NCBI GenBank assembly: GCA_947258795.1
Contig: CAMYJU010000007.1
Span: 129,392-193,391, forward strand
DNA: 64,000 nucleotides
Reading direction: 5' to 3'
From: an uncultured Gammaproteobacteria bacterium
GTDB lineage: Bacteria > Pseudomonadota > Gammaproteobacteria > DRJJ01
The notes under the pieces: model-generated
What the model saw: only the letters and a program-made list of their open reading frames with translations
Told to the model about the DNA's origin: nothing
Database searches by the model: none
Shown here: positions 1 to 64,000 of the stretch, one piece after another
How positions within the stretch are numbered: the first letter of the stretch is position 1
How the letters are laid out: the number at the start of each line of letters is the position of its first letter
Made by a program: the position numbers and the translations under genes

Positions 1-1069
1 CCAGACCACCGATATAACTCATCAACAGCGGTGGTGCATGGGCTTGTCCATACAATGATGCGGCCAATTCTGAATGCAGTACGCCTCCCATGCCCATCGA
101 CAGGTTCTGGTCGATTACCGCGACACCTTTTTTGCACGCCAGGAGCTGCTGAAATATCTGTGCCGGGAACGGACGCATCAGGCGAGGACGCAACAAACCG
201 ATGGCGAAGCCTGTATCGCGTAATTGATCGACCGCCTCTTTAGCCTTGGTGGCAAACGAACCCATCATCACAAAAACATAATCGGCATCATCAGACCGGT
301 AGCAGTCTATGGCATCGTATTGTCTGCCAAACAACTGATTAAATTCTTCCGTCACTTCATGGTAGATCTCCAGGCTGTCCTGTGCGGCCAGATGGCTTTC
401 GTAGCGAAAATACGAATACGGTGAGCCGCCAAGTACAGCGACGGCCTGACTCAGGGGTGCGCTGGCGCGGAAACGGATATTTTCAGCATCGTAATCACCG
501 ACATATTGTCTGGCCAGCTTGCTATCGGGTATATCAACCGGTTCTCGCGTGAATGACAGGTAAAAGCCGTCGAGATTGACAATCACCGGCAGACGTACGC
601 GTGTATGTTCGGCAAGCCGGAATGCGATCAATGTACTGTCCAGAACCTCCTGGCAGGTGGCGCAATGGATTTGCAGAAAACCGGAATCCCGCGCGGCCAT
701 GATGTCGTTATGATCGGGTCCCAGGGTGATCGGTGAGGCCAGCCCGCGTGAAACATTGACCAGTACAAACGGTGATCGCCAGCCGGCTACAGTATATAAC
801 ATCTCCATGCCATACAGGAGTCCCTGGCTGGAGGTGGCGCTGAACACCCGCACCCCGGTACTGGCGGCGGCAGCGGCTGCAGTAATCATGGAATGTTCCG
901 ATTCCAGTGTTACCAGGCGTGCATCAAGGTCGCTATTGTCTATCCAGCCTGCGAGGGTTTCGATAATCTCGGTCTGCGGTGTAATCGGAAACGCCGGGAT
1001 GTAATCGCTTGCTGACAGGCGTGCGCCCCAGGCAGCGGCTCCGTTTCCTGTCAACAGTTTACGAGTCAT
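1..1069 (-). CDS. 2-oxoacid:ferredoxin oxidoreductase alpha subunit (PorA/VorA-like), 5' partial. The gene starts at 1069 and runs off the window start.
   Basis: Translating the minus strand from the ATG at 1069 gives MTRKLLTGNGAAAWGARLSASDYIPAFPITPQTEIIETLA...TGVRVFSATSSQGLLYGMEML, a typical PFOR/VOR alpha-subunit N-terminus. Its start overlaps the stop of the upstream gamma/delta gene as ATGA. Confidence 0.75.
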   Translation of the reverse strand, partial: MTRKLLTGNGAAAWGARLSASDYIPAFPITPQTEIIETLAGWIDNSDLDARLVTLESEHSMITAAAAAASTGVRVFSATSSQGLLYGMEMLYTVAGWRSPFVLVNVSRGLASPITLGPDHNDIMAARDSGFLQIHCATCQEVLDSTLIAFRLAEHTRVRLPVIVNLDGFYLSFTREPVDIPDSKLARQYVGDYDAENIRFRASAPLSQAVAVLGGSPYSYFRYESHLAAQDSLEIYHEVTEEFNQLFGRQYDAIDCYRSDDADYVFVMMGSFATKAKEAVDQLRDTGFAIGLLRPRLMRPFPAQIFQQLLACKKGVAVIDQNLSMGMGGVLHSELAASLYGQAHAPPLLMSYIGGL

Positions 1070-1998
1070 GCCCGTGCCTCTTCATTGTCTGCAGCCTGGG
1101 CGTCCTGTTCGGGGATGGATGCAATCGCATGCGGTGGGCACTGTGCGACACAGACCATGCAACCCTTGCAATGGTCATAATCGATATGCGGATAACCCTC
1201 GTCGTCAACATTGATCGCGCCATCGGGACAGAAGGTGCTGCACACCCACCAGCAGCGATTACAGTGCTCGTAGTCGATGAGCGGTCGCATGGTCCGCCAC
1301 AGGCCGGTCTTGACAGCGATACTGGTTGCGGCCGCATGTATGGCCGGTGCCGAGATGCGCGCCTGGTCAAACGGCAGGTCGACCCATTGCGGGCGCTGAT
1401 AGTCATGTGCCGAGACCACACTGCCTGCGTTAACGGTACCGGCATGAGCTTCCATTAAACCAAAAGCCGACAGGGCCCTGCTTAGGTTTTCTTCCACGAT
1501 GGCGTCACCCAGCTCAGCCAGTTCCTGTCTGATCGCCTGGGTCAGGGCATCACGTGAGATCACACCAAGCAAACGCGCTGCTGCGCCGGTACAGGTAGCG
1601 CCAATAAAACGTAACTCGGCACGTGCCTCGGTCTCGACCGGCAGGGTGAACAGACTACCGTTGAAGTTCAGGCGTTGTTTCCAGGTATCGGGGTCTTCGT
1701 CACTGTTAATCAGCAATACCGTGTGCGCGTCAATACCGCTTATAACACCCGCCCCTGGTACCGGTACCAGGCTGTCGTCGGCCACAATCACCAGGTCGGG
1801 TTGGCTGATAATCCCGCGTTCATTGATCGGGTCTTTTGACGCACGGACATAGGCAAATATCGGTGCGCCCCGGCGTTCGGCGCCATAGCGAGGCGCATCC
1901 TGCACCTCATAGCCCTGCAGAAAAAAGGCGGTGCCAAGAATGCGGCTGGCTGTTTTCATGCCCTGGCCACCGCGACCGTGGAATCGTATCCGATACAT
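1066..1998 (-). CDS. 2-oxoacid:ferredoxin oxidoreductase gamma subunit fused to a delta (2x[4Fe-4S] ferredoxin) subunit
   Basis: 310 aa. The N-terminus MYRIRFHGRGGQGMKTASRILGTAFF...YEVQDAPRYGAERRGAPIF is the gamma-subunit signature. The C-terminus carries two Cys clusters, CNRCWWVCSTFCPDGAI and CKGCMVCVAQCP, typical of the delta ferredoxin. Confidence 0.8.
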   Translation of the reverse strand: MYRIRFHGRGGQGMKTASRILGTAFFLQGYEVQDAPRYGAERRGAPIFAYVRASKDPINERGIISQPDLVIVADDSLVPVPGAGVISGIDAHTVLLINSDEDPDTWKQRLNFNGSLFTLPVETEARAELRFIGATCTGAAARLLGVISRDALTQAIRQELAELGDAIVEENLSRALSAFGLMEAHAGTVNAGSVVSAHDYQRPQWVDLPFDQARISAPAIHAAATSIAVKTGLWRTMRPLIDYEHCNRCWWVCSTFCPDGAINVDDEGYPHIDYDHCKGCMVCVAQCPPHAIASIPEQDAQAADNEEARA

Positions 1999-2067
1999 GG
2001 CGAATCCTGTTGAACAAACCCTATATAGAGTTTAGGTCTAGTTCACGATTCTGCCGAGCGGCGCGGG

Positions 2068-3201
2068 CTATATAAAATCCGGTGCCGACGAAAATAACGA
2101 AAATCGTCGGAAACTCATGGCCTTGTGAATACGTTCCAGGGCCAGCTCCATGGATGCCTCGCGAGGTAAAATGCCTTCCTGTTTAACCGCTTGCAGAACC
2201 AGGGCGGTATTGCGACGCAGTTTCTCTTCGATGGTCTGCATCGCCGCAGCCTGGCTGGCGCCCTGGTATTCCATGGCTGCGCAAATCACACCACCGGCGT
2301 TGGCGATAAAGTCGGGAATACATAGCACACCCTTGTCATGCAGGATTTTTTCAGCACCATGTGTAAACGGAATATTCGCACCTTCTACCACCAGTTTGGT
2401 ATTCAGACGATCGACATTCCCTTCATTGACCACATCCGGTCGGGCGGCAGGGATCCAGATATCGCATTCCACATCGATCACGTCATCGCGGTCCATTTTG
2501 GTCGCGTCCTCGTAATCGGTGACACAGCTACCTTCTGCTTTAATCGCGAGCAGGGTGTCGATATCGAGTCCCTGTGGATTATAAATGGCGCCACGTGAAT
2601 CCGCTACGGCTACCAGAACCGCGCCTTTGGCGGTCAGGAAGCGACTGGTATTTTTTCCAACCGCGCCAAAGCCCTGTACCACCACGCGAGCCCCCTGCAA
2701 TTCAAAGTCGCAGTATTCCAGGGCCACATCGACCACGTGGCTGATGCCCCAGCCGGTAGCGCCGATCTCATCCAGCGGGATACCGCCGATTTCACGCGGC
2801 AGGCCGACGACACGGCCAATTTCATCCCGGACCCAGGCCATACATTCCTCATTGGTGCCCATATCGGGGGCAAAGATATAGGTTTCTTCATTACGCAGTG
2901 CCCTGGCCAGTCCCCGGATCAGGATCTCCTTGTTCTTCATCGGCATCTGCGGGTCGCCGAATAAAACCGCTTTGCCACCACCATAGGGCAGGCCGGCTGC
3001 CGCATTCTTGTAGGTCATCGCCCTGGCGAGGCGCATACACTCTTCGGTGCTGACATCCGGTGCCATGCGCACACCACCGATAGAAGGTCCCTTGGCAACG
3101 TTATCGACAACCAGGATGGCCTTCAGGTTAACCGACGGCTCATGGACATGAATGACCTTCAATGGCCCCAGTTCGTCGGCGTATTTGAATATATCTTCCA
3201 T
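2068..3201 (-). CDS. Glu/Leu/Phe/Val dehydrogenase family protein (leucine/glutamate dehydrogenase-like)
   Basis: 377 aa. KGPSIGGVRM...AAAGLPYGGGKAV is the catalytic Lys/Gly-rich motif of the family, and GFGAVGKNTSRFL is the Rossmann NAD(P)-binding region. Same strand as, and 70 nt upstream of, the OFOR genes. Confidence 0.75.
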   Translation of the reverse strand: MEDIFKYADELGPLKVIHVHEPSVNLKAILVVDNVAKGPSIGGVRMAPDVSTEECMRLARAMTYKNAAAGLPYGGGKAVLFGDPQMPMKNKEILIRGLARALRNEETYIFAPDMGTNEECMAWVRDEIGRVVGLPREIGGIPLDEIGATGWGISHVVDVALEYCDFELQGARVVVQGFGAVGKNTSRFLTAKGAVLVAVADSRGAIYNPQGLDIDTLLAIKAEGSCVTDYEDATKMDRDDVIDVECDIWIPAARPDVVNEGNVDRLNTKLVVEGANIPFTHGAEKILHDKGVLCIPDFIANAGGVICAAMEYQGASQAAAMQTIEEKLRRNTALVLQAVKQEGILPREASMELALERIHKAMSFRRFSLFSSAPDFI

Positions 3202-3400
3202 TCATGTCCTCCAAATAATCGTGTTATCCAGTACAGACACTACGGAATACAGGGCACAGTGACACTATGGATCCGATCGATCAACTTTCAGAGTTTTCTT
3301 AATAAATAATATAGTATAGAAGCCGTGCCGACTTCTTGATTTAAGTCATATAACAGGCGTTCCTGCAGCTGAGTGGCGGTCTTTACCGGGCTGCTTCCGG

Positions 3401-4597
3401 TTATTCAACTGGTAACTTTATCGAAAGCAACAAGGCAAACAGGACAAAGATACTTGACCAGACCAGGCAGCCGGTCAGTCCCTGGATCTGATAAACCAGG
3501 CCGGACAGGATAGTGCCAACAAGACGCCCGCCAGCATTGGCCATATAGTAAAAGCCTACATTCATGGAGACCTTGTCATGATCAGACCAGGCAATTATCA
3601 GGTAGGAATGCACCGCCGAGTTGATCGCAAACACGATGCCGAATATCACCAGGCCGGTGACCAGTATCATGCGGGGCTGGACGTCGAAGTACAATGCGAT
3701 CGCAATACTGACCGGTATCAGCGACAGAACCAGTGCCCATTGTCTTGCGGTACCGCCATCCGCTCCTTTACCGTGGTGGCTATGGCGAACAAGGGCCGGT
3801 GCGCTGGCCTGTACGATGCCATAGCCAATAATCCACAAGGCCAGAAATCCACCGACCTGCATGAAGCTCCATTGGAATACCGAGTACAGATAGACCGGCA
3901 GAGCAACGACAAACCAGACGTCACGGGAACCGAACAGGAAAAAGCGTGCCGCAGACAGCCAGTTGATTTCAGCCGATTTGGAAAACACGTGGGTAAATTT
4001 CGGTTTCGCTTTCGATTTGCCTAGACCCGACGGTAATAGCCTAATCGAGACCAATAGTACCAGCAGTAGGCCACCTGACAGGACCGCGAGCGCGCCTCTG
4101 AAATCCAGTAACTGCAATAGCAGGGCGCCAACAAAAAAACCGGCACCTTTCAGTGCGTTCTTGGAGCCGGTCAGTATCGCAATCCATTTGAATAATCTGG
4201 ATCCACTGTCCTGATCGGGTACCAGGGTCTTGATGCTGGCCTTGGCCGACATCTTGTTCAGATCCTTGGCTATGCCGGATAGTGCCTGTGCAAACATCAC
4301 ATACGCGACTGATAACAAGGGCTCGGGCACCATCAGCATGGCCAGGGCGAGCACCTGCAGGGCCATGCCGATATGCATGGTCAGGTTCAGGCCGATGCGT
4401 GCGCCCAGCCAGCCACCGACCAGATTGGTCACGATGCCAAAGAACTCATAAAACAGAAACAGCATGGCAACTTCGAACGGTGTATAGCCGAGCAGATGAA
4501 AATACAACACCACCAGCATGCGGATAGCGCCATCCGTGACAGTGAAGGCCCAGTATCCAGTTGTGATAATCAGATAATTGCGTAAGCCGCTGTCCAT
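3401..4597 (-). CDS. MFS-type membrane transporter
   Basis: About 12 predicted hydrophobic segments. Internal start MDSGLRNYL at 4597 has a GGAG RBS. The longer ORF running to 4702 has an implausible Cys-rich leader. Confidence 0.6.
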   Translation of the reverse strand: MDSGLRNYLIITTGYWAFTVTDGAIRMLVVLYFHLLGYTPFEVAMLFLFYEFFGIVTNLVGGWLGARIGLNLTMHIGMALQVLALAMLMVPEPLLSVAYVMFAQALSGIAKDLNKMSAKASIKTLVPDQDSGSRLFKWIAILTGSKNALKGAGFFVGALLLQLLDFRGALAVLSGGLLLVLLVSIRLLPSGLGKSKAKPKFTHVFSKSAEINWLSAARFFLFGSRDVWFVVALPVYLYSVFQWSFMQVGGFLALWIIGYGIVQASAPALVRHSHHGKGADGGTARQWALVLSLIPVSIAIALYFDVQPRMILVTGLVIFGIVFAINSAVHSYLIIAWSDHDKVSMNVGFYYMANAGGRLVGTILSGLVYQIQGLTGCLVWSSIFVLFALLLSIKLPVE

Positions 4598-4852
4598 ATT
4601 TTTCTCCCGCCCGTTACCTTTCAGGTAAGCAATAACGTTGATTTCTGCTAAAAGATCGGCTGGTCGGGGTCGTTCACACTCATGGCATATACATACAAAC
4701 AAATCATATTATGAATCATTTGTTACACTTTTATGAATCATGACAGGAAAGTGTGTGTCTACAGGTGATGCAGATGCCGATTTACTAATAAAATGTAATA
4801 AATATTTCACCTGGCTGGCGTATAGTGAAATTTAAAACCAGCATTCAAAGCC

Positions 4853-6394
4853 ATGACGACCAGCACCTATAGCCAATCCACCCGCCAGATCCAGCTCAGA
4901 GATTTGCTCAATGATCTGATCAGTCTGAAGGAACGTGTACAGAGTAGCACAGAGGAAGAGATGGCATCACTGATGCTGGACTGGACCAACCGGGACGGGG
5001 TATCCAGTATCCAGAACCTGTTCAACTATATTGTCATGCGTCGTGAGGATCTTCGTCCCTTGCAGCTTCGCCTGGCAGACCATGGTTTATCTTCATTGGG
5101 GCGGGGTGAGCAACAGGTATTGGGTAATATCGACAGGGTCATTGATATATTGTCACGCGCAGTACTGCATCAGCCGTACCAGGACAAGATAAGCAGTATC
5201 CCGGTCGCCAACGATTTCGGCCACAGGTTGATAAGGCAGCGGGCAGCAAAACTGTTTGGTAATCCACCCGCCACCCGGTCGGAATACATTATGGTTACTA
5301 TGCCTGCAGACGCAGCCAGTAACATGAGCTTGCTGGAAAATCTGGTAGCAGGAGGTATGGATACTGCGCGTATCAATTGTGCCCATGACAATAAGAAGGT
5401 ATGGCACAGCATGATTGAAAATATCAGGCACGTGTCCAGATGCCAGAATAAGGAAATCCGCATACTGATGGACCTGAAAGGTCATAAAATTCGTATAAAT
5501 CGTGTTGTAAGCAATGAGGACAAGTCCATCGGGTCGGACAAGAAGCCACCAAGGGTATTCCTATACGATCACCTGGTGCTGAGTCAGGAATGTGACGATA
5601 TCGACTGGTATCAGGAGCGATTTAATGTACCGATCAAACTGGTCGTGGGATGTACCTTCCCGGATGTTCTTGATCGGCTCAACAGGGATGAAACGGTCTG
5701 GATCGATGATGGCAAGATAGGTACTGTGATAAAGGGCAGGGATGAAAATGCCTTGTTGTTGCAAGTTAACCGCGTTGGCCCCAAAGGGGCAAGAGTCAAA
5801 AAGGAGAAAGGGCTTAATTTTCCTCAAGCCACGCTTGATCTGCCGCCTCTAAGCCGGAGCGGCCTGGATGATTTGAAGTTTATTTGCAAGTATGCTGATA
5901 TGGTGGGATTGTCATTTACTGAACGGCCTGAAGATGTTTTGTATTTAAAAGACCGGTTAAGGCGAATTGGTAAGGAGAACTTGCCAATTATTGCCAAGAT
6001 CGAATCACGTCATGCCGTACAGAGGTTGCCGGATATAATAGCGGTATCCATGGCCAACAATATTGATCTGGGTATCATGCTGGCAAGAGGTGATCTGGCA
6101 ATTGAACTTGGCAGCGTCAGGATGGCGGAAATACAGGAAGAGATTTTATGGGTTTGTGAAGCTGCACATGTCCCGGTAATCTGGGCAACCCAGGTATTTG
6201 AATCACTGTCAAAAAAGGGAGTGGCATCTCGACCGGAGATTACCGATGCTGCGATGTCGGTCAGGGCGGACTGTGTTATGTTAAACAAGGGCCCGTATAT
6301 TCATTATGCTGTTTCAGTTCTGGGTGATATCCTGAAAAGGATGGAGGCTCATCAGGACAAGAAGTTTTCCCGCTTGAGGGCATTACATTGGTAG
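4853..6394 (+). CDS. Pyruvate kinase family protein with an N-terminal extension of about 130 aa
   Basis: 513 aa. MDTARINCAHD matches the PK active-site motif MDxARxNxSHG. IMVTMPADAAS and KIESRHAVQRLPDI are PK barrel-like. The N-terminal 130 aa have no PK counterpart. Confidence 0.6.
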   Translation: MTTSTYSQSTRQIQLRDLLNDLISLKERVQSSTEEEMASLMLDWTNRDGVSSIQNLFNYIVMRREDLRPLQLRLADHGLSSLGRGEQQVLGNIDRVIDILSRAVLHQPYQDKISSIPVANDFGHRLIRQRAAKLFGNPPATRSEYIMVTMPADAASNMSLLENLVAGGMDTARINCAHDNKKVWHSMIENIRHVSRCQNKEIRILMDLKGHKIRINRVVSNEDKSIGSDKKPPRVFLYDHLVLSQECDDIDWYQERFNVPIKLVVGCTFPDVLDRLNRDETVWIDDGKIGTVIKGRDENALLLQVNRVGPKGARVKKEKGLNFPQATLDLPPLSRSGLDDLKFICKYADMVGLSFTERPEDVLYLKDRLRRIGKENLPIIAKIESRHAVQRLPDIIAVSMANNIDLGIMLARGDLAIELGSVRMAEIQEEILWVCEAAHVPVIWATQVFESLSKKGVASRPEITDAAMSVRADCVMLNKGPYIHYAVSVLGDILKRMEAHQDKKFSRLRALHW

Positions 6395-6476
6395 CCAGGC
6401 TTTACAATAACAAATCACGTTTATGTAAAATAATATAACGGACTTTAATCCGATGTGGGAAAAGTAGTACCACCCA

Positions 6477-8066
6477 ATGAATAAAGTAGTTGAATTAAGT
6501 CTACCTCAGAATATTCGTATCGATGAGCTAGGAAACGAGCTGGCGAGCCATTTTTCGCTGGAACATGACGGGATAACAAGCGTCAGCCGTACATATCTTG
6601 ATTCATTCGACTGGCGATTATACAGGAAGCGATTACTGTTGTTTGCCGAGACAAGTTCGGAAGGTGTCAGACTGATACTACGCTCACAAGGGCAACCGGA
6701 CACGCAGCGTGTTCTGAATATTGACAGCATCCCTGTTTTTACGTCAGACATTTCGTCATTTGTATTTCGCAACAGACTGGAGCCCGTCCTGCGTATACGT
6801 GCACTGATCCCGCAATTAGTCATACAGTCCCGGGTTAAATGCTTGCTAGCTGTCGACGCCGATAACAAGACGCTTCTTTATATACAATTTGAAAATCCCA
6901 GACTGGCTCTTTCGAACGGTCAGTATCGTATGCTCGGCAAGCGGATTCGGCTGATTCCTGTCAAAGGTTACACAAGGCCTGCTGAGCAGATTCTCCGTTA
7001 TCTGAAAAAAAATTATAAATTTTCACTGATAGGCAAAGACGAATTAGATCAAGGACTGGAATTACTGAATGTTGAGCCTGCTAAATACAGTGCAAAATTG
7101 AAATACAGGCTCAAACCAGATATGACTGCCAGTGAAGCATTGAGGACGATCTTGCTCAAGTTACTGGAGGCCATGAAGTTAAATGAGCCAGGGGTCATTG
7201 ATGATATCGATACAGAATTTTTACATGATTTCAGGGTTGCGGTCCGAAAAACCCGGTCAGCGCTCAGCCAGTCCAGGCATATATTGCCCGATTCTGAAGT
7301 TGAAGCCTTCATGCGTGAGTTTGGATGGATGGGTACAGTTACAGGGCCAGCCCGTGATATGCATGTGTATCTGCTCAAGTTTAACGGATATCAGGCAGCA
7401 TTGCCTGAAGACATCCGGCCTGCACTTGTGCCCTTGAGGGAATTTCTTGTCAGAAAAAAAGGCAAGGAACACGAACGACTGGTCAAAGGTCTGCAATCCA
7501 GTCGATACAAAAAATTGACAGGGGCATGGCGACAATTCCTGGATACGCCTCAAACAGAAACCAAATCGTCTGCAATATCAAAAAAGCCAATCAAGGAGCT
7601 GGCTGATAAACAGATCTGGAAGGTATATCGTCGTGTAATACACGAGGGCAGGAATATTCGTGCAGATTCGCCTGATACAGAGTTGCACCGTTTGCGTATA
7701 AGCTGCAAGAAGCTTCGCTATCTGATTGAGTTCTTTGAAGACCTGTATCCTCGCTCCAGAATCAGGTCTTTGCTGGAATCGTTAAAACAGCTGCAGGATG
7801 TGCTGGGTGATTACCATGACTACTACATACAAATCATTGCGCTTGATCATATCAAGAAACAAATGTCTGATGCAGCGGAATTGTCGATTGAGACTGGTGA
7901 GGCTATTGACATGCTCATGGATGTTCTGCGGACAGAGCAGCAAGATTTACGCAAGCAGTTCAAGGGAAGCTTCAGGGCTTTTGCCCTGAAAAAGAATCAG
8001 GCGAATATTGAAAGCATTTTCGGGCAGCCTGGAAAAGGTAAAAAAGGTGGTAAAGGTGCTGCATAA
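6477..8066 (+). CDS. CYTH-CHAD domain protein (triphosphate tunnel metalloenzyme domain plus polyphosphate-binding CHAD domain)
   Basis: 529 aa. N-terminal CYTH-like region. HDFRVAVRKTRSALSQ, LHRLRISCKKLRYLIEFFEDLYP and LQDVLGDYHD are CHAD helical motifs. Confidence 0.65.
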   Translation: MNKVVELSLPQNIRIDELGNELASHFSLEHDGITSVSRTYLDSFDWRLYRKRLLLFAETSSEGVRLILRSQGQPDTQRVLNIDSIPVFTSDISSFVFRNRLEPVLRIRALIPQLVIQSRVKCLLAVDADNKTLLYIQFENPRLALSNGQYRMLGKRIRLIPVKGYTRPAEQILRYLKKNYKFSLIGKDELDQGLELLNVEPAKYSAKLKYRLKPDMTASEALRTILLKLLEAMKLNEPGVIDDIDTEFLHDFRVAVRKTRSALSQSRHILPDSEVEAFMREFGWMGTVTGPARDMHVYLLKFNGYQAALPEDIRPALVPLREFLVRKKGKEHERLVKGLQSSRYKKLTGAWRQFLDTPQTETKSSAISKKPIKELADKQIWKVYRRVIHEGRNIRADSPDTELHRLRISCKKLRYLIEFFEDLYPRSRIRSLLESLKQLQDVLGDYHDYYIQIIALDHIKKQMSDAAELSIETGEAIDMLMDVLRTEQQDLRKQFKGSFRAFALKKNQANIESIFGQPGKGKKGGKGAA

Positions 8067-8107
8067 GCCTGTGAGGGGATTTCGGTACGTGATTAAAGGC
8101 AGATAAA

Positions 8108-8857
8108 ATGATTGTATATGCCTGCTATAACATAAAGGGTGGTGTTGGAAAGACTGCGACCTCGGTCAATATGGCTTACCTGGCGGCGCAGGGTGGGGCG
8201 CGTGTACTGATATGGGATCTCGACCCCCAGGGTGCTGCAAGTTTCTATTTCAGAATCAAGCCGAAAATAAAAGGGAAGGCCGCCGGGTTGCTGGATAATA
8301 AAACACGCCTGGAAACTTATATCAGGGGCACGGATTATGACAATCTTGATTTGTTGCCCGCAGATTTTTCCTACCGGAATCTGGATTTGCTGCTTGAAGA
8401 GGCCGGAAAGCCACGTGGCAGGTTCAAAAAACTGCTCAAACCTCTGGCACAGGATTATGATGTTGTTGTTCTTGACTGTGCGCCGGGCATTTCCCTGCTC
8501 TCGGAGAGCATATTTAATGCTGCGGACGTCTTGTTGATACCAACCATACCGACCATTTTGTCATTGCGTACATTAAAACAGATTATCAGCTATCGGGAAA
8601 AGCACAGTCTGAAGCATCTTATGTTGGTGCCATTTTTCTCAATGGTAGACAAACGTAAACAACTGCATCGTCAGATTGTCGAGCAACCACCATCACTGGG
8701 GGCACCGATACTTGGTACCTATATTCCGTATGCCAGCGAAATTGAACGTATGGGGATTGAGCGTCGTCCCGTCAATACCTATGCCGGTTCATGTATTGCT
8801 GGCAGGGCGTATATCAGAATGTGGCAGGAAATACTGAGGCTGTCCATGACGCGTTAA
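8108..8857 (+). CDS. ParA/MinD-family P-loop ATPase
   Basis: NIKGGVGKTATSVNMAYLAA deviant Walker A and WDLDPQGAAS. Confidence 0.8.
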   Translation: MIVYACYNIKGGVGKTATSVNMAYLAAQGGARVLIWDLDPQGAASFYFRIKPKIKGKAAGLLDNKTRLETYIRGTDYDNLDLLPADFSYRNLDLLLEEAGKPRGRFKKLLKPLAQDYDVVVLDCAPGISLLSESIFNAADVLLIPTIPTILSLRTLKQIISYREKHSLKHLMLVPFFSMVDKRKQLHRQIVEQPPSLGAPILGTYIPYASEIERMGIERRPVNTYAGSCIAGRAYIRMWQEILRLSMTR

Positions 8858-9010
8858 TACCCGATGTCTCATGTCTGCCTGATATTAAAAAGACGCCGGT
8901 TAAGGTGGTATACTTAATATAAACTAGACTTACATATTGTTCATCCTTGACAGCCTTGATGATGGCTGCATTGTCTACAGGTTTATACCTGAAAGCAGAA
9001 TGAGTCGCCT

Positions 9011-10282
9011 ATGACCGAACTACAGGTCATGCCCTTTGCTCCAGGTGTTGCACGTGGCATGCTGTGTCGCAACCACGATGTCGCGCACGACAGCATTGTC
9101 ATCCTGACCCAAAAGGAACTGGCCGCGTTCAATTTCCGACCGGCCGGTATCGTGGTCGTCGATGGTGCGCCATTGTCCCATCCTATGATCCGGCTGCTGG
9201 GACTGGCTGTCCCTACCGTGATTATCTCCACTGAAGCGGCCTGTAGACTGGAAGAAGGTAGCGAGGTACTGCTCGATGGTACACAGGGACGAATAGCCTG
9301 GCCTGCCGATTCCGATACTGAGCCGGTGCAGGCACCTGAACCACCACCAGCAGGTGAACCAGTCTATAGCGCAGATGGTGTGGCAATTGCGTTACGCGCC
9401 AGTATTGCTGGTGTTGATGCTTCTGCGCGTGCATTGACGCTAGGCGCCTCGGCAATCGGCCTGGTACGTTCCGAGTTCCTGATGCCGGAGACCGGTCGCA
9501 TACCGGATGCAGCATACTTTGATGAAGTCCTGGAAACCATATGTGACCGAGTACGGCCATTGTCAGTGACCGTACGCCTGCCGGACATTGCCGCAGACAA
9601 GCCAGTACCCTGGCTGCCAATGCAGGCTGGTATGACCGGCCCGCTGGGCCTGCAGGGGATACGGCTTTATGACCAGGAGCCGGTTCGTGGCGTTGTCTAC
9701 GCGATGCTGGATGCTGTTACACATCTTTCTGATCGCTATCAGTTCAGGCTGTTACTGCCTTATATAGTTCGGCCTGAGGAGTTTCGTTACTGGCGCGGTG
9801 AAATAATACAACGAACAGGCAAGTCCTTGCCGATCGGGATTATGGCCGAGACACCGGCAGCAGTGCTGGAGATACGGAACTGGTTTGATATTGCCGACTT
9901 TGTTGCGATTGGCTGTAATGACCTGATGCAATGCCTGTTCGCGGTCGATCGTGACCTGCCTGAGTTGCGAGATTACCTTGATCCCTATGCGCCCGTATTG
10001 TATCGCTTCTTGCTGCAGGCGGCTGACGCAGCAGGCAATCATCTGGATAGGGTGCAGTTGTGTGGTCTGTTGGCGCAGATGCCAGGCGTGTTGCCCGTGT
10101 TACTGGGTATGGGCTTCAGTGCCTTTTCGGTCGAGCCGGAAATGATTCCCTATCTGGCAAACACCGTCAGAGAGACTTCCCTATCTGAGGCCCGGTTGCT
10201 CGCCGGGCAGGTCAGTGCCGCCAGGGAGAGTCATCAGGTGCGTGAACTACTGGGAGTACCCGCCTGTGATTCTGGCAGTTGA
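9011..10282 (+). CDS. PEP-utilising enzyme: phospho-histidine mobile domain plus PEP-binding TIM barrel, lacking a nucleotide-binding domain
   Basis: 423 aa. VDGAPLSHPMIRLLGLAVPTVI matches the GGRTSHAAIIAREL phospho-His motif of enzyme I/PpsA. C-terminal IGCNDLMQ matches IGTNDLTQ of the PEP-utilising TIM barrel. Confidence 0.6.
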   Translation: MTELQVMPFAPGVARGMLCRNHDVAHDSIVILTQKELAAFNFRPAGIVVVDGAPLSHPMIRLLGLAVPTVIISTEAACRLEEGSEVLLDGTQGRIAWPADSDTEPVQAPEPPPAGEPVYSADGVAIALRASIAGVDASARALTLGASAIGLVRSEFLMPETGRIPDAAYFDEVLETICDRVRPLSVTVRLPDIAADKPVPWLPMQAGMTGPLGLQGIRLYDQEPVRGVVYAMLDAVTHLSDRYQFRLLLPYIVRPEEFRYWRGEIIQRTGKSLPIGIMAETPAAVLEIRNWFDIADFVAIGCNDLMQCLFAVDRDLPELRDYLDPYAPVLYRFLLQAADAAGNHLDRVQLCGLLAQMPGVLPVLLGMGFSAFSVEPEMIPYLANTVRETSLSEARLLAGQVSAARESHQVRELLGVPACDSGS

Positions 10283-10389
10283 TGTCGATTATACAGGTGA
10301 AAGTGCATCTGTCGCAGGTGTTGCTTTTGACGACTGGACAGATGCAAACGAGACAGGCATCTATACCAGAAATACCGGGATGGGATGGC

Positions 10390-11427
10390 ATGGCATCGCA
10401 AAAACATACGGAAATCAGTATTGACGGCAGTACCGGCGAGGGTGGTGGCCAGATCCTGCGTACATCACTGTCCCTGTCGGTTTGTATTGGCCGGTCTTTC
10501 CGTATTTTCAATATCCGGGCAGCCAGGGCCAGACCCGGCTTACAGCCCCAGCATCTGGCGGCCGTCAAGGCCGCGATGCAGATTTCAAACGCCGTAGTCA
10601 GTGGGGACCAGAAAGGCTCACAGGAACTGGTGTTCAGGCCCGGCAGCCTGGTGGCCGGGGACTATCATTTCTCAATCGGCACCGCGGGCAGTACGACACT
10701 CGTGCTGCAAACCATCCTGCCAGCACTGATACTGGCCGATGCGCCTACAAGCCTGGTACTGGAAGGTGGCACACACAATCCCCTTGCACCCAGCTTTGAC
10801 TTCCTGCAACACAGCTTTTTGCCAATTCTGAATCGCATGGGACCCAGGGTCACCGCGACACTGGAACAACCCGGTTTTGCCCCCCGGGGTGGCGGTCGCA
10901 TGCAGGTGGATGTTCAACCCGTGTCCAGCCTGAATGCGCTAGACATTCCGGAGCGTGGATCTGTTCAGAATCAATATGCCGAGGTGCTGCTGGCGCATTT
11001 ACCCAGGCATATCGCCGAACGCGAATTGGCCACGTTAAAACACAGCCTGGGTTATACGGATGCGCAACTCAGGTTTCAGGACGTGACCCAGGCTTATGGA
11101 CCGGGTAACGCTGTCTCTGTCGTGGTGAGCAGTGAAAACATTACTGAATTTTTTACTGCGTTCGGACAGCGTGGCCTGCCCGCCGAGCAGGTTGCGATCC
11201 GGGTCGTGAAAGAGGTACGTCGTTATCTGGCTGCCGGTGTACCGGTTGGCTCTCATCTCGCGGATCAATTGCTGATACCGTTCGTGCTGGCCGGCGGAGG
11301 CATGTTCAAGACCTTGAAGCCGAGTAGTCATACCTTGACGAACATCGATGTCATTCGCGCTTTTAGTCATAGATGCATCCATACTGAAGAGACAGGTCCT
11401 GATCAATGGATCGTGAGCATAGACTGA
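10390..11427 (+). CDS. rtcA: RNA 3'-terminal phosphate cyclase
   Basis: 346 aa from the internal ATG at 10390. IDGSTGEGGGQILRTSLSLS is the RtcA P-loop-like signature, and LQTILPAL is also conserved. The ORF-track start at 10279 overlaps the upstream gene and adds a non-conserved leader. Confidence 0.85.
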   Translation: MASQKHTEISIDGSTGEGGGQILRTSLSLSVCIGRSFRIFNIRAARARPGLQPQHLAAVKAAMQISNAVVSGDQKGSQELVFRPGSLVAGDYHFSIGTAGSTTLVLQTILPALILADAPTSLVLEGGTHNPLAPSFDFLQHSFLPILNRMGPRVTATLEQPGFAPRGGGRMQVDVQPVSSLNALDIPERGSVQNQYAEVLLAHLPRHIAERELATLKHSLGYTDAQLRFQDVTQAYGPGNAVSVVVSSENITEFFTAFGQRGLPAEQVAIRVVKEVRRYLAAGVPVGSHLADQLLIPFVLAGGGMFKTLKPSSHTLTNIDVIRAFSHRCIHTEETGPDQWIVSID

Positions 11428-11461
11428 AAACCATGTTAATCAGAGGTTCCTTTTGTAGATA

Positions 11462-13480
11462 TTGAAGATGACTAGCCGGAGACATGAACTGCGTGTATTA
11501 AACGCTGACGCGTCTGGGATCATCAGAACCGTGCTGGATACTGACCGGCGCCTGCTGCTGTTCGGTGCACCCGGCACGGGCAAATCGATGCTGGCAGGTA
11601 AACTGGCCGTGGCACTGGCCCGGTCTGGCAGGATTTGCTGGTGTCTCAGTGCTGATCCGGGTTCGCCTGTATTCGGTATCCCCGGTGCGATTAGTCTGGC
11701 CGGCTGGAAAACAGACCACTGGCAAGTCGAGCGTTTTGAGTCTATCTGCAGCCTGGATGGAGGGCGTTTTCGACTGCCGCTGGTCAGCGCGGTACGATAC
11801 CTGCTGCAGCCGCAGCCGGAAGGTGTTTTATTGGTAGACGGGCCGGGTGTGGTGCGGGGAGTGGCCGGGCGAGAGTTGCTGCAGGGGCTGGTCGAAGCTG
11901 CAGGTATCGAAGTGGTCCTGGCGCTGACCCGGCCAGATCGACCGCCACCGCTACTGTCCGAACTACGCGCACTGGTCAGGGAGATTGTTGTCATCCATGC
12001 GGCTGATGAAGCAAAACGACCCGGTAAACGCACGCGCGCCCGCCTGAGAACGACGCAGTGGCAGGCCTATCTCAACTCGGCAGTCGAACAGCAGATTGAT
12101 TTGTCCAGCTTGAACCTGATCGGTACACCACCTCCGCTTGATGAGTCTGCCTGCTGGACGGGTCGCATGCTTGCCCTGTTGCAAGCCAACAGGACGATTA
12201 CTATGGGTGAGGTCCTGCGCCTGGATGGAGAGCAATTAAGCATCAGCGCACCGCCCGTCAATGAAGCATTCGATACAGTGCTGATTCGCGATGCGCAACG
12301 CAATATGAATGGCCAGATTGAAACCGCGGCCCCGTTTGTCAGGGAGGGCTTTGAATTTGTCCCTCCGCCGGAGGTGTTGTCCCTGCCCGAGGATAATGGT
12401 GGGCCACGGGTGCTTGGACGGGTGGGTCCGCTGGACCTGGCATTGGTGAATGGCGTGTTCGGTGATCCCTTGCTGCATCTGCGTATACGTCACCTCGGGC
12501 GCAGCCTGTTATTTGATCTGGGTGAAGGCGGGCGTCTGCCGGCACGTATTGCGCACCAGGTCACCGATGTCTTTATCAGCCATGCCCATATGGACCATAT
12601 CAGTGGTATGCAGTGGTTGTTACGATCGAGACTGGGTGAGTTTCCGGATTGCCGGCTATATGGTCCACCGGGACTGGCCAGGCATATCGCAGGATTCGTG
12701 CACAGTTTTTTATGGGACCGGATTGGTGATCGAGGCCCGGCTTTCATCGTAGCCGAGTTGCATCAAGAGCGCTTGCAACGTTACCGCATACAGGCGGGCA
12801 AAACCGCCAGCGAGCGGCTGGATGATATTGAGCTTGTCGATGGTATCCTGCTGAACGAAAAGGGGTTCCGGGTGCGTGGCATCATGCTGGACCATATGAC
12901 ACCGGTGATGGCCTATGCGTTTGAGCCGGACAATGAAATCAATATCCGTAAGGATCGCCTGCAGGAACAGGGCTTGGAGCCGGGCCCCTGGCTGACGGAT
13001 CTGAAGCGGCAACTACATGCGAATCATGATTCTGCCCTGATCCAGTTACCCAATGGACAGGAAAAACCGGTCAAGGCGCTGGCTGCGGAGCTGGCCTTGA
13101 TCCGGCCAGGCAAACGTCTGGTCTATGCGACTGATCTGGCCGATACCGCCGACAACAGGGAACGTTTGATACGTTTTGCGCATAACGCCCATACCCTGTT
13201 TTGTGAATCCCCGTTTATTAACAGGGATATATTGCATGCAAAACGCAATGGTCATCTGACCACCAGTGCCTGCGGCGAAATTGCATCGGCTGCCGGAGTT
13301 GGACGCCTGGTGACCTTTCATTTCTCACGGCGTTATCAGTATGAACCCCAATTGGTATACGAAGAATTGTATGAGTCGTGCTCCCGTGTGGTGATGCCAA
13401 AGTCCATGTCGGTATTCGACACAGCAGACTCAGGCACATCGATCAGTCTTGAATCAGACAATGATCGGCACAAGACATGA
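11462..13480 (+). CDS. Fusion protein: Clp1/Grc3-type polynucleotide 5'-kinase P-loop domain plus metallo-beta-lactamase (RNase Z-like) nuclease domain
   Basis: 672 aa. N-terminal LLLFGAPGTGKSMLAGKLA...LSADPGSPVFGIPGAISL...GVLLVDGPGVVRG...GIEVVLAL is collinear with the Clp1 motifs GPxxSGKST, DLDxGQ and ViNTxGWv...vvVLd. C-terminal VFISHAHMDHISG is the HxHxDH MBL motif, with downstream His/Asp residues. Confidence 0.7.
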   Translation: MKMTSRRHELRVLNADASGIIRTVLDTDRRLLLFGAPGTGKSMLAGKLAVALARSGRICWCLSADPGSPVFGIPGAISLAGWKTDHWQVERFESICSLDGGRFRLPLVSAVRYLLQPQPEGVLLVDGPGVVRGVAGRELLQGLVEAAGIEVVLALTRPDRPPPLLSELRALVREIVVIHAADEAKRPGKRTRARLRTTQWQAYLNSAVEQQIDLSSLNLIGTPPPLDESACWTGRMLALLQANRTITMGEVLRLDGEQLSISAPPVNEAFDTVLIRDAQRNMNGQIETAAPFVREGFEFVPPPEVLSLPEDNGGPRVLGRVGPLDLALVNGVFGDPLLHLRIRHLGRSLLFDLGEGGRLPARIAHQVTDVFISHAHMDHISGMQWLLRSRLGEFPDCRLYGPPGLARHIAGFVHSFLWDRIGDRGPAFIVAELHQERLQRYRIQAGKTASERLDDIELVDGILLNEKGFRVRGIMLDHMTPVMAYAFEPDNEINIRKDRLQEQGLEPGPWLTDLKRQLHANHDSALIQLPNGQEKPVKALAAELALIRPGKRLVYATDLADTADNRERLIRFAHNAHTLFCESPFINRDILHAKRNGHLTTSACGEIASAAGVGRLVTFHFSRRYQYEPQLVYEELYESCSRVVMPKSMSVFDTADSGTSISLESDNDRHKT

Positions 13481-13562
13481 AGCCTGAGGTAGTGCCAAGC
13501 TGCCGAAACCGGCATGCCAAAACCGCTCTGTGCTAAGGAAGCGGCTGGGTTTAAGCACGGTT

Positions 13563-13582
13563 TTTCTGTAATATTCGTCATA
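13563..13582 (+). promoter_or_regulatory. Putative Pho-box-like PhoB site (CTGTAAT ATTC GTCATAT). A second copy of CTGTAATATT lies at 13858-13867.
   Basis: Matches the direct-repeat Pho box consensus CTGTCAT-N4-CTGTCAT imperfectly. It lies in the 560-nt intergenic region upstream of pstS. Confidence 0.3.
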
Positions 13583-14041
13583 TTAATCTGGAAATCGGTT
13601 GATCCCGGTTTGATTCAGCCACAAATAGATTCAGTTAAGTCAGGTCACATTAACTATTTGAATTAAAAGAGAAATAGTTGTTGTAAAGCGTGATGGGGCT
13701 GTGCAGGGCTATTCATTTGTTTGCCTGTAGACTTGCCTGACCCAGGCACCATGATCATCGGACTGGTCACGGATATATATCTCTAAGTAATTAAAAAAAC
13801 AGGATATTTTCAAAAATATTACGATATGGGGGTGCTGGTCAGTTGTTTGTCGTAAATCTGTAATATTTCTCGTTCACTATGGTTGCCTGAGTAGTGGGGC
13901 GTTATCCCGGGTACGCGGGAATGTACCGAATAAACAACCAGGGACTGATGGCACTGCGTCATCAAGGGAAAACGTTAAGCGAACACAAGCTTAAACTTGT
14001 TACAGACAACAATTTACTTATCAGAAAAATTGGAGGCAACT

Positions 14042-15196
14042 ATGTCAACGCGCCAGTTTCTTGCATCTGCAGGATTAGCGGGAGTACTCTCAGCAGCTGT
14101 GTTTTCAGGGGCTTATGCAGCATCAGCTCGTGATCACATCACTATCGTCGGTTCTTCGACCGTATATCCATTTGCCACTGTTGTAGTAGAGCAGTTCGGT
14201 AAAACAACCAGTTTTAAAACCCCGAAGGTTGAATCAACCGGCTCCGGTGGTGGTCTGAAACTGTTCTGCTCCGGTGTTGGCGTTCAGCATCCGGATGTCA
14301 CCAATGCATCCCGTCGCATCAAGTCTTCAGAAGTGAATAAATGCAAAAAGAACGGTGTCAAGGATATCATCGAGGTCAAAATCGGTTACGACGGTATCGC
14401 AATTGCCAACTCCAAGAAGGCCGGTCAGTTCAAGCTGAGCCGTAAGGACATCTTCCTGGCGCTGGCTCACAAGATCCCGGGCCCTGACGGCAAGCTGGTC
14501 AGTAATCCAAACAAGACCTGGAAAGACGTCAATGCCAGCCTGCCTAACACCAAGATCGAAGTACTGGGTCCGCCTCCAACATCCGGTACCCGCGATGCAT
14601 TCAACGAACTGGCTATGGGTGGCGGTGCCAAGAAGATCGATGATCTGAAAAAACTGCGTAAAATGAAGCGTGGCGCACCGGAAATCAAGGATATGATGAA
14701 AAAGCTGGGTATCCCGATGAGTGTCTGGACGGCCTATGAAAAGAAAAAGGGCAAGGCGCCAAAGGGTAAAGACATCTTCAAGCAGGTTGCCTATGCGATC
14801 CGTGAAGACGGGGCATTCATCGAGGCGGGTGAAAATGACAACCTGATCGTTCAGAAACTCGAAGCCAATTCCAATGCACTGGGTGTATTCGGCTTCAGCT
14901 TCCTGGATCAGAACCTCGACAAGGTACAGGGTTCTCTCGTGGATGGTGTAGCGCCTTCATTTGAGACCATCGCTGATAACAGCTACCCGATCTCCCGTCC
15001 CCTGTACTTCTACGTCAAGAAGGCCCACGTTGGCGTGATTCCGGGTATCCGTGAATTCCTGTCAGAATTCACCAGCGACAAGGCCTGGGGTGACGAAGGA
15101 TATCTGTCAGAACGTGGTCTGATTCCGATGCCTACTGCTGAGCGTGCCAAGTTTGCAGCGGATGCGAAGAATCTGACACCTTTAAACATGAAGTAG
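14042..15196 (+). CDS. pstS: Phosphate ABC transporter substrate-binding protein
   Basis: Start MSTRQFLASAGLAGVLSAAVFSGAYAASA (signal peptide) after a GGAGG RBS. TIVGSSTVYPFA...ESTGSGGG is the PstS phosphate-binding motif. Confidence 0.9.
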   Translation: MSTRQFLASAGLAGVLSAAVFSGAYAASARDHITIVGSSTVYPFATVVVEQFGKTTSFKTPKVESTGSGGGLKLFCSGVGVQHPDVTNASRRIKSSEVNKCKKNGVKDIIEVKIGYDGIAIANSKKAGQFKLSRKDIFLALAHKIPGPDGKLVSNPNKTWKDVNASLPNTKIEVLGPPPTSGTRDAFNELAMGGGAKKIDDLKKLRKMKRGAPEIKDMMKKLGIPMSVWTAYEKKKGKAPKGKDIFKQVAYAIREDGAFIEAGENDNLIVQKLEANSNALGVFGFSFLDQNLDKVQGSLVDGVAPSFETIADNSYPISRPLYFYVKKAHVGVIPGIREFLSEFTSDKAWGDEGYLSERGLIPMPTAERAKFAADAKNLTPLNMK

Positions 15197-15210
15197 TATC
15201 GAGTAAAGTT

Positions 15211-15250
15211 ACAGCGGCCGGGGTTCCGGCCGCTGTACTTTAATTTTTCA
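15211..15250 (+). terminator. Rho-independent terminator or attenuator between pstS and pstC
   Basis: ACAGCGGCCGG-GGTT-CCGGCCGCTGT perfect 11-bp stem followed by ACTTTAATTTTTC. Confidence 0.7.
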
Positions 15251-15265
15251 AAATTCGGTGTAGGT

Positions 15266-16648
15266 ATGCAACTTTCATTTCTACTGGTTGTGCTGCTGGT
15301 CTTGTCTTCCCTGGCTTTTTATCTGGGCAAGAAGCGGGCCTTTCAGGTCTCCCAGGGCCAAATCAGGAATCTACACTCACTACCAGCCTACTATGGGCTA
15401 TATACAGCTATCTGGTGCGGCATACCCGCGCTGATCATATTTTCGGTCTGGATCGCATTTGAACCAGCCATTATTACCAACCTGGTGGTTGCCGGCCTGC
15501 CTGATGAGGTCCGCAGTATCGGACCAGATCGCCTGAACCTGATCATTAATGACATCAAAAACCTGGTCGAGGGCAATATCACCAGCAGGGATGTGGATGA
15601 GAACTTGCAGGCTGCGGCTGATCACTATCAAAGCCTGGTCACCACCAGTCATGCCGCACTGGCAGTTGTTGTTTTATGTCTGACTATTGTAACCGGCGCG
15701 ATTACGCTTAGTCGGATCAAGGTTAAACAGCGTGCACGTAACACCGTTGAGAAGGTAATGACCGGGATTCTGATCTTCTGTTCCAGTATTGCGATACTGA
15801 CTACCCTCGGGATCGTGCTTTCTGTACTATTTGAATCGATAAGATTTTTCCGGGAAATCCCGCTTACCGATTTCCTGTTTGGCCTGGAGTGGAGCCCGCA
15901 GACAGCGATTCGTGAAGACCAGGTCGGCTCTTCCGGTGCCTTTGGTGCAGTACCGCTGTTTGCCGGTACCATGCTGATCTCCCTGATTGCAATGCTGGTC
16001 GCGGTGCCGATCGGGCTATTGTCCGCGATTTATTTGTCTGAATATGCCAATCCCCGGTTCAGGGCCACTGCAAAACCCTTACTGGAGATCCTGGCTGGTA
16101 TTCCGACTGTCGTCTACGGTTTTTTTGCTGTCCTGATCGTAGCTCCGGCGATACGCGATGCCGGCGGTTATATCGGACTGGATGTGGCATCAGAGAGTGC
16201 ACTCGCGGCAGGGCTGGTCATGGGAATCATGATCATCCCGTTTGTCTCGTCCCTGTCTGATGATGTGATTAATGCGGTACCCCAGGCGATGCGGGACGGT
16301 GCCTATGGTCTGGGTGCAACCCAGTCTGAAACAATCCGCAAGGTGATCTTTCCGGCTGCTCTCCCGGGTATCGTAGGCGGTGTTCTGCTGGCCGTTTCAC
16401 GAGCCATCGGTGAAACCATGATTGTGGTCATGGCCGCAGGTCTGTCTGCAAACCTGACCGCCAATCCGCTCGAGGCGGTGACCACGGTGACCGTGCAGAT
16501 TGTGACCCTGTTAACCGGTGACCAGGAATTCGATAGTGCCAAGACGTTAGCGGCATTTGCACTGGGGCTGATGCTGTTTGTTGTGACCCTGACACTAAAC
16601 GTAATTGCGCTGCATGTTGTACGCAAGTATAGGGAACAATATGAGTAA
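15266..16648 (+). CDS. pstC: Phosphate ABC transporter permease
   Basis: 460 aa polytopic protein. GTMLISLIAMLVAVPIGLLSAIYLSEYA is the EAA-type permease region. Position between pstS and pstA. Confidence 0.85.
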   Translation: MQLSFLLVVLLVLSSLAFYLGKKRAFQVSQGQIRNLHSLPAYYGLYTAIWCGIPALIIFSVWIAFEPAIITNLVVAGLPDEVRSIGPDRLNLIINDIKNLVEGNITSRDVDENLQAAADHYQSLVTTSHAALAVVVLCLTIVTGAITLSRIKVKQRARNTVEKVMTGILIFCSSIAILTTLGIVLSVLFESIRFFREIPLTDFLFGLEWSPQTAIREDQVGSSGAFGAVPLFAGTMLISLIAMLVAVPIGLLSAIYLSEYANPRFRATAKPLLEILAGIPTVVYGFFAVLIVAPAIRDAGGYIGLDVASESALAAGLVMGIMIIPFVSSLSDDVINAVPQAMRDGAYGLGATQSETIRKVIFPAALPGIVGGVLLAVSRAIGETMIVVMAAGLSANLTANPLEAVTTVTVQIVTLLTGDQEFDSAKTLAAFALGLMLFVVTLTLNVIALHVVRKYREQYE

Positions 16649-17927
16649 AAAGTCCAGAACGATCGATATTGTTCGCGCCGGAATGAAAAAGCGCAAGGCC
16701 GCTGAGACCCGTTTCAGGCTTTACGGTCTTGCAGCAATCGCGCTTGGTCTAATCTTTCTGTCATTACTGTTTGTCAGTATTGTCGCCAATGGATATACAG
16801 CCTTTGCACAGTCTTATGTGGAAATCGAGGTTTATATTGATCCGGACAGGATAGACCCGGAAGGTAAACGGGAGGATTCCGTGCTATCCAGGGCCGATTA
16901 TGGCGGTTTGGTCAAGGCCACACTGCGCGAAATGTTTCCGGAGGTCAGGTCGCGCAGGGATAAAAGACAGCTTTACCGGCTGGTCAGTACCGGGGCCAGT
17001 TACGAGATCAGGGAAATGGTATTGGAAGATCCTGAACTAATCGGTCAGAAGATCTCAGTCTGGGTGCCGGTCGATGATGAGATCGATATGTTACTGAAAG
17101 GGCATATTGACCGGAATTCACCGGAGGCAGATCGCCGGGTCAAGGACAAGCAGATTGCCTGGGTCGATAAACTGATCAGTGAAGAAAAGATCGAGAAGCG
17201 CTTTAATACCATCTTTTTTACCGCAGGAGATTCCCGTGACCCGGAATTGGCAGGTATCTGGGGTGCCGCGGCCGGATCGTTCTTTACACTCATTGTGACC
17301 CTGATTCTGTCATTCCCGATTGGTGTCGCGGCCGCTGTGTACCTGGAAGAGTTTGCACCACAGAACCGGTTTACCGACTTTATTGAAGTCAATATCAACA
17401 ACCTGGCTGCTGTTCCCTCTATTGTTTTTGGTTTGCTGGGTCTGGCGGTATTTATCAACTTCTTTGGAATGCCGCGCTCGGCACCGATCGTGGGCGGCCT
17501 GGTGCTGACCTTAATGACCCTGCCCACCATTATTATCGCCAGCCGGGCGGCGCTGAAATCGGTTCCCCCGTCAATAAGAGAGGCGGCTTTGGGTATTGGC
17601 GCATCACCGATGCAGACCATGGTTTACCATGTTTTACCACTGGCGATGCCCGGCATGCTGACCGGTACCATCATTGGTATGGCACAGGCGCTGGGGGAAA
17701 GTGCGCCATTGCTGATGATCGGTATGGTGGCGTTTATCGTCGATATACCCCAGGGTGCCTTTGATCCGTCTACGGTATTGCCGGTGCAGATCTATCTGTG
17801 GGCGGATAGTCCCGAGCGCGCCTTTGTGGAGCGAACATCGGCAGCAATTATGGTATTGTTAGCCTTTCTGATCACCATGAATGCCCTGGCAGTCATGTTG
17901 CGCAAACGCTTTGAGCGGCGCTGGTGA
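16641..17927 (+). CDS. pstA: Phosphate ABC transporter permease
   Basis: Start MSKKSRT at 16641 overlaps the pstC end. C-terminal permease domain with [23 protein letters not shown]. Confidence 0.85.
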
Positions 17928-17958
17928 GAACGGTTTTTATCCTGGCACTGACAGAAAA

Positions 17959-18858
17959 ATGAGTATTCCAATGGACACAATTGAGAAGTCTAAAGTTGAT
18001 GAAATCGAAGACACTGGGGTGAAAGAGCCGGTCTTCATGCCTGAAGATTCAGCCACGATAGACCGTGAAAACCGCGCGACGGTTGGCGAAGTGTTTGTCG
18101 ACAACCCACGCATGAGTTGTCGTGACGTCAACGTGCACTATGGTGAGAATCACGCCATTCACGATGTCAATCTGGATATCGGCTGTAATGAAGTGATCGC
18201 GATGATCGGCCCGTCCGGCTGCGGTAAATCCACTTTCCTGCGCTGCCTGAATCGTATGAATGATACCATCGAAGGCTGCAAGGTAAGCGGCAGCATTATC
18301 ATGGATGGGGAGGAGATCAATAGCAAGAAGATCGATGTCGTACCGCTTCGTGCCCAGGTGAGCATGGTTTTCCAGAAGCCGAACCCGTTTCCGAAATCCA
18401 TCTATGAAAATGTCGCCTTTGGTCCACGCATACACGGGCTCGCAAACAACAAGGTGGAACTGGACGAGATCGTTGTCACCAGCCTGGAAAAGGCAGGTTT
18501 ATGGAATGAGGTCAAGGATCGTCTGGACAAGCCGGGCACCGGACTGTCGGGTGGACAGCAACAGCGTCTCTGCATCGCCCGCACGATTGCGGTAGGCCCT
18601 GAAGTGATCCTGATGGATGAGCCCTGTTCAGCACTGGACCCGATTGCAACGGCCAGAATCGAGGACCTGATTGATGAGCTGCGCACGCAATTTACCATCT
18701 GCATCGTGACGCATTCCATGCAACAAGCGGCGCGTGTCTCCCAGCGTACTGCATACTTCCACCTCGGTGATCTGATCGAGGTGGGTGATACTACCAAGAT
18801 ATTCACCAATCCGAAACACCAGCTCACGGAAGACTATATTACCGGTCGTTTTGGTTAG
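17959..18858 (+). CDS. pstB: Phosphate import ATP-binding protein
   Basis: Walker [10 protein letters not shown], signature [13 protein letters not shown], Walker B ILMDEP. Start MSIPMD at 17959. Carries an N-terminal extension of about 40 aa. Confidence 0.9.
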
Positions 18859-18955
18859 GTTTTCAACAAAGACCAGGGGAATACACCTGATTACTCATCG
18901 GTAGTTTCTATACAGAGACCGCTCATACATATCCCGTACCTGACAGGATTCCAAT

Positions 18956-19711
18956 ATGCAGCAACCAACGGAAGGACATACAGTCATACGCTATGATGGA
19001 GAGTTGAACCGTCTTCATCTGATGATGCTGGAGATGGGTAGCCTGGTGCTGGACCAGGTGCACACTTCCCTGAAAGCACTGAAGACTGAAGACCTGGTTG
19101 CCACTCGTCTGGTTCTGGACAGGGAGCATAAGGTGGACGAGCTGGAAATCAGGGCAGATGATGAAATCGTGTCGCTGATTGCCCGGCGAGGGCCGGTTGC
19201 GAGGGATCTGCGCGTGATCATGGCCTTTTCCAAGTCCATTACCGACCTGGAGCGGATAGGGGATGAGGCAGCGCGTATTGCCAGAATCATCGAAGAGATG
19301 TATGAGACCGAACGTAGCCATCCGAGTGGGCAGCTCATGCGTGATGTGCACTCCATGGGTACCTTGGTGACCAATATGCTGCGCAGGGCACTCGGTATTA
19401 TCGATGGGCTTGATGCCGATGATGCAGTGGAAATGGCAAGGGAACAGGGAATCCTGGACGCCGAGTTCCGTTCCAGTATGCGCAGACTGACGACCTTTGT
19501 GCTGGAAGATGCCCGTAATGTCGGGCATGCTATTTATATCACTCTGATTATCAAGGCGCTGGAACGTATCGGCGATCATTCCAGAAATCTGGCCGAATAT
19601 GTCGTTTACCTGATGAGCGGAGAGGATATTCGCCATAGCCTGAATACGCCAGATCCAACGGATTCCCCGTATTACAACGATGGCCCTGACAGCCAGGGCA
19701 AGCAAATGTAA
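18956..19711 (+). CDS. phoU: Phosphate signalling complex protein PhoU
   Basis: 251 aa, two repeated PhoU helical domains (DxxIDxxE-type repeats), immediately after pstB. Confidence 0.85.
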   Translation: MQQPTEGHTVIRYDGELNRLHLMMLEMGSLVLDQVHTSLKALKTEDLVATRLVLDREHKVDELEIRADDEIVSLIARRGPVARDLRVIMAFSKSITDLERIGDEAARIARIIEEMYETERSHPSGQLMRDVHSMGTLVTNMLRRALGIIDGLDADDAVEMAREQGILDAEFRSSMRRLTTFVLEDARNVGHAIYITLIIKALERIGDHSRNLAEYVVYLMSGEDIRHSLNTPDPTDSPYYNDGPDSQGKQM

Positions 19712-19715
19712 CGCT

Positions 19716-19916
19716 GTGGCTGACCAAGACGGTGGGTCAGATAAGCGCACCGAACTGATTCAGTGGGATGATCTGGATCAGGAACAGCAGACCGGCTTAC
19801 TGGTCGAGTTTGGTCATTATCTGGATACACTTCCGCCTACCTGTTCAATGCAGACCAAAAACGAGCGTTTTACTGCCTGGCTGGCAGACAGAAACATCAT
19901 CTACCAGGGCAGTTAG
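19716..19916 (+). CDS. Hypothetical small protein (possible GTG start right after the phoU stop)
   Basis: 66-codon ORF VADQDGGSDKRTELIQWDDLDQEQQTGLLVEFGHYLDTLPP... with no recognisable motif. The longer ATG-initiated version overlaps the phoU end. Confidence 0.25.
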   Translation: MADQDGGSDKRTELIQWDDLDQEQQTGLLVEFGHYLDTLPPTCSMQTKNERFTAWLADRNIIYQGS

Positions 19917-19933
19917 TGCCAGCAGGACCGGTG

Positions 19934-20110
19934 TTAAGCCTTCTTTCTGCGTTGCTTGATAAACTCCTGGATAAAGCTGCGGATCTCCCTGGCCGCACTG
20001 GTATCCAGGTCTTCGCATAGTTCGATGAAGGTGTCTCGTTGTTTCCTGTTGATACGAATAACCAGTTGACTGTCTTTCTTGTTTGGTTTTTTTCGTTTTT
20101 TTTCTGACAT
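19934..20110 (-). CDS. Small ribbon-helix-helix (CopG/Arc-like) DNA-binding protein with a Lys-rich N-terminal tail
   Basis: 58 aa, MSEKKRKKPNKKDSQLVIRINRKQRDTFIELCEDLDTSAAREIRSFIQEFIKQRRKKA. A beta-strand (LVIRIN) followed by two helices. Not in the ORF track because it is under 60 aa. Confidence 0.4.
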   Translation of the reverse strand: MSEKKRKKPNKKDSQLVIRINRKQRDTFIELCEDLDTSAAREIRSFIQEFIKQRRKKA

Positions 20111-20202
20111 GGAAATATGTCCAGGATAGCTGTTTTGTTTAGTCTGGTGTGCCTTGGTATCAGTCTGTCATGCCAGAATTAAAGTATGGATTGCATAGAG
20201 TC

Positions 20203-21141
20203 TTAGTCATACATGTTGCGCATATCCGGTTTAAGCTGGTCATAGGCCTTTTTCCGCCAAAGACGGGTTTGCTGTTTCTGATTGGCATCCCATAGTTCCG
20301 TATCCTTGAGTATATTGCAGGCACGTAACTGGAATGACTTGTTGCTATTTTCATCTGAAATAAAATCACTGCCGCCGAAGCAACAGGCCTCATACAGGTC
20401 GACCACATCCGGGCTCATATTGGTATGTGCATGACCCAGCCAGTGGACCATTTCATGGAATACCAGCTCTTTTCGGTTTTCATAACGATGCAGGCGTTGC
20501 ATACGTTTTGGATTACCGGCCAGGTGTTCGGCAATCTGCTGCTCATCCAGCTTGAAAAAATCACGGTAGGCGCTGGGTTCATGCTTACGTGACAAAAAGC
20601 CACTCACGCGGTAGGTGTCAATCGCAACACCCGGGTAACTGATTTCACTGATATCCTGGTCATGTTCATAGTATTTGAACTGCTCGGGCGGGGCGATCGC
20701 GACCGCATAGGCAAAGGTCTTGTCCTCGACACAGCGAAACGTCTTTTGATGATTGCTTTCCAGAATATCCAGTAACAGGGATGCCTGTTGGTTGTGATAG
20801 GGGTGCAGGGGGCCGGCCGGACCGTTACCGGATATGCACTGCAGACCAATACGCAAACCCTCCCGAATATCATTGGCCAGCATCACATAGCCCTGCATCG
20901 GTGATTGCTGGTTATGATAAGGGTAGTTCTTGCAGTTTTCTATCCTGATGGCCGGACCTACGGTAATTCCCGGGGCAGGGTTTCCCTGTTGCGCAATGAA
21001 TGGTTCAAGGTCGAAGCTGGCAAGCAGTTTAGCAATTCGACTGGCAGCGGATTTGTCACTCACAGCATCAGCCAAAGCAACCGACTTCACAGCCAGTGTT
21101 ACCATGAGAATGAACGATATTTTGATCCCGACCCTTAACAT
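20203..21141 (-). CDS. Secreted hypothetical protein with an HExxH zinc-peptidase-like motif
   Basis: Signal peptide MLRVGIKISFILMVTLAVKSVALA. HEMVHWLGH motif. No further family assignment possible by eye. Confidence 0.45.
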   Translation of the reverse strand: MLRVGIKISFILMVTLAVKSVALADAVSDKSAASRIAKLLASFDLEPFIAQQGNPAPGITVGPAIRIENCKNYPYHNQQSPMQGYVMLANDIREGLRIGLQCISGNGPAGPLHPYHNQQASLLLDILESNHQKTFRCVEDKTFAYAVAIAPPEQFKYYEHDQDISEISYPGVAIDTYRVSGFLSRKHEPSAYRDFFKLDEQQIAEHLAGNPKRMQRLHRYENRKELVFHEMVHWLGHAHTNMSPDVVDLYEACCFGGSDFISDENSNKSFQLRACNILKDTELWDANQKQQTRLWRKKAYDQLKPDMRNMYD

Positions 21142-21426
21142 CACACTGAAACAGCACCTTGCTGGCATATTTCAAACACATAAATACCCATATTCGATAT
21201 GTCATCGAATATACAATGTATATACATAAAATAGACAAGGGATTTGAGGCTTGTCAAGCCGGATATTGATATTTATTAATAACCTGGCGTTGTCTAGGCT
21301 TCCACAGGGGAGGAATTAGAGGTAAATCCTGAGGTATGAGTAAGGGATATACGGCTTGGCGCTCCGATCTGAGAACAGATCTTTCGCCAGATTTGAAGTG
21401 GTGATGCTAGAGCAGGAACTGTTCGA

Positions 21427-22434
21427 TTACAGGTCTTTGGCGATATAGGCGGCCAGTTCCATCATCCGGTTCACGTAGCCCCACTCATTGTCATACCAGG
21501 TGTAGATCTTGACCTGGGTGCCATTGATGACCATTGTGGACAGGGCGTCGATAATCGAGGAATGCGGATTGTTGACATAGTCTACCGATACCAGTGGACG
21601 TTCCTCGTAACCCAGGATACCGGCCAGTTCGCCTTCTGCGGCCTGTTTGAATAAGTGGTTCACTTCTTCTGCCGTGGTTTCACGTTTGGCCTCAAATACA
21701 AAGTCCGTCAGCGATGCGTTCAGTAGTGGTACGCGTACTGCATGGCCATTTAGGCGACCCGTCAGCTCCGGGAAGATTTTTGTAATGGCTTTGGCCGAGC
21801 CGGTCGTGGTCGGGATTAATGATTCGCCACAGGCGCGTGCGCGCCGCAAGTCCTTGTGACCCTTGTCTACAATGGTCTGGGTATTGGTAATATCGTGGAT
21901 AGTGGTCATGCAGCCATGCTGAATACCTATCTGTTCATTCATTACCTTGACCACTGGTGCGAGGCAATTGGTGGTGCATGATGCCGCGGTGACAATCTGA
22001 TGCTTGTCAGGCTCATATTCGTGATGGTTAATACCATAGACAATGTTGATGGCCGGTTCCGGAACCGGCGCGGATACCAGCACCTTGCTAACGCCCTGGT
22101 CCAGATAGCATTGCAGGTCATCTTCGGTCTTGAACTTGCCGGTGCATTCGATGACCATCTCTACGCCGAGCCCGGCCCAGTCTATGTCATCGGGTTTGGG
22201 CAGGCTTGAAAAGCCGATCTGCTGGCCATCGATGTAAATGGCATTTTTATCGCTGTTGAACTCCCTTTCCCAACGGCCATGGACTGAATCAAATTCGAGC
22301 AGATGTGCCATCGCTGCACTATCGCCCGCAATCTCATTGACATGCACGATGTCATAGGCAGGGTTATCCAGGCCTGCACGTAGACTGAGTCTACCCATGC
22401 GGCCCAGGCCATTGATACCGACTTTAACTGGCAT
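21427..22434 (-). CDS. gap: Type I glyceraldehyde-3-phosphate dehydrogenase
   Basis: [13 protein letters not shown]-binding motif, [10 protein letters not shown] active site, WYDNEWGY. Confidence 0.9.
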
Positions 22435-22769
22435 TGCTGTACCCCGAGTGAACTTGTTAGTGAAGGTTTCCGTTTATCGGGAAACGTGCAGACTGGTTCT
22501 GACGCAGGTTTCAGGATCAAAACCATATCCAAAAAGTTGTTATGAAAGCATAATGGCTGAATATGACCATTTTATGACAGGGGCCTGACTGCTTGCCGGT
22601 GCCGGTGCTTGTTTTTTTAAAGACCGGGTGCAACGCTTGTCATGAAAATCCTGCTTTATGATGAGTAAACAAGACCGCTCCATACCGGCTTGATCTGGCG
22701 CAATGGAACTCATCGCTGAATGGGCTATGCTTGTAATACAGCTGAGAAAAGGTGGGGAGGTGCTATCAT

Positions 22770-22991
22770 ATGGCAGTCTTTTTGTCCTATCGTGCTGTTG
22801 TAGCAGGGGACCCTGAAATTCCATCTGAACCACCTCCGGAAGCACCTCAACAAGAACCGGCAGAGGTGCCCTCGGAACCGGTGCCCGAATCAGAACCGGC
22901 ACCCTCTGAGCAGCCATCTTATGCGCCACCAGAGATACCTGAAGGGATACCCCCTGAAGTACGGGCAGAAATGGTATCCCGAGGAGTATGA
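22770..22991 (+). CDS. Small Pro/Glu-rich low-complexity protein
   Basis: GGAGG RBS 8 nt upstream of the ATG. PEIPSEPPPEAPQQEPAEVPSEPVPESEPAPSEQP repeats. Stop overlaps the start of the next gene as ATGA. Confidence 0.35.
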   Translation: MAVFLSYRAVVAGDPEIPSEPPPEAPQQEPAEVPSEPVPESEPAPSEQPSYAPPEIPEGIPPEVRAEMVSRGV

Positions 22992-23458
22992 CTATGACCC
23001 TGGCAACAACCCAGGAACAATACCTGGCGAAACAAAATGCGGAATACGACCTGCTGCAGCACCATCACACAGGTTCCAGCCATCAGACGGCAGAAGCGGC
23101 ACATATACCGGAAGACCTTATCGCCAAGGCCGTACTGGTACAGGATACAGCCGGCTATATGCTGGTCGTTATTCCGGCCAATAGCCGATTGAGACTGGAC
23201 GATATTTGTCACGAATTCAATCGTAGTCTGGATCTGGCAACAGAGGAAGAAATTTCTGAAGTATTCGAGGATTGCGAACCAGGAGCCGTGCCACCACTCG
23301 GCCCTGCCTATGGCATTGAGACCTTGCTGGATGAATCACTGACCCTTCTGGACGAGGTGTATTTCGAGGCAGGTGATCACAAGCAACTGGTCCACCTGCG
23401 CGGCGAGGAATTCCAGGATTTACTCAGAGATGCCCATCGTGGGTACTATAGCCACTAG
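22988..23458 (+). CDS. YbaK/ProX-like aminoacyl-tRNA deacylase domain protein
   Basis: 156 aa. KAVLVQDTAGYMLVVIPANSRL...GAVPPLG resembles the YbaK/ProRS-editing fold. Confidence 0.5.
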   Translation: MTMTLATTQEQYLAKQNAEYDLLQHHHTGSSHQTAEAAHIPEDLIAKAVLVQDTAGYMLVVIPANSRLRLDDICHEFNRSLDLATEEEISEVFEDCEPGAVPPLGPAYGIETLLDESLTLLDEVYFEAGDHKQLVHLRGEEFQDLLRDAHRGYYSH

Positions 23459-23483
23459 TGTCGAACGGAACAGACCGACAGCG

Positions 23484-24095
23484 ATGCGTTGTGAGTTGGT
23501 GACCTGGCAAAGGTTCTGCGAGTTGTCACGGCGATTGTCACAGATGATTCGTGCCTCGGCGTTCAGACCGGACATGATAGTCGCTATCGGGCGCGGTGGT
23601 TACATGCCGGCACGCCTGTTATCCGACTCCCTGGATGTCTACAACATGACGGGTTTCAAGATCGAACATTATCATGCGGCAAACCGGAAACCGCAGGCAA
23701 TACTGCGTTATCCGCTTTCAGCAAAAGTGGAAGGGCTGAAACTGTTACTCGTTGATGACGTAAGTGATGCTGGCGATACATTTGAACTGGCGGTGTCTCA
23801 TCTGCACGAGTCAGGACCGCCTGCGGAATTAAAAACGGCTGTTTTGCATCACAAGACCGTGTCAAGCTTCATACCGGATTACTACGCAGAAGAACAGACC
23901 GAGTGGCGCTGGTTGATCTATCCCTGGTCGATACTCGAGGACGTCAGCGGCTTCATCAGGGAACTGGATCTGATTGACGCAGGAACAGAAAAAACGCAGG
24001 CAGGTATTGAATCCGCCTATGGTGTCAGAATACCTATCGATGTGCTTGATGATGCCAGGATCCTGTCCAGGCAGTACAGTGAAAATCAGGCATAG
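23484..24095 (+). CDS. Phosphoribosyltransferase (purine PRTase-like)
   Basis: LLLVDDVSDAGDTF matches the PRPP-binding motif. Confidence 0.65.
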   Translation: MRCELVTWQRFCELSRRLSQMIRASAFRPDMIVAIGRGGYMPARLLSDSLDVYNMTGFKIEHYHAANRKPQAILRYPLSAKVEGLKLLLVDDVSDAGDTFELAVSHLHESGPPAELKTAVLHHKTVSSFIPDYYAEEQTEWRWLIYPWSILEDVSGFIRELDLIDAGTEKTQAGIESAYGVRIPIDVLDDARILSRQYSENQA

Positions 24096-24170
24096 ACCGG
24101 GCTGGTCAGGGCCGGGCCGTTGTACAGGAATTACTGGAATATACAATTGATCAGTTACAGGAGGTGTAAT

Positions 24171-24671
24171 ATGGCCAAGAAAGAAACTAAGCAAGGCAAT
24201 GGCGGCGACATACTGAAATCCACCCCCATGCATGCGTTGAGTCCATTCGAGGAAATGGAACGTATGTTTGGCAATATGTTTTCACCAACCCATCATCGGC
24301 CTATTTGGTCATGGCCGTCCTGGGCGGAGATGGGCCCAATGATAGAGGATAATATGCCGCGCATGGATATCATCGAGCGTGATGACGAGGTGGTGGTTCG
24401 TGCCGAAATGGCCGGTGTTGACAAAAAGGACCTCGAGGTGTTTGTGACAGATCACTCGGTCACGATCAAAGGTCAGACAAAAAAGGAGCACAAGGAAGAA
24501 AAGGGAGACTACTACCGTACCGAGATATCACAGGGTGCTTTCGCACGCACATCGACACTGCCATGCGAAGTCGATGGAGACAAGGCCAGGGCCAAATTCT
24601 CGGATGGTATACTCGAGTTGACAATTCCAAAGCTTGAAGCATCCAGACGTCATACAATCAAGGTAGAGTAA
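24171..24671 (+). CDS. Hsp20/alpha-crystallin small heat-shock protein
   Basis: AGGAGG RBS. Alpha-crystallin domain with AEMAGVDKKDLEV...GILELTIPK. Confidence 0.85.
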   Translation: MAKKETKQGNGGDILKSTPMHALSPFEEMERMFGNMFSPTHHRPIWSWPSWAEMGPMIEDNMPRMDIIERDDEVVVRAEMAGVDKKDLEVFVTDHSVTIKGQTKKEHKEEKGDYYRTEISQGAFARTSTLPCEVDGDKARAKFSDGILELTIPKLEASRRHTIKVE

Positions 24672-24716
24672 ATCCCTGTGTGCCACTGTTCTGATGGCGG
24701 TACGCGATGATCAATG

Positions 24717-24741
24717 CCGGTGCGCCTGCTGTTCGCACCGG
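24717..24741 (+). terminator. Possible terminator hairpin downstream of hsp20
   Basis: CCGGTGCG-CCTGCTGTT-CGCACCGG, an 8-bp perfect stem. No clear U-tract. Confidence 0.3.
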
Positions 24742-24895
24742 TAATGCACGACTATAACCCATTAACTGTCTGCGATGACGATAACAAAAAGATGTTCAGT
24801 GTACGCAGACAATCTGTGCCAGCTCTACCAGAAGCATGCGCATGCTGTGTCAGACATGACCAGTAGAGATAAACAACAATCCTAAGGAGAACAGA

Positions 24896-25465
24896 ATGCA
24901 GTTACCCTTACAGATTACCTTTCAGAAAATGGAACCTTCACCAGCCGTCGAGGCCAAAATTCGCGAAAAGGCTGAAAAGCTGGAGCGATTTCATGATCAC
25001 ATCATGGCATGCCGGGTCGTTGTTGAGCCGCTAGGTCAGCATCATCACCAGGGCAACCTGTACCAGATCAAGATCGATATTACCGTACCGGGTGGCGAGA
25101 TCGTGGTCAGCCGGGAAAGTGGACAGAACCACGCCCACGAAGACATCTATGTCTCCATTCGTGATGCCTTCAATGCGGCCCGCCGCCAACTGGAGGAACG
25201 TTTACGCAAGACCCGGCGCAAGGTCAAGACCCACGAAGTACCGCCACATGGCAGGGTGGTCGAATATTTACCGGATGATGGTTATGGCAAAATCCTGAGT
25301 TCCGATGGACGCGAAATCTATTTCCATGAAAATAGTGTATTAAATGGCGGTTTCCGGCAACTCGATGTTGGCAGTGAGGTACGTTTTGTTGAAAGTGAAG
25401 GGGATATGGGGCCTCAGGCCAGTACGGTCAGGCCGGTAGGCAAGCATCATCTCGCCGAGCCTTAA
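24896..25465 (+). CDS. hpf: Ribosome hibernation promoting factor (HPF/RaiA) N-terminal domain fused to a C-terminal cold-shock (CSD/OB) domain
   Basis: N-terminal MQLPLQITFQKMEPSPAVEAKIREKAEKLERF...YQIKIDITVPGGEIVV is the S30EA/HPF fold. C-terminal HGRVVEYLPDDGYGKILSSDGREIYFHENSV...GSEVRFVESEGDMGPQASTVRPV aligns with CspA-type KGxVKWFNxxKGFGFI...DVFVHxSAI...GxxVxF...GxKGPxAxNV. Confidence 0.65.
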   Translation: MQLPLQITFQKMEPSPAVEAKIREKAEKLERFHDHIMACRVVVEPLGQHHHQGNLYQIKIDITVPGGEIVVSRESGQNHAHEDIYVSIRDAFNAARRQLEERLRKTRRKVKTHEVPPHGRVVEYLPDDGYGKILSSDGREIYFHENSVLNGGFRQLDVGSEVRFVESEGDMGPQASTVRPVGKHHLAEP

Positions 25466-25568
25466 AGTCAGTCTAATTGTAACAGGGATGATTGCAGAAT
25501 CCGTGTTTTGAACTATTGTTGATTCGGGAATGTATGAAAGTTTCTGTAGTCAGCAAGGAGGAACCACC

Positions 25569-26027
25569 ATGAGAGTTTCTGATGTGATGACCACGAATAT
25601 CAGATCCTGTACTCCGCAAACCGACCTGGAAACCGTCGCGATGGAAATGTGGAACGGTGATTGCGGCTCGATTCCGGTGATGAGTGATACCGGGATGCCG
25701 ATCGGCATGATTACCGACCGTGATATTGCCATGGCCGGGGCATTGCAACACAGGGCCTTGTGCGATATTGAAACCAGTGAAGTGATCAATGGTAATGGCG
25801 TGCGTTGTTGTAACACCGAGGACTCGATCGAGTCGGCATTGCAAACCATGTCGGATGCACATATACGCCGCTTACCGGTTATTGATGACAGCGGTAGTCT
25901 GCAGGGTATGTTATCAGTGGATGATGTGGTCGCTTGTGCAGAGCGCGGCAAGAGAGGTGAGGGGAAACCGGAACTGTCTTTTGAAGATGCAATGACGACA
26001 TTGAAGTCGGTATGCAAGCACCACTAG
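25569..26027 (+). CDS. CBS-domain pair protein
   Basis: GGAGG RBS. VSDVMTTNIRSCTPQTDLETVAMEM... and IRRLPVIDDSGSLQGMLSVDDV are typical CBS repeats. Confidence 0.7.
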   Translation: MRVSDVMTTNIRSCTPQTDLETVAMEMWNGDCGSIPVMSDTGMPIGMITDRDIAMAGALQHRALCDIETSEVINGNGVRCCNTEDSIESALQTMSDAHIRRLPVIDDSGSLQGMLSVDDVVACAERGKRGEGKPELSFEDAMTTLKSVCKHH

Positions 26028-26165
26028 GGTAGAAGTCAGCCCTTCTCCCCGGATGGTGAGAAGGGCGCAACTTCTGATGCAGAGGCTCTTCCTGTTTGCG
26101 GCCAAGAGCTGGGCAGGCTTAATGCTGGTCTCCTCGATAACAACAACATGATTTAAACGGTCATT

Positions 26166-26591
26166 TTGACATCTCACTTATTTCTGTATCAAAGTAGCGA
26201 TGACAGCTCTATGGCAACAGAAGTCGACCCTGTATTAGGAAACTGGTATCAGCACCTTGGTAAAGGTCAGAAATTCTGCGTGGTAGCGCGGGATGATAGC
26301 GAGGGTAGTATTGAAATCCAGTATTTCGATGGTGGCGTGGAAGAAGTCAGCCAGGATGGCTGGTTTGAACTCGATGTCGAGATGGTGGAGGCACCGGAAG
26401 ACTGGTCCGGTCCGATTGATATTGCCGAAACTGATGATCTGGGTACCCAGATCACCGATACCTCTGCCGAGGACTGGTGTGCTGCGCAGCAGGAAATCAG
26501 GGTGGAGGTGGCGGACGCAGGCCGGTCGGCAGTGGAGGATGTGTGGGAAGAGGATCGTTCCAGCGAAGAGCCATGGGATGACGAGCTATGA
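26166..26591 (+). CDS. Hypothetical highly acidic protein
   Basis: 141 aa, very Asp/Glu/Trp-rich (WEEDRSSEEPWDDEL). No identifiable domain. Confidence 0.3.
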   Translation: MTSHLFLYQSSDDSSMATEVDPVLGNWYQHLGKGQKFCVVARDDSEGSIEIQYFDGGVEEVSQDGWFELDVEMVEAPEDWSGPIDIAETDDLGTQITDTSAEDWCAAQQEIRVEVADAGRSAVEDVWEEDRSSEEPWDDEL

Positions 26592-26625
26592 CGATTGCAA
26601 GCAATCCAGTGCCATCTGTATGCAG

Positions 26626-26901
26626 TCAGCTGGAAGACAAACGTGTTGTCTCATTGGCACCGGAATCATACATAATCAATTTCCAGCAGTCTGATGCGGG
26701 CTGGTATTGCAGAATATAGATGCCGCCATCATCTCCACGTAGTTTGAAATAGCTGTAGTTCGGGTCCAGCCATCGATCGATAATCTCATCAACTTCAATC
26801 CTGCGCTGGCCGATATAAAAATGCTGTGGATACTCCTCGGTACGATAGCCGGTATGGCATGCAACCCGGGCTGCGGGTGTTTGATGTTGTTCGTGTTCCA
26901 T
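26626..26901 (-). CDS. Hypothetical small protein
   Basis: 91 aa ORF convergent with the acidic protein. No identifiable motif. Confidence 0.3.
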   Translation of the reverse strand: MEHEQHQTPAARVACHTGYRTEEYPQHFYIGQRRIEVDEIIDRWLDPNYSYFKLRGDDGGIYILQYQPASDCWKLIMYDSGANETTRLSSS

Positions 26902-26987
26902 TGTTATCCCGCTGCTGCCTGTCCCCGCGGAGGCGGGGAGCGGGAATCCAGTATTTAATTAAATGACATAGTTGGCGGCTCACGGAG

Positions 26988-28241
26988 ATGTTGATGTCGA
27001 AGGCGAGAGTTACTACAGCAGTCTTACTCGGCGCCGCGTTTTGCGTACTGGCGGCCTGCAACGAGCAGGTGGAGAAAATACCGCGTCTGCACTGGTACGT
27101 GTTTGACGAACAGTCTGGCGCGTTCAGGCAGGCCGCCGAGCATTGTAGCCAGGCATCGCAGGGCCGCTATCAGATTCAATTGACGCCACTACCGACAGAT
27201 GCAGATCAGCAGCGCGAACAACTCGTGCGCCGTCTCGCCGCTGGCGACCCGGATATCGATCTGGTCGGTATGGATGTAATCTGGACCGCCGAGTTCGCAG
27301 AAGCCGGCTGGGTGTTACCCTGGCAGCAACAACATGCACGCAGTCTAAAACAGGGTCGCCTGGCGAGCGCGATCGAAAGCGCGACTTATAAAAACAGACT
27401 TTGGGCCGCGCCGTTCACAACCAATACCCAGTTGCTCTGGTATCGTACGGATCGCATCGAGACGCCACCAGCAAGCTGGCAGGAAATGATCGACATGGCA
27501 GAGCGACTGGGTGAGCACGGTACGATCCAGGCTCAGGGCGAGCGCTACGAGGGTCTGACTGTGTTTTTCGTCTCGTTGCTCGCTTCGGCAGGTGGTTCGG
27601 TACTGGATGTCGATAAGCAGACGGTGTTGCTGGAGCAGCAGCCTGTCCGGCAGGCGCTGGCAGTCATGCAGCGGCTGGCAAACTCCGCCGCAGCCGCCCC
27701 CAATCTGGCGACTGCGCGTGAGGATCATGCGCGCCTCGCATTTGAGACCGGCAGATCCAGCTTCATGGTCAACTATACCTACGTCTGGCCGAGCGCCCAG
27801 GCCAATGTACCAGGTCTTGCAAAGCATATCGGCTGGGCACGTTGGCCAGCGGTGGTAGCAGGTCTGCCCAGCCGTGTGACCATTGGCGGTATCAATATCG
27901 GCATTGCTGCGTACAGTCGTTATCCGGACCTGGCTTTCGAGGCGGCATCTTGTATCGTGTCTGAGCCGAACCAGCGACGGGCGGCGACCATCGGCGGCTT
28001 GCCGCCGACGCTCGCTGCGCTCTATGATGACCAACAGGTACGCCAGACCTTCCCGTTTGCGGACCTGCTGCGTGAAACCCTGCGTGATGCGGTACAACGG
28101 CCGCAATCACCGCTGTATGCGGACATCTCGCAGGCGCTCTGTCATAGCCTGCACCCGATGAACGGACTCGACCCGGACAGGGATGCTGCGCGCCTGCGCA
28201 AGGCAGTGACTCGAGCACTGCTCTCAGAGGGTCTGTTATGA
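26988..28241 (+). CDS. Carbohydrate ABC transporter substrate-binding lipoprotein (CUT1 family)
   Basis: Lipobox VLAAC. Family-1 extracellular solute-binding architecture. Confidence 0.7.
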   Translation: MLMSKARVTTAVLLGAAFCVLAACNEQVEKIPRLHWYVFDEQSGAFRQAAEHCSQASQGRYQIQLTPLPTDADQQREQLVRRLAAGDPDIDLVGMDVIWTAEFAEAGWVLPWQQQHARSLKQGRLASAIESATYKNRLWAAPFTTNTQLLWYRTDRIETPPASWQEMIDMAERLGEHGTIQAQGERYEGLTVFFVSLLASAGGSVLDVDKQTVLLEQQPVRQALAVMQRLANSAAAAPNLATAREDHARLAFETGRSSFMVNYTYVWPSAQANVPGLAKHIGWARWPAVVAGLPSRVTIGGINIGIAAYSRYPDLAFEAASCIVSEPNQRRAATIGGLPPTLAALYDDQQVRQTFPFADLLRETLRDAVQRPQSPLYADISQALCHSLHPMNGLDPDRDAARLRKAVTRALLSEGLL

Positions 28242-29113
28242 GTCGGCTTAAGCATAGCGAGCATCGTCTGGCATGGTTGCTGTGCGCACCGGCGGTGATC
28301 GCAATGCTGCTGGTCACTGCCTGGCCAATGCTGTATGCGTTCTGGTTGTCATTGTTTCGTTACGACCTGCGTTTTCCGGATAAATACGAATTCATCGGGA
28401 TCGACAATTACCTGAGTGTACTGGGTTCCGAGGCATGGTGGCAGGCCCTGAGCAATACCCTGGTGATTACAGTCGCATCGGTGTCGGTAGAGCTGGTACT
28501 TGGGTTTGTGTTTGCGTTGATCATGCACCATGCACTGATCGGTCGGCGCCTGGTGCGTACCTCATTGCTGATTCCGTACGGGATTATCACCGTGGTCGCG
28601 GCAATGGCCTGGCGTTTTGCATTCGACCCGACCACCGGGTTTGTCAATGCCCTGTCGGGGATGCAAGGGGCCTGGCTGGCAGAACGTTGGTCGGCCTTCT
28701 TCGTGATTATTCAGACCGAGATCTGGAAGACCACACCATTCATGGCATTGTTGCTGCTGGCTGGTCTGACCCTGGTGCCGGTCGACCTGATACGCGCAGC
28801 CCGTGTGGATGGAGCGAATGCGGTGCAGCGGTTTTTCAGGATTACCTTGCCGCTGATGCGACCGGTGATCATGGTCGCCTTACTGTTTCGTACGCTGGAT
28901 GCGTTTCGTATATTTGATACAGTGTTTGTGCAGACGCGTGGTGCGCAGGGCACCGAGTCGGTATCGATCACCGGTTATAACGCACTGATTACCCGGCTCA
29001 ACCTCGGTCTGGGTTCGGCCGTCTCGGTGCTGATCTTCCTGTGTGTGATCATCATCGCGATCATTTACATCAAGGGCTTTGCTATCGATCTGTCCCGGCG
29101 GGAGCACTCATGA
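28238..29113 (+). CDS. Carbohydrate ABC transporter permease (MalF/UgpA-like)
   Basis: Six TM segments. EAA-loop region [29 protein letters not shown]. Confidence 0.8.
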
Positions 29114-29952
29114 CTACGACCAAGGATCATGGTCTTAGCGAACGGCTGTTCTGGGGACTGGGTAGTGTGCTGGTCGTGGTCTATGCACTCATCCCTGTGT
29201 TCTGGATAATTTCGTTGTCGCTGAAACGTAGCGCCGATCTTGGAGATGGCCGTTTTATATCGGCTACTGTCAGCCTGGAACACTATCAAGCGGTGTTCAG
29301 TGACCCGCAGTTCCCAGCGGCGTTATGGAACTCGATTGGTATCGCCGGGATCTCGACCCTGGCCGCTGTGATGCTGGGCATGTTTGCGGCCTATGCAATC
29401 GTACGTCTGGAATTCCCGGGCAGGCGCCTGATCCTCGCTACCGCACTGGCCATAGCGATGTTTCCGCCAATCTCGATTATTGGACCGTTATTTAATATGT
29501 GGCGTGTGCTGGGACTGTACGATACCTGGTTCGGGCTGATACTCACGTATATGACCTTCACCTTGCCATTGGCGATCTGGATCTTGTCCGCGTTCTTTCG
29601 ATCCATCCCGTGGGACCTGGAAAAGGCAGCACGGATAGATGGCGCAACGCCGTTACAGGCATTCATAAAAGTAATTGTGCCGTTGGCAGCGCCGGGTGTA
29701 TTCACCGCCGCGATCCTGGTGTTCATGTTCGCCTGGAATGACTTTGTGTTTGCGATATCGCTGACCTCGACCAATGACGCACGTACCGTACCGGCCGCGA
29801 TTGCGTTCTTTACCGGCAGCTCGCGTTTTGAGCAGCCCACCGGCTCGATCGCGGCCGCATCAGTGGTGGTGACACTGCCGATCATTATCGTTGTATTGCT
29901 GTTCCAGCGACGTATCGTGGCGGGCCTGACGACCGGTGCGGTCAAGGAGTAA
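29110..29952 (+). CDS. Carbohydrate ABC transporter permease (MalG/UgpE-like)
   Basis: Start MTTTKDH overlaps the previous stop. EAA loop [25 protein letters not shown]. Confidence 0.8.
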
Positions 29953-29969
29953 CGGAGACGATTGGTGTT

Positions 29970-31154
29970 ATGGCTGAAATAAAACTAAGCAATATCAGCA
30001 AACATTTCGCCGCTACGATTGCGGTCGAGGAGGCTAGTTTTACGATCAGCGATGGTGAGTTTTTCATCCTGGTCGGCCCCTCAGGCTGTGGCAAATCCAC
30101 CCTGTTGAATATGATCGTGGGTCTGGAGCAGCCCACGACCGGGGAAATCAGTGTAGATGGCCAGGTGGTCAATGAACTGGACCCGAAGGATCGGAATATG
30201 GCTATGGTGTTTCAGAGCTATGCCCTGTATCCGCATATGAGTGTGCGTGAGAACATGGCTTTTCCGCTCAGGCTTGCGAAATTGTCACAGCAAGAGATCG
30301 ACAAGCGTGTTACCAGGGCAGCCGTAGTCCTCGAACTGGAAGACCTGCTTAACCGTAAGCCACGCGCGCTGTCCGGCGGGCAGCGCCAGCGTGTAGCGAT
30401 GGGCCGGGCGATTGTGCGTGAGCCCAAAGCATTTTTACTGGACGAGCCGCTCTCGAACCTGGATGCGAAACTGCGTGTACAGATGCGTACCGAGATTGCG
30501 CGACTGCAGCGTCGACTCGGCACCACTACGGTCTATGTTACCCATGACCAGACCGAGGCGATGACCCTGGGTGATCGTATTGCGGTGTTATATAAGGGCA
30601 GGTTGTTGCAAATCGGTACACCGCGTGAACTCTATGAATGTCCCGCGAATCTGTTCGTCGCCGGTTTTATCGGCTCGCCGACCATGAACTTCCTGCCGGC
30701 CCGGTGCAAGGATTCAAATCTTGAGTTACCGCTCGGTTCAATGAGGCTTTCTGAAACCATGAGTCAGCAGGTAGAACTTTCGGAAGGCCCGGTTATCGCG
30801 GCATTTCGGCCTGAGCATCTACGGATTGTTGGAGAAAAAAACAGTCCTTGCGATGGTGTGCAATTCGAGGCGCAGGTAGAGCTGGTCGAATGGCTTGGGG
30901 CGGATCTGTTTATCTACTTTTATGCTACAACCGAAGGATTCGAGGCGATGGAGCTTCCGGAAAATCTGGATATCACCACCCGTGACAAGGACCGACAACT
31001 ACTGGTCGCACGTATTGATCCGGCAACCGGAATTGGTGAAGGGGGTACGGTGAACTTGTGCATGGATGTAAGGCGTTTATTGTTCTTCGATTCCAGTACT
31101 GGTGAGAGATTTCGACAGGATAAGAGTAATGTAATAAGTATAAGACACCAATAA
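29970..31154 (+). CDS. Carbohydrate ABC transporter ATP-binding protein (MalK/UgpC-like) with a C-terminal TOBE-like domain
   Basis: [35 protein letters not shown]. Confidence 0.85.
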   Translation: MAEIKLSNISKHFAATIAVEEASFTISDGEFFILVGPSGCGKSTLLNMIVGLEQPTTGEISVDGQVVNELDPKDRNMAMVFQSYALYPHMSVRENMAFPLRLAKLSQQEIDKRVTRAAVVLELEDLLNRKPRALSGGQRQRVAMGRAIVREPKAFLLDEPLSNLDAKLRVQMRTEIARLQRRLGTTTVYVTHDQTEAMTLGDRIAVLYKGRLLQIGTPRELYECPANLFVAGFIGSPTMNFLPARCKDSNLELPLGSMRLSETMSQQVELSEGPVIAAFRPEHLRIVGEKNSPCDGVQFEAQVELVEWLGADLFIYFYATTEGFEAMELPENLDITTRDKDRQLLVARIDPATGIGEGGTVNLCMDVRRLLFFDSSTGERFRQDKSNVISIRHQ

Positions 31155-31312
31155 ACAAGTTGCTTGTCTCATCTGCTTACTGCTTATTTAATGATGCAGA
31201 AACTGATGTCTGGAAAAAGACCGGTTACTTAACCATACTTCACTACTATGAGATAGCAATATAACTCTTCATATTAATAATGACATCTGGTACTGCTTGT
31301 GACACACAGCCA

Positions 31313-31572
31313 GAGTTTTGATGTCGCTGATCCGGCATTAGCCGAGCAGGGCCAACAACGCATTGAATGGGCCCTGCAGGAAATGCCGGTACTGCGTGAG
31401 CTTTCAGCGCGATTTAGTGACGAGCGGCGGCTGGACAACGCTGTACATATAATGTCCCGGTAGATATTGATCGGGAAGTAGCGAGCCTGAAGCTGGCAGC
31501 GATGAATATCGGCATCGACGATCTGACTGAAGAGCAACATAAATATCTTTCTTCCTGGCGGGAGGGGACCTG
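31313..31572 (+). pseudogene. ahcY: Relic of adenosylhomocysteinase with a large internal deletion
   Basis: Frame 1 reads SFDVADPALAEQGQQRIEWALQEMPVLRELSARFSDERRLDNA, the AhcY N-terminus (compare DYKVADIxLAxWGRxEIxIAExEMPxLMxLR) and then stops. Frame 3 continues DIDREVASLKLAAMNIGIDDLTEEQHKYLSSWREGT*, a plausible AhcY C-terminus. About 400 codons are missing between the two parts. Confidence 0.5.
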
Positions 31573-31800
31573 AGACTAGATTATTAAAAGGAATAGAAGT
31601 CTTTTAGTAGTTATTTAGGGGTCTCTGATAAATTCTGTTATTATAGAACTAAATCGCATCGTTCATTAAAGTGCCTGATAGTGTCTTGAGAAGCCAATAA
31701 AAATTAGTCTATTAGGAATCTGTTAATTTTTTAAATCCTTTTTTTACGTCGATCAGTACTATATTTGGACTGAGAGTCATGTTACCCGGGTAATACCTTC

Positions 31801-32265
31801 ATGTTACGTCCTTTCCTGGTACTGTTAGCTTTTCTGATCATGCCCGTAGCGCTGGCGGACAAGCCGGTTGGCTATGAATTTTATACCTTCGACAAAGCCA
31901 TGCTGCAGGCAAAGACGCAGGGAAAACCGCTATTTGTCTACTTTGGTCGTTATGGCTGTGGCTATTGTGACAAAACCAATAAGGAAGCCTTTAGCGATGA
32001 GCAGGTACGCAAAATTTATAACAGTCACTATGTGCTCGCTTATGTCGATTCTGAAAGCGGCAAGCGCCTGCGTCTGCCCAGTGGTGAACGCATTGCCGAG
32101 CGTGAAGTCGGCACCCGGTACAACGCCTTCGTGACGCCTGTATTTACCTTTATGACTGAGACAGGTGAAGTCTTTCACAGGATGGTTGGTGTACAACGAA
32201 TCGAGGATTTACTATCAGCCCACAAAATCGTGCAACAGAAACTGGCCAATACCGTCAAACCATGA
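31801..32265 (+). CDS. Periplasmic thioredoxin-fold protein (CxxC)
   Basis: Signal peptide plus FVYFGRYGCGYCDK thioredoxin-like active site. Confidence 0.6.
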   Translation: MLRPFLVLLAFLIMPVALADKPVGYEFYTFDKAMLQAKTQGKPLFVYFGRYGCGYCDKTNKEAFSDEQVRKIYNSHYVLAYVDSESGKRLRLPSGERIAEREVGTRYNAFVTPVFTFMTETGEVFHRMVGVQRIEDLLSAHKIVQQKLANTVKP

Positions 32266-33485
32266 GTCTGAATACTGTTCTCAGTGGCATCGTCATGCTT
32301 GCCATCACACCACTTGTGCATGCGCAACCATGGGAATTCAAGGAGCCGGTCCAGGTAAGTGTAACATCAGGCCCCGGCATCTTTCATCATCTGGAATCTT
32401 CCGGCAGAAGAAATATTGCTGTATCGGGTGATGTCGTGGCTGTGGTCTGGGAAGACAATCGTAACGGCACACCACAAATCTATCTGGCGCGTAAGCCATT
32501 GAGCGCCAGCGAGTTTGAATCCGAAACCAGGATTAGCGCTCAGGGCGAGGCGTTTGAGCCATCACTGGTGTCACTCGGCAACGGTGACTTTGCCGTCGCC
32601 TGGGAGGAAGATGCGCGTATTTTTGTGCGATTGATTGGCGCTGAAAGGGTTGGTAAAGCATTGATGGTCGGTAGAGCTGAAGCATACCAGGCGAGTCTGG
32701 TTCGTCATCATCAACAGTTACTGCTGGTCTATGCGGCGGCAGGCGGGAAATATCCCAGAATATGGCTGCAACAACTGGCGATCGTACAAGGACTGTTGCG
32801 CAAATTGCCGGAATGCCCGGTGGATAAGGAGTCAGCCAGGGATGAACAGCTTTACCCGGTCGCATTAAGCCTGGGCGATCGGCTGATAGTCGCCTGGGAG
32901 GATCGCCGGCCAGGTCATACTATTATCATGGCTGCGCACAGCAATACGAAATCACTTTGTAACTTTAGTACACCACAGCGTATTAGTGAGGGTCCCGAAA
33001 AGTCCCGTGCCCCCTACGGGAAAGGGCATGGTGTGGCGCGGGTGGCGCTGGCTGGCTATGGTAACAGCCAGGGTATGGCGGTCTGGGCCGATAAACGCGA
33101 TTTTCGTGAAGGCTATGATGTCTATGCGGCGCGTTACCTGACGGATGGTAAAAGCCTGTTTGGAAAAAACGCCAAGGTCCAGGACAGTTTTGGCGGTGTT
33201 GCCCAGCAGTGGCATACGGCAATTGCCGGTAACGATGCCGGCAGCCTGGTGGTGGCCTGGGATGACAACCGTGATGGCGATGCCGACATTGTGCTGAGCT
33301 GGATCGAGGGCGGGGACTGGAGTGACGATCTCACGGTAGAGGCTGCCTCTGGAGTCGGCATCCAGTCGCACCCGTCAGTGTTTCTGGATAACGACACCAA
33401 CCTGCACCTGGTATGGAGCGAGCGTGAAAAAGTCGGTGGTCCGACGCGGCTGCGTTACCTGTTTGGCAAGGCGATCAGGCCGTAA
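32262..33485 (+). CDS. Secreted 7-repeat beta-propeller-like protein
   Basis: Signal peptide. Seven repeats of a [VAL][AV][VW][WA]xDxRxGxxxI[YV] motif (VAVVWEDNRNGTPQIY, LIVAWEDRRPGHTII, LVVAWDDNRDGDADIV and others). Confidence 0.45.
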   Translation: MSLNTVLSGIVMLAITPLVHAQPWEFKEPVQVSVTSGPGIFHHLESSGRRNIAVSGDVVAVVWEDNRNGTPQIYLARKPLSASEFESETRISAQGEAFEPSLVSLGNGDFAVAWEEDARIFVRLIGAERVGKALMVGRAEAYQASLVRHHQQLLLVYAAAGGKYPRIWLQQLAIVQGLLRKLPECPVDKESARDEQLYPVALSLGDRLIVAWEDRRPGHTIIMAAHSNTKSLCNFSTPQRISEGPEKSRAPYGKGHGVARVALAGYGNSQGMAVWADKRDFREGYDVYAARYLTDGKSLFGKNAKVQDSFGGVAQQWHTAIAGNDAGSLVVAWDDNRDGDADIVLSWIEGGDWSDDLTVEAASGVGIQSHPSVFLDNDTNLHLVWSEREKVGGPTRLRYLFGKAIRP

Positions 33486-33498
33486 CGATGAGCAAGTG

Positions 33499-34224
33499 CT
33501 ATTCAACCGTAATGCTGGAATCCTCCAGCAGTACCTCATAGATATAGCCGAAACCAAAATCCTTGTTCAGTGACAGCTTGCCGCTGACCAGGATCACATC
33601 ACCTGTTTTCGCGGTACCGGCCGTGGTGAGCGTAAGGTCCTTGGCCGTGCTGCTGTCACGGATATGGATCCAGTTCGTACCCATCACCTGTGGGGTATAT
33701 TTCACTACTTTGCCGCGTATGTGTATGGTTTTGCCAGCCAGTTGCTGTTTCTGGCCCAGAACCTCGCTGATGGTGTTGCCGTTGGCCGCCTTTTTGATGC
33801 CAGCGACGGGCTGTGCGGGAGCCTTATTGGCCGACTTGTGCGGAGCTGGCGTTGTCGCGGGGTCGCCGGCCTTGTCGGTGTAGATCTGGCCGACAAAATA
33901 CACTACATCAAATTCGCGCTTCAGGGTCTTGCTGTAAAACTTCTGCATCGGCATATTGGGTACAAACGAGACCATGCTGCCCGGAGCCAGGCTCACCGGC
34001 GGGGCGGCGGCCCAGTGCTTCGACTTGCCGGTGTCTACGTGTACGTAGGTATAGTTATCGGTGTTGATGGTCTCGATTACCTTGCCGTATATCTTGCCGG
34101 TGGTATTTCCCTGCATCGGCATGCCCTGATGCGGGTCCTGGTCGGGACTGGCCTGGCACAGGCTGCTGATAGTCAGTAACAATAGCGAAAGCGGTAAGCT
34201 GATCATTTTGAAAGGGTTATTCAC
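33499..34224 (-). CDS. Secreted tandem OB-fold (BOF/YgiW-like) protein
   Basis: Signal peptide. Two internal repeats, GKIYGKVIETINTDNYTYVHVDTGKSKHW and GKTIHIRGKVVKYTPQVMGTNWIHIRDSS. Confidence 0.4.
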   Translation of the reverse strand: MNNPFKMISLPLSLLLLTISSLCQASPDQDPHQGMPMQGNTTGKIYGKVIETINTDNYTYVHVDTGKSKHWAAAPPVSLAPGSMVSFVPNMPMQKFYSKTLKREFDVVYFVGQIYTDKAGDPATTPAPHKSANKAPAQPVAGIKKAANGNTISEVLGQKQQLAGKTIHIRGKVVKYTPQVMGTNWIHIRDSSTAKDLTLTTAGTAKTGDVILVSGKLSLNKDFGFGYIYEVLLEDSSITVE

Positions 34225-34444
34225 AAGCGTCTCCAGAAACTGTTGCTATACGGCTGTTAACCGCCTCATCGATAATATGCCACGTATGCTAACAGTACAA
34301 CCGCCTGATAATGTTGATCCAGGTCAGCATAACATCACAGCGGCTCAGGGGGCGCTAAATTATTAACTTCTACTATCAACAACATACGGGTAGAATAACG
34401 GTAAGTCAGAAGTAAAGGCAGAGAACCCAATGGGGTCCCAGGGC

Positions 34445-35017
34445 ATGTACAAAATTTTCGGTCTGATAGTCTCGCTGGTCGTATTAACGGCATGCAGTAC
34501 GGTTGCAGTCGAGCCTGGAAAAGACGGCCGTTATGCCGATATCAAGCTGTTCAGCCCGATCCCGGACAAAGCCGTGGTCTACGTTTATCGCGAAGACGCC
34601 ATAGCCGATGGCTACTATCCCACCAGGCTGATCGTCAACGGCCACACCGTATCCACCAGTGCCCGTAATAGCTATAATATCCTGGTGTTGCCGCCGGGTG
34701 AGTATGATATTGGCGTGACCTCTTCGTTCCAGGAGGGGGACTACCTGCCGATGGATGTCAACTTCAATGCCGGAGAGGTTCATTATCTGAATGTCTATTG
34801 GGAAAAAACCGCCCACTGGGAGAAGGATGAAGGATTCCGACTCAAGGCTGTCACCGAAAACCGGGCCAGGAAACACATCAGCAGTGCACGCCTGATCGCG
34901 TTCAAGGAGCTCTGCCCGGATTACCAGATCGATCCCGAAGAGAAAAATAAACTGGGCAACTCACAGGTCTTTTTCCGCTCCTATCGTGCAGGGATCTGCA
35001 ACGCCCCACCGCCATAG
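34445..35017 (+). CDS. Lipoprotein of unknown function
   Basis: Lipobox LTAC. No recognisable domain beyond that. Confidence 0.45.
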   Translation: MYKIFGLIVSLVVLTACSTVAVEPGKDGRYADIKLFSPIPDKAVVYVYREDAIADGYYPTRLIVNGHTVSTSARNSYNILVLPPGEYDIGVTSSFQEGDYLPMDVNFNAGEVHYLNVYWEKTAHWEKDEGFRLKAVTENRARKHISSARLIAFKELCPDYQIDPEEKNKLGNSQVFFRSYRAGICNAPPP

Positions 35018-35406
35018 CCGATGAAGCGCTGGCAGATATCCAATTAAAAACAATAACTTGAGATTTTCCGTATAAAAATTGACCAGCTGGAGCTGTTATC
35101 TGGAGTTGCTAGATAGTGCAGTACCAGCGTCGGAAACGCTAACTACAAAAAAAATTCCTCATTTTTCTAAAAGTATTTTTCCTGCCGCCGTTATAGTAAA
35201 TAACGTTTCGTGACAATGGCTACCTGTTGTGAAAACAGCGGGGCGCAAAGTTACCTGCCTGGGACCGATTGGTTATGGTAGAGGGGCTACCGGAGAAACG
35301 ATAAATATCTGCAATTGCCATCAGCAATCCTGCTTTGGGCGGGTAGTGGCCATAGCGGATATCTCCGGCTTCTGTCTTCCTTGCCAGGCCTGACTGAGGA
35401 AGATTT

Positions 35407-35940
35407 ATGAAGCTTTTTGGCAAGTCGTTTGTTGCAGTGCTGCTGATTGTATGTGTTGTGCCATCCGTGTCTGCGGGCAACTTCAAGGAATGGCTACTCG
35501 GTTCAGGGGCCAAAGCCCCCGAGCCTGTGCAACTGGATGTTTCGTCGGCGCAATGCATGAAATGCCACAATAGCAAGGACTCAGGTCATATCACTGTCAA
35601 ACATGCGGACTCACCAATGCAGTTCACGGCTTCAGGTCTGCAGACCAATCATCCGGTGGGTATGCATTATGGAAACTATGCGCTCAATCAACCGGCCAGT
35701 TTTCGTTCTCGCGCCACGCTCAATCCGAAAATCATGCTTGCCGGCGGCCGGGTGACCTGTATCAGCTGTCATGAGCAGAAAGAAAAGGATGTCAGTACAG
35801 CAAATGCAGCCAGGACCTATGGCAATGTACTTGCCGCCAGTGGTGGTTCGCTGTCCGGACTGGACATGTGTACTTCGAAAAAGACCTTGACGGTCGGCCC
35901 GAAAACATCGGACCTGTGCATGTCCTGTCATACGATGTAA
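35407..35940 (+). CDS. Secreted triheme c-type cytochrome
   Basis: Signal peptide. CMKCH, CISCH and CMSCH motifs. Confidence 0.75.
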   Translation: MKLFGKSFVAVLLIVCVVPSVSAGNFKEWLLGSGAKAPEPVQLDVSSAQCMKCHNSKDSGHITVKHADSPMQFTASGLQTNHPVGMHYGNYALNQPASFRSRATLNPKIMLAGGRVTCISCHEQKEKDVSTANAARTYGNVLAASGGSLSGLDMCTSKKTLTVGPKTSDLCMSCHTM

Positions 35941-36003
35941 AACACAAATATCAGATATCAGTCAGCTACCCTGATATATCCATGCGTATTTAATCCAGAC
36001 GAT

Positions 36004-36741
36004 TCATTTTTCCTGTGACATACAGGCCTTGAATATCCCGTACTTGTCGCCACGAGGGTCTCTTGGCATTTTTCCGGCCGGGATGCTGTAGGCGTTTTGC
36101 ACCATTTCACCGGTGACACTGTCCAGTTTTTCGATGCCGGTTTTCGGTAAGGACTCCAGTGTTTTTTTGTATGTGCCATTTGCCAGCCGATCCATTAATG
36201 CCTTGACATAGACATTGGCTGCGTAATAGCACAGCAGTTCGTGGTCCCTGTGGTTTTCCAGCAGCCATTCATAGTCCAGCCTGCCAATTTCACGGGCAAT
36301 CAGAAAATCATTCAGGCGGGCAGTAAACCCGACCAGTGAGAAACTGGTCTTCAGACGGTTTTTGTTTTTATCGACAATACGGACATCGATCTCCAGGCCA
36401 CTGATCATCTTGTTCATCAGTGTGGTCTGCTGTTTTTTATCCAGGCCCAGTATGTAGGTTTTGCGGTCGGCATAGTTGTCGATCAGTTGCAGCTTGCCGG
36501 TTTTAAGGCCCAGTTCACCGATCTGGAGATCGGTTATATCCGGCTGGATGATTTCTCTGGCCTTGTATAATGAAAGAAAGAAATCAACACCGTTGTTGTT
36601 TTCTACAATACTCAACTGGTGTTTGTTACTATTAGTGACAAATATGCCTTTTTTACCAGCGGTATTGATTTCCCATGCTGCGAGCTGGCTGGTGTTGAAC
36701 ATGAGCAGGCCAATAGCGATTATTATTCTTTGGATGATCAT
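36004..36741 (-). CDS. Secreted hypothetical protein (paralog A of the protein at 48356-49090)
   Basis: Signal peptide. SFSLVGFTARLNDFLIAREIGRLDYEWLLENHRDHELLCYYAANVYVKAL aligns with TFSIIGFTDAYTDLQISNELGRLDPDWLIEQGKDRGLACYYSAILTVQAL in the paralog. The C-termini YGIFKACMSQEK and YKLFKSCMRDQ also match. Confidence 0.6.
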   Translation of the reverse strand: MIIQRIIIAIGLLMFNTSQLAAWEINTAGKKGIFVTNSNKHQLSIVENNNGVDFFLSLYKAREIIQPDITDLQIGELGLKTGKLQLIDNYADRKTYILGLDKKQQTTLMNKMISGLEIDVRIVDKNKNRLKTSFSLVGFTARLNDFLIAREIGRLDYEWLLENHRDHELLCYYAANVYVKALMDRLANGTYKKTLESLPKTGIEKLDSVTGEMVQNAYSIPAGKMPRDPRGDKYGIFKACMSQEK

Positions 36742-37010
36742 AAAGTCATCATATCAGCTCGTCTGGTTTTATACAGTACCCGTATAAACAGGGCCGGCAG
36801 TATCTATTGAATAAGTATACTCAGGGCTGGTGTTTTTTTACTATTAAATGCAGGGAATATTGATACTGGTCAATTTTGGTATACGTTTATTGTTGTAGGG
36901 TAGAAACGCATTGTATAAAAGACCCTGAACGATGACGTATCCTGGTGCGGGCGATACGCACAAAACAGGGGGGAGAGAGGGTGTTGAGAAGATGGCGGTA
37001 TCGCAACAGC

Positions 37011-37982
37011 ATGGTATATCTGCTCCATTCAGCTGTTATGGCCTGCATGCTGGCACCTGTTGCATATGCGGACAGACCGGACCCCGGAGACGTCCAGCAG
37101 CTGATCAGAAAGGCTGAAGCGATACCGGGCATGATAGAGGAAAACCGGCTGGAGACATCGCAAATCCCCGATCCACACTGGCGTAAGCAGGCCTGTCTGG
37201 CCTGTCATACCAGTGAGCCGGCAAAAGGTGCGCCGCTACTGAAAACCGGCGGGGATGGTAGCTGTTTTTACTGTCATCGCCCGGAGGATCACACCGTGAT
37301 TCATCCTGCCCGTCTTGAGCCTGGTAAAAGAATGCGAGCGCAAATGTCGCCGGAATTCAGACAGCGGCTGATCAAGGGCAGGAAAACAGACTGCCTGACC
37401 TGTCATGACATTTTATTGCAGTGTAAAAAACGACCAGCGGCGATGCGTGTGCGTAACAGTGCCTTTCTGCGTGGCGGCTATTACAAACATCGTACTGGTG
37501 TGTGCTACCAGTGCCATAACCGGGAAAGCTATCAAAAACTGAATCCGCATGACCAGGTCAGTGATCAGGGTGTGCTCAACAAGGACAAATGCCTGATCTG
37601 CCATCGCAAGCTGCCGAGGCAGGATGGTGGTCGGGTCGGTGCAGGGGCTGCGATGCATACCGATCCGGACTGGTCGGCGATCTGCCTGAACTGCCATCGT
37701 TGGCAGCCACATCCTGGAGGCAATATGGCCATGTTTTCGGGGGGTAAGGCGCCGGACCATCTGGTGGTACCGGATGACGGGATACGCGACAGGCTTGCGA
37801 CCAGGACGCGGGAACTGAATCTGGATATGCCGCTGGAGCCTGACACCGGCAAGGTCTACTGCGCAACCTGTCATAATCCGCATGAGCGTGGCGTGATCAA
37901 GAAGGCAGGTCTGGCTAAGGGGGCGGATGAAAAAAATCGATTGCGGGCGCAACGAATCTGTATCAATTGTCATGAAAAATGA
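37011..37982 (+). CDS. Periplasmic octaheme c-type cytochrome
   Basis: Signal peptide MVYLLHSAVMACMLAPVAYA. Eight CxxCH motifs: CLACH, CFYCH, CLTCH, CYQCH, CLICH, CLNCH, CATCH, CINCH. Confidence 0.8.
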   Translation: MVYLLHSAVMACMLAPVAYADRPDPGDVQQLIRKAEAIPGMIEENRLETSQIPDPHWRKQACLACHTSEPAKGAPLLKTGGDGSCFYCHRPEDHTVIHPARLEPGKRMRAQMSPEFRQRLIKGRKTDCLTCHDILLQCKKRPAAMRVRNSAFLRGGYYKHRTGVCYQCHNRESYQKLNPHDQVSDQGVLNKDKCLICHRKLPRQDGGRVGAGAAMHTDPDWSAICLNCHRWQPHPGGNMAMFSGGKAPDHLVVPDDGIRDRLATRTRELNLDMPLEPDTGKVYCATCHNPHERGVIKKAGLAKGADEKNRLRAQRICINCHEK

Positions 37983-38029
37983 GTATATTGTTGGCAGCTC
38001 GCTGACATCATCATAACAGGAATAATAGA

Positions 38030-39151
38030 ATGACGATCAGGCAATCCGGGTTTCTTCTGTTCTGTTTCATACTGCTGGGCGTATTGTACTCGGGGGGGCT
38101 GCAGGCCTTTGTCGACGAAGAGGGTTGTCTGCTTTGTCATAAGTACCCGAAGATGGGTCGTGTAACGGAAGAGGGTACGCGGCGCTCCTACTATGTCATT
38201 CCACACGTGTTTGGCAAGACCGTACATCGCAATGTCCCTTGTCGTGACTGCCATACCAATATCAAGGAACTGCCGCACCGTGAAGTGAAGACCGGTGTCA
38301 CCTGTGATGCCGAGTGTCATTCAGTCAAGAACCCGGCGACCGGCAAGAACTTCAGTCACAAGCCGATTTACGAGGTCTACCGCAAGAGTGTGCACGGTCG
38401 TGACAAGATAGAAGAAGGTCTGGAGGCCGACAAGCCCTATTGCATTAGCTGTCACACCAATCCGTTGTACAACCCGGGTGAAAAGAGCATACCAAAAAGA
38501 ATTGCCGATCGTTGCGTGGTCTGCCATGAAGACCGAACCTTCGTCGAGGCCTGGTACAACCATACCAGCAGGCGTATCCGTGACATCAAGCGTTCGTCTG
38601 CAGAGATCGTTACACTCTGCTCATCCTGCCATGGCGACAAGAAACTGATTGAACGTCATATGAAAGCGGCTACTGAAGGCGACAAGGAGCTGGGCAGGAA
38701 GTTTGCGGTTGCATCAGAATCATACGACAACAGTTTCCACGGCAAGGTAACCCGTTATGGCTTTAGTGAAGCGGCCAATTGTCTGGATTGTCATGCTGAT
38801 TACGACAACTATTACCTGTCGGTTCACGATATAAGGCCCTCGCGTGATCCCTTGTCCCCAGTGCATGATGAAAGGCGATACAAGACCTGTCAGCGTTGTC
38901 ATACCTATGCGAACGAAAACTATGCGACCATCGATCCGCACCCGACCAAGGATCGAGAAAGTAACCCCTTTGTTTTCTGGGCAGAAGCGATTTATAACTG
39001 GGTCGCCTATGTCGTCATTGCCGGTCTGATCAGTCTGGCAATGTTCGAGACCCTGGGGCGCAGACGCGATGGCGCCGGCTGGAGACTGCGTCATGGTTCG
39101 TCCTGGTGGCGCAGAAGCCGCAGGGGCAAGAACAGGGATCGTGTGATCTGA
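38030..39151 (+). CDS. Multiheme c-type cytochrome (about 8 haems) with a C-terminal TM anchor. Module A; paralog of 45464-46561.
   Basis: CLLCH, CRDCH, CDAECH (Cx3CH), CISCH, CVVCH, CSSCH, CLDCH, CQRCH. C-terminal hydrophobic VAYVVIAGLISLAMFETL. Collinear with the 45464 protein. Confidence 0.8.
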   Translation: MTIRQSGFLLFCFILLGVLYSGGLQAFVDEEGCLLCHKYPKMGRVTEEGTRRSYYVIPHVFGKTVHRNVPCRDCHTNIKELPHREVKTGVTCDAECHSVKNPATGKNFSHKPIYEVYRKSVHGRDKIEEGLEADKPYCISCHTNPLYNPGEKSIPKRIADRCVVCHEDRTFVEAWYNHTSRRIRDIKRSSAEIVTLCSSCHGDKKLIERHMKAATEGDKELGRKFAVASESYDNSFHGKVTRYGFSEAANCLDCHADYDNYYLSVHDIRPSRDPLSPVHDERRYKTCQRCHTYANENYATIDPHPTKDRESNPFVFWAEAIYNWVAYVVIAGLISLAMFETLGRRRDGAGWRLRHGSSWWRRSRRGKNRDRVI

Positions 39152-39207
39152 GCGGTTCAGGTTATTCAAAACAACATGCAGCAGAGTAAAAACCGGGTAG
39201 GAAACAA

Positions 39208-40170
39208 ATGAAATTATCTGATGAAGCGCAAAAGATTCTGGAAACATCCATGCGTATCAACAAGACCAGCGATGCTGATCGCAAGGAGATCGAGGAACTG
39301 ATTCATCTCATGCCGAACGACAGGGTGCTGTTGTACAAGAATGTTGTATCGAACCCGATTGGCGATTTACCCAGGTACTCGGTGCATATCCGTATCCAGC
39401 ATATGCTCACCTTTGTTACCTTCCTGGCGCTGGCCTTTACCGGTTTGCCGGTTGCCTTCTATGACCATGTCTGGGCCGAGCCACTGAACACCATAGTCGG
39501 CGGGGTGGATGTGTCGCGTGTTATCCATCGTACCCTGGCTGTGGTCATGATCATGAGTATGATCTATCACATCTTTACCATTTCACTCGGACCACTGATG
39601 CAGGTGCTTAAAGGCCGGTTTGAAATAAGGCGTACGATTATTCCGTTAATGAAAGACCTGCGTGATTTCAAGAATGACATTCTGTATTTTGCCGGCCGGC
39701 ACGACCAGCGTCCTGAAATGGACAAGTTCATGTACAAGCAGAAGCTGCATTATTTTGCCGCTGCCTTCGGTAATATCGTGATGGTGGTGTCGGGTTCATC
39801 ATTCCTGTTTCCCGATATCTGGGCCAGTATCCTGCCGGCCAGTATGGCATCCAACTTTCAGGAGCTGATGCGTCTTTCTCATCCGCATGAAGCCCTGCTG
39901 GCATTGCTGGTTATCGCGTTCTGGCACTGGTACAACGTGCACCTGGCGCCAGGCCGGTTTCCGATGCAATGGACCTTCCTGACCGGCAAGATTACGCGTG
40001 AACACCAGATCGAGGAGCATTTTCTCGAATACCTGCGTAACCTGGTTGAATTGCCGGAAGAACGTTCCTATCTGCACGACATGCTGACGGCGCGTGAACT
40101 GCGCGAGGAAGGTCATGTGCATGAAATGCCCGAGGAGCCGCCGCTGGCCAGCGAGGAATCGTCATCATGA
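39208..40170 (+). CDS. Membrane b-type cytochrome subunit (Ni/Fe-hydrogenase/FdnI-type di-haem cytochrome b family). Module A.
   Basis: 4-5 TM helices with conserved His (HIRIQHMLTF, RVIHRTLAVV...YHIF, HPHEALLALLVIAFWHWYNVH). Paralog of 46575-47390. Confidence 0.6.
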   Translation: MKLSDEAQKILETSMRINKTSDADRKEIEELIHLMPNDRVLLYKNVVSNPIGDLPRYSVHIRIQHMLTFVTFLALAFTGLPVAFYDHVWAEPLNTIVGGVDVSRVIHRTLAVVMIMSMIYHIFTISLGPLMQVLKGRFEIRRTIIPLMKDLRDFKNDILYFAGRHDQRPEMDKFMYKQKLHYFAAAFGNIVMVVSGSSFLFPDIWASILPASMASNFQELMRLSHPHEALLALLVIAFWHWYNVHLAPGRFPMQWTFLTGKITREHQIEEHFLEYLRNLVELPEERSYLHDMLTARELREEGHVHEMPEEPPLASEESSS

Positions 40171-40301
40171 TGAAGCCATTGAAACCATACCAGAAGGTCA
40201 TCGCCTATGCGTCACTGGCGTTCGTTCTGGCATGGACCGCATTTGGCATATTTACCATATGGGTAATACTGACTAACGTATAACGTACAGAAGGTAGAAC
40301 A

Positions 40302-41369
40302 ATGCACGGAATTGAAAATGACAGCATGATCTTCATTATCCTGACAGTGCTGCTGTTCATGTTCCTGGGTATTGCCATCCTGGTCGTGATCGACCACAAG
40401 GCCAAGATCCCGGATCATTTTCACAGTGATCCGTTCTCGATCAAGGGCCTGCGCCGCGATCATCCGGGTATTTCATTCCTGACTACCATGATACTGTTTG
40501 CGATCATTGCCAGCCTGATCTTTGAGCTGACCATTACATTGGGGGAGCACTTTGGGATGTTTGCTGAAAAGGAACAACCCAAGTTGCTACAGGAACTCAA
40601 GGAGCAGCGCTTCAGCGAAAAGAACAGGCATTTTCATAACGAGCCTGAGGAAGATCTGGTAAACCTGGGCAAGAAACCGGTCTGTTTCTCCTGTCATGGC
40701 GATTATCCGCATTCCAAGGAGCGTATGATCAGGACCCTGCTTAACATGCACACCCAGTTTGTCGGTTGTATGACCTGCCATAATGACCCACGCAAGTTTG
40801 AAGAGGAGTCACTCAGTTTCGCCTGGCTGAATTACTCGGGGATAGAAGTAACCGGCAAGCCCTATGGTACCGGTATTGACCCGAAAACCGGCTATCTGCA
40901 GGAAACAGACGATTATTATTCCAAGATTGTTGCCTATAACAAGACCGGTAACGGAAATGTCTTGCTGGAAATCACCGAGGATGACGAGAAGGCACAGGAA
41001 TACCTGGAGATCAAGGACAAGCTGTCTGACAAGGATCGCGAGGCCGTGAAAAAGCAGTTTCACAGGACCGTCAGTCCCAAGGGGCGGTTCTGCTCGCGTT
41101 GTCACACCGCCGAGAATGATAGCTATCTGCCATTTCGTAAACTGGGATTCTCGGAAGACCGTATCTCGGATGTGACCAATCTGAATATTATCGGTATCGT
41201 GCAGAAATACAGAAAATTCTATTTGCCCAACCTGTTTCAGCAGGACATCTCTCTGCCCAAGGTGGAGTCCCTGATTGGCTCTGAAAAGTCCGACAAGGTC
41301 AAGGAGGCGGTGGAAGATCCGAAGGCATGGTGGCGGCGTACGTTTGATTCACCCAGCGGGAACGAATAA
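40302..41369 (+). CDS. N-terminally membrane-anchored triheme c-type cytochrome. Module A; paralog of 47384-48277.
   Basis: TM anchor MIFIILTVLLFMFLGIAILVVI. CFSCH, CMTCH, CSRCH. Collinear with the 47384 protein. Confidence 0.75.
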   Translation: MHGIENDSMIFIILTVLLFMFLGIAILVVIDHKAKIPDHFHSDPFSIKGLRRDHPGISFLTTMILFAIIASLIFELTITLGEHFGMFAEKEQPKLLQELKEQRFSEKNRHFHNEPEEDLVNLGKKPVCFSCHGDYPHSKERMIRTLLNMHTQFVGCMTCHNDPRKFEEESLSFAWLNYSGIEVTGKPYGTGIDPKTGYLQETDDYYSKIVAYNKTGNGNVLLEITEDDEKAQEYLEIKDKLSDKDREAVKKQFHRTVSPKGRFCSRCHTAENDSYLPFRKLGFSEDRISDVTNLNIIGIVQKYRKFYLPNLFQQDISLPKVESLIGSEKSDKVKEAVEDPKAWWRRTFDSPSGNE

Positions 41370-42301
41370 TGTGCTTGCGACTGCGCACCCTGTGTTCAGC
41401 ATCGCTGATTGTGCTGTCCTGTCTTTATGTGCCGCTAGTCGAGGCAGCGGCACAGGCCAGCCGGACAATCACGTATCTGCATGAAATAACCCGTAGCCAG
41501 GTGGGTGAGCTGGAACTGCCTACAGATGTCGCGGTGCATGAATCACGTCTTTACATAGTCGATAGCGGTAATAATCGCGTGGTCGTGCTGGGCCGTAATG
41601 GTGAAACGCAGTTCGCTTTTGGCAGTAAGGGAACGGCGAACGGTGAATTCAATGGTCCTGTCGGCATAGGTGTCGGTCATGATGGCAGGATATACGTCGC
41701 AGACACCGGAAATCATCGTATCCAGATATTTTCGGCAACGGGTAAGTTTCAGACTGCTATTGCCACTACCACCGGCGAGGTAAGGGTGCGGCCTATCGAT
41801 GTCGCGGTCGAACCAAAATCCGGACATATTTTTATTACCGGCAATAATAATCACCGGGTTATGGTGTATAACCATAGCGGACGCCTGTTGCGCGAATGGG
41901 GCGGGAATGGGGCTGCAATCGGAAAGTTTCGTTACCCGGCCACCATTACTGTGATGCCCGATGCCAATATAGGTGTTATTGATGTATTTAATACACGTGC
42001 ACAACTGTTTCAGCCTGATGGTCGTTTTGTTGTCAAAATAGGTGAATGGGGGGTCCTGCCCGGTCAGCTCTTTCGTCCCAAAGGGATTGCGATAGACCGG
42101 AAAGGTCATATCTATATATCGGACAGCTACCTGAACGTGATACAGGTATTCAATGACAGTGGCAAATTTCTGCATGTACTCACACAGAAGGATACTGCCC
42201 ACACCATGATGACACCTACAGGGATAGCGGTCGCGGCAGACAATCGCCTGTATGTAGCAGAGATGCTCAGGCACCGGGTTGCCGTTTACCAGATGGATTG
42301 A
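41369..42301 (+). CDS. Secreted NHL-repeat beta-propeller protein
   Basis: Signal peptide. Repeated LYIVDSGNNRVVVL, IYVADTGNHRIQIF and IYISDSYLNVIQVF NHL blades. TAATG overlap with the upstream gene. Confidence 0.75.
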   Translation: MCLRLRTLCSASLIVLSCLYVPLVEAAAQASRTITYLHEITRSQVGELELPTDVAVHESRLYIVDSGNNRVVVLGRNGETQFAFGSKGTANGEFNGPVGIGVGHDGRIYVADTGNHRIQIFSATGKFQTAIATTTGEVRVRPIDVAVEPKSGHIFITGNNNHRVMVYNHSGRLLREWGGNGAAIGKFRYPATITVMPDANIGVIDVFNTRAQLFQPDGRFVVKIGEWGVLPGQLFRPKGIAIDRKGHIYISDSYLNVIQVFNDSGKFLHVLTQKDTAHTMMTPTGIAVAADNRLYVAEMLRHRVAVYQMD

Positions 42302-42307
42302 TGGTCC

Positions 42308-44665
42308 ATGTCAGCACGCAGTCAGACACATAACTGGAAAAAGGAACTGTTTATTGGCTTTATCCTTTTTGCAGGCTTATGCAGCTGGCTGTTTCCGGAG
42401 GACGCCTCGGCCTTACGGCGCAAGACCTCAACCAATCGTGAGTGTGCAATTTGCCATATCATGTGGCTGGAAGAGTTCAAGCGCCAGGATGTCAAACCTC
42501 TGGTCCCCTATGATCCGCTACCCAGGGAAAAAACCGGTAAGCAGGATGTGGCCAGTACCGAACAGATGTGTTTTTCATGTCATGACGGATTTGTACTGGA
42601 CTCGCGATTCAAGTGGAAAAAAAACCGCTATAACCACCCGGTCGGGGTAAAACCCTCGGATGATGTGACCATACCGACCGCCGAAGGCAAGACTGTCTTC
42701 CCTATGAATGAAGATGGCAAGATATATTGCGGTACCTGTCATTCCGCGCATGGTATTGACTGGAAGGAAAAGGATACGACACTGTTTCTGCGCATCGATA
42801 ACAGAAACTCCAACATGTGTACGGCATGTCACCTGAACCGCGTTACGGGTCCCAAGGAGGGCAATCACCCGGTCAACAAGAAACTGAAAAAATTGCCGGC
42901 CGCGCTGGTCAAGGCGGGTTCACTGTTCAGTAACAAGAATGAGGTTATCTGCCAGTCCTGTCACCTTGCGCACGGCTCAGAACAGAAGAAAATGCTGGCC
43001 AGGCCGAACCATAATTCCGATCTGTGTTCCAGTTGCCACGTTCAGCAGGCACGTGTCAGGCAAACCAAGCATAATCTGACCATCCTGGCGCCATCGGCCA
43101 AAAACGAGAGAGGGGATGTCGCCAGCGAGTCTGGTCCCTGTAGCGCCTGCCATGTCCCGCACAAGGCCAACGCACCGAAACTGTGGGCGCGTCCGGTCTC
43201 AGTCAATCAGGACAGGGGTAGTGCCTATTGCCTGAGCTGTCACAAGGAAAAGGGTGTCGCACGCAAGAAATCGATCAACAAACACAGTCACCCGGTCGAT
43301 GTGCCACTCAGAAGGGCCGGGATTATTGCCAAAAGAGACGGCTGGATCAGCCAGGTAAAAAACAGGGCTGCACCCAAAAAGATAGTCAAACTGCCGCTGT
43401 TTGATAAAGCGGGTGGAAGGGTCAGTGTGGGAGGTAATGTTACCTGTATGACCTGTCATGATCCCCATCTATGGTCGCCTGATCATGGCCAAACGCCTGC
43501 CCGCGATTTGCGCAAGCTGGAAGGTGATGGTTCGAACAGTTTCTTGCGCATTGCCAATAACAGTGACAGCACCTTGTGCAAGAATTGTCATCGGGAGCAG
43601 GCGGCAGTGGCCTGGTCCAAGCATAACCTGCAGATCAGTGCGCCGGATCAGAAGAACAAAGACGGTATGACGGTTTCAGAAAGTGGAGTCTGCAGTGCCT
43701 GCCATGTGCCACATAACGGCAAGGGCGAGAATATGTGGGCACGCAAGATTGGTAAAAAGGGCAAGGGTGTGATGACGCTTTGTATTGGATGCCATGCCAA
43801 GGATAGCATGGCCGAAAACAGAACGACCGGCAAGCATAGTCACCCGGTGCATGTCAGCCTGAAAAAGTCCGGATTGACGACTGACCTGCCGTTGTTTACG
43901 AAGCATGCCCGGCGTGACGACAAGTATGGCAGGGTGGACTGTGCAAGCTGTCATAATCCTCATCAGTGGGACCCTGGCAATGCGATCGCCAGTTCGGGCA
44001 GGGATCCGGATACGGATGGTGACGCCAGCAACAGTTTCCTGCGTATCAGGGCCAGCGGCAAGGCCAGGCTGTGTGTCAATTGTCATAAGGACCAGGCAGG
44101 ACTGATCGGTACTGATCATGACTTGTCAGTGACTGCGCGCAACGGCCTGAATGCCAGGGAACAAACTGTCAGGCAGTCCGGGCCTTGCGGGCAGTGTCAT
44201 GCTGTACATCATGCAGAATTGTCACGACGACTGTGGGTGCAAAAGGCTGGTAGCAGCGGGAATAGAACGGAGAAATTATGTACTGGCTGTCATAGCAGAC
44301 AGGGCGTCGGACGTAAAAAGGTGCCGGCGGAACTCGATCATCCGCCTCGCGTCTTGTCTGTCAACAAGGGTCGCTTGAGAGAGGGCGACAGGAACAGGCA
44401 GCAGGTGCCGGTATTTACCGAGCAAGGCAAGTCAGATGATGTGGGCATGATTTCCTGCCTGACCTGCCATGATCCGCATCAATGGAACGCAAGCAGCCAG
44501 AAGGCAGGTACCGGCAAGAATCTCGAAGGCGACGTGCGCAATAGTTTCCTCCGCCATACCGGTACCGAGTACTTTCTGTGTGCAGATTGTCATGGCGAGG
44601 ACTCATTGTATCGCTACAAGTATTTCCACTGGTCCAAATCCAGGTCGGATAAGAACAAGAAATGA
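42308..44665 (+). CDS. Very large periplasmic c-type cytochrome with 18 haem-binding motifs
   Basis: 785 aa. Signal/anchor helix. I counted 18 CxxCH motifs, many in the Cx2CHxxH doubled style (CGTCHSAH, CQSCHLAH, CSACHVPH x2, CMTCHDPH, CASCHNPH, CLTCHDPH). Confidence 0.85.
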   Translation: MSARSQTHNWKKELFIGFILFAGLCSWLFPEDASALRRKTSTNRECAICHIMWLEEFKRQDVKPLVPYDPLPREKTGKQDVASTEQMCFSCHDGFVLDSRFKWKKNRYNHPVGVKPSDDVTIPTAEGKTVFPMNEDGKIYCGTCHSAHGIDWKEKDTTLFLRIDNRNSNMCTACHLNRVTGPKEGNHPVNKKLKKLPAALVKAGSLFSNKNEVICQSCHLAHGSEQKKMLARPNHNSDLCSSCHVQQARVRQTKHNLTILAPSAKNERGDVASESGPCSACHVPHKANAPKLWARPVSVNQDRGSAYCLSCHKEKGVARKKSINKHSHPVDVPLRRAGIIAKRDGWISQVKNRAAPKKIVKLPLFDKAGGRVSVGGNVTCMTCHDPHLWSPDHGQTPARDLRKLEGDGSNSFLRIANNSDSTLCKNCHREQAAVAWSKHNLQISAPDQKNKDGMTVSESGVCSACHVPHNGKGENMWARKIGKKGKGVMTLCIGCHAKDSMAENRTTGKHSHPVHVSLKKSGLTTDLPLFTKHARRDDKYGRVDCASCHNPHQWDPGNAIASSGRDPDTDGDASNSFLRIRASGKARLCVNCHKDQAGLIGTDHDLSVTARNGLNAREQTVRQSGPCGQCHAVHHAELSRRLWVQKAGSSGNRTEKLCTGCHSRQGVGRKKVPAELDHPPRVLSVNKGRLREGDRNRQQVPVFTEQGKSDDVGMISCLTCHDPHQWNASSQKAGTGKNLEGDVRNSFLRHTGTEYFLCADCHGEDSLYRYKYFHWSKSRSDKNKK

Positions 44666-45463
44666 TGTCGCACATCCTGAATACACGGGTAGCAGCGGGC
44701 TGGTGGTATGGAGGACGTTAATCGGGTTGCCTGGGGTGTGGTTTTTATGCTCGGAGCTGCGGTATTTGCGTGGCTGGAGTGGCGTGATGATGACTGGTCG
44801 GCCATGGGCTGGTTTATTCTGACCAGTTTGTGGTCGGCTGTATGTGGTATCGGTTATACTGTCGCGCATTGGTTTCTGGAAAGAAAAGACCGGCCTAAGA
44901 CTGATTGAATCTGTACAGATGAAGATAGTTATTCAGTGTTGAAAAGGAAGCGGGTTGTTCTATATTTAAAACAGATTTAAATGGAATTAGTGTTCAGGGA
45001 ATACAATCAGTTTGCTGCCAGATAAGAGATCACAAGCAACTCCAGAGGAGAGTTGGGATGAGCAAACAAGACAATCAACTAAAAAAATCCTGTGTGTGGT
45101 GTATCAGTGCTGCGATAGCACTGATTCCGATAGCGATAATCGTCTGGTATTTGTTTTTTCGCTAACAGACCGGTGTAAACGTAAACGAACGTTACGGGTG
45201 TTTATGGATCGATCTGGCTTGATCTGAATCAAGAATATGATCGTATTGATCCTATATAATCTTTTTATAGTCTAGTTAAGTATATAATCAGATACTGAGT
45301 AGATTGTAACAATAATAAGGGATCATGGAATTGTTGGTTGCGTTGAAACAAGCCCCTGTTAACAGTGATGCCCATCCAGCGGCATCATGGGCTCGTTTTA
45401 CGTCCTGTTACCCTTTCAGCTTCCCGTACGATTATTCATCTTGCCTGCGAGGGCTCGTGTGCC

Positions 45464-46561
45464 ATGCATGAATACAGATTCCACCAGGTGCTCCTGATAT
45501 TAATCGTGTTATTTGTTGCTACTATACCGCCCGGGGAAGTCCAGGCAGGTGAGGAGCTCAATTGCCTGATCTGTCACAAGCACAGGGGGTTGAGCCGGAT
45601 TGATGAAAACGGCAAGTTCAGACTGTTTTATATCAATAACGAATTGTTCGAGTCCGGTCCGCACCGTCGTAACAATTGCCAGGACTGTCACACAGATATT
45701 GTTCGCATCCCGCATGACCCGGCAAAAAAAGTGGATTGCACCCAGCAATGCCATGTTGTCGAGCCTTCCGGCAAGGCAAGGTTTTCACACAAGCCAATAG
45801 CCGAAACGCTTGCAATGAGTGTACATGGCAAGCTTGATGCAGAGGGCAAGCCAAAAAAATACCAGGAGGACTATCCCGGTTGCAAAGACTGTCATGATCA
45901 ACCATTGTATCGTCCGCTATCGGTTTTCAAGGGGGAGCCCAGGTCCGGTATTTCCGAACGGAGTATCAGCCGCTGCAAAAGCTGTCACCGTACCGGTAAC
46001 TTTGCCGAGGATTTCTATGAGCATGTTACCTCACGTCTGCGCAAGGGCCGTTTCCCGCTGGAAACCATAGAGGTGTGTGCCAAGTGTCACCAGAACCCGG
46101 GCTTCCTGGAGCGACATGAGCTCGATGATGCGGTAACGACCTACGAGGAGACCTTCCACGGTAAACTGATCAAACTGGGTTCTGAGCGCACACCGGACTG
46201 CCTGGACTGTCATGTGGTCGAAGGTGAAAATACGCATCTGATCGAGGCGAAAACAGTGCCCACATCAGCCACCAACAAGGCCAATGTTGGCAATACCTGC
46301 AGGGCCTCTGATTGTCACAAGAAGGCCAGTGCACAATTGGCCAGTTTCCAGACTCATGTGACCTATGAACGGGAAAAATACCCGATGCAGTTCTACATGC
46401 TGATGTTCTTCAAGGCATTGATGGCGGTTATCCTGTATTTCTTCCTGACCATGATCTTCTTCGAGCTAATGCGGCGTCTGTTCCCGGCATTTGCATTCTT
46501 TAAAGAGAGCAAGGCTGATGACACGGATACCAGGCCGGCATTAAAAGATAGGGAACAATAG
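45464..46561 (+). CDS. Multiheme c-type cytochrome (about 8 haems) with a C-terminal TM anchor. Module B.
   Basis: Start MHEYRFHQVLLILIVLFVA. CLICH, CQDCH, CTQQCH (Cx3CH), CKDCH, CKSCH, CAKCH, CLDCH, CRASDCH (Cx4CH). C-terminal TM MLMFFKALMAVILYFFLTMIFF. Confidence 0.8.
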   Translation: MHEYRFHQVLLILIVLFVATIPPGEVQAGEELNCLICHKHRGLSRIDENGKFRLFYINNELFESGPHRRNNCQDCHTDIVRIPHDPAKKVDCTQQCHVVEPSGKARFSHKPIAETLAMSVHGKLDAEGKPKKYQEDYPGCKDCHDQPLYRPLSVFKGEPRSGISERSISRCKSCHRTGNFAEDFYEHVTSRLRKGRFPLETIEVCAKCHQNPGFLERHELDDAVTTYEETFHGKLIKLGSERTPDCLDCHVVEGENTHLIEAKTVPTSATNKANVGNTCRASDCHKKASAQLASFQTHVTYEREKYPMQFYMLMFFKALMAVILYFFLTMIFFELMRRLFPAFAFFKESKADDTDTRPALKDREQ

Positions 46562-46574
46562 CGAGGGTAGGAGC

Positions 46575-47390
46575 ATGTCAAAATATGATCCGATTGTATA
46601 TAAAGACGGCAAGCGCTATTTCTACCGATTTTCGGCCCATCAACGTATTCAGCACGTGGTCCTGTTCAGCTCTGTGCTGTTGCTGGCATTGACAGGCTTT
46701 CCATTGCGTCATGCTGATGAGGCCTGGGCAAAACCGCTGTATGCCGCCCTGGGTGGACCCGAGGTTGCACCAACGATACACAGGGTTGCAGGTTCGGTAC
46801 TGCTGGTACTGTTTGTCTACCATACGATTTACTGGATAGTGAAATTTATCAAGAATGACCTGGGCAAGTTGAAAAAGGAAAACCGCCTGACCCTGGGTAC
46901 TGGTATCAAGGCCTTTTTTACCCAGGAAATGGTGCCCAACAAGAAGGACTGGTACGACATTATCCATCTATGGAAATACCTGCTGTATTTCACCAATCGC
47001 CCGCCCCGGCATGAACGCATGTCATGGCGTGAAAAATTCGATTATTTTGCTCCGTACTGGGGTGTACCGATCCTGGGGCCTGCCGGGGCGGTCCTGTGGT
47101 GGCGGGATGAGGTCTCGCATATACTGCCGGGCTGGGTATTGAACGCGGCGTATATCATGCATACGGACGAGGCCTTGCTGGCGATTCTGTTCCTGTTCTT
47201 TGTGCACTGGTATAACGTGCACTATGCGCCGGAGAAATTCCCGGCAGCCAAGGTCTGGCTAACGGGTTATTTGTCAGAAGATGAAATGATCCATGAGCAC
47301 TATGCCCACTATGTACAGGTCATGATCGAGGCCGGGTTGGAGGAAGAGATCCAGCAGCAACACTTCGGTGGGGAGCATTACGAATGGTAA
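46575..47390 (+). CDS. Membrane b-type cytochrome subunit. Module B.
   Basis: HQRIQHVVLFSSVLLLALTGFP...IHRVAGSVLLVLFVYHTIYWI is collinear with the 39208 protein. Confidence 0.6.
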   Translation: MSKYDPIVYKDGKRYFYRFSAHQRIQHVVLFSSVLLLALTGFPLRHADEAWAKPLYAALGGPEVAPTIHRVAGSVLLVLFVYHTIYWIVKFIKNDLGKLKKENRLTLGTGIKAFFTQEMVPNKKDWYDIIHLWKYLLYFTNRPPRHERMSWREKFDYFAPYWGVPILGPAGAVLWWRDEVSHILPGWVLNAAYIMHTDEALLAILFLFFVHWYNVHYAPEKFPAAKVWLTGYLSEDEMIHEHYAHYVQVMIEAGLEEEIQQQHFGGEHYEW

Positions 47391-48277
47391 AGCTGCTTAA
47401 AAAGATTATTTTCAAGCTCTATGTGCTGTGCCTGATGGCCTTTACTGTCTGGTACGGTTATTTCATGTATCCGCTGATATTCGGTTTTGAGGGCAAGGAA
47501 AAGGCGGCTGAATCATTGTTGGAAATGGGTGCGGCCGGCACAGAAGAGGAAAAGATGTTTGTCCGGCTGATTGCCGAACAGACCAAGACCAAAAAGACTG
47601 ACCTGGGTTACAGGGTGATCGACCAACCCTACATAGAGGGTCGCTTCCATCATATCGGCTTTACCATACAGCAGGACAATGCCAGTATCTGTGTACGCTG
47701 TCATGGCAATGTGCCGCATGATGAATCCAAGGAGGTGCGTAGCTTCCTGAACATGCATGCCTTTTATCTGGCTTGCGAGACCTGCCATTCCAGACCGGAT
47801 GAAGGGGTAAAGGAGTGGGCATTCCGCTGGTATGACAAGGATACCGGCACGATTACCAATAATCCGCAGGCACTGAAAGATATCGAGAAACTGTATCATA
47901 CCGAGCAGGAGATCAGTCAGTATCCAATCTATGGCAATTACGGTGCTAAAGTGGCGCCGACCCTGAATGACTTTGGTGAGACCCGATTGCTGCATGGTGT
48001 AAAGGAAATGATCTTTGTTGACCGCTTTGTTACCGAGCAGGCCCGCTTGCAGCCCGAGCAGAAATCGCAGATGAAAAAGGTCATTCATCGCAAGGTTACC
48101 AAGGATCCGGTGCCATGCAAGGACTGTCATCAGGAAGTGGGCCCGTATCTTCCGTTTGCAGAGCTGGGCTACCCACCATCACGTGTGCGTGAGTTGACCA
48201 ATGTCGCGGTCGTGAATATGATTCAGCGGTACAAGGAGTTTTATATTCCGAGTTTGCTTAAACCCGGTGGTGGTTAG
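47384..48277 (+). CDS. N-terminally membrane-anchored triheme c-type cytochrome. Module B.
   Basis: CVRCH, CETCH, CKDCH. ATGGTAA overlap with the upstream gene. Confidence 0.75.
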   Translation: MVKLLKKIIFKLYVLCLMAFTVWYGYFMYPLIFGFEGKEKAAESLLEMGAAGTEEEKMFVRLIAEQTKTKKTDLGYRVIDQPYIEGRFHHIGFTIQQDNASICVRCHGNVPHDESKEVRSFLNMHAFYLACETCHSRPDEGVKEWAFRWYDKDTGTITNNPQALKDIEKLYHTEQEISQYPIYGNYGAKVAPTLNDFGETRLLHGVKEMIFVDRFVTEQARLQPEQKSQMKKVIHRKVTKDPVPCKDCHQEVGPYLPFAELGYPPSRVRELTNVAVVNMIQRYKEFYIPSLLKPGGG

Positions 48278-48355
48278 CAAGACTTGCAGCAGCCCTGTGT
48301 AAGGAGCTGAGGGTCCGTCCATTGTGGCCGGGTGGGTTTAATACAGGTGATGACA

Positions 48356-49090
48356 ATGAGCAGGATATGTATGCTTGTGTTGTTATTGTTGCCCCGTCTG
48401 CTCTGGGCAGAATGGCTGCTGGAACAGTCCGGTGATGGCCACTGGATCAGCAGCAGGGCGGCGGATTTTCCCCATCAACTGGTGGTTGCCAGTCATCAGA
48501 ATGATGTCCAGTTCCTGCTGATTCTGGCGACCGATCAGCGTACACCGGCCTCGCAGCTGCCAGCTGAAATCCGGGTAGATATGGATCCGTGGTTAAGTAC
48601 ACAACTGACTCCGCTGCAACAACGTCCGTATGGTATGGCGTTTCGTATCGAATTGCGCCCTGAAGCCAGACAAAAAATGGTTCAGCGCATGATCGAGGGA
48701 CTGCAAATGCAACTCAGTCTGGGTAGTGAAAAGCAGCCAAAACAAACCCTGACGTTTTCTATTATCGGTTTTACCGATGCCTATACCGACCTGCAGATTT
48801 CGAACGAGCTTGGCCGGCTGGACCCGGACTGGCTGATCGAACAGGGCAAGGACAGGGGACTGGCCTGTTACTATAGTGCCATCCTGACCGTACAGGCCCT
48901 GAACGGGCGCAGAAGGGGTCTTTCTGCTCGTCAGATGGTCGAACAACTACCGCGAACCGGCCTTGCCAGCGTGGACGACAGGCGTGCTGACATCGTTTCC
49001 GGGGCTTATCGGATGCCCCCGGCAAGGCTTCCCCGACACCTGACCACCTTGAAGTATAAACTGTTTAAAAGTTGTATGCGGGATCAGTAA
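48356..49090 (+). CDS. Secreted hypothetical protein (paralog B of 36004-36741)
   Basis: Signal peptide MSRICMLVLLLLPRLLWA. See the paralog alignment under 36004-36741. Confidence 0.6.
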   Translation: MSRICMLVLLLLPRLLWAEWLLEQSGDGHWISSRAADFPHQLVVASHQNDVQFLLILATDQRTPASQLPAEIRVDMDPWLSTQLTPLQQRPYGMAFRIELRPEARQKMVQRMIEGLQMQLSLGSEKQPKQTLTFSIIGFTDAYTDLQISNELGRLDPDWLIEQGKDRGLACYYSAILTVQALNGRRRGLSARQMVEQLPRTGLASVDDRRADIVSGAYRMPPARLPRHLTTLKYKLFKSCMRDQ

Positions 49091-49176
49091 ATAGCGACGC
49101 GATATCGATCATCATTGGCAAGTGGACGCGTGAGTTGGGAGATGTTTTTCCCATGGTAACGGGCTGCAGGATCGGC

Positions 49177-50910
49177 TTACATGCCACCGCCACCGCCACC
49201 GCCACCGCCACCGCCACCCATGCACATGCCGCCACCAGGCATACCACCACCACCTCCCCCATAGGTACAGGGGTCATGGTTTCTGCCATGGCAGGTCAGG
49301 TAGCAGCCACCGGCCTCGGTGCCGGGGCCATCACTGAAAAACTCCAGTCGGCCAGAGCCGCTCTGTGACACCACATCCGTATCAAAGTTGATCAATCGGG
49401 GCTGCTGGCTGCCATGAGGGTCATGACAGACATTACAGGGCGTACTTAGGGTGCCACCGCCCATATGCTGTCCAGCACCGGTAATATGGCGGTTGTGCAG
49501 CGGGAAAGTCTGGTTGCCAAGAATGCTGGTGCGATTGTGACACTTGTAACACAAGGCATACGCAGAGGCGCTCTCCGTGGTCGGGTCCTGGGTCAGGAAC
49601 TGGCGCTCCAGGATTTGCGGGTAGGCGGAGCCATGTGGTCCATTCGGGCCGCCAGTATTGTTGTTGTTATGGCAGTCCGTGCATTCGATGATACTGCCGG
49701 ACGGGAACGGCATCCCGGTCAGGCTGGGTGTATTGGTATCAGCCGCGGTACCGACCACCGGATGGTAGGACGGGTTGCTGGTACTGAACTCGTTGCGCAC
49801 ATTGGTTGTGTTGAACTGCCTGGTCGTCGGTGGTGCCGGTTTATTGGTGCTATCGGCATGACAGCGATAGCAAAGTTCGTATTGCAGATTGATCGTGGTG
49901 ACCTCATTGCCGGCGTTGTTCACACCTCGCACCAGTGACAGCGGCCCGGACGGGGTGCCGCTTGCGCTGGCCGCATGTGGATTATGACAGTCGACACATT
50001 CCACATGACGGTTGCTGACGATAGCCGCTTCGGTCGGATCATGTATACCGGTGGTATTCATGATTGGATGACGTGAGAACTTGTTGAACTCGTTCTGGAT
50101 GTTCTGTGACGCGACCGAGCCGTCATGGCAGGTGTAGCAGACATTTTCTTCCGTTGCGCTGCGTAACAGACGCTGTTTGCCATTGGCCGAGTGGGGTAGG
50201 TGGCAGCTCTGACAGGCGTGATTGGCAACACTGTCACCGTTCCAGTTCTGGCTGGAGGTGCTATGTGAGCTGGCCGACCAGCCTTGCTTGATATGGCAGG
50301 TCAGGCACAGGGCCCCGGCGGTATTGGACTTGACCAGGAACATACCGAACTTGTCTTCGTGGGCATTGTGACAACTGGTACATTGTAATTGACCGCTGTT
50401 ATCCAGCTTGACGTCAGGGCCCAGGCTGCCCGCCGGGACCAGCTCGGTCGGTTTGGCGCCCTGGCTGTTGGAGTAGTCGAATGACACTGGGTGATCGTCG
50501 GACAGGTCCTTGCTCAGGTTGGCCGGACCGGCCGGCATGGTCGGACCACCGCTAACATTGACATCGGTGACACGCGAATTCAGCTCACCGAGTGCGATGG
50601 TGCCGTCATGACAGCTCAGGCACAGGATCGACGCGCCGGTCGGGTTGCCCGGTGTGGTCGCGATACTGGAGCTGGTATAAGGTGTGTAGGTGCCGCCCGG
50701 ATCACGCCGGTTCCATAATGGGCCCGATGGGGACGAGTTATGCGGCGTATGGCAGAACAGGCATATCTCGGATTCGCTGGTGGCCTTGATACTACCGGGG
50801 CCGCTGACAGACAGGTTATGCTTGGTGTTGGCGATCTGACCCGTCACCGTGCCCCAGTAAAGGCCGCTCAGGACCAGTAACAGCAATGTTGTATTTTTGA
50901 TATTTCTCAT
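49177..50910 (-). CDS. Secreted c-type cytochrome with about 12 haems (doubled-CxxCH style) and a poly-Gly/Met C-terminal tail
   Basis: Signal peptide. CLFCHTPH, CLSCH, CTSCHNAH, CLTCH, CQSCHLPH, CYTCH, CVDCHNPH, CYRCH, CTDCH, CYKCH, CNVCHDPH, CYLTCH. Tail YGGGGGGMPGGGMCMGGGGGGGGGGGGM. Confidence 0.8.
   Translation of the reverse strand: MRNIKNTTLLLLVLSGLYWGTVTGQIANTKHNLSVSGPGSIKATSESEICLFCHTPHNSSPSGPLWNRRDPGGTYTPYTSSSIATTPGNPTGASILCLSCHDGTIALGELNSRVTDVNVSGGPTMPAGPANLSKDLSDDHPVSFDYSNSQGAKPTELVPAGSLGPDVKLDNSGQLQCTSCHNAHEDKFGMFLVKSNTAGALCLTCHIKQGWSASSHSTSSQNWNGDSVANHACQSCHLPHSANGKQRLLRSATEENVCYTCHDGSVASQNIQNEFNKFSRHPIMNTTGIHDPTEAAIVSNRHVECVDCHNPHAASASGTPSGPLSLVRGVNNAGNEVTTINLQYELCYRCHADSTNKPAPPTTRQFNTTNVRNEFSTSNPSYHPVVGTAADTNTPSLTGMPFPSGSIIECTDCHNNNNTGGPNGPHGSAYPQILERQFLTQDPTTESASAYALCYKCHNRTSILGNQTFPLHNRHITGAGQHMGGGTLSTPCNVCHDPHGSQQPRLINFDTDVVSQSGSGRLEFFSDGPGTEAGGCYLTCHGRNHDPCTYGGGGGGMPGGGMCMGGGGGGGGGGGGM
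49184..49219. repeat. Hexanucleotide tandem repeat (CCACCG)x5 plus CCACCC. It encodes the poly-Gly C-terminal tail of the cytochrome at 49177-50910.
   Basis: Direct reading: ccaccgccaccgccaccgccaccgccaccgccaccc. Confidence 0.9.
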
Positions 50911-51959
50911 GGCTGATCACCAATATACCGAAATACCTGAATTCGACTATTGTGCGAATCAGCGATATAGATCATATTATCATGGCTGATATAGATTCCG
51001 GTAGGTAACAGGAACTCACCGGCAGCCTCTCCGCGATGACCGACACTCAACAGGAATTCTCCTGATTTATCAAAAACCTGAAAGCTGTGAAACAAGGCGT
51101 CGACGACATAAATATGACCATTTTTATCTGTGGCGACACCCTTGGGCCGGGACATATCGCCCGTTCCATCCCCATGTCGCCCGAATTTTCTTATAAAACG
51201 TCCTTCCAGATCGAAGGTCTGTACCCGGAAGTTCAGTGCATCACTGACCAGTAACTGATCATTGCGGTCTAGCCAGATCATACTCGGGAAGTTAAATTCA
51301 CCATTCCCGATGCCGCGTCGACCGATGGTGTTGACCAGTGTCCCGTCGAGATCATATACCTTTATATGATGACGACCAGCATCGACCACATACAGGCGCC
51401 GGCTTTTCTGGTCTACGAATAAGTTTGTCGGCTGATCCGGGGTAATCTTGAGGTCCAGTTTCTCAGCGGTATCGCTTCCGGGTTTGATGACATAGATACG
51501 GGCCTGTGCAGAATCCGTGATGTAGACCTCTCCCTGGGCGCCCAGGGCCAGTCCGGTCGGAGAAGGGATGGCCTGTTCGTCCTGGGTCAGGATCACCTTA
51601 TGCCTGCCATTTTTGGTGTCAAAGCGGTGTACGGCCTTGCTGCCCGGATCGGCAACAAAAATTTTACCCTCTTCGGTAGACAACACGGCCATCGGGCGTA
51701 CCAGCTGCCAGTCGGCCGCGCCGGTAAAAAAGTCCATGATCTGTTCGAAGAAGCCCTTGCTGATACCGAGATCACGCGGTGAGGTGAATGACCTGACATA
51801 GGCTATGCGCGCTTTAGCGGGTGACTCTGGCCAGACCCTGTCGATTTTAGCTGTAGCCTGCTCTGCTTTCCTGTCTGTTGTCGTGGTACATCCGGGCAAA
51901 ACCGTTGTGAGAATCAGCAGGTATGCTGTCAAACCGGGTTTTACTTGCCATGACATCAT
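50907..51959 (-). CDS. NHL-repeat lipoprotein
   Basis: Start MMSWQVKPGLTAYLLILTTVLPGC (lipobox) 3 nt after the porin stop. NHL blades LYVVDAGRHHIKVY, LLVSDALNFRVQTF, IYVVDALFHSFQVF and IYIADSHNSRIQVF. Confidence 0.75.
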   Translation of the reverse strand: MMSWQVKPGLTAYLLILTTVLPGCTTTTDRKAEQATAKIDRVWPESPAKARIAYVRSFTSPRDLGISKGFFEQIMDFFTGAADWQLVRPMAVLSTEEGKIFVADPGSKAVHRFDTKNGRHKVILTQDEQAIPSPTGLALGAQGEVYITDSAQARIYVIKPGSDTAEKLDLKITPDQPTNLFVDQKSRRLYVVDAGRHHIKVYDLDGTLVNTIGRRGIGNGEFNFPSMIWLDRNDQLLVSDALNFRVQTFDLEGRFIRKFGRHGDGTGDMSRPKGVATDKNGHIYVVDALFHSFQVFDKSGEFLLSVGHRGEAAGEFLLPTGIYISHDNMIYIADSHNSRIQVFRYIGDQP

Positions 51960-51961
51960 TT

Positions 51962-54064
51962 TCAGAAATCCCGCCTGATGGTTGCCAGGAACTGGGTGCG
52001 CTCGGTTTCGGCAGGACCGGTTTGCTCCTTGCGCAGGATGGCCTGTGCATCCACACGTAACCGATAGAGCTGCCACTGTGCCGAGAGTCTGAACGTATCG
52101 CGTTTACGGAACTGGGTACCACCCACATCCTCTTCGGTATAGGCCTCTGCGCTGACGATCATACGGTTGATCGGGCGCGAACGCAGGATCACGCTGTAGC
52201 CGGTCAGATCGATGTCTTCATCGGTATTATCGTTGTCGACAGTCAACCTGTTGGCTGAAACCCTGAGCGTGGACGCGAGTGGTAACAGAAACTGGCTGTA
52301 GGCATCATAACGCTGGCTGCTAAAAGAGGAAATGTCCTCGTCCTGTTGGGTAATGTCGACACTGGCACCGACCTCGAGCCAGTCATTGACCGGATAATCG
52401 ACGCTGGCGCCATAGGACAGCCCACGTTGATTATTCAGCGGCGTTGTTGGGGCACCGGAAGTGACTTCCTGATCAGCCAGGCGGTATTGCACATAGAAGT
52501 TATAGTAGCGGAAATATTCCAGTGCGGCACGATAGGTCTGGTCCAGGTTGGTATAGCCCGCGCTGCCACCCGTTTTGTAAGAATAATTAACGCGTACGGT
52601 TTCGGGATCACCGATGTTACTGCCGCCCAGACGCTGGATTTCAGTGCGGGCGCCGACCACGATAACCCGGTAGTCCGTGTTTTCTACATAGGTCTGGGTC
52701 TGGGCAAGGTTCTCAACCTCAATAGTGGTAATATCGATAAAATCATTTGCCAACGCAACCGGTGTCAGGCCGGTCAGAGTGACACGTTCACCAATAACTC
52801 TGGCCAGGGTATCGTCCGCTTCTGATTCGCGGTCGATTTGCTGATAGCCTGCTACCGCTGTCAGGGTCAGTTTGCCATTCGGTACCGGGCGTTTGTGCTG
52901 CACCCGGCCATCAATACCATACAGACGGTTGGTCACCCCGGTGGTCTGATTGTCTTCTGCCGTGACACCGGCATTGAATTCGGTCTGGTCGCTGTAGAGA
53001 TAATCCAGGTTTGCGCTGGCGTTGTGATTGGTTGTGTCAACATCGTTGATGCTACTGTCCAGGAAACCATAACGGTACGATGAATGCAGTTTGTCAGAGT
53101 ACCTCCACAGCAGCGTGGGATAAAAATTGATTTCCTCACGCATCAGCACCCCTTCTTCCTGCGTATAGGTGGCGCGATCGAAATATCTGAACTGGTCTGC
53201 TTGACCAAAAACCCAGTCTGAATTGTAGGTCACCACATCGGTGGTGCGTGAGGTCGGCGTAATACCCCCCGGCACTAGCAGGCTGCCGGTACTGGAGTCC
53301 TCTTCGGTATGGTCATAACCGAGTGAATGCGAATAGTTTCCATCGTAGGATTTGCTTGCGCGTATACCGAAGCGGTCGATGGTTTCATCGACGACCTGGG
53401 TCAGGCTATCGCCTGTGCGCTCGTTATGCGAAGCAAACATGTTGACCTTTAGCGGGATCAGTGGCTCCAGTAAGGCGAAATCAAACCCGTAAAGTGTATT
53501 GGTTTGTTGCACACGCTCGGCCCTGCCCGGAAAAGAGGCCGGGTTGTCACGATTATAGTACAGCGCCAGCGGATAGGGTTTTTTCTCCAGAAAACTGGCG
53601 CGGGCATACAGACTGTAAAGACCGTCTTCTCCATCAGATTCGCCGCTGGCTGTTTCAAAGCTATCCTGTACAAAGGTAAACCCGGCACCCAGATCCAGTT
53701 TCAGCAAATTCGGATGGTAGACATAATTGTGTGTCAGGAACGAGAGTTCCTGTTCGGTAGTGGTTTGCTGCTGGCTAAGGGTTTCGACACCGGCGTTCGT
53801 ATCCATGCGTTCATCAAACAGGTAACGCAACTCAAGATAACTTTCGATACCGGTATTGCGAAATACATTGATATCTTCCGCGTAAGCACTGGTATAACTG
53901 ATGATAGTTGCAATCAGGCATGTGCCCAGACGCGCCAGGTGATGATTCAGGCCGAAAATCCTGCTTAATCGTGTCCCTGACGCATCAGTCAAGATGCGTG
54001 AAAAATGTCTCCCTGACCACGACGTAGAATATCCTTTCTTTTGAATGCTTATTGTTGTTTGCAT
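51962..54064 (-). CDS. Large outer-membrane beta-barrel protein (porin-like, a candidate sheath for a porin-cytochrome conduit). Start uncertain.
   Basis: About 700 aa, rich in alternating hydrophobic/polar beta-strand patterns and Y/N/D/T/G. Terminal ...ATIRRDF with a C-terminal Phe typical of OMPs. Candidate signal peptide ...RLGTCLIATIISYTSAYA-ED. The true start could be the ATG at 54064 or a downstream TTG. Confidence 0.6.
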   Translation of the reverse strand: MQTTISIQKKGYSTSWSGRHFSRILTDASGTRLSRIFGLNHHLARLGTCLIATIISYTSAYAEDINVFRNTGIESYLELRYLFDERMDTNAGVETLSQQQTTTEQELSFLTHNYVYHPNLLKLDLGAGFTFVQDSFETASGESDGEDGLYSLYARASFLEKKPYPLALYYNRDNPASFPGRAERVQQTNTLYGFDFALLEPLIPLKVNMFASHNERTGDSLTQVVDETIDRFGIRASKSYDGNYSHSLGYDHTEEDSSTGSLLVPGGITPTSRTTDVVTYNSDWVFGQADQFRYFDRATYTQEEGVLMREEINFYPTLLWRYSDKLHSSYRYGFLDSSINDVDTTNHNASANLDYLYSDQTEFNAGVTAEDNQTTGVTNRLYGIDGRVQHKRPVPNGKLTLTAVAGYQQIDRESEADDTLARVIGERVTLTGLTPVALANDFIDITTIEVENLAQTQTYVENTDYRVIVVGARTEIQRLGGSNIGDPETVRVNYSYKTGGSAGYTNLDQTYRAALEYFRYYNFYVQYRLADQEVTSGAPTTPLNNQRGLSYGASVDYPVNDWLEVGASVDITQQDEDISSFSSQRYDAYSQFLLPLASTLRVSANRLTVDNDNTDEDIDLTGYSVILRSRPINRMIVSAEAYTEEDVGGTQFRKRDTFRLSAQWQLYRLRVDAQAILRKEQTGPAETERTQFLATIRRDF

Positions 54065-54128
54065 CTGATCTGCTGGCTTGATCGCTACCCGTCCCGTAAG
54101 ACCGACGAGGGACAAGACGTGTCATTGG

Positions 54129-55271
54129 TTAAGGCTTGCCTGTTGCAATATCATCAACATATTCCATGTCTTTCATTTTGCCGAAGCCATAGACATTGAC
54201 CTTGTTGAGACCAAACTGGCTGGTAACCAGAATAAGGTATTCCAGCTTGAAATCAGGGTGTGCGAACTGCTGGAAGTGCTGGACATTGTCATAGTCGATT
54301 TCGACATCGGTAGGCAGGTTAATATCACCCTGTTTGGAACCAGGACGACCGAAATACAACAACAGTTTGCCTTCAGGACCCATGATTTGGACATTTTCGA
54401 ATGCAGCGTCCACTACATATAGTCGACCCTCCCGATCCAGCGCGATTCCCTTTGGGCGGGCAAATTTACCCAGACCGGTGCCGAGAGAGCCATAGGTACT
54501 CACATAACGGCCATCCTGGGTAAACTTCTGCACACGGAAGTTGCTGGTATCACTGACGTACAGGTGATTATCCGGTCCAATCTTGATATTGGTCGGATGA
54601 AATATTTCACCGTCCTTGCTGCCACCGCGGGAAACCTTGTATAGCAGCACACCGCTGTTCTTGTCGAGTACTTCTATTTCGTGATCCTGTATATCAACCA
54701 CGAACAACTTGTCACCGGAGATTGCGCTATCAACAGGCTTGAACTGCTTTTCGACACCATAGGCGCGTACAAACTTGTCATTGCTGTCAAACTTCAACAC
54801 CTTGTTACGCAGGGAGTCAGTGATGTATTTACTGCCGTCAGCATCAATGGTGATATTGATGGGCTTGGCCATACGTCCGCCACCTGTACCGGTGACCGTC
54901 TTGAAATTGTTATTGATCACATCCATCACGGCATAACCACCACCACGTGTGTCAACGACATGAATCTTGCCATCACGTATTTGTACGCCATAAGGTTTGA
55001 TCAATGGAATGGCATCCTTGTCCTTGTCTTTGCCCAACACAAAGGTAGCAAACTCGGAATCGGGCTTGCTAATGTCCCTGGATGATGAATAGGTCTTCAG
55101 AAACTGGATGCGGGGGGCATCCGGCAAGCTGGGGTAAAACAGGCGGCCGTCATCATCAACCTCCTTTTTCGGGGCGGTTTCACAACCAGTCATCGATAAT
55201 GCAACCACAATACAGGCCAACAAGAGGGTTCTTGTTGAGGTCATTATGTCAATAATTTTTTTCCGGATCAT
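54129..55271 (-). CDS. NHL-repeat lipoprotein
   Basis: Start MIRKKIIDIMTSTRTLLLACIVVALSMTGC (lipobox). NHL blades IHVVDTRGGGYAVM, YVSDTSNFRVQKF and LYVVDAAFENVQIM. Confidence 0.7.
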   Translation of the reverse strand: MIRKKIIDIMTSTRTLLLACIVVALSMTGCETAPKKEVDDDGRLFYPSLPDAPRIQFLKTYSSSRDISKPDSEFATFVLGKDKDKDAIPLIKPYGVQIRDGKIHVVDTRGGGYAVMDVINNNFKTVTGTGGGRMAKPINITIDADGSKYITDSLRNKVLKFDSNDKFVRAYGVEKQFKPVDSAISGDKLFVVDIQDHEIEVLDKNSGVLLYKVSRGGSKDGEIFHPTNIKIGPDNHLYVSDTSNFRVQKFTQDGRYVSTYGSLGTGLGKFARPKGIALDREGRLYVVDAAFENVQIMGPEGKLLLYFGRPGSKQGDINLPTDVEIDYDNVQHFQQFAHPDFKLEYLILVTSQFGLNKVNVYGFGKMKDMEYVDDIATGKP

Positions 55272-55428
55272 GCCAATATTCCACCAATGTGCCAGCCACA
55301 AATATATCATGACTCGGTTTGAATACAGAGAGTCGAACGTATAGCAGACAAACAAAAACCCCGTCACCCAGGTATCAGGTGACGGGGTGTTTTGTTACAA
55401 TATTTCCTGCCTTGCTAGTAAGACGTGC

Positions 55429-56136
55429 CTACTTGTTATGGCAGGTCAGGCACAATGCACTGGCGGCATCAGTGATACGCAGCAGCGGTGTGCCGGGAAT
55501 GGCATACTTGTTGTGTACGTCGTGGCATGAAGCACACTGTACCTTGTTTGCAAGCAGCATGACATCATCAATGGTGCCTGTTTTGGAATCGCCGCCCTGA
55601 CCAATAGTGACTGAGCCAACAGTCGGGTCAAACAGACTGGTGTCGGTTCCGGCCAGTGCAGCATCATAGGTGATAGAGATCGGATGGTCGTTACTCAGAT
55701 CACCGGTCGTGCCACCAGGTGTGCCTTCACCAATGTTTGCGGTACCGCTTATGTAGGTGCTACCGATTACACCACCGAAGCTGTCCAGTGCAACGGTACC
55801 GTCATGGCAGGACAGACACAGTTTGGACGAACCGTCTGGCTGTCCAACGGTGGCATCCAGTGACGGGCTGCTATACAGCGTATAGGTCGCTGCGGTCAGT
55901 GCATGGTTCCATAACGGAGCATCTGTAGTTGTGGTGTCCGCGTTATGCGGAGTGTGGCAAGCAATACAGATTTCACCGCCGGACCAGGTTGATGTTGAAA
56001 AATCATGATCAGTACCAACGATGGTACCTGCCCACGCCAGACTGCCTGTCAAGCTGAATACAACACTGCAGCAGCCAGCTAACAGTATCCGGCTCAAGCT
56101 TGTTCTTTTTTGTGTACCCATTTGTTTTACTCCCAC
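55429..56136 (-). CDS. Secreted tetraheme c-type cytochrome. First gene of the minus-strand operon; N-terminal paralog of the 12-haem cytochrome.
   Basis: Signal peptide. CIACHTPH, CLSCHDG, CASCHDVH, CLTCHNK. Collinear with residues 1-220 of the 49177 protein. Preceded by a roughly 380-nt AT-rich promoter region. Confidence 0.8.
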   Translation of the reverse strand: MGVKQMGTQKRTSLSRILLAGCCSVVFSLTGSLAWAGTIVGTDHDFSTSTWSGGEICIACHTPHNADTTTTDAPLWNHALTAATYTLYSSPSLDATVGQPDGSSKLCLSCHDGTVALDSFGGVIGSTYISGTANIGEGTPGGTTGDLSNDHPISITYDAALAGTDTSLFDPTVGSVTIGQGGDSKTGTIDDVMLLANKVQCASCHDVHNKYAIPGTPLLRITDAASALCLTCHNK

Positions 56137-56585
56137 AGTTACAATATTTACTAAGCTTAGTTTGATTTGTGTCCTACTTTACTATTAAGCAAGTTCAATA
56201 CCAGCTTTAAAATATATTTAAAAAACAGCGCCTTAATTTAATATCATTATAAAAAGTAAATAAATTTGTAAAAAATATCGACATTTTTTGTATGTCTTTA
56301 GCCGAAAACAATCATCCTTTGATTGCAGACTATACCCTATAACAAAATAGTCTAATGATCTAGATCAAATCTATAGTAATTTATAAGCATAAACGCATAT
56401 ATTTGCGTGTCAGCTCACACCAATATTAGTCAAATTATTCGTTTCAAAGTATAGAACAGTTAACACTACGGATATATGACAATTAAAGTATTAATATAGG
56501 TGTAAAATATATCGACAGTTGTTTGGCTTATTTGCGGCGGTTTACCTATATTGCACCCTCTGACGGGATGTGTGAAAGTCAAAAA

Positions 56586-56996
56586 ATGAAAGTACTGGTT
56601 GTTTTGTTATCCGTAGTAGCGCTGCTGGTCAGCCTGCCTTTGTTACATGCCTGGGTTGCCTTTTTGAGTATTGATGGTTTGTCGCAGGACCCGACTATCA
56701 AATCCTTTTTTTACCTGTTTACAATCCCAGCCTGGGCGCTGGCGATTATGGTGTTTGCGGTCGAGACCTACCGCAGGGGCTTCATACCGAGCACCAGCAG
56801 GGTCAGCAATACCCTGATGTTGGGACTGTTGGGTATGTTCGCTCCGGCTATCGGGCTGGCCCTGAGTCCGGTCGCGGGCAATCTCGGTTTGATGGCATTC
56901 GTGATGATTGCACTATGCGGTTTTTTCGTCGGTCTGTTGGGTGCGGTGTTGTTTAACAGTACGACCGCTCTGCTGGGAAGATCAGGTGGTACCTGA
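56586..56996 (+). CDS. Hypothetical integral membrane protein
   Basis: Four hydrophobic helices. Start MKVLVVLLSV. Confidence 0.4.
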   Translation: MKVLVVLLSVVALLVSLPLLHAWVAFLSIDGLSQDPTIKSFFYLFTIPAWALAIMVFAVETYRRGFIPSTSRVSNTLMLGLLGMFAPAIGLALSPVAGNLGLMAFVMIALCGFFVGLLGAVLFNSTTALLGRSGGT

Positions 56997-57056
56997 TAAA
57001 GATTCTACTCCCATAGTCGCAATGGGTATATCGGAATCTGTGCTATGGCCATGAGA

Positions 57057-57448
57057 ATGCATGTGGATATTGTCAGTACCGAGGGTTCAATCTTCTCGGG
57101 CAGGCCGTACAGTTGTTTGCCAATGCGGAAATGGGAGAACTGGGTATATGGCCACGCCATGCGCCCTTGATTTCCAGACTCAAACCGGGGCTTTTGCGAC
57201 TCGTAATCAATCAGGAAACCGAGCAGCATTTTTTTATTCCTTCCGGTGTTATCGAAGTGCAACCGCATATCGTCACGGTGTTGGCCGATACGGTCATGCG
57301 TAGCGCGGAGCTGGATGAGGCGGCAGCCAGGGCCGCACAGGTTGTTGAAAAGAAGCGTAAGGGTGTGGATTACACAGACGCCGAGTTACGACTAAGCCTG
57401 GCACTGTTGCGGGCCATGGAACATCTACGTAAATCCAGCAAGCGCTAA
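57057..57448 (+). pseudogene. atpC: Orphan F-type ATP synthase epsilon subunit, frameshifted about codon 17
   Basis: Frame 0 from the ATG at 57057 reads MHVDIVSTEGSIFSGR, the epsilon N-terminus. After a 1-nt loss in GCAGG-CCG the frame moves to that of the 57113-57448 ORF. That ORF reads AVQLFANAEMGELGIWPRHAPLISRLKPGLLRLV...GVIEVQPHIVTVLADT, collinear with E. coli AtpC ...[39 protein letters not shown]...GGILEVQPGNVTVLADT. There is no atpD upstream. Confidence 0.6.
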
Positions 57449-57749
57449 ACTAATATATATTAAATATATTCAGTCATAGCGGTCTTTACTCTCAACTTCC
57501 TGACGTTTGATCTCTTTATCATCGTGTATATGACTACTTGAATTGACATTATAATGTTATGGAATATTTCTCCTTAACATTGTTCGCCTGCACCCAGATA
57601 GTGCGCAGCAGTCCCATATGCTCCATATTAGTTCCATCTCGATGCGAATTGGCCCATATATTCGGCCATTTGCTGATGGCATAGTATTTGCTGAATATAA
57701 ATACAACATGGTTGCTTAATTTGCTCAGATTTATCGGGGTAATCAGCTT

Positions 57750-58868
57750 ATGTCTATCGCAATTGATGAAGCTTATTTTCATACGACAAAATATATTATT
57801 AACCACGATATCATGCACTGCACGGCTGAGGGAGTGGTTGGTAATCACTTATACTCGGGGCGTTCACTCGGATTCTCAGAGCCCTGGGATATTATACAAC
57901 TGCATCCTGATCTCGCGTCATTATGGGACGATATAAATGCTCACTACAGGCGAATAGGGTTGACCCATACCGAGAATGTTATCTGGAACCTCGACTTGAA
58001 TGAACTGGGCTCGCATATAGGTTACCAACCCTCTGTATTTTTTTATGGGCGGGATGAATTTAAATACTGGGGTGATGACCAGTGGCTGGAAACGGTTGAC
58101 TTTATAAATTCAAAAAATAATTTCATGGCCCTTGCCAATAAACTGGGTATAGATGTACCCAAGACCTTATGTTTTGATAGTATTCACTCGATTGATCCAT
58201 GGGTAGTCAGGGAGATTGTTTTCCCATGCTATATTAAGGCCGCCATATCGGTATCAGGCGTCGGCATATATCGTTGTCAGAATGAAGATGAGTTACATGA
58301 GGCAATCGGTAAATTTAACCATGATGTCCCAGTACAGGTTCAGGAAGAAGTATTATCAGAAACTTTTCTTAATATGCAGTACATGGTTACTGGCAACGAA
58401 CTGGTCAGGCTTGAAGCCAGTGAACAGATACTCGATGGTTTTGTGCATCAGGGTAACCGGGTGCCGTCCAGTCACGCGCCCTGGGATATGATCGAACCGA
58501 TGGCCCTCTGGCTTAAGCAGCACGGGTTGAAAGGTATATTTGCGCTGGATGTGGCCGTGGTTGAAACTGACAAAGGTTTCCGATATCCAGCCATCGAGTG
58601 TAATCCGCGCTTTAATGGAGCTTCCTACCCAACGATGATTGCCAGGAAACTGGGAATACAGAAATGGATTGCGATAAACATGTCAACCAGGCATCGGGCA
58701 CTTTCAGATATTAATCTGGATGGAATTGAATATAATCCTGAGACAGGCAGCGGGGTGATTATCGTAAACTGGGGTACTGTCCTTGCCGGAAAAATTATGA
58801 TGCTTTTGGCTGGATCCAGGGCGTATCAGGATGAGTTGTTGCTGGAACTCAAGGCACGCCTCTGCTAG
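57750..58868 (+). CDS. ATP-grasp domain protein
   Basis: 372 aa. CYIKAAISVSGVGIYRC...GIFALDVAVVETDKGFRYPAIECNPRFNGASY is the characteristic ATP-grasp C-terminal subdomain. Confidence 0.5.
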   Translation: MSIAIDEAYFHTTKYIINHDIMHCTAEGVVGNHLYSGRSLGFSEPWDIIQLHPDLASLWDDINAHYRRIGLTHTENVIWNLDLNELGSHIGYQPSVFFYGRDEFKYWGDDQWLETVDFINSKNNFMALANKLGIDVPKTLCFDSIHSIDPWVVREIVFPCYIKAAISVSGVGIYRCQNEDELHEAIGKFNHDVPVQVQEEVLSETFLNMQYMVTGNELVRLEASEQILDGFVHQGNRVPSSHAPWDMIEPMALWLKQHGLKGIFALDVAVVETDKGFRYPAIECNPRFNGASYPTMIARKLGIQKWIAINMSTRHRALSDINLDGIEYNPETGSGVIIVNWGTVLAGKIMMLLAGSRAYQDELLLELKARLC

Positions 58869-58913
58869 CATCAAGGCTCATTCAGGTCACTAACAAAAAA
58901 TACAACTTCAATT

Positions 58914-59858
58914 ATGATGTCTGAAAAGGCCGGCTACTCACTCATGATCCACGGTGGCGCAGGAGCGCTCGATAATATCCGGGATAGTGACACGGCCGTC
59001 CGCTACCTGGAAAGTCTGCGTGGTATCCTGGAACATGGTCGCGATATTCTGGGGCTGGGTGGATCTGCGCTGGAAGCAGTAGAGGCCTGCGCATCCCTGC
59101 TGGAAGACGATCCCGTTTTTAATGCGGGATGTGGCTCGGTTCTGAATGAAGACGGAAAAGTGGAAATGGATGCAGCGATCATGGATGGCCGTGATTTGTC
59201 CGCCGGCGCCGTTGCTGCAGTTGATAATATCGCCAACCCGATTCAGCTCGCACGTCTGGTGATGACCATGAGCGAGCATGTCCTGCTGATAGCCGAAGGT
59301 GCAGAGCGCTTTGCCGAGCATTGTGGAATGGAGCGAGCACCGGAAAACTATTTTTACACGCCAGATCGCATAGAGCAGTTAAAACTGGCCCGCCTCAAGC
59401 ACAAGGTTATGCTGGATCATGACAGTACTGAAGAAGACAGCGAAGACCAGAAGTATGGCACCATTGGTGCTGTTGCTTATGATATGCAGGGTAATCTCGC
59501 TGCGGCAACCTCGACCGGGGGTATAGTCAATAAACGCATGGGAAGGGTGGGTGATTCACCGATTATCGGTGCCGGGGTCTATGCCGATAATGAAACCTGT
59601 GCTGTATCGGCTACCGGATATGGCGAGGATTTCATGCGTACGGTAATAGCCAAGACCATATCGGATTTTGTTTACCTAAAGGACATGGATGCCGAGGAAG
59701 CAACCCGGGCGGGTATCGAGTATTTACGACGCAGGGTAAAGGGGCGTGGCGGTGTGATCGTCATCGACCGGAACGGAAACTGCTCCAGTGGTTTTACAAC
59801 CAAAAAAATGATACATGGCTGGATTGAGAAAGGCGGCGAGGCCGTGGTTCGTTTCTAG
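58914..59858 (+). CDS. Isoaspartyl peptidase / L-asparaginase (Ntn-hydrolase, plant-type asparaginase family)
   Basis: YGTIGAVAYDMQGNLAAATSTGG contains the autoproteolytic Thr nucleophile context. HGGAG is at the N-terminus. Confidence 0.75.
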   Translation: MMSEKAGYSLMIHGGAGALDNIRDSDTAVRYLESLRGILEHGRDILGLGGSALEAVEACASLLEDDPVFNAGCGSVLNEDGKVEMDAAIMDGRDLSAGAVAAVDNIANPIQLARLVMTMSEHVLLIAEGAERFAEHCGMERAPENYFYTPDRIEQLKLARLKHKVMLDHDSTEEDSEDQKYGTIGAVAYDMQGNLAAATSTGGIVNKRMGRVGDSPIIGAGVYADNETCAVSATGYGEDFMRTVIAKTISDFVYLKDMDAEEATRAGIEYLRRRVKGRGGVIVIDRNGNCSSGFTTKKMIHGWIEKGGEAVVRF

Positions 59859-60136
59859 GTATTCCTGGCTATCACCGTCAGAGTTCTTTAATCTCCCGTT
59901 TGTTGCGATATGCCCACCAAGCGAAACAATACAATATCTGACTGTTAAAAACAGTAGTAGCTGCTCGCATTCCGTTAGTTTGGTAAATTGGCAGCTGCTA
60001 ACCAGGTGGTAGCTAGTTTGCTTTCATTTTACAAGATAAAATAGAGTCACTTGTACAGTTTATCTATTGAGGCAGGTGACATATAGATACAATTATTTCT
60101 ATCGTCCAGACTGCTGGCGGGCTCGGCCTTTTCCTG

Positions 60137-61675
60137 TTGGGCATGATCGTGATGACCGATGGCTTAAAGGAACTAGCCGGAGCTGCTCTGCGTGGTCGCT
60201 TAATCCGGTTTACACGTAGCCCTGCGACAGGTGCCCTGTCTGGTGCCGCGACCACCGCTATTCTGCAATCTTCCAGTGCTACGACAGTCGCTGCTGTGGG
60301 TTTTGTCGGTGCCGGTCTGCTCACCTTTCCCGAGGCGTTAGGTATTATATTCGGGGCCAATATAGGTACTACCATTACCGGCTGGATGGTGGCGCTGCTG
60401 GGATTCAAACTCAAACTGGGCACCTTTGTGATGCCCCTGATACTGATTGGTGCGATTTTGCGTCTTTTCGCGAAGGGCCGCCTGAAATCTGTCGGCTATG
60501 CGATAGCCGGTTTTGGTCTTATTTTCGTTGGTATTTCATTCATGCAACAGGGCATGGATGGTATATCGCAGTTCATGACGCCTGATGTTTTGCCGCAGGA
60601 TACGCTGGCTGGTCGGATCAAGCTGGTATTGCTGGGAATTGTGATAACGATTATTACCCAGTCCTCCAGTGCCGGCGTGGCGGGCACACTGGCGGCACTT
60701 TATGCCGGTGCGGTCAATTTCGAACAGGCCGCGGCGATGGTCATTGGTATGGATATCGGTACCACGGTAACGGCGCTGATTGCATCCATAGGTGGATCGA
60801 TCGATTCACGACGCACTGCCATATCGCATGTTTCCTACAACCTGATTACCGGGACGGGCGCTTTGATTCTGATTACTCCCTATATGCTGCTATGGGAATT
60901 TGTTGCACCGGGGACGCTGCTGGCCCATGCGGAGGTCGCGCTGGTTGCGTTTCACACCTCGTTTAACACGATAGGTGTGATGATTGCGGTCCCGTTCGCG
61001 AAACAGTTTGCACGCCTGATGAAAAGCTTGGTGCCAGGCCAGGGACCTGCCGTTACCCGGCGTCTGGATAAGGCCCTGCTTGAGCAGCCCGAACTGGCGT
61101 TGAAGGGCTCGCAGGAGACGGTGCGCACAGAGTTGCTGGTGTTACTGAAGCATGTGAATGCGATGCTGGGGCAAACTGCAGCGGCACATCATGCTGATAT
61201 GATTGAACTGCAACATGCACTGGAACAGACACAGGAGTTTGTTGACCGGATTCATCTGAGCACGAAAGAGGATATCAACTGGAATCGCCTGGTCGCGATC
61301 ATTCACTCCCTGGATCATTTGCAAAGACTGCACGAGCGTTGCGAGGAGGAAAATCGCGCCAGTATTGCATCGACTGCGCCCGATCTGGAGGAAGGCTGTC
61401 AGTTGCTGGTCGAAACCAACACCTGGATCATTGAGCATATTGAGGCAAACCAGTGGGTCCGGGCAGCGCGGATGGCAGCGGATACGGCAGAGCGTATACA
61501 CAGACAGGTTGAGCCCCTGCGTAGTGTGATGATGAATCGTGTCGCCAGTGGTGAAATCGATGTGCCTACCGGAACCAACCTGCTCGAAGCAATACGCTGG
61601 CTGCGGCGCGTCAGTATCCATGTTGCCCGTATCACCGAACACTATGAAAAAGCCATGATTTCAGTAGGCGAATAA
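60137..61675 (+). CDS. Na+/phosphate cotransporter family protein (NptA/YjbB-like) with a C-terminal PhoU-like region. Start uncertain.
   Basis: Duplicated ...SSSATTVAAVGFVGAG and ...QSSSAGVAGTLAALYAGA motifs. The conserved N-terminal helix IISIVQTAGGLGLFLLG continues in frame upstream of 60137 back to a stop at 60077 without any ATG. Confidence 0.65.
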   Translation: MGMIVMTDGLKELAGAALRGRLIRFTRSPATGALSGAATTAILQSSSATTVAAVGFVGAGLLTFPEALGIIFGANIGTTITGWMVALLGFKLKLGTFVMPLILIGAILRLFAKGRLKSVGYAIAGFGLIFVGISFMQQGMDGISQFMTPDVLPQDTLAGRIKLVLLGIVITIITQSSSAGVAGTLAALYAGAVNFEQAAAMVIGMDIGTTVTALIASIGGSIDSRRTAISHVSYNLITGTGALILITPYMLLWEFVAPGTLLAHAEVALVAFHTSFNTIGVMIAVPFAKQFARLMKSLVPGQGPAVTRRLDKALLEQPELALKGSQETVRTELLVLLKHVNAMLGQTAAAHHADMIELQHALEQTQEFVDRIHLSTKEDINWNRLVAIIHSLDHLQRLHERCEEENRASIASTAPDLEEGCQLLVETNTWIIEHIEANQWVRAARMAADTAERIHRQVEPLRSVMMNRVASGEIDVPTGTNLLEAIRWLRRVSIHVARITEHYEKAMISVGE

Positions 61676-61893
61676 AGCGTGAGAGGGTGTTCGTCAGCGC
61701 AGATTATGAGCCGAAATATCAGGCTGTTAAACCGGCCTGTCTGGTTTGCTGTTGAACAGGGGGGTGATCACCATCGTATTAGACATCTTGCCCCGACATC
61801 CCTAAAATTAGCTGAAGTCTGATCAGCGGCATCCGGTATTCACCAGCCTGCACAAGGCCAAAACAGGGATAGCGACATGGACTGTTTAACTGT

Positions 61894-63186
61894 ATGTGGA
61901 CAACAGCATTGGAGCTGACTTTACCAGTCAGCACGATTGAGGAATCCATCGCGGATGCCTACAGTCGGACCCGTCAGGCCTCCTTGTTGCTGTGTGATCA
62001 ACTGGAAGTTGAGGACTACGGTCTACAGGCCATGCCCGAAGTGAGTCCGCCCAAGTGGCATCTCGCTCATACCAGCTGGTTTTTCGAAACCTTTATCCTC
62101 AAGCCTTTTGTTCGCGGCTATCGCCTGTTTAATCCAGACTATGAATACATGTTTAACAGTTACTACCATGGTGTGGGTGCGCAGTATCCCCGTGCGCAAC
62201 GTGGATTGTTGTCAAGACCCACCGTGGCGGAAACACGGAACTACCGGCGTCATGTAGATGATGCAATGATAGCTTTGTTGCAGCTGACCGATCATTCTGA
62301 CAGGAATACCATCCTGCAGCGTTGTGAGCTGGGTCTGCACCATGAGCAGCAGCACCAGGAACTGTTCTGTACCGATATCAAATACAGTTTTTCATTTAAC
62401 CCCTTATACCCGGCCCTGGCCTGTGCACCGATGACGGCGCAACAGAACAGACTACCGGCATTGCAATTTCGCAATTTTGATGAGGTGGATGCCACTATCG
62501 GTTATACCGGCAATGGTTTCCATTTCGATAACGAGACACCAGCGCATGATTTTCAACTACCGGCCTTCCGCTTTGCCAGTCGTCTGGTGACCAATGCCGA
62601 GTATCTGGCATTTGTACAGGATGGTGGTTACTCGGACCCGATGTTGTGGCTATCTGATGGCTGGGCCTGGAGGCAGGCTGGTGACGTACGGCATCCGCGT
62701 TACTGGGTCATGCAGGACGACGACTGGTCTGAATATACCCTGTACGGTTTGCAGACGCTCGATCCTGATCGACCGGTCTGTCATGTCAGTTATTACGAGG
62801 CCGATGCCTACGCGCGCTGGTGTGGTAAACGACTACCCTCAGAGCAGGAATGGGAACGGGTCTGCCAACAAATAGATCCTGTCTCAACCAGTGCGTCTGT
62901 GAGTCTGCATCCGGCCGCTGCAACCGATAATGAAAACCGGGATATTGTGCAAATGTTCGGCCATGTCTGGCAATGGACCCGTTCCGCTTACTCACCGTAT
63001 CCCGGTTATCGAGCGGTAGAGGGGGCAATCGGTGAATACAACGGCAAGTTTATGTGTAACCAGATGGTGTTGCGTGGAAGTTCCTGTGTCACCCAGCCCG
63101 GACATGCACGAATGAGCTACCGGAATTTCTTTTATCCAAATGACCAATGGCAGTTTAGTGGTATACGCCTGGCCGATGATCTGTGA
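61894..63186 (+). CDS. egtB: Ergothioneine biosynthesis sulfoxide synthase (DinB-like domain plus FGE-sulfatase domain)
   Basis: N-terminal DinB_2-like HxxxE...HHEQQHQEL metal-binding motifs and a C-terminal FGE/SUMF-like domain (RGSSC, GIRLA). Confidence 0.75.
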   Translation: MWTTALELTLPVSTIEESIADAYSRTRQASLLLCDQLEVEDYGLQAMPEVSPPKWHLAHTSWFFETFILKPFVRGYRLFNPDYEYMFNSYYHGVGAQYPRAQRGLLSRPTVAETRNYRRHVDDAMIALLQLTDHSDRNTILQRCELGLHHEQQHQELFCTDIKYSFSFNPLYPALACAPMTAQQNRLPALQFRNFDEVDATIGYTGNGFHFDNETPAHDFQLPAFRFASRLVTNAEYLAFVQDGGYSDPMLWLSDGWAWRQAGDVRHPRYWVMQDDDWSEYTLYGLQTLDPDRPVCHVSYYEADAYARWCGKRLPSEQEWERVCQQIDPVSTSASVSLHPAAATDNENRDIVQMFGHVWQWTRSAYSPYPGYRAVEGAIGEYNGKFMCNQMVLRGSSCVTQPGHARMSYRNFFYPNDQWQFSGIRLADDL

Positions 63187-63210
63187 ATCTGACTGCAGAG
63201 GAAGCTTGAT

Positions 63211-64000
63211 ATGACACCTGCAATGGCTGAAAAAAAGGATGCAATCTATTATCATGAATTGCATGTACATGAAGACAACATGGCTGGCGAGGTGCACGAC
63301 GGGCTGAGTCGCCAACAGAAAACACTGTCGCCAAAGTTTTTCTACGACAAGCGTGGATCTGAACTGTTCGACGAGATAACGCGTTTACCGGAATACTATC
63401 CGACCCGTACTGAAATCAGTCTGCTCAGGCGGCATGTGCAGGAAATGGCAGAGCTGCTGGGAACACACAGCTTTCTGCTGGAGATGGGCAGCGGCAGCAG
63501 TATCAAGATACGCCTTTTACTCGAGGCGGCACGACCCAGTATTTATGTGCCGATGGATATATCTCGTGAACACCTGATTGCCTCATCACAACGTTTGGCA
63601 AATGATTATCCCTGGCTAACAATTCATGCTGCCTGTGTCGATTACTCAAGGACGTGGGACGTCCCGGACTTTGGTCCGGGACGCTACAATGCGTTTTTCC
63701 CGGGCTCCAGTATTGGTAATTTCGATCCGGTATCGGCCTTGCAGTTACTGAAACAGATAAGGCGTCTGGTTGGGAAAGAAGGCGGTCTGCTGATCGGGGT
63801 GGATCTTGAAAAGGAGCCTGGTATTCTTGAGGCGGCCTATAACGATGCGCAGGGAATTACGGCCAGTTTTAACCTGAATATGCTGAGGCATATCAATCAG
63901 CGTCTGCAAGCTGACTTTGAGCCGGATAATTTCGCTCACAAGGCGGTTTACAATTCGACTCAGGGACGCATCGAGATGCACCTGGAGTGTATGAAAGATC
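63211..64000 (+). CDS. egtD: L-histidine N-alpha-methyltransferase, 3' partial (runs off the window end)
   Basis: FFYDKRGSELFDEITRLPEYYPTRTE...LLEMGSGSS... is the EgtD signature. The ORF is open to the window end. Confidence 0.75.
   Translation, partial: MTPAMAEKKDAIYYHELHVHEDNMAGEVHDGLSRQQKTLSPKFFYDKRGSELFDEITRLPEYYPTRTEISLLRRHVQEMAELLGTHSFLLEMGSGSSIKIRLLLEAARPSIYVPMDISREHLIASSQRLANDYPWLTIHAACVDYSRTWDVPDFGPGRYNAFFPGSSIGNFDPVSALQLLKQIRRLVGKEGGLLIGVDLEKEPGILEAAYNDAQGITASFNLNMLRHINQRLQADFEPDNFAHKAVYNSTQGRIEMHLECMKD

Follow-up and report, generated by a model that had tools for sequence, protein, structure and literature searches.

The window, the whole 64-kb stretch of DNA analyzed, encodes a 672-aa protein in which a Clp1-like P-loop kinase is joined to an RNase Z-like metallo-beta-lactamase (MBL), as identified by profile and fold searches, and its gene follows rtcA. 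We infer, with a probability of about one half, that this protein is a bifunctional RNA end-healing enzyme acting on tRNA or tRNA-like RNA, a reading that takes in its activities, its substrate and its division of labor with RtcA. The reading builds on the domain identities, on conserved catalytic and arm residues, and on a genomic linkage to rtcA that recurs but is optional. All features and coordinates quoted in an earlier sequence-only reading of this DNA, including RtcA, the 34-nt gap and the 672-aa protein, are present; that observation is confirmed, and the interpretation attached to it is partly supported.

Organization of the rtcA-fusion locus

The rtcA gene, for the RNA 3'-terminal phosphate cyclase, occupies 10390..11427 on the forward strand (345 aa from ATG 10390). 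The mechanically called open reading frame, which contains IDGSTGEGGGQILRT, spans 10279-11427 and opens at TTG 10279; because RtcA homologues are 338-345 aa long, ATG 10390 is taken as the true start, in agreement with the sequence-only reading. In profile searches the product scored 424 bits against the NCBIfam RtcA equivalog NF003246 (cut-off 352) and matched both Pfam RTC and RTC_insert, and its GSHLADQ stretch corresponds to the motif in E. coli RtcA that surrounds the histidine which becomes adenylylated. By its sequence, the product of 10390-11427 is a genuine RtcA.

The last base of the rtcA stop codon is 11427, and the fusion open reading frame opens at TTG 11462, on the same strand (11462..13480, 672 aa); an in-frame ATG at 11468 offers an alternative start giving 670 aa, as in the NCBI protein P0001. 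The 34-nt spacer between them (11428..11461, forward strand) carries a Shine-Dalgarno-like AGAGG, and a consensus scan found no terminator-like site within it; the two genes are probably co-transcribed. The same scan placed a terminator-like hairpin at 10305..10321 (forward strand), between the end of the PEP-utiliser gene, whose stop codon is at 10282, and the start of rtcA, although 14 such sites against 8.9 +/- 2.7 in shuffled sequence lend it weak support. If real, this hairpin would mean that rtcA and the fusion gene are transcribed apart from the four upstream genes.

The sequence-only reading had noted that RtcB and RtcR are absent nearby, and both are indeed undetected across the 64-kb window: tblastn with the RtcB of locus L057 as query gave no match, and motif searches returned neither RtcB signature motifs nor the sigma54-activator motif GAFTGA, so that no canonical RtcR was detected. 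The window thus has RtcA in common with the RtcB-RtcA-RtcR operon and differs from it in the other two components, with RtcB appearing near the fusion gene at two other loci.

A widespread bacterial family

The fusion is a coherent, widespread bacterial family, not a rarity. Searches with the 672-aa protein brought up more than 1,347 clusters at 90% identity, as well as 169 hits in species-representative genomes, with hosts that include Chromatiales, Methylococcales, Nitrosomonas and others. The statement that the fusion was undescribed stands insofar as we found no paper analyzing it or its function, and falls in that the fusion is common and already bears an NCBI product name, "Clp1/GlmU family protein". 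The rarity of Clp1 kinases in bacteria agrees with a survey that found them in 14 of 1,543 species (PMC6777427); the species in its Supplementary Fig. S3 include hosts of the fusion, which passes without comment in the text.

The two halves appear to belong together: in a phmmer search of 1.84 billion representative proteins, the kinase half reached only 347 relatives, with full-length members grouping at 617-697 aa and shorter members resembling fragments. Canonical Clp1 proteins were not reached by phmmer with the fusion kinase domain.

The Clp1-like kinase half

The 672-aa product carries GAPGTGKS (11564-11587), SADPGSPVFGIPG, LLVDGPGVVRG, IEVVLAL and HAHMDH (12581-12598), from which RtcA's partner had been read as a Clp1-type kinase fused to an MBL nuclease; Pfam, NCBIfam and Foldseek support these assignments and that of RtcA itself, with the RTC, CLP1_P and Lactamase_B_2 profiles all matching. 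The kinase domain (11489..12106, forward strand, ~aa 10-215), supported by CLP1_P, Foldseek and invariant residues, scores 43.3 bits against CLP1_P (cut-off 26.6) and is modeled by AlphaFold2 at a pLDDT of ~85-90. In fold searches, the N-terminal ~300 residues of the model matched human and C. elegans Clp1 (E 1e-14) and Grc3 (E 1e-10).

Conservation was judged over 23 homologues of 56-73% identity. Walker A (G35APGTGKS42), the Walker B-type Asp D65 (ADPGSP), D126 within VDGPGVVRG and the lid R186PGKRTRARLRT197 are all in place and invariant, K41 of Walker A, D65, D126 and the Arg-rich lid among them, including the catalytic Lys and Asp of Walker A and B. The Foldseek alignments to Clp1 cover ~300 columns and include a beta-rich middle domain (12107..12337, forward strand, ~aa 216-292; AlphaFold2 strands at 218-288) with invariant N218, G221, PPP223-225, W232, G234, R235, R276, D277 and A278; on this modeled structure, it is probably the counterpart of the Clp1 C-terminal domain. 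The P-loop kinase fold and the probable C-terminal domain after it are common ground with Clp1/Grc3/Nol9 kinases, including the archaeal proteins and Thermus scotoductus Clp1, whereas the fusion lacks the Clp1 N-terminal domain.

Of the full Clp1 motif set that had been claimed, the Walker A motif, the Asp of Walker B and the Arg-rich lid are conserved, but two positions have changed across the family: Ser stands in place of the Walker B Gln (motif D-P-G-S), and Val in place of the clasp Trp (G-P-G-V). Both of these motifs contact the RNA in Clp1, and with the two changed family-wide the phosphate acceptor could differ from that of Clp1. They are conserved in characterized Clp1 proteins, and the RNA 5'-kinase activity demonstrated for a bacterial Clp1, that of T. 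scotoductus, indicates that bacterial members are able to be RNA kinases (PMC6777427).

These replacements bear on an alternative that we consider unlikely, in which the protein is a specialized RNase Z, no more than a nuclease for tRNA 3' processing or turnover, whose Clp1-like half serves as an ATP-binding regulator or scaffold, as in yeast CF IA, and the adjacency of RtcA is mechanistically meaningless. Yeast Clp1, which binds ATP and is not known to have kinase activity, is among the Foldseek matches, and the neighbors of the fusion gene are unrelated at most loci. By the motif table of PMC6777427, moreover, it is residues of active Clp1 kinases that have been lost. However, one would not expect a pure scaffold to keep its catalytic Lys, Ser, general-base Asp and Arg-rich lid invariant, and the recurrent linkage to RtcA, MJ1316 and RtcB, together with HAD-phosphatase fusions, favors end chemistry over plain trailer removal.

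The RNase Z-like half and its flexible arm

A low-confidence linker (12338..12472, forward strand, ~aa 293-337) leads to the MBL domain (12473..13402, forward strand, ~aa 338-647), which was recognized by NCBIfam, phmmer and Foldseek. Because the linker has a pLDDT of 33-47, the AlphaFold2 model does not fix how the two halves are oriented toward each other, and with a pTM of only 0.54 in addition, it is silent on whether their active sites cooperate.

The MBL half scores 46.1 bits against Pfam Lactamase_B_2 (cut-off 27). It matches the NCBIfam 'ribonuclease Z' model PRK02126 over nearly its full length at 279 bits (cut-off 315) and TIGR02651 at 109.5 bits (cut-off 293), and it clears none of the curated RNase Z cut-offs; the profile closest to it is that of the uncharacterized PRK02126 subgroup, rather than canonical rnz or rbn. 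The PDB matches from phmmer and profile searches are RNase Z and ELAC1, and the C-terminal half of the model matched tRNA-bound B. subtilis RNase Z (E 1e-16; entries 4gcw and 2fk6, E 1e-16). Short-form RNase Z/ElaC enzymes (B. subtilis RNase Z, E. coli RNase BN/ZiPD, human ELAC1, rice TMS5/RNase ZS1) are the best PDB matches in both sequence and fold, sharing with the fusion the MBL fold, HxHxDH, the downstream His/Asp/His ligands and the GP motif of the flexible arm. They differ from it in that identity is only 18-22% and in that the fusion MBL is permanently joined to ~330 N-terminal residues comprising the kinase and middle domains.

The candidate metal ligands H374xH376xD378H379, H478, D558 and H620 are invariant in the 23 homologues, and 'FCES' and 'GHLTT' occupy the positions of the RNase Z HEAT and HST motifs. 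The counterpart of the flexible arm, the tRNA-binding exosite of RNase Z, lies at 12929..13096 (forward strand) and contains RKDRLQEQGLEPGPWLTDLK, whose translation was checked; it aligns to LKAAGVPPGPLFQELK of E. coli RNase Z/ZiPD and to LKEMNIPPGPVYQKIK of B. subtilis RNase Z. Its residues R496, K497, L500, G508, W510, L511, L514, L529 and P530 are invariant, and it is modeled as a helix-helix-strand-strand element at a pLDDT of 81-93. Since all metal ligands and the tRNA-clamping arm are retained, a tRNA-shaped substrate is the one we favor.

The protein might instead act on a non-RNA phosphoester (a nucleotide, an ADP-ribose derivative, a phosphosugar or a cyclic nucleotide) or on DNA ends, in phosphate or nucleotide salvage. 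In the window, the rtcA-fusion pair is flanked by a PK-like/CHAD/ParA/PEP-utiliser cluster and by pstSCAB-phoU, and phosphoribosyltransferase (PRTase), NUDIX, macro-domain and SixA-like phosphatase genes recur as loose neighbors of the fusion gene elsewhere. The ElaC/PhnP branch of MBL enzymes includes small-molecule phosphodiesterases, there is a weak NCBIfam match to a cyclic-nucleotide phosphodiesterase, and the changed Clp1 motifs are compatible with another acceptor. Small-molecule enzymes of the ElaC/PhnP type are not known to have the flexible arm, however, whereas here the arm and its GP motif are kept invariant, and both fold and sequence searches matched tRNA-bound RNase Z and RNA kinases best. 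At no locus other than the window did PK-like, CHAD or ParA genes lie near the fusion gene, and macro-domain neighbors are restricted to the Nitrosomonas clade, all of which makes a salvage role improbable.

Genomic linkage of RtcA and the fusion gene

The two genes are linked at 8 of 102 loci, and at 6 of the 80 species loci they are found within 10 kb of each other, so the pair is not the conserved cassette that had been proposed. No neighbor family of the fusion gene exceeds 11 of 80 species loci, and its commonest immediate neighbors (PGA_cap, GGDEF/EAL, CheR) are unrelated. Genes for RNA-end functions nevertheless recur beside it, namely MJ1316, THUMP, Prim-Pol, RtcB and HAD phosphatase (sometimes fused), with none of them present at ~70 of the 102 loci. 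MJ1316 has been described as a recognizer of 2',3'-cyclic RNA ends (PMC6514570; also its Pfam name).

The pairing of RtcA with the fusion takes at least four forms: RtcA followed by the fusion (the window, L006), RtcA, THUMP, fusion (L002), fusion, MJ1316, RtcA (L085), fusion followed by RtcA (L018), and the two genes divergent (L013, L064). On a tree of 75 fusion proteins, the RtcA-linked loci fall at six or more separate places. Other loci have THUMP followed by the fusion (L097), the order SixA-like, THUMP, Prim-Pol, MJ1316, fusion (L076), or RtcB 2-3.5 kb upstream (L057, L073). As linkage recurs in differing arrangements and on different branches, beside MJ1316, THUMP, Prim-Pol and RtcB, the functional link between RtcA and the fusion looks loose, real but optional.

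Loose synteny around both genes was also observed. The fusion gene and rtcA share DUF6763, nitroreductase, PRTase and PolX neighbors, and orthologous orphan rtcA genes stand more often in an MJ1316, RtcA, PRTase arrangement, the PRTase usually directly downstream of rtcA. In the window, a PRTase of this type (23373..24095, forward strand; Pfam Pribosyltran) lies 10 kb off, past pstSCAB-phoU; it is 46% identical to the PRTase adjoining rtcA in Sulfuriflexus (L083), and its family is also close to the fusion gene in L044, L045, L048, L057, L073 and L104. A DUF6763 gene (26211..26501, forward strand; E 5e-29) belongs to the same loosely linked neighborhood, with relatives close to the fusion gene in 9 loci and close to rtcA in L083 and L084. 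One metagenome-assembled genome has RtcA and the fusion gene on separate contigs (L076, L086).

Such shared neighbors could be decaying ancestral gene order, and with linkage at so few loci, the adjacency of rtcA in the window might be leftover or chance synteny, functionally uncoupled from a fusion that is itself real. We regard this as rather improbable. By a rough estimate, a single rtcA placed at random would land inside a 20-kb window in <1% of genomes of 3-4 Mb, giving <1 expected case in 80 loci against the six observed; the spread over arrangements and tree positions, the presence at L013 and L018 of RtcA proteins of only 41-44% identity, and the linkage of MJ1316, THUMP and RtcB to the fusion gene independently of RtcA also argue against it.

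Proposed role in RNA end healing

In the role that we propose, RNA ends carrying 5'-OH and 2',3'-cyclic phosphate or 3'-phosphate would be made by metal-independent ribonucleases or spontaneous cleavage; candidate end-makers are toxins, anticodon nucleases and RNase I-type enzymes, not the MBL domain. The RNase Z-like half would dock a tRNA-shaped substrate and clear its blocked or damaged 3' end to a 3'-OH, either by cutting off terminal nucleotides or by removing a 2',3'-cyclic phosphate in the manner of ELAC1 and rice TMS5, and the Clp1-like half would phosphorylate the 5'-OH at the expense of ATP, giving a 5'-phosphate. RtcA may convert 3'- or 2'-phosphate ends to 2',3'-cyclic phosphate, thereby unifying damaged 3' ends into one form fit for the MBL domain or a partner. 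The RNA would emerge with 5'-phosphate and 3'-OH; the CCA-adding enzyme could then rebuild it, an ATP-dependent ligase could seal it, or 5'-phosphate-stimulated RNase E and 3' exonucleases could degrade it. To our knowledge, removal of 2',3'-cyclic phosphate by RNase Z has been demonstrated only in eukaryotic short forms. ELAC1 and TMS5 provide the precedent at tRNA 3' ends, short RNase Z enzymes stripping the cyclic phosphate off CCA-less tRNA (bioRxiv 10.1101/2021.08.05.455008; PMC11897441).

The order of events first suggested for this locus was a self-contained cassette in which the MBL cuts RNA and leaves a 5'-OH for the fused kinase to phosphorylate and a 3'-phosphate for RtcA to cyclize. 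Two-metal MBL nucleases such as RNase Z, RNase J and CPSF73 leave 5'-phosphate and 3'-OH, substrates for neither kinase nor cyclase, and this order is therefore chemically wrong. All three activities are indeed encoded by neighboring genes, with 34 nt and no terminator separating them, and Las1-Grc3 offers a eukaryotic nuclease-kinase precedent with Grc3 among the fold matches, but Las1 is a metal-independent HEPN nuclease leaving 5'-OH and cyclic-phosphate ends, so the analogy does not transfer to an MBL, and RtcA, missing from 74 of 80 species loci, is not an obligatory third step; we judge such a cassette very improbable. More plausibly, other nucleases, of the metal-independent kind, make the ends on which the MBL, kinase and RtcA activities converge.

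Coupling of an RNA nuclease to a Clp1-family kinase is otherwise familiar from Las1-Grc3, TSEN-CLP1 and the mRNA 3'-end machinery, where CPSF73, an MBL enzyme like the C-terminal half of the fusion, works with CLP1. These assemblies are multi-subunit, with Clp1-family proteins as subunits of TSEN, CF IIm or Las1 complexes, whereas the fusion is covalent; the Las1-Grc3 and TSEN nucleases leave the 5'-OH that their kinase needs, which the fusion MBL should not yield. T4 Pnkp, Clostridium thermocellum Pnkp and the kinase-CPDase modules of the fungal and plant tRNA ligases Trl1/AtRNL resemble the proposed fusion enzyme in placing a 5'-OH kinase and a 3'-end phosphoesterase on one polypeptide. Their kinase is T4 Pnk-like and not Clp1-like, and their 3'-end module is a HAD, calcineurin-like or 2H phosphoesterase in place of an RNase Z-type MBL; unlike them, the fusion has no ligase or Hen1 partner fused or consistently adjacent. 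Some family members (P0073, P0080) carry a third, C-terminal HAD hydrolase domain, which is of the T4 Pnkp phosphatase class, and kinase plus HAD phosphatase is the T4 Pnkp architecture; in L008 and L044, this HAD is a separate gene near the fusion.

Domain architecture of the fusion protein

The 672-residue protein encoded at window positions 11462-13480 (+) is a real and widespread variant among what are predicted to be bifunctional RNA end-healing enzymes, joining a Clp1-like kinase half to an RNase Z-like metallo-beta-lactamase (MBL) half. The sequence-only reading had assigned its N-terminal domain to the Clp1 type, and both profile and fold searches agree. The Pfam CLP1_P model matched the N-terminal third of the fusion with 43.3 bits against a gathering score of 26.6, and Foldseek matched the N-terminal ~300 residues to human CLP1 (TSEN complex), C. 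elegans Clp1 and yeast Clp1 with E-values of 1e-14 to 1e-12, the human and C. elegans proteins being the best (1e-14), and to Grc3 of the Las1-Grc3 complex (1e-10). PDB sequence searches gave generic P-loop matches only for the kinase half; the Clp1 identity came from the fold search.

Residue conservation was assessed in an alignment of 23 sequences with 56-73% identity. The Walker A motif (GxxxxGK[ST]) reads G35APGTGKS42; its G35, G38, G40 and K41 never vary, and at least 90% of the sequences keep S42. D65 of Walker B is also invariant, which puts in place both the catalytic Lys and the catalytic Asp that were looked for. A lid of the RxxxxR type is present as R186-P-G-K-R-x-R-A-x-x-R196-T and is largely invariant. 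Saito et al. (PMC6777427) count the Walker B DxxQ and clasp TxGW among the Clp1 motifs, and here the earlier claim of a full Clp1 motif set stands only in part: Walker A, the Walker B Asp and the Arg lid are found, whereas the Walker B Gln and the clasp Trp are not. Walker B reads D-P-G-S instead of DxxQ (e.g. DVGQ), with Ser replacing Gln family-wide, and the counterpart of the [TSL]xGW clasp, matched by position and not by superposition, is D126-G-P-G-V, with Val for Trp, again family-wide. Because two Clp1 motifs have changed throughout the family, the kinase half is Clp1-like but divergent, with a predicted 5'-OH RNA kinase activity. These two substitutions are what a rival reading, in which the kinase half is a regulatory module, can call upon; on the other side stand K41, S42, D65, D126 and R186-T197, all invariant or nearly so in the 23 homologues.

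The C-terminal half is an MBL domain, as first read: Lactamase_B_2 (Pfam) covers it, the metal ligands H374, H376, D378, H379 (HxHxDH), H478, D558 and H620 are invariant and align with those of RNase Z, and Foldseek matched it to RNase Z-tRNA complexes (E 1e-16). Residues 325-646 align to nearly the whole of the PRK02126 'ribonuclease Z' model with 279 bits, under the cut-off of 315, and the canonical RNase Z models scored more weakly, also under their cut-offs (TIGR02651, 109.5 vs 293; PRK00055.1-3, 99.7 vs 252). PDB sequence searches returned E. coli RNase Z, B. subtilis RNase Z and human ELAC1. ELAC1 and rice TMS5 are among the fold matches (3zwf and 7xgt). The GP motif of the flexible arm (exosite) is likewise present, since GLEPGPWLTDLK of the fusion aligns to GVPPGPLFQELK of E. 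coli RNase Z and also to the B. subtilis RNase Z arm; the segment is conserved and modelled with high confidence, and the arm residues R496, K497, G508, W510, L511 and L514 are invariant or nearly so in the 23 homologues. RNase Z itself functions as a dimer. A second rival reading, that the substrate is not RNA, could appeal to the altered Clp1 motifs, and has to face this conserved arm and the matches to tRNA-bound structures.

The AlphaFold2 model, built with the 23 homologues as input (mean pLDDT 77, pTM 0.54), is confident at residues 10-290 and 340-647, with a disordered linker at 293-337. Because the RNase Z cut-offs were not reached and two Clp1 motifs are altered, the fusion is RNase Z-like and Clp1-like and a member of neither orthologous group; activity on tRNA trailers or cyclic phosphates is predicted for it. 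Stand-alone PRK02126-type 'ribonuclease Z' genes were observed on alphaproteobacterial megaplasmids, in Methylocella tundrae (locus L087, 5977-7002) and Rhizobium sp. Q54 (L088, 5977-6993). Their products share 32-37% identity with the C-terminal half of the fusion, and the genes are isolated, with no kinase gene beside them. The PRK02126-type subgroup seems to be uncharacterised.

Distribution and integrity of the fusion family

A word-indexed search with the fusion yielded 1,347 clusters at 90% identity (E <= 1e-5), and nearly all of the best 120 of these have the same architecture and length. The source names among the matches include 'Clp1/GlmU family protein', 'ribonuclease Z' and 'ribonuclease BN'. 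With one genome taken for each species, an alignment-based scan recovered 169 relatives, 80 of which were kept as species loci; a single-protein scan of genome contigs, unlike the alignment-based one, gave no match. Hosts among the 80 comprise Chromatiales, other sulfur oxidisers, Methylobacter, Methylomicrobium, several Nitrosomonas, Thiodiazotropha symbionts and a few Nitrospinota, Nitrospiraceae and Desulfobacterota, and a metagenome scan returned only 18 loci, mostly short. The fusion is less singular than the sequence-only reading supposed: the family is widespread and already carries a product name in databases. What it does is to place a Clp1-like kinase, permanently joined to an RNase Z-type domain, in many bacteria of environmental importance: methanotrophs, ammonia oxidisers, sulfur oxidisers and symbionts.

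When the kinase half alone was run exhaustively by phmmer against 1.84 billion representative proteins, no more than 347 relatives emerged. Since the full-length ones cluster at 617-697 aa and the shorter ones resemble truncations or frameshifts, the kinase module is essentially never found without the MBL module; split two-gene versions were not found, the short kinase-half matches looking like fragments or frameshifts. In two tri-domain relatives, database clusters P0073 (897 aa) and P0080 (878 aa), the C-terminus is extended by a HAD hydrolase with motif I 'FDFGGV', and a HAD protein 51-64% identical to it is encoded by a separate gene within ~8 kb of the fusion gene at two loci (L008, 18434-19036; L044, 5354-5965). 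No full-length copy of the fusion occurs among 72,556 plasmids and 50,697 phages, and the PADLOC defence models gave no family match, only P-loop-level hits at E ~5e-4; with both scans negative, a mobile-element or defence role is unsupported.

According to a systematic study of bacterial Clp1 proteins, these are extremely rare; its Supplementary Figure S3 names two hosts of the fusion, Methylobacter tundripaludum and Nitrosomonas sp. Nm166, and its text makes no mention of lactamase, RNase Z or a fusion (PMC6777427). In keeping with the initial view that no Clp1-MBL fusion had been described, a full-text literature search turned up no analysis of a Clp1-RNase Z fusion; a database product name exists, and an earlier survey of RNA repair may list the architecture.

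RtcA and the neighbourhood of the fusion gene

The neighbouring RtcA (window 10390-11427, +) is an ordinary member of its family with a predicted ATP-dependent cyclase activity. Over its full length it matched the curated equivalog NF003246 with 424.1 bits (cut-off 352) and TIGR03399 with 365 bits (cut-off 250), and its translation contains GSHLADQL, the motif of the nucleotidylated active-site histidine, which we take to correspond to E. coli His309. Neither RtcB nor RtcR had been seen nearby, and this holds at the tblastn and motif level within the 64-kb window: RtcB from locus L057 as tblastn query found no match and the RtcB signature motifs are absent, and the sigma54-activator motif GAFTGA of RtcR is absent from every frame, a motif-level test only. 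As the window is without RtcB and an RtcR-type activator, the rtcA-fusion locus is not a canonical Rtc operon.

To describe the neighbourhood we covered up to 10 kb on each side of the fusion gene in the 80 species loci, grouping 1,102 flanking ORFs by BLAST and scanning 138 immediate neighbours with Pfam. RtcA was detected by tblastn near the fusion in six loci (L002, L004, L006, L013, L018 and L064). The commonest neighbours, a CheR-like methyltransferase, GGDEF/EAL and PGA_cap, each occur in at most 11 loci, and with no family in more than 11 of the 80 loci or more than 5 of the 138 immediate neighbours, a conserved operon was rejected. The proposal that RtcA and the fusion form a conserved cassette falls with it. 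Such sparseness is what a coincidental adjacency of the two genes would predict. Against coincidence, six linked loci were seen where a rough estimate expects fewer than one in 80, the gene order varies among them, and the linked loci occupy at least six separate positions in a neighbour-joining tree of 75 fusion proteins. RtcA precedes the fusion directly in the window and in L006, and with a THUMP gene between them in L002; it follows directly in L018, and after MJ1316 in L085, a locus located from the RtcA side; in L013 and L064 the pair is divergent.

A wider panel search for RNA-end genes, covering 102 loci, placed stand-alone THUMP (L002, L004, L064, L076, L097), MJ1316 (L076, L085), Prim-Pol (L076, L032) and RtcB (L057, L073) near the fusion. 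MJ1316 bears the Pfam name 'RNA cyclic group end recognition domain' and recognises 2',3'-cyclic ends (PMC6514570). At L076, from an uncultured gammaproteobacterium recovered from a metagenome (ES_Gamma_035), positions 7537-11980 hold on one strand a SixA-like histidine phosphatase, THUMP, Prim-Pol with PriCT_1, MJ1316 and the fusion, an array that looks like an RNA-repair-type operon without RtcA; another contig of the same assembly (L086) carries RtcA followed by a phosphoribosyltransferase (PRTase).

Close RtcA orthologues usually have MJ1316, PRTase and DUF6763 nearby, without RtcB and the fusion gene. This orphan-rtcA context (57-63% identity) was observed at L083 (6700-9025, Sulfuriflexus mobilis), L084 and L086, where a small MJ1316 protein is followed by RtcA and then by a PRTase, DUF6763 lies on the opposite strand and RtcB is absent; in L084 a beta-CASP MBL nuclease comes next. 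A PRTase of the orphan-rtcA type (23373-24095) and a DUF6763 gene (26211-26501) are also found in the window. We read the relation of the fusion gene to the orphan-RtcA neighbourhood as a loose, optional genomic association and not as an operon. In five Nitrosomonas species (L009, L015, L025, L027, L028) a macro-domain protein is encoded near the fusion gene: three of them have it directly upstream, on the other strand, and the remaining two at a distance of 3-4 kb. This is lineage-specific synteny.

Proposed role in RNA end healing

Two-metal MBL nucleases (RNase Z, RNase J, CPSF73) yield 3'-OH and 5'-phosphate ends, Clp1 kinase requires a 5'-OH, and RtcA requires a 3'- or 2'-phosphate. The self-contained cassette first proposed, in which RNA would be cut, phosphorylated and cyclised, has the adjacency in the window on its side and fails as the weakest of the rivals, because the products of the MBL domain would suit neither the kinase nor RtcA. 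Metal-independent nucleases leave 5'-OH and 2',3'-cyclic or 3'-phosphate ends, and it is more plausible that ends made by such other nucleases are where the three activities meet.

Among characterised relatives, tRNase ZS/ELAC1 strips the 2',3'-cyclic phosphate off CCA-less tRNA, leading to CCA re-addition (bioRxiv 10.1101/2021.08.05.455008), rice TMS5 removes 2',3'-cyclic phosphate from CCA-less tRNA (PMC11897441), and a bacterial Clp1 phosphorylates the 5'-OH of RNA (PMC6777427). As the best-supported model, with a probability of roughly one half judged from sequence, we propose that the fusion is a kinase plus 3'-phosphoesterase end-healing enzyme acting on tRNA-like RNA, with RtcA assisting. 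The RNase Z arm would target it to tRNA-like RNA, with THUMP and MJ1316 partners lending help in some genomes; RtcA would turn 3'- or 2'-phosphates into cyclic ones, the Clp1 domain would convert 5'-OH to 5'-phosphate, and the MBL domain would act as a 3'-phosphoesterase on blocked 3' ends. The RNA might end up repaired, with CCA added back or its ends ligated, or licensed for decay; ligase genes are not a consistent neighbour.

It is a more speculative and rather unlikely extension that the fusion is central to a bacterial tRNA-recycling pathway that needs no ligase and has so far escaped recognition. Ribotoxins or ribosome-rescue nucleases would have damaged the ends of its tRNA substrates, and the RNase Z arm would recognise these with the aid of stand-alone THUMP and MJ1316. 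RtcA would bring all their 3' ends to 2',3'-cyclic phosphate, from which the MBL domain would restore the 3'-OH needed for re-adding CCA, and the Clp1 domain would put a phosphate back on 5'-OH ends.

Most of what is known about RNA end-healing in bacteria comes from phage T4 Pnkp, the Pnkp-Hen1 system and the RtcBA operon. T4 Pnkp and the Trl1 kinase-CPDase follow the same kinase plus 3'-phosphoesterase logic as the enzyme proposed here, whereas the fusion uses other domain families; should both domains prove active, it would solve that problem in a new way and would be the natural prokaryotic parallel to eukaryotic nucleases coupled to Clp1-family kinases. Should the recycling reading be true, the fusion would be the bacterial counterpart, in one polypeptide, of eukaryotic ELAC1/TRNT1 plus CLP1, and the family could explain orphan RtcA (without RtcB) by giving it a defined role. 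The RtcA link is optional and the function is read from sequence, and the predictions are directly testable, because the fusion is a single soluble-looking polypeptide and its Methylobacter, Methylomicrobium and Nitrosomonas hosts are cultured.

Gene organization in the window

The rtcA and fusion genes are the last two of six same-direction genes (4853-13480, +), followed by pstS-pstC-pstA-pstB-phoU. Within the rtcA ORF (10279-11427, +; NF003246, RTC, RTC_insert), the in-frame ATG at 10390 chosen in the initial reading is a sensible start, because the resulting 345 aa fit the 338-345 aa of homologues. The NCBI protein P0275 (381 aa) apparently starts ~36 codons too far upstream (10279-10389), overlapping the stop of the preceding PEP-utiliser gene and crossing a weak terminator-like hairpin (10305-10321) that lies between that gene and rtcA. 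The fusion gene starts at TTG 11462, after the rtcA stop ending at 11427, with an alternative ATG at 11468 that the NCBI protein uses; the 34-nt spacer contains AGAGG and no terminator-like site. All peptide motifs originally quoted were recovered in the translations.

The four same-direction genes directly upstream of rtcA (4853-10282, +), near pstSCAB-phoU, encode a pyruvate-kinase-like protein (PRK14725, 540 bits, under its cut-off of 642), a CHAD-domain protein of 529 aa, a ParA/MinD-type ATPase and a truncated, EI/PPDK-like PEP-utilising enzyme with mobile and PEP-binding domains only and its first ~30 residues unmatched. CHAD domains bind polyphosphate, and together these genes could serve polyphosphate metabolism or PEP phosphotransfer. 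They were rejected as part of an rtcA-fusion unit: the pyruvate-kinase-like, CHAD and ParA proteins have no tblastn match near the fusion in other loci, and the PEP-utiliser recurs by tblastn in two loci only (L019, L022).

A gap of 516 nt follows the fusion gene, which suggests that pstS has a promoter to itself. A Pho-box search found one weak site upstream of pstS, the direct repeat TTGTCGTAAATCTGTAAT (13847-13864, +; 3 mismatches to CTGTCATnnnnCTGTCAT) at ~130 nt; no candidate ahead of rtcA or of the fusion gene was convincing. A search for tRNA genes across the window found none, and the only family returned by an Rfam scan of the window was a c-di-GMP-I riboswitch (RF01051, 49.9 bits; gathering score 35), which lies far from the fusion at 35208-35294 (+).

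Follow-up and report, generated by a model that had tools for sequence, protein, structure and literature searches.

In the present study, we analysed a 64,000-nucleotide stretch of DNA from an uncultured gammaproteobacterium (the window, to which all coordinates below refer) and found that it carries two related gene modules, A and B, each encoding a so far uncharacterised type of inner-membrane cytochrome complex. As judged from their sequences, the modules are anciently diverged copies and not the product of a recent local duplication. We consider it probable, at roughly 65%, that both are specialised quinone:multihaem-cytochrome oxidoreductases, akin to the Cbc complexes of Geobacter, and would form the inner-membrane ends of an island for extracellular electron transfer (EET). 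The quinone reactivity, the link to an outer-membrane conduit, the specialisation and the direction of electron flow are what we infer from the sequences.

Module A sits within a longer conserved operon on the forward strand, A0-A1-A2-A3-NHL-MHC785. The operon is opened by A0 (36945..37982), a periplasmic octahaem cytochrome c with eight CxxCH motifs, which in truth probably begins at the ATG near 37011. In loci L001, L005-7 and L018-31 a conserved A0 lies either upstream of A1 or last in the outer-membrane operon, and module B has no counterpart of it. A1 (38030..39151) is an octahaem cytochrome c with seven CxxCH motifs and one Cx3CH (CDAECH); it has a signal peptide, a C-terminal transmembrane anchor at residues 321-339 and a basic cytoplasmic tail with a net charge of +9. 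This gene is followed by A2 (39208..40170), a dihaem cytochrome b with four helices that belongs to the FdnI/PF01292 type and is the presumed quinone-reactive subunit, and by A3 (40302..41369), a trihaem cytochrome c with three invariant CxxCH motifs and N-terminal transmembrane helices at residues 12-30 and 56-74. An NHL-repeat beta-propeller protein (41369..42301; PF01436, E 3e-31) comes next and is kept after A3 in L001, L002, L005, L006, L008, L018-20 and L031. The operon is closed by MHC785 (42308..44665), a periplasmic or extracellular cytochrome c with 18 CxxCH motifs, matches to the Paired_CXXCH and MtrC/MtrF domains, and orthologues of 44-76% identity. On the reverse strand and divergent from A0 lies A4 (36004..36741), a secreted protein of the DUF type. 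Its conserved neighbour is c177 (35407..35940, forward strand), a secreted trihaem cytochrome c with three CxxCH motifs and a signal peptide; in L005 and L009-L014 its homologues sit beside genes of the A4 type, and in Thiohalobacter the homologue is positioned after the large multihaem cytochrome.

Module B, also on the forward strand, begins with orf66 (44708..44908), a small 66-residue membrane protein with two transmembrane helices. Where B-type units stand alone, it is their conserved fifth gene, directly 5' of B1 in L002, L004, L008, L020, L022, L023 and L031, and was found neither in loci with the A type only nor in the tandem type L018/L019. B1 (45464..46561) is an octahaem cytochrome c with six CxxCH motifs, one Cx3CH (CTQQCH) and one Cx4CH (CRASDCH), anchored by a C-terminal helix at residues 318-336; its start at ATG 45464 is consistent with the N-termini of its orthologues. 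B2 (46575..47390) is a four-helix dihaem cytochrome b that lacks the 40-residue N-terminal extension of A2 and has the same invariant histidine set. B3 (47384..48277) is a trihaem cytochrome c with three CxxCH motifs and one N-terminal transmembrane helix, and an N-terminal charge of +4 implies an N-in topology. B4 (48332..49090; the database copy begins at ATG 48371) encodes the secreted DUF of this module.

The open reading frames that an earlier note on this DNA had assigned to the two modules were all found at the positions it gave, and its proposal that four gene pairs are paralogous held well. In BLASTP the identities were 27-33% over nearly the full length, namely 31% over 349 residues for A1 and B1 (E 5e-54), 33% over 244 residues for A2 and B2 (E 2e-36), 29% over 194 residues for A3 and B3 (E 1e-27) and 27% over 225 residues for A4 and B4 (E 4e-34). 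In pairwise alignment the similarity spans the whole proteins, well beyond the common CxxCH spacing. The description as four-gene modules is right as to the homology of all four pairs and too narrow as to their extent, with A in its longer operon and B joined by orf66. In an alignment of nine sequences of the octahaem subunit, all eight haem sites are in register with eight further invariant histidines beside them, and the Cx3CH, already noticed at the equal position in A1 and B1, does not vary in either type. All B-type orthologues have the Cx4CH. This motif had been regarded as an addition of module B, but it also occurs in the A-clade fusion proteins P0151 and P0152 and in P0290, so it is more likely that the gammaproteobacterial A type shortened it.

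The existence of natural octahaem-cytochrome b-trihaem fusion proteins shows that the three predicted subunits form one complex. P0151 is such a triple fusion (E 1e-54, 2e-74 and 2e-23), P0152 joins the octahaem and cytochrome b parts, and P0154 and P0158 join cytochrome b to the trihaem part. The nearest relatives of B2 are cytochrome b-trihaem fusions. A2 has more than 1200 relatives, and among the 150 best relatives of A2 and B2, 61 are fusions of a multihaem c part, with 1-22 CxxCH motifs, to cytochrome b. The three haem sites of the trihaem subunit are invariant, and the predicted topology fits both the fusions and the positive-inside rule. The complex would thus consist of a periplasmic octahaem cytochrome c anchored by its C-terminal helix, a four-helix dihaem cytochrome b and a membrane-anchored trihaem cytochrome c, and would carry 11 c-haems and two b-haems.

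Both cytochrome b subunits score above the gathering cut-off of PF01292 (A2, 33.6 bits; B2, 37.7 bits; cut-off 30.1). The helices of A2 were placed at residues 59-79, 100-134, 176-200 and 226-246 in an AlphaFold2 model of low confidence (pLDDT 65). Among 144 family representatives, the membrane histidines H65, H107, H121, H225 and H240 are near-universal (140-144 of 144). Four of them, H65, H107, H225 and H240, are found in 141 of 142 to 144 of 144 representatives; TM1 and TM2 carry one each and TM4 carries two. The axial histidine positions, a point on which the earlier reading could have failed, are therefore kept, and the haem ligation and the quinone site of A2 and B2 are deduced from this conservation. 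In Foldseek, run on the same model of pLDDT 65, the sole credible match was E. coli FdnI (PDB 1kqf chain C; probability 1.00, E 0.011, TM score 0.49, 18% identity). A2 and B2 share with FdnI the four helices and the histidines on TM1, TM2 and, in two cases, TM4. Unlike FdnI, they have an extra invariant histidine on TM2, which gives an HX13H pair; this pair and the HX14H on TM4 are as in cytochrome b6. Their partner subunits are c-type cytochromes and no FdnG or FdnH genes accompany them. For this reason, and with the best NCBIfam match, TIGR01583, at 50.9 and 34.7 bits (best E 2e-13, for A2) far under the equivalog cut-off of 115.85, assignment as a formate dehydrogenase gamma subunit was rejected.

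Beyond module B lies the outer-membrane part of the island (49177..56136, reverse strand), which encodes MHC577 (11 CxxCH and one Cx3CH), NHL389, a 717-residue putative porin for which no family match was obtained in Pfam, a 412-residue NHL protein and the tetrahaem MHC235 (four CxxCH). Its gene order is matched in Thiohalobacter L001 (747-7702) as well as in L019, L020 and L031, and in Thiohalobacter sp. IOR34 the collinearity extends to the whole island. Modules A and B occur together on at least nine contigs (the window, L002, L018, L019, L020, L022, L023, L031 and, in part, L016), in three different arrangements that adjoin the outer-membrane porin/undecahaem cluster. For the A-type modules of L006 and L007, no outer-membrane genes were found within 10 kb on the visible sides, so the link to the porin conduit is not universal. 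In the proposed mechanism, the cytochrome b would give electrons to, or take them from, the quinone pool, and the c-haem domains would pass them to or from the periplasmic multihaem cytochromes A0 and MHC785, the latter with its NHL propeller. These cytochromes would in turn connect to the adjacent porin/tetrahaem/undecahaem conduit of the outer membrane, and the modules would be the inner-membrane terminals of the EET island.

The best surviving alternative, which we consider unlikely, is that the modules anchor in the membrane a periplasmic enzyme that converts a substrate, comparable to FdnI, hydrogenase HydC or thiosulfate reductase PhsC, or are themselves an octahaem oxidoreductase, and have nothing to do with EET. 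Some relatives are indeed annotated as cytochrome b subunit of formate dehydrogenase or of thiosulfate reductase, and parts of the trihaem subunit weakly match octahaem tetrathionate reductase (TIGR04315, E 7e-7; 1sp3, E 0.023). However, apart from the low TIGR01583 scores, no molybdopterin, Fe-S or hydrogenase subunit gene was found near the module in any locus, and genes for molybdopterin and Fe-S subunits were absent from the window as a whole. In Pfam domain scans, no catalytic enzyme subunit appeared among the module neighbours, all of which are multihaem cytochromes (including the 18-haem cytochrome and the undecahaem protein), NHL propellers or putative porins. In addition, the one extra invariant histidine per octahaem site would fit eight bis-histidine electron-transfer haems; this ligation is predicted, and one haem may still be open and catalytic.

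Still less probable is a module B without a role of its own, as a redundant or decaying spare. Thiohalobacter and several close relatives, L005 among them, have the A type only, so B is dispensable, and relatives of the B-type DUF are rare (seven database matches). Against this, all haem sites and histidine ligands of B are intact and conserved in orthologues that are 59-87% identical on independent contigs, B owns the conserved extra gene orf66, and its retention beside A in three arrangements implies selection through rearrangements. Two specialised oxidoreductases remain the preferred reading. The earlier note's idea of two redox-tuned points of entry or exit is indirectly supported by the joint retention of A and B on at least nine contigs. 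Since many lineages, including many uncultured marine bacteria, keep both module types in one island, A and B most likely do non-redundant jobs, which may differ in redox window, partner or direction of flow. In Geobacter, several inner-membrane cytochromes serve different potential windows (bioRxiv 10.1101/2021.04.15.440034; PMC13591261).

The age of the split was examined from the cytochrome b tree, in which the A and B types part at the base of the subfamily (100/100 bootstraps). In 100/100 bootstraps B2 falls outside the A group, to which fusion proteins of the Desulfobacterota type belong. The earlier note had described the modules as duplicated about 8 kb apart and rearranged afterwards; as a recent local event, this would make B a young copy of A arisen in this genome, with the DUF moved later. 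The two do share a strand, at a distance of 4-8 kb, and the order of three genes, and the direct tandem of two trios in L018/L019 makes an ancient tandem origin inside the island possible, but a recent event is very improbable given this tree, the absence of DNA similarity between the modules, the identity of about 30% between paralogues against 59-90% among orthologues of each type on other contigs, the close relative L005 (A2 90% identical) with no module B at the corresponding junction, and the conserved, type-specific position of the DUF.

The last point also disposes of the suggestion that the DUF gene was moved by rearrangement after duplication here. A-type loci (L005-7, L009, L012, L013 and L015) conserve the DUF upstream in divergent orientation, and stand-alone B-type units (L002-4, L008 and L020-31) conserve it downstream; the B4 type comes after B3 in L002-4, L008, L020-29 and L031. 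Type II and III loci have one DUF per two modules, and no DUF was found within 10 kb of the Thiohalobacter module. A4 and B4 have signal peptides and two invariant cysteines, and they gave no family match in profile searches, including Pfam. The fold compared was that of IalB (invasion-associated locus B; Bartonella henselae, 3dtd), with only 17% identity, no Pfam match and no recovery by Foldseek; unlike IalB, the A4/B4-type DUF carries at its C-terminus an additional helical domain in which a cysteine pair is conserved. To our knowledge, no biochemical function has been assigned to IalB. The secreted DUF has no haem site and would serve in the periplasm as an optional accessory.

Among known systems, the composition matches the Cbc design, as had been suggested, in that a four-helix cytochrome b of the FdnI/PF01292 type follows a multihaem cytochrome c with a C-terminal anchor. 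The likeness is to CbcBA of Geobacter sulfurreducens (Cbc5; GSU0593-0594), a system with a role in low-potential Fe(III) reduction, where the multihaem c gene also lies immediately 5' of the cytochrome b gene, the periplasmic c subunit has a C-terminal membrane anchor, the four-helix cytochrome b is annotated as formate-dehydrogenase- or thiosulfate-reductase-like, and a large multihaem cytochrome gene lies downstream (CbcC there, MHC785 here). CbcBA is proposed to pass electrons from the quinone pool to periplasmic cytochromes in extracellular respiration (bioRxiv 10.1101/2021.04.15.440034; PMC13591261). CbcB is described as having three conserved histidines, with the fourth b-haem ligand in the C-terminal helix of CbcA (bioRxiv 10.1101/2021.04.15.440034), whereas the anchor helix of A1 and B1 has no histidine and their cytochrome b carries five near-universal ones. 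The modules also differ in having eight haem sites instead of seven, with Cx3CH and, in the B type, Cx4CH, in adding the membrane-anchored trihaem c as a third subunit, and in their gammaproteobacterial hosts; no regulator domain such as that of the sigma-54 regulator BccR of CbcBA was found among the neighbours scanned. Orthology with CbcBA was rejected on the haem number and the anchor helix, and the modules were set apart from GSU0593/0594 by description. The heptahaem structure 28pb_A is probably CbcA, with its seven CxxCH, its 278 residues and a review's citation of a CbcA structure. A broad octahaem-domain profile matched it in one collinear stretch (E 4e-7), while matching MtrF at 1e-8 through CxxCH content, and the narrow octahaem profile gave E 0.36.

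CbcL of Geobacter (Cbc1) and its fused relatives likewise join a multihaem c to a dihaem b of the FdnI/HydC type, in one polypeptide. CbcL is described as having nine c-haems and six transmembrane helices and no sequence relation to CbcB (bioRxiv 10.1101/2021.04.15.440034); by description, the module differs in its separate subunits and four-helix cytochrome b. The outer-membrane part of the island resembles the Uet cluster of Candidatus Tenderia electrophaga/Tenderiales, as compared by gene content, motif counts and description, in its tetrahaem cytochrome, two NHL proteins, large putative beta-barrel and 11-CxxCH cytochrome, which are similar in type to UetA, UetH/I, UetC and UetJ (bioRxiv 10.1101/2022.05.06.490989). 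In the Pfam scan of island genes, domains of the UetB PPIase, the UetF cupredoxin and the c7-type trihaem UetD/E/G were absent. As published, the Uet cluster lacks a cytochrome b or octahaem module, and ACIII and bc1 were proposed as its quinone entry points (bioRxiv 10.1101/2022.05.06.490989). The inner-membrane proteins of the PCC3 and PCC4 clusters of Fe(II) oxidisers have five transmembrane helices, two WX3HX13H motifs and an SGXXG on helix 4, and are ferric-reductase-domain-like (He et al. 2017, PMC5566968). A2 and B2 were not assigned to this type, as they have four helices, belong to PF01292, and show a TM2 HX13H with no preceding W and no conserved SGXXG. What PCC3 and PCC4 have in common with the modules is that a cluster of porin and multihaem cytochrome genes also encodes a hypothetical dihaem b membrane protein, proposed as the link to the quinone pool (PMC5566968).

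In the present study, we delimited two gene modules. Module A comprises the genes of an octahaem cytochrome c (A1, 38030-39151), a cytochrome b (A2, 39208-40170), a trihaem cytochrome c (A3, 40302-41369) and, on the minus strand, a secreted DUF protein (A4, 36004-36741). Module B holds their paralogues B1 (45464-46561), B2 (46575-47390), B3 (47384-48277) and B4 (48332-49090). All the open reading frames named in the earlier note were present as stated, and the paralogy it proposed was borne out by pairwise BLASTP, in which the four pairs were homologous across near-full length and far above chance (A1/B1, 31% identity, E 5e-54; A2/B2, 33%, E 2e-36; A3/B3, 29%, E 1e-27; A4/B4, 27%, E 4e-34). 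The haem motif counts also agreed, being seven CxxCH plus CDAECH in A1, six CxxCH plus CTQQCH and CRASDCH in B1, and three CxxCH each in A3 and B3. The unit boundaries drawn there were too small. Module A includes a periplasmic octahaem cytochrome (A0), an NHL propeller and the 18-haem cytochrome MHC785, which keep the same order in the related loci L005, L006, L009 and L012, and module B has as fifth gene orf66 (44708-44908, plus strand), encoding a two-helix membrane protein of 66 aa with a conserved WSAxCGIG motif. Seven other B-type loci (L002, L004, L008, L020, L022, L023 and L031) have this gene immediately before B1, and it is kept wherever B stands as its own unit; it is missing from A-only loci and from L018 and L019, where B1 comes after A0 in tight tandem. 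Because the promoter and terminator scan gave signal at background level, operon boundaries were drawn from spacing and synteny. The A0 reading frame as listed has a GTG start at 36945, with 22 basic residues preceding a good signal peptide (MVYLLHSAVMACMLAPVAYA); translation probably begins at the ATG near 37011.

In exhaustive HMMER searching, the cytochrome b profile matched 2,387 representatives at E <= 1e-3 (50% clustering). CxxCH motifs were present in 61 of the best 150 of these, and those 61 are therefore fusions. The database protein P0151 (878 aa) matches A1 over residues 4-330 (E 1e-54), A2 over residues 350-587 (46% identity, E 2e-74) and A3 over residues 615-875 (E 2e-23); P0152 is an octahaem-cytochrome b fusion, and P0154 and P0158, nearest to B2, are cytochrome b-trihaem fusions. 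These fused sequences indicate that the octahaem c, cytochrome b and trihaem c form one complex. The topology derived from the fusions runs from a periplasmic octahaem domain through an anchor helix, a cytoplasmic linker, the four-helix cytochrome b and one helix to a periplasmic trihaem domain, and in the window, where the proteins are separate chains, their charges are distributed in keeping with it. A1 and B1 each have a signal peptide and a C-terminal anchor helix without histidine; their eight haem sites are in register, and eight further invariant histidines are sufficient for bis-His ligation. A-type octahaem subunits, unlike those of the B type, end in a conserved and strongly basic segment on the cytoplasmic side (GRRRDGxxWRLxxGSSWWRKSRR, net charge +9; residues 338-373 of A1, window 39041-39151). 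The earlier note had module B adding a Cx4CH motif. Every B-type protein has this motif at site 8, and so do P0151 (which has Cx3CH at site 3), P0152 and P0290, so it is more likely that the gammaproteobacterial A type shortened it. A3 and B3 have three invariant CxxCH in common, with two N-terminal helices in A3 and one in B3. An NrfH/CymA-type quinol dehydrogenase identity for the trihaem subunit was rejected, as there was no similarity.

The cytochrome b subunits A2 and B2 both match Pfam PF01292 above its gathering score. Four long helices were indicated by hydropathy and by an AF2 model of low confidence (pLDDT 65), of which E. coli FdnI (1kqf_C) was the sole credible Foldseek match; no solved structure was matched significantly by A1 or A2 when each was searched as a single sequence. 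Eight histidines (H60, H65, H107, H121, H225, H240, H245 and H271) are invariant in A- and B-type orthologues. The axial histidines expected of the cytochrome b were indeed found, with H65, H107, H121, H225 and H240 kept in 140-144 of 144 family representatives, and therefore the canonical FdnI set (one histidine on TM1, one on TM2 and two on TM4) is retained. The extra histidine on TM2, H121, pairs with H107 as HX13H, and TM4 has HX14H, which are the spacings of helices B and D in cytochrome b6; in a profile search H107 and H121 aligned with the b6 ligands (E 0.011). The inner b haem may be held in either the FdnI-type (TM1+TM4) or the b6-type (TM2+TM4) manner, a choice in which the geometry of the AF2 model, with its pLDDT of 65, was given no weight. 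At its N-terminus, A2 carries 40 additional cytoplasmic residues with no equivalent in B2. Membership of the PCC3/PCC4 inner-membrane proteins, a separate five-helix family compared with the four-helix A2 and B2, was rejected as the motifs are absent. Formate dehydrogenase gamma subunit identity was also dismissed, since the partial match of A2 and B2 to TIGR01583 is far under its cut-off and there are no partner genes.

Thiohalobacter sp. IOR34 (CP128988) has the full island in collinear form, all of it on a single strand, in the order tetrahaem c, NHL, putative porin, NHL, undecahaem-size c, A0, A1 (62%), A2 (77%), A3 (58%), NHL, large multihaem cytochrome and the secreted trihaem cytochrome c177; no DUF gene was found within 10 kb of it. 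Scanning metagenomes with the DUF profile yielded 24 loci, and A and B co-occur in three arrangements. In type I (the window and L002) B follows MHC785. In type II (L018, L019 and, partially, L016) the outer-membrane genes, A0 and B1B2B3 are followed by one DUF gene on the opposite strand and then by A1A2A3, NHL and a multihaem cytochrome, and in type III (L020, L022, L023 and L031) orf66-B1-B4 is inverted between A0 and A1. That A and B have both been kept while the locus was rearranged several times speaks for non-redundant roles. The outer-membrane set (49177-56136, minus strand) encodes an 11(+1)-haem cytochrome, an NHL protein, a 717-aa protein, a second NHL protein and a tetrahaem cytochrome, and is collinear in Thiohalobacter and several metagenome loci. 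The 717-aa protein, a putative porin, has no family match and ends in ...RRDF. The undecahaem-size cytochrome MHC577 (577 aa) has Cx3CH (CYLTCH) as its twelfth haem site and a C-terminal poly-glycine tail (49177-49260, minus strand; GGGGGGMPGGGMCMGGGGGGGGGGGGM), part of whose coding sequence (49183-49218) consists of six perfect tandem copies of GCCACC; homologue alignments end at residue 550, so conservation does not extend to the tail. A secreted 241-aa protein without family match (33499-34224, minus strand) and a DUF2846 protein (34430-35017, plus strand) also flank the island in L005, and the 241-aa protein gene adjoins the tetrahaem gene in L030 and L031, so the island may start near 33.5 kb. 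Just upstream (31801-33485, plus strand) are genes for a thioredoxin-like protein and for a 407-aa secreted protein that has no family match and in which the motif W-[ED]-D-x-R recurs; neither gene was seen in the L005 flank.

Orthologues within each type are 59-90% identical on independent contigs (A2 orthologues, 72-92%) and the A/B paralogues about 30%; at the DNA level no similarity between the modules was found. In a neighbour-joining tree of cytochrome b domains, A2 and B2 fall within one 21-leaf subclade and part at its base. The A-group contains A2, Thiohalobacter, a Deltaproteobacteria MAG protein and the P0151/P0152 fusions; B2 was outside it in 100/100 bootstraps, and several cytochrome b-trihaem fusions are on the B side. 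Named relatives belong to Desulfobacterota, Armatimonadota, Firestonebacteria and Poribacteria. An ancient tandem origin of A and B inside the island is allowed by the type II layout. The close relative L005 (A2 90% identical) has no B at the junction, so relatives differ by gain or loss of B. On composition, a recent arrival of module B by horizontal transfer was rejected, as GC3 of the two modules is alike. The earlier note also supposed that the DUF gene moved after duplication. Its position is fixed per module type: the divergent upstream gene is conserved at the A-type loci L005-7, L009, L012, L013 and L015 in varied flanking contexts, down to 41% A4 identity, and the downstream position is conserved in B-type units. 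It is thus a property of the type and not a rearrangement in this genome. The DUF profile found one locus only in the genome contigs, and Foldseek of the DUF against PDB gave generic beta-sandwich matches only. On one metagenome contig (L004, 4920-5690), a UbiE-family methyltransferase gene, of quinone biosynthesis type, directly follows the B4-type gene.

On the best reading, the modules lie in an island for extracellular electron transfer and are two specialised members, separated long ago, of a three-subunit variant, as yet undescribed, among the cytochrome bc-type quinone:multihaem-cytochrome oxidoreductases. Here we infer the quinone reactivity, which way the electrons flow, how A and B differ in function and what the DUF does. 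We give roughly one chance in five to the proposal that the A and B complexes work as a pair on a single haem wire across the envelope, divided by direction or by potential, with type-specific DUF and 66-aa subunits. In a directional pair, electrons arriving from outside would be used by one complex to reduce quinone, and the other complex would oxidise quinol to send electrons out; alternatively, the two would serve distinct redox windows, and the DUF, which is IalB-like, and the orf66 product may act in docking or assembly. If true, such a pair would be a two-way electrical connection that uncultured marine Gammaproteobacteria could switch, and would supply a dedicated quinone-pool link for Uet-type electron-uptake conduits. 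To our knowledge, electron passage between the quinone pool and an outer-membrane conduit has been worked out genetically in Geobacter and Shewanella only, and the inner-membrane step of Uet/PCC3 uptake is guesswork among ACIII, bc1 and hypothetical membrane proteins. The octahaem/cytochrome b/trihaem family is a concrete, testable candidate for this step, being widespread (> 2,300 cytochrome b representatives at 50% clustering, several phyla), strongly conserved and embedded in porin/multihaem islands. Experiments are possible in Thiohalobacter sp. IOR34, a cultured organism with a complete genome and the A-type island. In addition, two deep paralogues kept side by side through repeated rearrangement are a natural experiment.

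We found no description of this complex in the literature on Thiohalobacter, Tenderia and Desulfuromonadia or in a 2026 peat preprint. The closest characterised design is CbcBA, in which a heptahaem c with C-terminal anchor is encoded before a four-helix cytochrome b, with a large multihaem cytochrome downstream (bioRxiv 10.1101/2021.04.15.440034; PMC13591261). CbcBA has seven haems as against eight in A1 and B1, its anchor helix gives a histidine whereas theirs gives none, and a BccR-type regulator is adjacent to it, with none beside modules A and B among the scanned neighbours. The heptahaem structure 28pb_A, probably CbcA, was matched collinearly by a broad octahaem-domain profile (E 4e-7; narrow profile, E 0.36) that also matches MtrF (1e-8), and homology of the octahaem subunit to CbcA is suggestive only. 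By gene content, the outer-membrane set resembles a reduced Uet cluster (UetA, NHL, UetC, NHL, UetJ). The published Uet cluster of Tenderiales has no cytochrome b module; ACIII/bc1 was proposed as the quinone link of Uet (bioRxiv 10.1101/2022.05.06.490989). Finally, the A/B pairing echoes the potential-specific ImcH/CbcL/CbcBA of Geobacter, though the hosts here are likely lithotrophs.

Follow-up and report, generated by a model that had tools for sequence, protein, structure and literature searches.

How electrons pass over the 20–30 nm of the periplasm and how cytochrome nanowires are attached to the cell are open questions in EET. The nanowire cytochrome OmcE (G. sulfurreducens GSU0618, 7TFS; D. 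soudanensis DSOUD_2954, 9YUQ) is a monomer of ~220–235 aa that forms a non-covalent polymer outside the cell, with a His donated across the interface. At the inner membrane, the Geobacter CbcA/CbcBA architecture (10.1101/2021.04.15.440034) and Cbc5 (cbcEDCBA), which has the further c-type cytochromes CbcC and CbcD (PMC11434368), place a heptahaem cytochrome with a C-terminal TM segment before a dihaem cytochrome b of the Ni_hydr_CYTB family. PCC3 of iron oxidizers includes a large cytochrome of the periplasm (21–27 haems), which has been proposed to reach across this compartment (He et al. 2017; Hoover et al. 2023); it is defined by a porin, one MHC outside the cell, another in the periplasm, and an unannotated inner-membrane protein, and NHL proteins go unmentioned in He et al. 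Finally, the Uet (undecahaem electron transfer) genes of Ca. Tenderia electrophaga (uetABCDE..GHI) encode a tetrahaem cytochrome, a PPIase, a barrel, c7 trihaems, and two NHL proteins. Literature searches on OmcE-like cytochromes, on NHL proteins with cytochrome b and multihaem cytochromes, on PCC3, and on CbcBA turned up neither fused OmcE repeats nor the gene cassette reported here.

Here we analyze an 18-haem cytochrome gene in a 64,000-nt stretch of an uncultured gammaproteobacterial genome (the window). As read from its sequence, the encoded protein is a covalent head-to-tail concatemer, made of a diverged 6-haem head (a unit plus a half-unit), three canonical units, and a tail:

42308..44665, + strand: 18-haem c-type cytochrome gene, ATG start, 785 aa (ORF translation, motifs, Pfam, orthologs)
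42308..42412, + strand: predicted Sec signal peptide, aa 1–35; basic n-region, hydrophobic core, ASA, then the predicted cleavage site
42413..42838, + strand: head unit U1, aa 36–177, diverged OmcE-like; haems at C46, C88, C141, C171
42839..43048, + strand: half-unit, aa 178–247; NHPV, then CxxCHxxH (C215), then CxxCH (C240)
43049..43600, + strand: OmcE-like tetrahaem unit U2, aa 248–431; unit HMM 224.6 bits, positions 2–172
43601..44095, + strand: OmcE-like tetrahaem unit U3, aa 432–596; unit HMM 219.3 bits
44096..44602, + strand: OmcE-like tetrahaem unit U4, aa 597–765; unit HMM 209.3 bits
44603..44665, + strand: C-terminal tail, aa 766–785, carrying H774 (YKYFHW)

Sequence features of the 18-haem cytochrome

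Translation of the ORF and a motif scan bore out the 785-aa protein with 18 CxxCH motifs described in the initial annotation: there are exactly 18, at residues 46, 88, 141, 171, 215, 240, 278, 308, 380, 424, 462, 492, 545, 589, 627, 658, 717, and 758, while CxxCK and Cx3-4CH are absent from the sequence. Since the protein's own composition (37 Cys, 44 His) predicts only ~0.1 such motifs (785 × (37/785)^2 × 44/785), their number is not due to chance. Eight of the 18 carry a second His, the number annotated, but with two residues between (CxxCHxxH); a regex for the annotated one-residue spacing, CxxCH-x-H, gave 0 matches. Once the first two motifs are passed, CxxCHxxH and CxxCH alternate strictly along the chain.

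This pattern is conserved. Thirty orthologs (50–76% identity to the 18-haem protein, 776–794 aa) were aligned, 29 of which have 18 CxxCH and 8 CxxCHxxH motifs, the other (P0095) having 17 and 7. The alignment lists every one of the 36 motif Cys as invariant, and exactly 18 further His beyond the motifs are invariant, equal to the number of haem motifs. Most likely, judging from these residues, most or all of the haems are bis-His ligated. When the ligands are counted unit by unit, however, one His is missing in the head and the tail has one too many, so ligation by two His may be wrong for one haem.

Profile searches placed the protein among doubled-motif cytochromes, with matches above the curated cut-offs to PF09699 (Paired_CXXCH_1; 142.3 bits versus 20.6, in five stretches) and TIGR01905 (doubled CXXCH; 95.8 bits versus 25.2). 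No specific NCBIfam family was found for it, all equivalog matches being far under their cut-offs. An identical protein exists at NCBI (P0001), and the closest named relatives are 54–58% identical. A multihaem enzyme of the NrfA or octahaem type was rejected, as the sequence has neither CxxCK nor another motif of an open-site haem; the invariant distal His are as many as the haems, and the NrfB and NrfA models score far under their cut-offs. Membership in the MtrA/DmsE decahaem family was likewise rejected (TIGR03508, NCBIfam decahem_SO; 49.7 bits versus a cut-off of 192.2), and the c7 and c3 Pfam matches, in 0–2 stretches, are taken to be generic haem-motif matches.

A hydropathy scan agreed with the annotated N-terminal hydrophobic helix and found no other TM segment in the 785 aa. 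However, the conserved AxA site identifies this helix as a probable cleavable Sec signal peptide rather than an anchor: the n/h/c layout is common to 30/30 orthologs, and in ~27/30 the c-region ends in a small-x-small (AxA-type) motif ~10 aa before RECAxCH, the first haem motif. Cleavage and residence in the periplasm are thus predicted from sequence, although export past the periplasm is possible since OmcE itself is extracellular. Together, these features support a real, exported, non-enzymatic multihaem electron-transfer protein.

Repeat architecture and homology to OmcE

Whole-protein self-BLAST gave the identity match only, whereas segment-wise BLAST exposed internal repeats with a period of 165–184 aa (inter-unit BLASTP E down to 5e-35). 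The internal repetition suspected at first reading is therefore present, but segment-wise BLAST and the unit profile put the repeat at four haems, in two "paired CXXCH" halves over ~165–184 aa, and not at the two or three haems suggested. In the internal alignment, residues 186–330 pair with 352–514. The head departs from the canonical unit: U1 has neither the KHDL His at the N-terminus nor the first xxH, and the unit HMM matches it weakly (aa 76–175). Its H110 and H148 are invariant in the 30 orthologs and its M52 nearly so; H187 and H222 in the half-unit and H750 and H774 near the C-terminus are invariant as well. By reference to the "unsatisfied haem" at OmcE subunit interfaces (10.1101/2025.10.22.684050), H774 is a candidate cap for the last haem. 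Because the first unit is without the N-terminal His and the tail adds His residues, the chain appears to be capped and of fixed length.

Each repeat unit shares the layout of OmcE (K/D-H-D/N-L, CxxCHxPH..LW, CxxCH, H-P, LPLF, CxxCHxxH, FLR, CxxCH). The pattern CxxCHxxH, CxxCH, CxxCHxxH, CxxCH plus four His is found in each of U2–U4, and in part in U1; in a 60-sequence unit alignment, H8, H38, H81, H121 and the four haem motifs are invariant. Profile–profile comparison (hhalign) matched the unit profile to the OmcE homolog encoded in the window with a probability of 97.8% (E 8.6e-13), rising to 98.8% (E 1e-16) with a deeper profile. Unit columns 2–164 cover homolog residues 37–233, the whole subunit, with the four haem motifs collinear and the His-bearing segments (KHD; H-P) matched up. 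As a negative control, a CbcA-like heptahaem cytochrome gave 50.7% over 48 columns in hhalign against the same profile. In a PDB search with the unit profile the top matches were the OmcE filaments (7TFS, E 4.5e-8; 9YUQ, E 5.7e-6), followed by NrfA at ~6e-4.

Structure prediction was less informative at full length, where the AF2 model (30-sequence alignment; pLDDT 41, pTM 0.25) was discarded. The AF2 model of U3 (pLDDT 82.4, pTM 0.78) has ~16% helix and little strand; Foldseek with this model gave no link to OmcE. Its helix content is close to the ~17% reported for OmcE (10.1101/2025.10.22.684050), consistent with homology. The 18-haem protein is, however, not an OmcE ortholog: it is 785 aa long with 4.5 fused units and has 18 extra invariant His, with no N-terminal His in U1 and two additional ones in the tail.

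Related loci number 433 among representative genomes of 185,579 species, carried mostly by uncultured sulfur-/iron-oxidizing Proteobacteria, Nitrospirota, and Desulfobacterota. Haem counts of the relatives are stepwise (18/22/24/28/32, up to 48), and the unit HMM finds three full units in 18-haem, four in 22- and 24-haem, five in 28-haem, and six in 32-haem proteins. The 24-haem relatives are paired with 11–12-haem cytochromes; the cultivated Thiohalomonas denitrificans carries a 24-haem protein (P0107).

Genomic context

The 18-haem gene is, as the big cytochrome gene almost always is, the last of a cassette ordered 8-haem cytochrome, CbcA-like heptahaem, cytochrome b, 38-aa membrane peptide, trihaem, NHL propeller, big cytochrome:

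36945..37982, + strand: 8-haem cytochrome, first cassette gene (motifs, conserved position)
38030..39151, + strand: CbcA-like cytochrome, 373 aa; 7 CxxCH plus one CxxxCH, C-terminal TM anchor
39208..40170, + strand: dihaem cytochrome b, CbcB/FdnI-like, 320 aa; Pfam Ni_hydr_CYTB, TM segments, one HX13H
40167..40283, + strand: 38-aa single-TM micro-ORF; 4-nt overlap with the cytochrome b stop codon
40302..41369, + strand: membrane-anchored trihaem cytochrome, 355 aa; 3 CxxCH, TM segments starting at 3 and 54, conserved cassette position
41369..42301, + strand: NHL six-bladed beta-propeller, 310 aa; Pfam NHL 106 bits, signal peptide

The operon thus joins the 18-haem gene to genes for a heptahaem with its anchor at the C-terminus and for a dihaem cytochrome b (38030–40170). 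The heptahaem matches the published CbcA architecture; the NCBIfam formate-DH gamma match of the cytochrome b is under its cut-off. Peptides 55–58% identical to the micro-ORF product are called at the same position in three related loci (L003, L005, and L006). Coupling of the 18-haem gene to the NHL gene holds, with a gap of 6 nt instead of the 7 first given, because the NHL ORF, with its stop codon, runs to 42301. Close spacing is a conserved feature, and in related loci the two genes most often overlap by 4 nt. In at least 59 of 74 loci the gene directly before the big cytochrome is an NHL gene, and in 64/67 a cytochrome b module on the same strand is found ≤4 kb upstream; betaproteobacterial 22/24-haem loci are without the upstream NHL gene. 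Signal peptides in the cassette-NHL family are mostly of the SPase I type. No BccR-type regulator was identified near the cassette, and a promoter/terminator scan of the 700-bp gap 3' of the 18-haem gene stayed at chance level. Beyond this gap lies a second inner-membrane module:

45365..48277, + strand: second inner-membrane module, three genes (cytochrome, cytochrome b, trihaem)
45365–46561, + strand: module-2 cytochrome; 6 CxxCH plus 2 longer motifs, C-terminal TM
46575–47390, + strand: module-2 cytochrome b (cytb2); two HX13H motifs
47384–48277, + strand: module-2 trihaem; N-terminal anchor

The 18-haem gene therefore does sit between inner-membrane modules, as originally noted, both of them of the cytochrome b/c type (38030–41369 and 45365–48277). 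In some genomes the second type of module stands directly before the NHL and big cytochrome genes. On the opposite strand, the window encodes a putative outer-membrane cluster:

55429..56136, − strand: full-length OmcE homolog, tetrahaem, 235 aa; phmmer E 4.9e-25 (9YUQ) and 1.4e-22 (7TFS), aligned to the C-terminus
54129..55367, − strand: NHL beta-propeller, 412-aa ORF (Pfam NHL)
51962..54115, − strand: probable outer-membrane beta-barrel; true start probably later than called
50907..52076, − strand: NHL beta-propeller, probable lipoprotein (VLPGC; Pfam NHL)
49177..50910, − strand: OmcE-like concatemer of 11 haems plus one longer motif, 577 aa (motif count, hhalign)

The barrel ORF has no Pfam match, but it has a polar/aromatic composition, its sole Cys lies upstream of the probable true start, and it ends in RRDF, as do 12/12 homologs. 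Lipobox-like motifs are common in the NHL family of 50907..52076. The 577-aa cytochrome has an OmcE-like mature N-terminus with KH(D/N)L, and its residues 24–207 match the unit profile in hhalign (98.6%, E 5.4e-16). Across loci, the outer-membrane module adjoins the cassette in three arrangements: convergent, as in the window itself; directly upstream on the same strand (~16 loci); and directly downstream, as a Uet-type cluster starting with an OmcE homolog (L003-type loci). No barrel homolog was seen within 10 kb in several loci, nor was an omcE homolog found within 10 kb at some cassette-bearing loci.

Proposed function and alternatives

We consider it probable, with considerable room for doubt, that the product is a Sec-exported, soluble concatemer of OmcE units serving as a periplasmic wire between the inner-membrane quinone module and the outer-membrane machine. 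The 18-haem protein, encoded at the end of an operon for a CbcBA-like quinol/quinone oxidoreductase, would be co-produced with the periplasmic NHL propeller and would serve as an insulated haem wire of fixed length (~13.5–15 nm), closed at both ends. Electrons would then pass, in either direction, between the inner-membrane cytochrome b/c module or modules, the 18-haem wire, and the barrel, NHL lipoprotein, 11-haem cytochrome, and OmcE filament subunit. Linear OmcE-like stacking of the units, the length, and the partners are all inferred here; with the full-length AF2 model unusable (pLDDT 41), linearity and length were extrapolated from the OmcE filament. Its rise of 29–30.8 Å per four haems gives ~13.5 nm for 18 haems if the units stack as in OmcE. 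Scaling from MtrA gives ~15 nm, whereas typical periplasms are 20 nm wide or more. The original suggestion that the protein could span the periplasm by itself is weakened accordingly: at this length it probably does not. The conserved gene partners argue for a relay of several cytochromes over a single spanning protein. On one side the partner is a membrane-anchored heptahaem; on the other, a beta-barrel comes with an 11-haem OmcE-like cytochrome.

The prevalence of sulfur- and iron-oxidizing Proteobacteria among the hosts favors electron uptake, though sulfate-reducer lineages carry the system too. More speculatively, and in our view rather doubtfully, the route from the quinone pool to micrometers outside the cell could be one uniform OmcE-type haem chain in three related pieces: the extracellular OmcE polymer; the 11–12-haem fused OmcE trimer, which would sit in the beta-barrel with its N-terminal His plugging into the filament base; and the capped, fused 18-haem protein in the periplasm. 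The NHL propeller would act as docking adaptor to the CbcBA-like module, and length in whole four-haem (~3 nm) steps (18, 22, 24, 28, 32 ... 48) could be a molecular ruler matched to envelope geometry.

Alternatively, the 18-haem protein may be a trans-outer-membrane or surface component, threading the 600–700-aa barrel in the manner of MtrA/MtrB or forming a short exported OmcE-type nanowire. Its units share homology with the subunit of an extracellular filament, it has a signal peptide without an anchor, and genes for a beta-barrel and for propeller lipoproteins stand close by; the OmcE preprint, moreover, proposes a barrel as secretion or anchor device. We nevertheless regard this as unlikely, since its gene goes with the cytochrome b operon (64/67 loci) and with a non-lipoprotein NHL, while barrel and lipoprotein NHL travel with the 11-haem cytochrome gene. 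It is also the 11-haem cytochrome, not the 18-haem protein, that bears the OmcE-type N-terminal KH(D/N)L, and the loci without a nearby barrel homolog argue in the same direction.

Less probable still is a role mainly as a periplasmic electron reservoir that would buffer swings in redox state, as proposed for the Geobacter dodecahaem GSU1996 family; a capacitor function has been suggested for big multihaem cytochromes of the periplasm (PMC10734462). Many putatively low-spin bis-His haems in one soluble chain, and haem numbers from 18 to 48 across the family, would suit storage. However, strict operon linkage to quinone and outer-membrane modules, together with length differences of entire OmcE units, speaks more for a wire or ruler than for plain storage. 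Capacitor and wire roles are compatible with each other.

We give even less weight to the proposal that the protein is a terminator or base unit ("stopper") of the OmcE filament rather than a periplasmic carrier. The extra invariant His (H750, H774) make the last unit and tail resemble the predicted stopper with "nine histidines, four haems" (10.1101/2025.10.22.684050), but the KHDL His required for plugging into an OmcE subunit is missing from the N-terminal unit. That feature belongs to the 577-aa cytochrome, which sits in the omcE cluster, and the cassette is also seen at loci whose surroundings, out to 10 kb, gave no omcE homolog. Lastly, an artefact (a chance cluster of motifs, a miscount through frameshift, or a gene misjoined or split by sequencing errors) has a negligible chance of being correct and is refuted by conservation, with 18 motifs against ~0.1 expected, 30 full-length orthologs of which 29 keep both motif counts, and 433 related loci.

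Comparison with known systems

Compared with OmcE, the 18-haem protein is a single chain of 4.5 fused units that are joined by ~10-aa linkers and have shorter loops, and its gene belongs to an inner-membrane cytochrome b operon. Our data suggest that the haem architecture of OmcE nanowires is also used inside the envelope, in a covalent form of fixed length genetically tied to a quinone oxidoreductase. The cassette upstream of the gene has the same architecture as Geobacter CbcBA/Cbc5, a likeness drawn from architecture; it differs in its long cytochrome of OmcE-type units and in containing the NHL propeller and the 38-aa peptide.

Likeness to Uet, drawn from its published description, is closest in L003-type loci, where the uetABCDE..GHI order follows the 18-haem ortholog. 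The minus-strand cluster of the window is also Uet-like, with a tetrahaem cytochrome, a barrel, two NHL proteins, and an 11-haem "doubled CXXCH" cytochrome like UetJ, but it is without the PPIase, cupredoxin, and c7 trihaems. Conversely, the Uet description is without the 18-haem cytochrome and the cytochrome b cassette. If the three-piece chain proposed above were real, the Uet of cathode-oxidizing Tenderiales would be the same machine.

PCC3 occurs in similar hosts (Sideroxydans, Sulfuricella), and our 24-haem relatives with their smaller partners recall the published counts of "24 and 12" haems in PCC3 of Sideroxydans CL21. Compared by description, the window has a barrel, an 11-haem MHC, and cytochromes b, but a larger gene content, including NHL genes, which the PCC3 definition leaves out. 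MtrA/DmsE likewise form a linear bis-His haem chain, conducting towards or through the outer membrane. The dodecahaem "periplasmic nanowire" of the GSU1996 type is built from c7 trihaem modules, not OmcE tetrahaem units, and has only generic haem motifs in common with the 18-haem protein. It nonetheless follows the same design principle, a small cytochrome module covalently concatenated into a long soluble periplasmic chain. The family described here supplies specific candidate proteins for the link through the periplasm and for the base of the filament. Its range of 18 to 48 haems is a natural series of lengths in which the distance dependence of haem-wire conduction could be studied, and it links OmcE nanowires, Uet, and Cbc-type modules, which have been treated in separate literatures.

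A concatenated 18-haem cytochrome

The 18-haem gene (42308-44665, + strand, ATG start) encodes 785 aa in which a regular-expression search found exactly 18 CxxCH motifs, as the initial annotation had counted, and no CxxCK or longer-spacer haem motifs. Only ~0.1 CxxCH would be expected by chance from the protein's own composition (37 Cys, 44 His). Eight motifs carry a second His, also as annotated, but with the spacing CxxCHxxH rather than CxxCH-x-H; from the third motif on, the two forms, CxxCHxxH and CxxCH, alternate without exception. The 1158 relatives retrieved by a protein search are named 'cytochrome c3 family', 'predicted CXXCH cytochrome family protein' or hypothetical in the databases, and we examined 135 family sequences (the 120 matches listed of the 1158, plus cluster members). 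Eighteen CxxCH motifs occur in 30 of these: an identical entry (P0001) and 29 orthologs of 776-794 aa, 50-76% identical, each with 8 CxxCHxxH. One further ortholog (P0095) has 17. Since full-length orthologs keep the same motifs, a sequencing artefact was ruled out, and with it the frameshift-driven miscount raised as a possible objection.

Segment-wise BLAST detected strong internal repeats spaced 165-184 aa apart (best E 5e-35), so the suspected repetition is real, although its unit holds four haems rather than two or three.

Architecture of the 18-haem protein
aa 1-35, predicted signal peptide
aa 36-177, diverged head unit (haems at 46, 88, 141, 171)
aa 178-247, half-unit (haems at 215, 240)
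aa 248-431, 432-596 and 597-765, three canonical four-haem units
after aa 765, C-terminal tail of 20 aa

A unit HMM found three full units in the 18-haem form, four in 22- and 24-haem forms, five in 28-haem and six in 32-haem forms; haem counts are thus quantised across the family (among the 135 sequences: 18, n=30; 22, n=5; 24, n=84; 28, n=8; 32, n=2). The 50%-identity cluster library holds 797 family members at a threshold of E <= 1e-3 (336 at E <= 1e-30), with up to 48 haems, in a protein of 2047 aa.

Relationship of the repeat to OmcE

Against all PDB sequences, the two best matches to a full-length ortholog profile were 9YUQ_N (E 2e-7) and 7TFS_A (E 2e-5), while a single-unit profile matched 7TFS (E 4.5e-8) and 9YUQ (E 5.7e-6), with NrfA next (~6e-4). 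The entries 7TFS and 9YUQ are the OmcE filaments of G. sulfurreducens and D. soudanensis, respectively (10.1101/2025.10.22.684050). In hhalign comparisons with the window's own OmcE homolog, unit profiles scored 97.8% (24 units, E 8.6e-13) and 98.8% (60 units, E 1e-16); unit columns 2-164 paired with residues 37-233, essentially the whole mature subunit, with all four haem motifs collinear and the conserved-His segments KHD and H-P matched. The neighbouring CbcA-like heptahaem, used as a control, reached only 50.7% over 48 columns. The PDB matches, the whole-subunit alignment and the low control score together identify the repeat, at the level of sequence, as an OmcE-type tetrahaem subunit and the 18-haem protein as a covalent head-to-tail fusion of such subunits. 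Because several OmcE-family units are covalently joined, OmcE ortholog status was rejected; MtrA/DmsE membership was rejected on its NCBIfam score.

AF2 gave no usable model of the whole protein (pLDDT 41, pTM 0.25), but the third unit (aa 432-596, 60-unit alignment) was modeled confidently (pLDDT 82.4, pTM 0.78), with ~16% helix at the haem motifs and coil elsewhere; the published values for OmcE, ~17% helix and 3% strand, are close (10.1101/2025.10.22.684050).

In OmcE filaments, one subunit supplies a His ligand to a haem of the next (PMC9473688; PMC12307469), and a free filament end has one unsatisfied haem (10.1101/2025.10.22.684050). Within the 18-haem protein, the next unit's (K/D)H(D/N)L lies ~10 residues past each unit's C-terminal CxxCH. 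Since this His is missing from the start of the first unit and two more invariant ones, H750 and H774, come with the tail, we infer a self-contained, capped chain that would not polymerise.

Haem ligation, export and length

In an alignment of 30 orthologs, the 36 Cys and 18 His of the motifs never vary, and neither do exactly 18 further His outside the motifs (H110, 148, 187, 222, 255, 285, 328, 387, 439, 469, 512, 552, 604, 634, 678, 724, 750 and 774). This pairing is consistent with a protein that only transfers electrons, with bis-His ligation at essentially every haem and no catalytic site. Counted unit by unit, the head is one His short and the tail one over. The first haem motif is CAICHIMW (residues 46-53) versus CxxCHxPH in canonical units, and its near-invariant Met52 is a candidate ligand where the head lacks a His; taken together with the two invariant tail His, it makes one His/Met haem possible at the N-terminal end.

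A hydropathy scan found an N-terminal hydrophobic stretch only, in agreement with the initial annotation of a single N-terminal helix. However, this helix is patterned like a cleavable Sec signal peptide rather than an anchor: all 30 ortholog N-termini have a basic n-region and hydrophobic core, and nearly all have a small-x-small (AxA-type) c-region end ~10 residues before the first haem motif, where cleavage would be expected.

MtrA, with 10 haems, is about 8 nm long, a scaling that would give the 18-haem chain ~15 nm, and the periplasm is typically 20 nm or more wide. Extrapolation from the OmcE filament rise (29-30.8 A per four haems; 10.1101/2025.10.22.684050) gives ~13.5 nm. Since ~13.5-15 nm falls short of that width, the 18-haem form probably does not bridge the periplasm alone, contrary to what had been proposed.

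Genomic context

The 18-haem gene closes an inner-membrane cassette.

Cassette features
36945-37982, +, 8-haem cytochrome
38030-39151, +, cytochrome with a C-terminal TM helix (7 CxxCH, one CxxxCH)
39208-40170, +, Ni_hydr_CYTB-type cytochrome b
40167-40283, +, micro-ORF (38 aa, one TM segment)
40302-41369, +, trihaem with an N-terminal anchor
41369-42301, +, NHL propeller
42308-44665, +, 18-haem gene

The heptahaem and cytochrome b share the architecture of the Geobacter CbcA/CbcB pair (10.1101/2021.04.15.440034). The micro-ORF begins within the end of the cytochrome b gene, with a 4-nt overlap that takes in the stop codon, and counterparts with 55-58% identity occupy the equivalent position in the gene calls of gammaproteobacterial and Thiobacillus loci (L003, L005, L006). 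The Cbc-like module probably includes it as a small subunit that annotation has missed. Past a 700-bp gap after the 18-haem gene, a second such module lies at 45365-48277. Its cytochrome b (46575-47390, +) has two HX13H motifs (H69/H83, H182/H196) versus one in 39208-40170 (+), a pair as in the inner-membrane proteins that adjoin unassigned periplasmic multihaem cytochromes (He et al. 2017).

A scan of species-representative genomes, from which the window's own genome is absent, recovered 433 loci encoding relatives (best identity 58%). The best 80 of the 433 are nearly all from MAGs, with gammaproteobacterial carriers (Thiohalophilus, Thiohalobacter, Thioalkalispiraceae, Sedimenticola, Acidiferrobacteraceae, Arenicellales, Ca. 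Thiodiazotropha) and others (Sideroxydans, Sulfuricella, Sulfurimicrobium, Nitrospirota, Desulfobacterota, Deferribacteres). Phmmer-based synteny gave an almost universal order of 8-haem, CbcA-like, cytochrome b, trihaem, NHL and big cytochrome, with a co-oriented cytochrome b module <=4 kb upstream of the last in 64 of 67 loci. The annotated coupling to the NHL gene is supported: this gene immediately precedes the big cytochrome in at least 59 of 74 loci, most commonly with a 4-nt overlap, and independent gene calls agree. In the window, where the NHL ORF ends at 42301, the two are separated by 6 nt rather than 7. The upstream NHL family mostly has SPase I signals, and the barrel-associated NHL family often a lipobox.

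Upstream of the cytochrome island are a thioredoxin-like protein (31801-32265, +) and a 177-aa trihaem cytochrome (35407-35940, +), homologs of which recur beside the big cytochrome in several loci. Farther off (4853-8066 and 15266-17927, +), a pyruvate-kinase-barrel-like protein, a CHAD-domain protein and phosphate ABC transporter permeases look like an unrelated phosphate/polyphosphate-related region.

Convergent with the cassette is a minus-strand outer-membrane cluster.

Outer-membrane cluster features
55429-56136, -, full-length OmcE homolog (E 4.9e-25 vs 9YUQ, 1.4e-22 vs 7TFS)
54129-55367, -, NHL propeller
51962-54115, -, probable barrel (717-aa ORF, true start probably later)
50907-52076, -, NHL, probable lipoprotein
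49177-50910, -, 11-haem OmcE-like concatemer (577 aa)

These genes match the minimal omcE cluster of Desulfuromonadia, comprising multihaem cytochromes, two beta-propeller lipoproteins, OmcE and a large beta-barrel (10.1101/2025.10.22.684050), and we identify them as an omcE-type nanowire cluster, probably in a gammaproteobacterial host. The 717-aa ORF has no Pfam match and a single Cys, upstream of its probable true start. It ends in RRDF, and 12 of 12 homologs end in RR[DET]F or QRNF; such an ending, with its constant terminal Phe, is a signature of outer-membrane barrels, and these proteins likely form an undescribed outer-membrane beta-barrel family. The 577-aa cytochrome has 11 CxxCH, one longer motif and OmcE-like units (hhalign 98.6%). 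Because its mature N-terminus (QIANTKHNLS...ICVFCH) starts as in OmcE, it is a candidate base or anchor whose N-terminal His would plug into the filament.

Elsewhere, the outer-membrane module is placed directly upstream of the cassette on the same strand (barrel, NHL and 11-haem; ~16 loci) or directly downstream. In downstream loci of the L003 type, the 18-haem ortholog is followed by a gene for a full-length OmcE homolog (E 2e-24 vs 7TFS), after which L003 has genes for a PPIase, a barrel-sized protein, c7 trihaems and two NHL proteins.

Proposed role and known systems

From sequence architecture, homology and synteny, we infer the location, linear geometry, partners and direction of a periplasmic route. 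Electrons could pass from the quinone pool through the CbcBA-like module to the soluble 18-haem chain, whose stacked/T-shaped OmcE-type haem array would carry them ~13.5-15 nm through the periplasm, and onward via the 11-haem cytochrome and barrel to the OmcE filament; the reverse, from filament to quinone pool, is also possible. The coupled NHL propeller would most simply be a docking or assembly partner. The main alternative is that the 18-haem protein itself threads the barrel or is surface-exposed. We favor a multihaem periplasmic conduit built by covalent concatenation of OmcE-family units.

Full-text literature searches turned up neither fused OmcE repeats nor the cassette, and the OmcE preprint describes single-unit and five-haem variants only (10.1101/2025.10.22.684050). 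The PCC3 periplasmic cytochromes, with 21-27 haems (He et al. 2017; Hoover et al. 2023), may be related to the 18-haem protein, as compared by description. By gene order, L003-type loci correspond to uetABCDE..GHI of the undecahaem electron transfer (Uet) cluster of Ca. Tenderia. The tetrahaem at the uetA position (L003, 12563-13405 and downstream; also L009-L014) is 31% identical to the window's OmcE homolog. Since a full-length OmcE homolog occupies this position, the Uet machinery of cathode oxidisers may be a nanowire system of the OmcE type.
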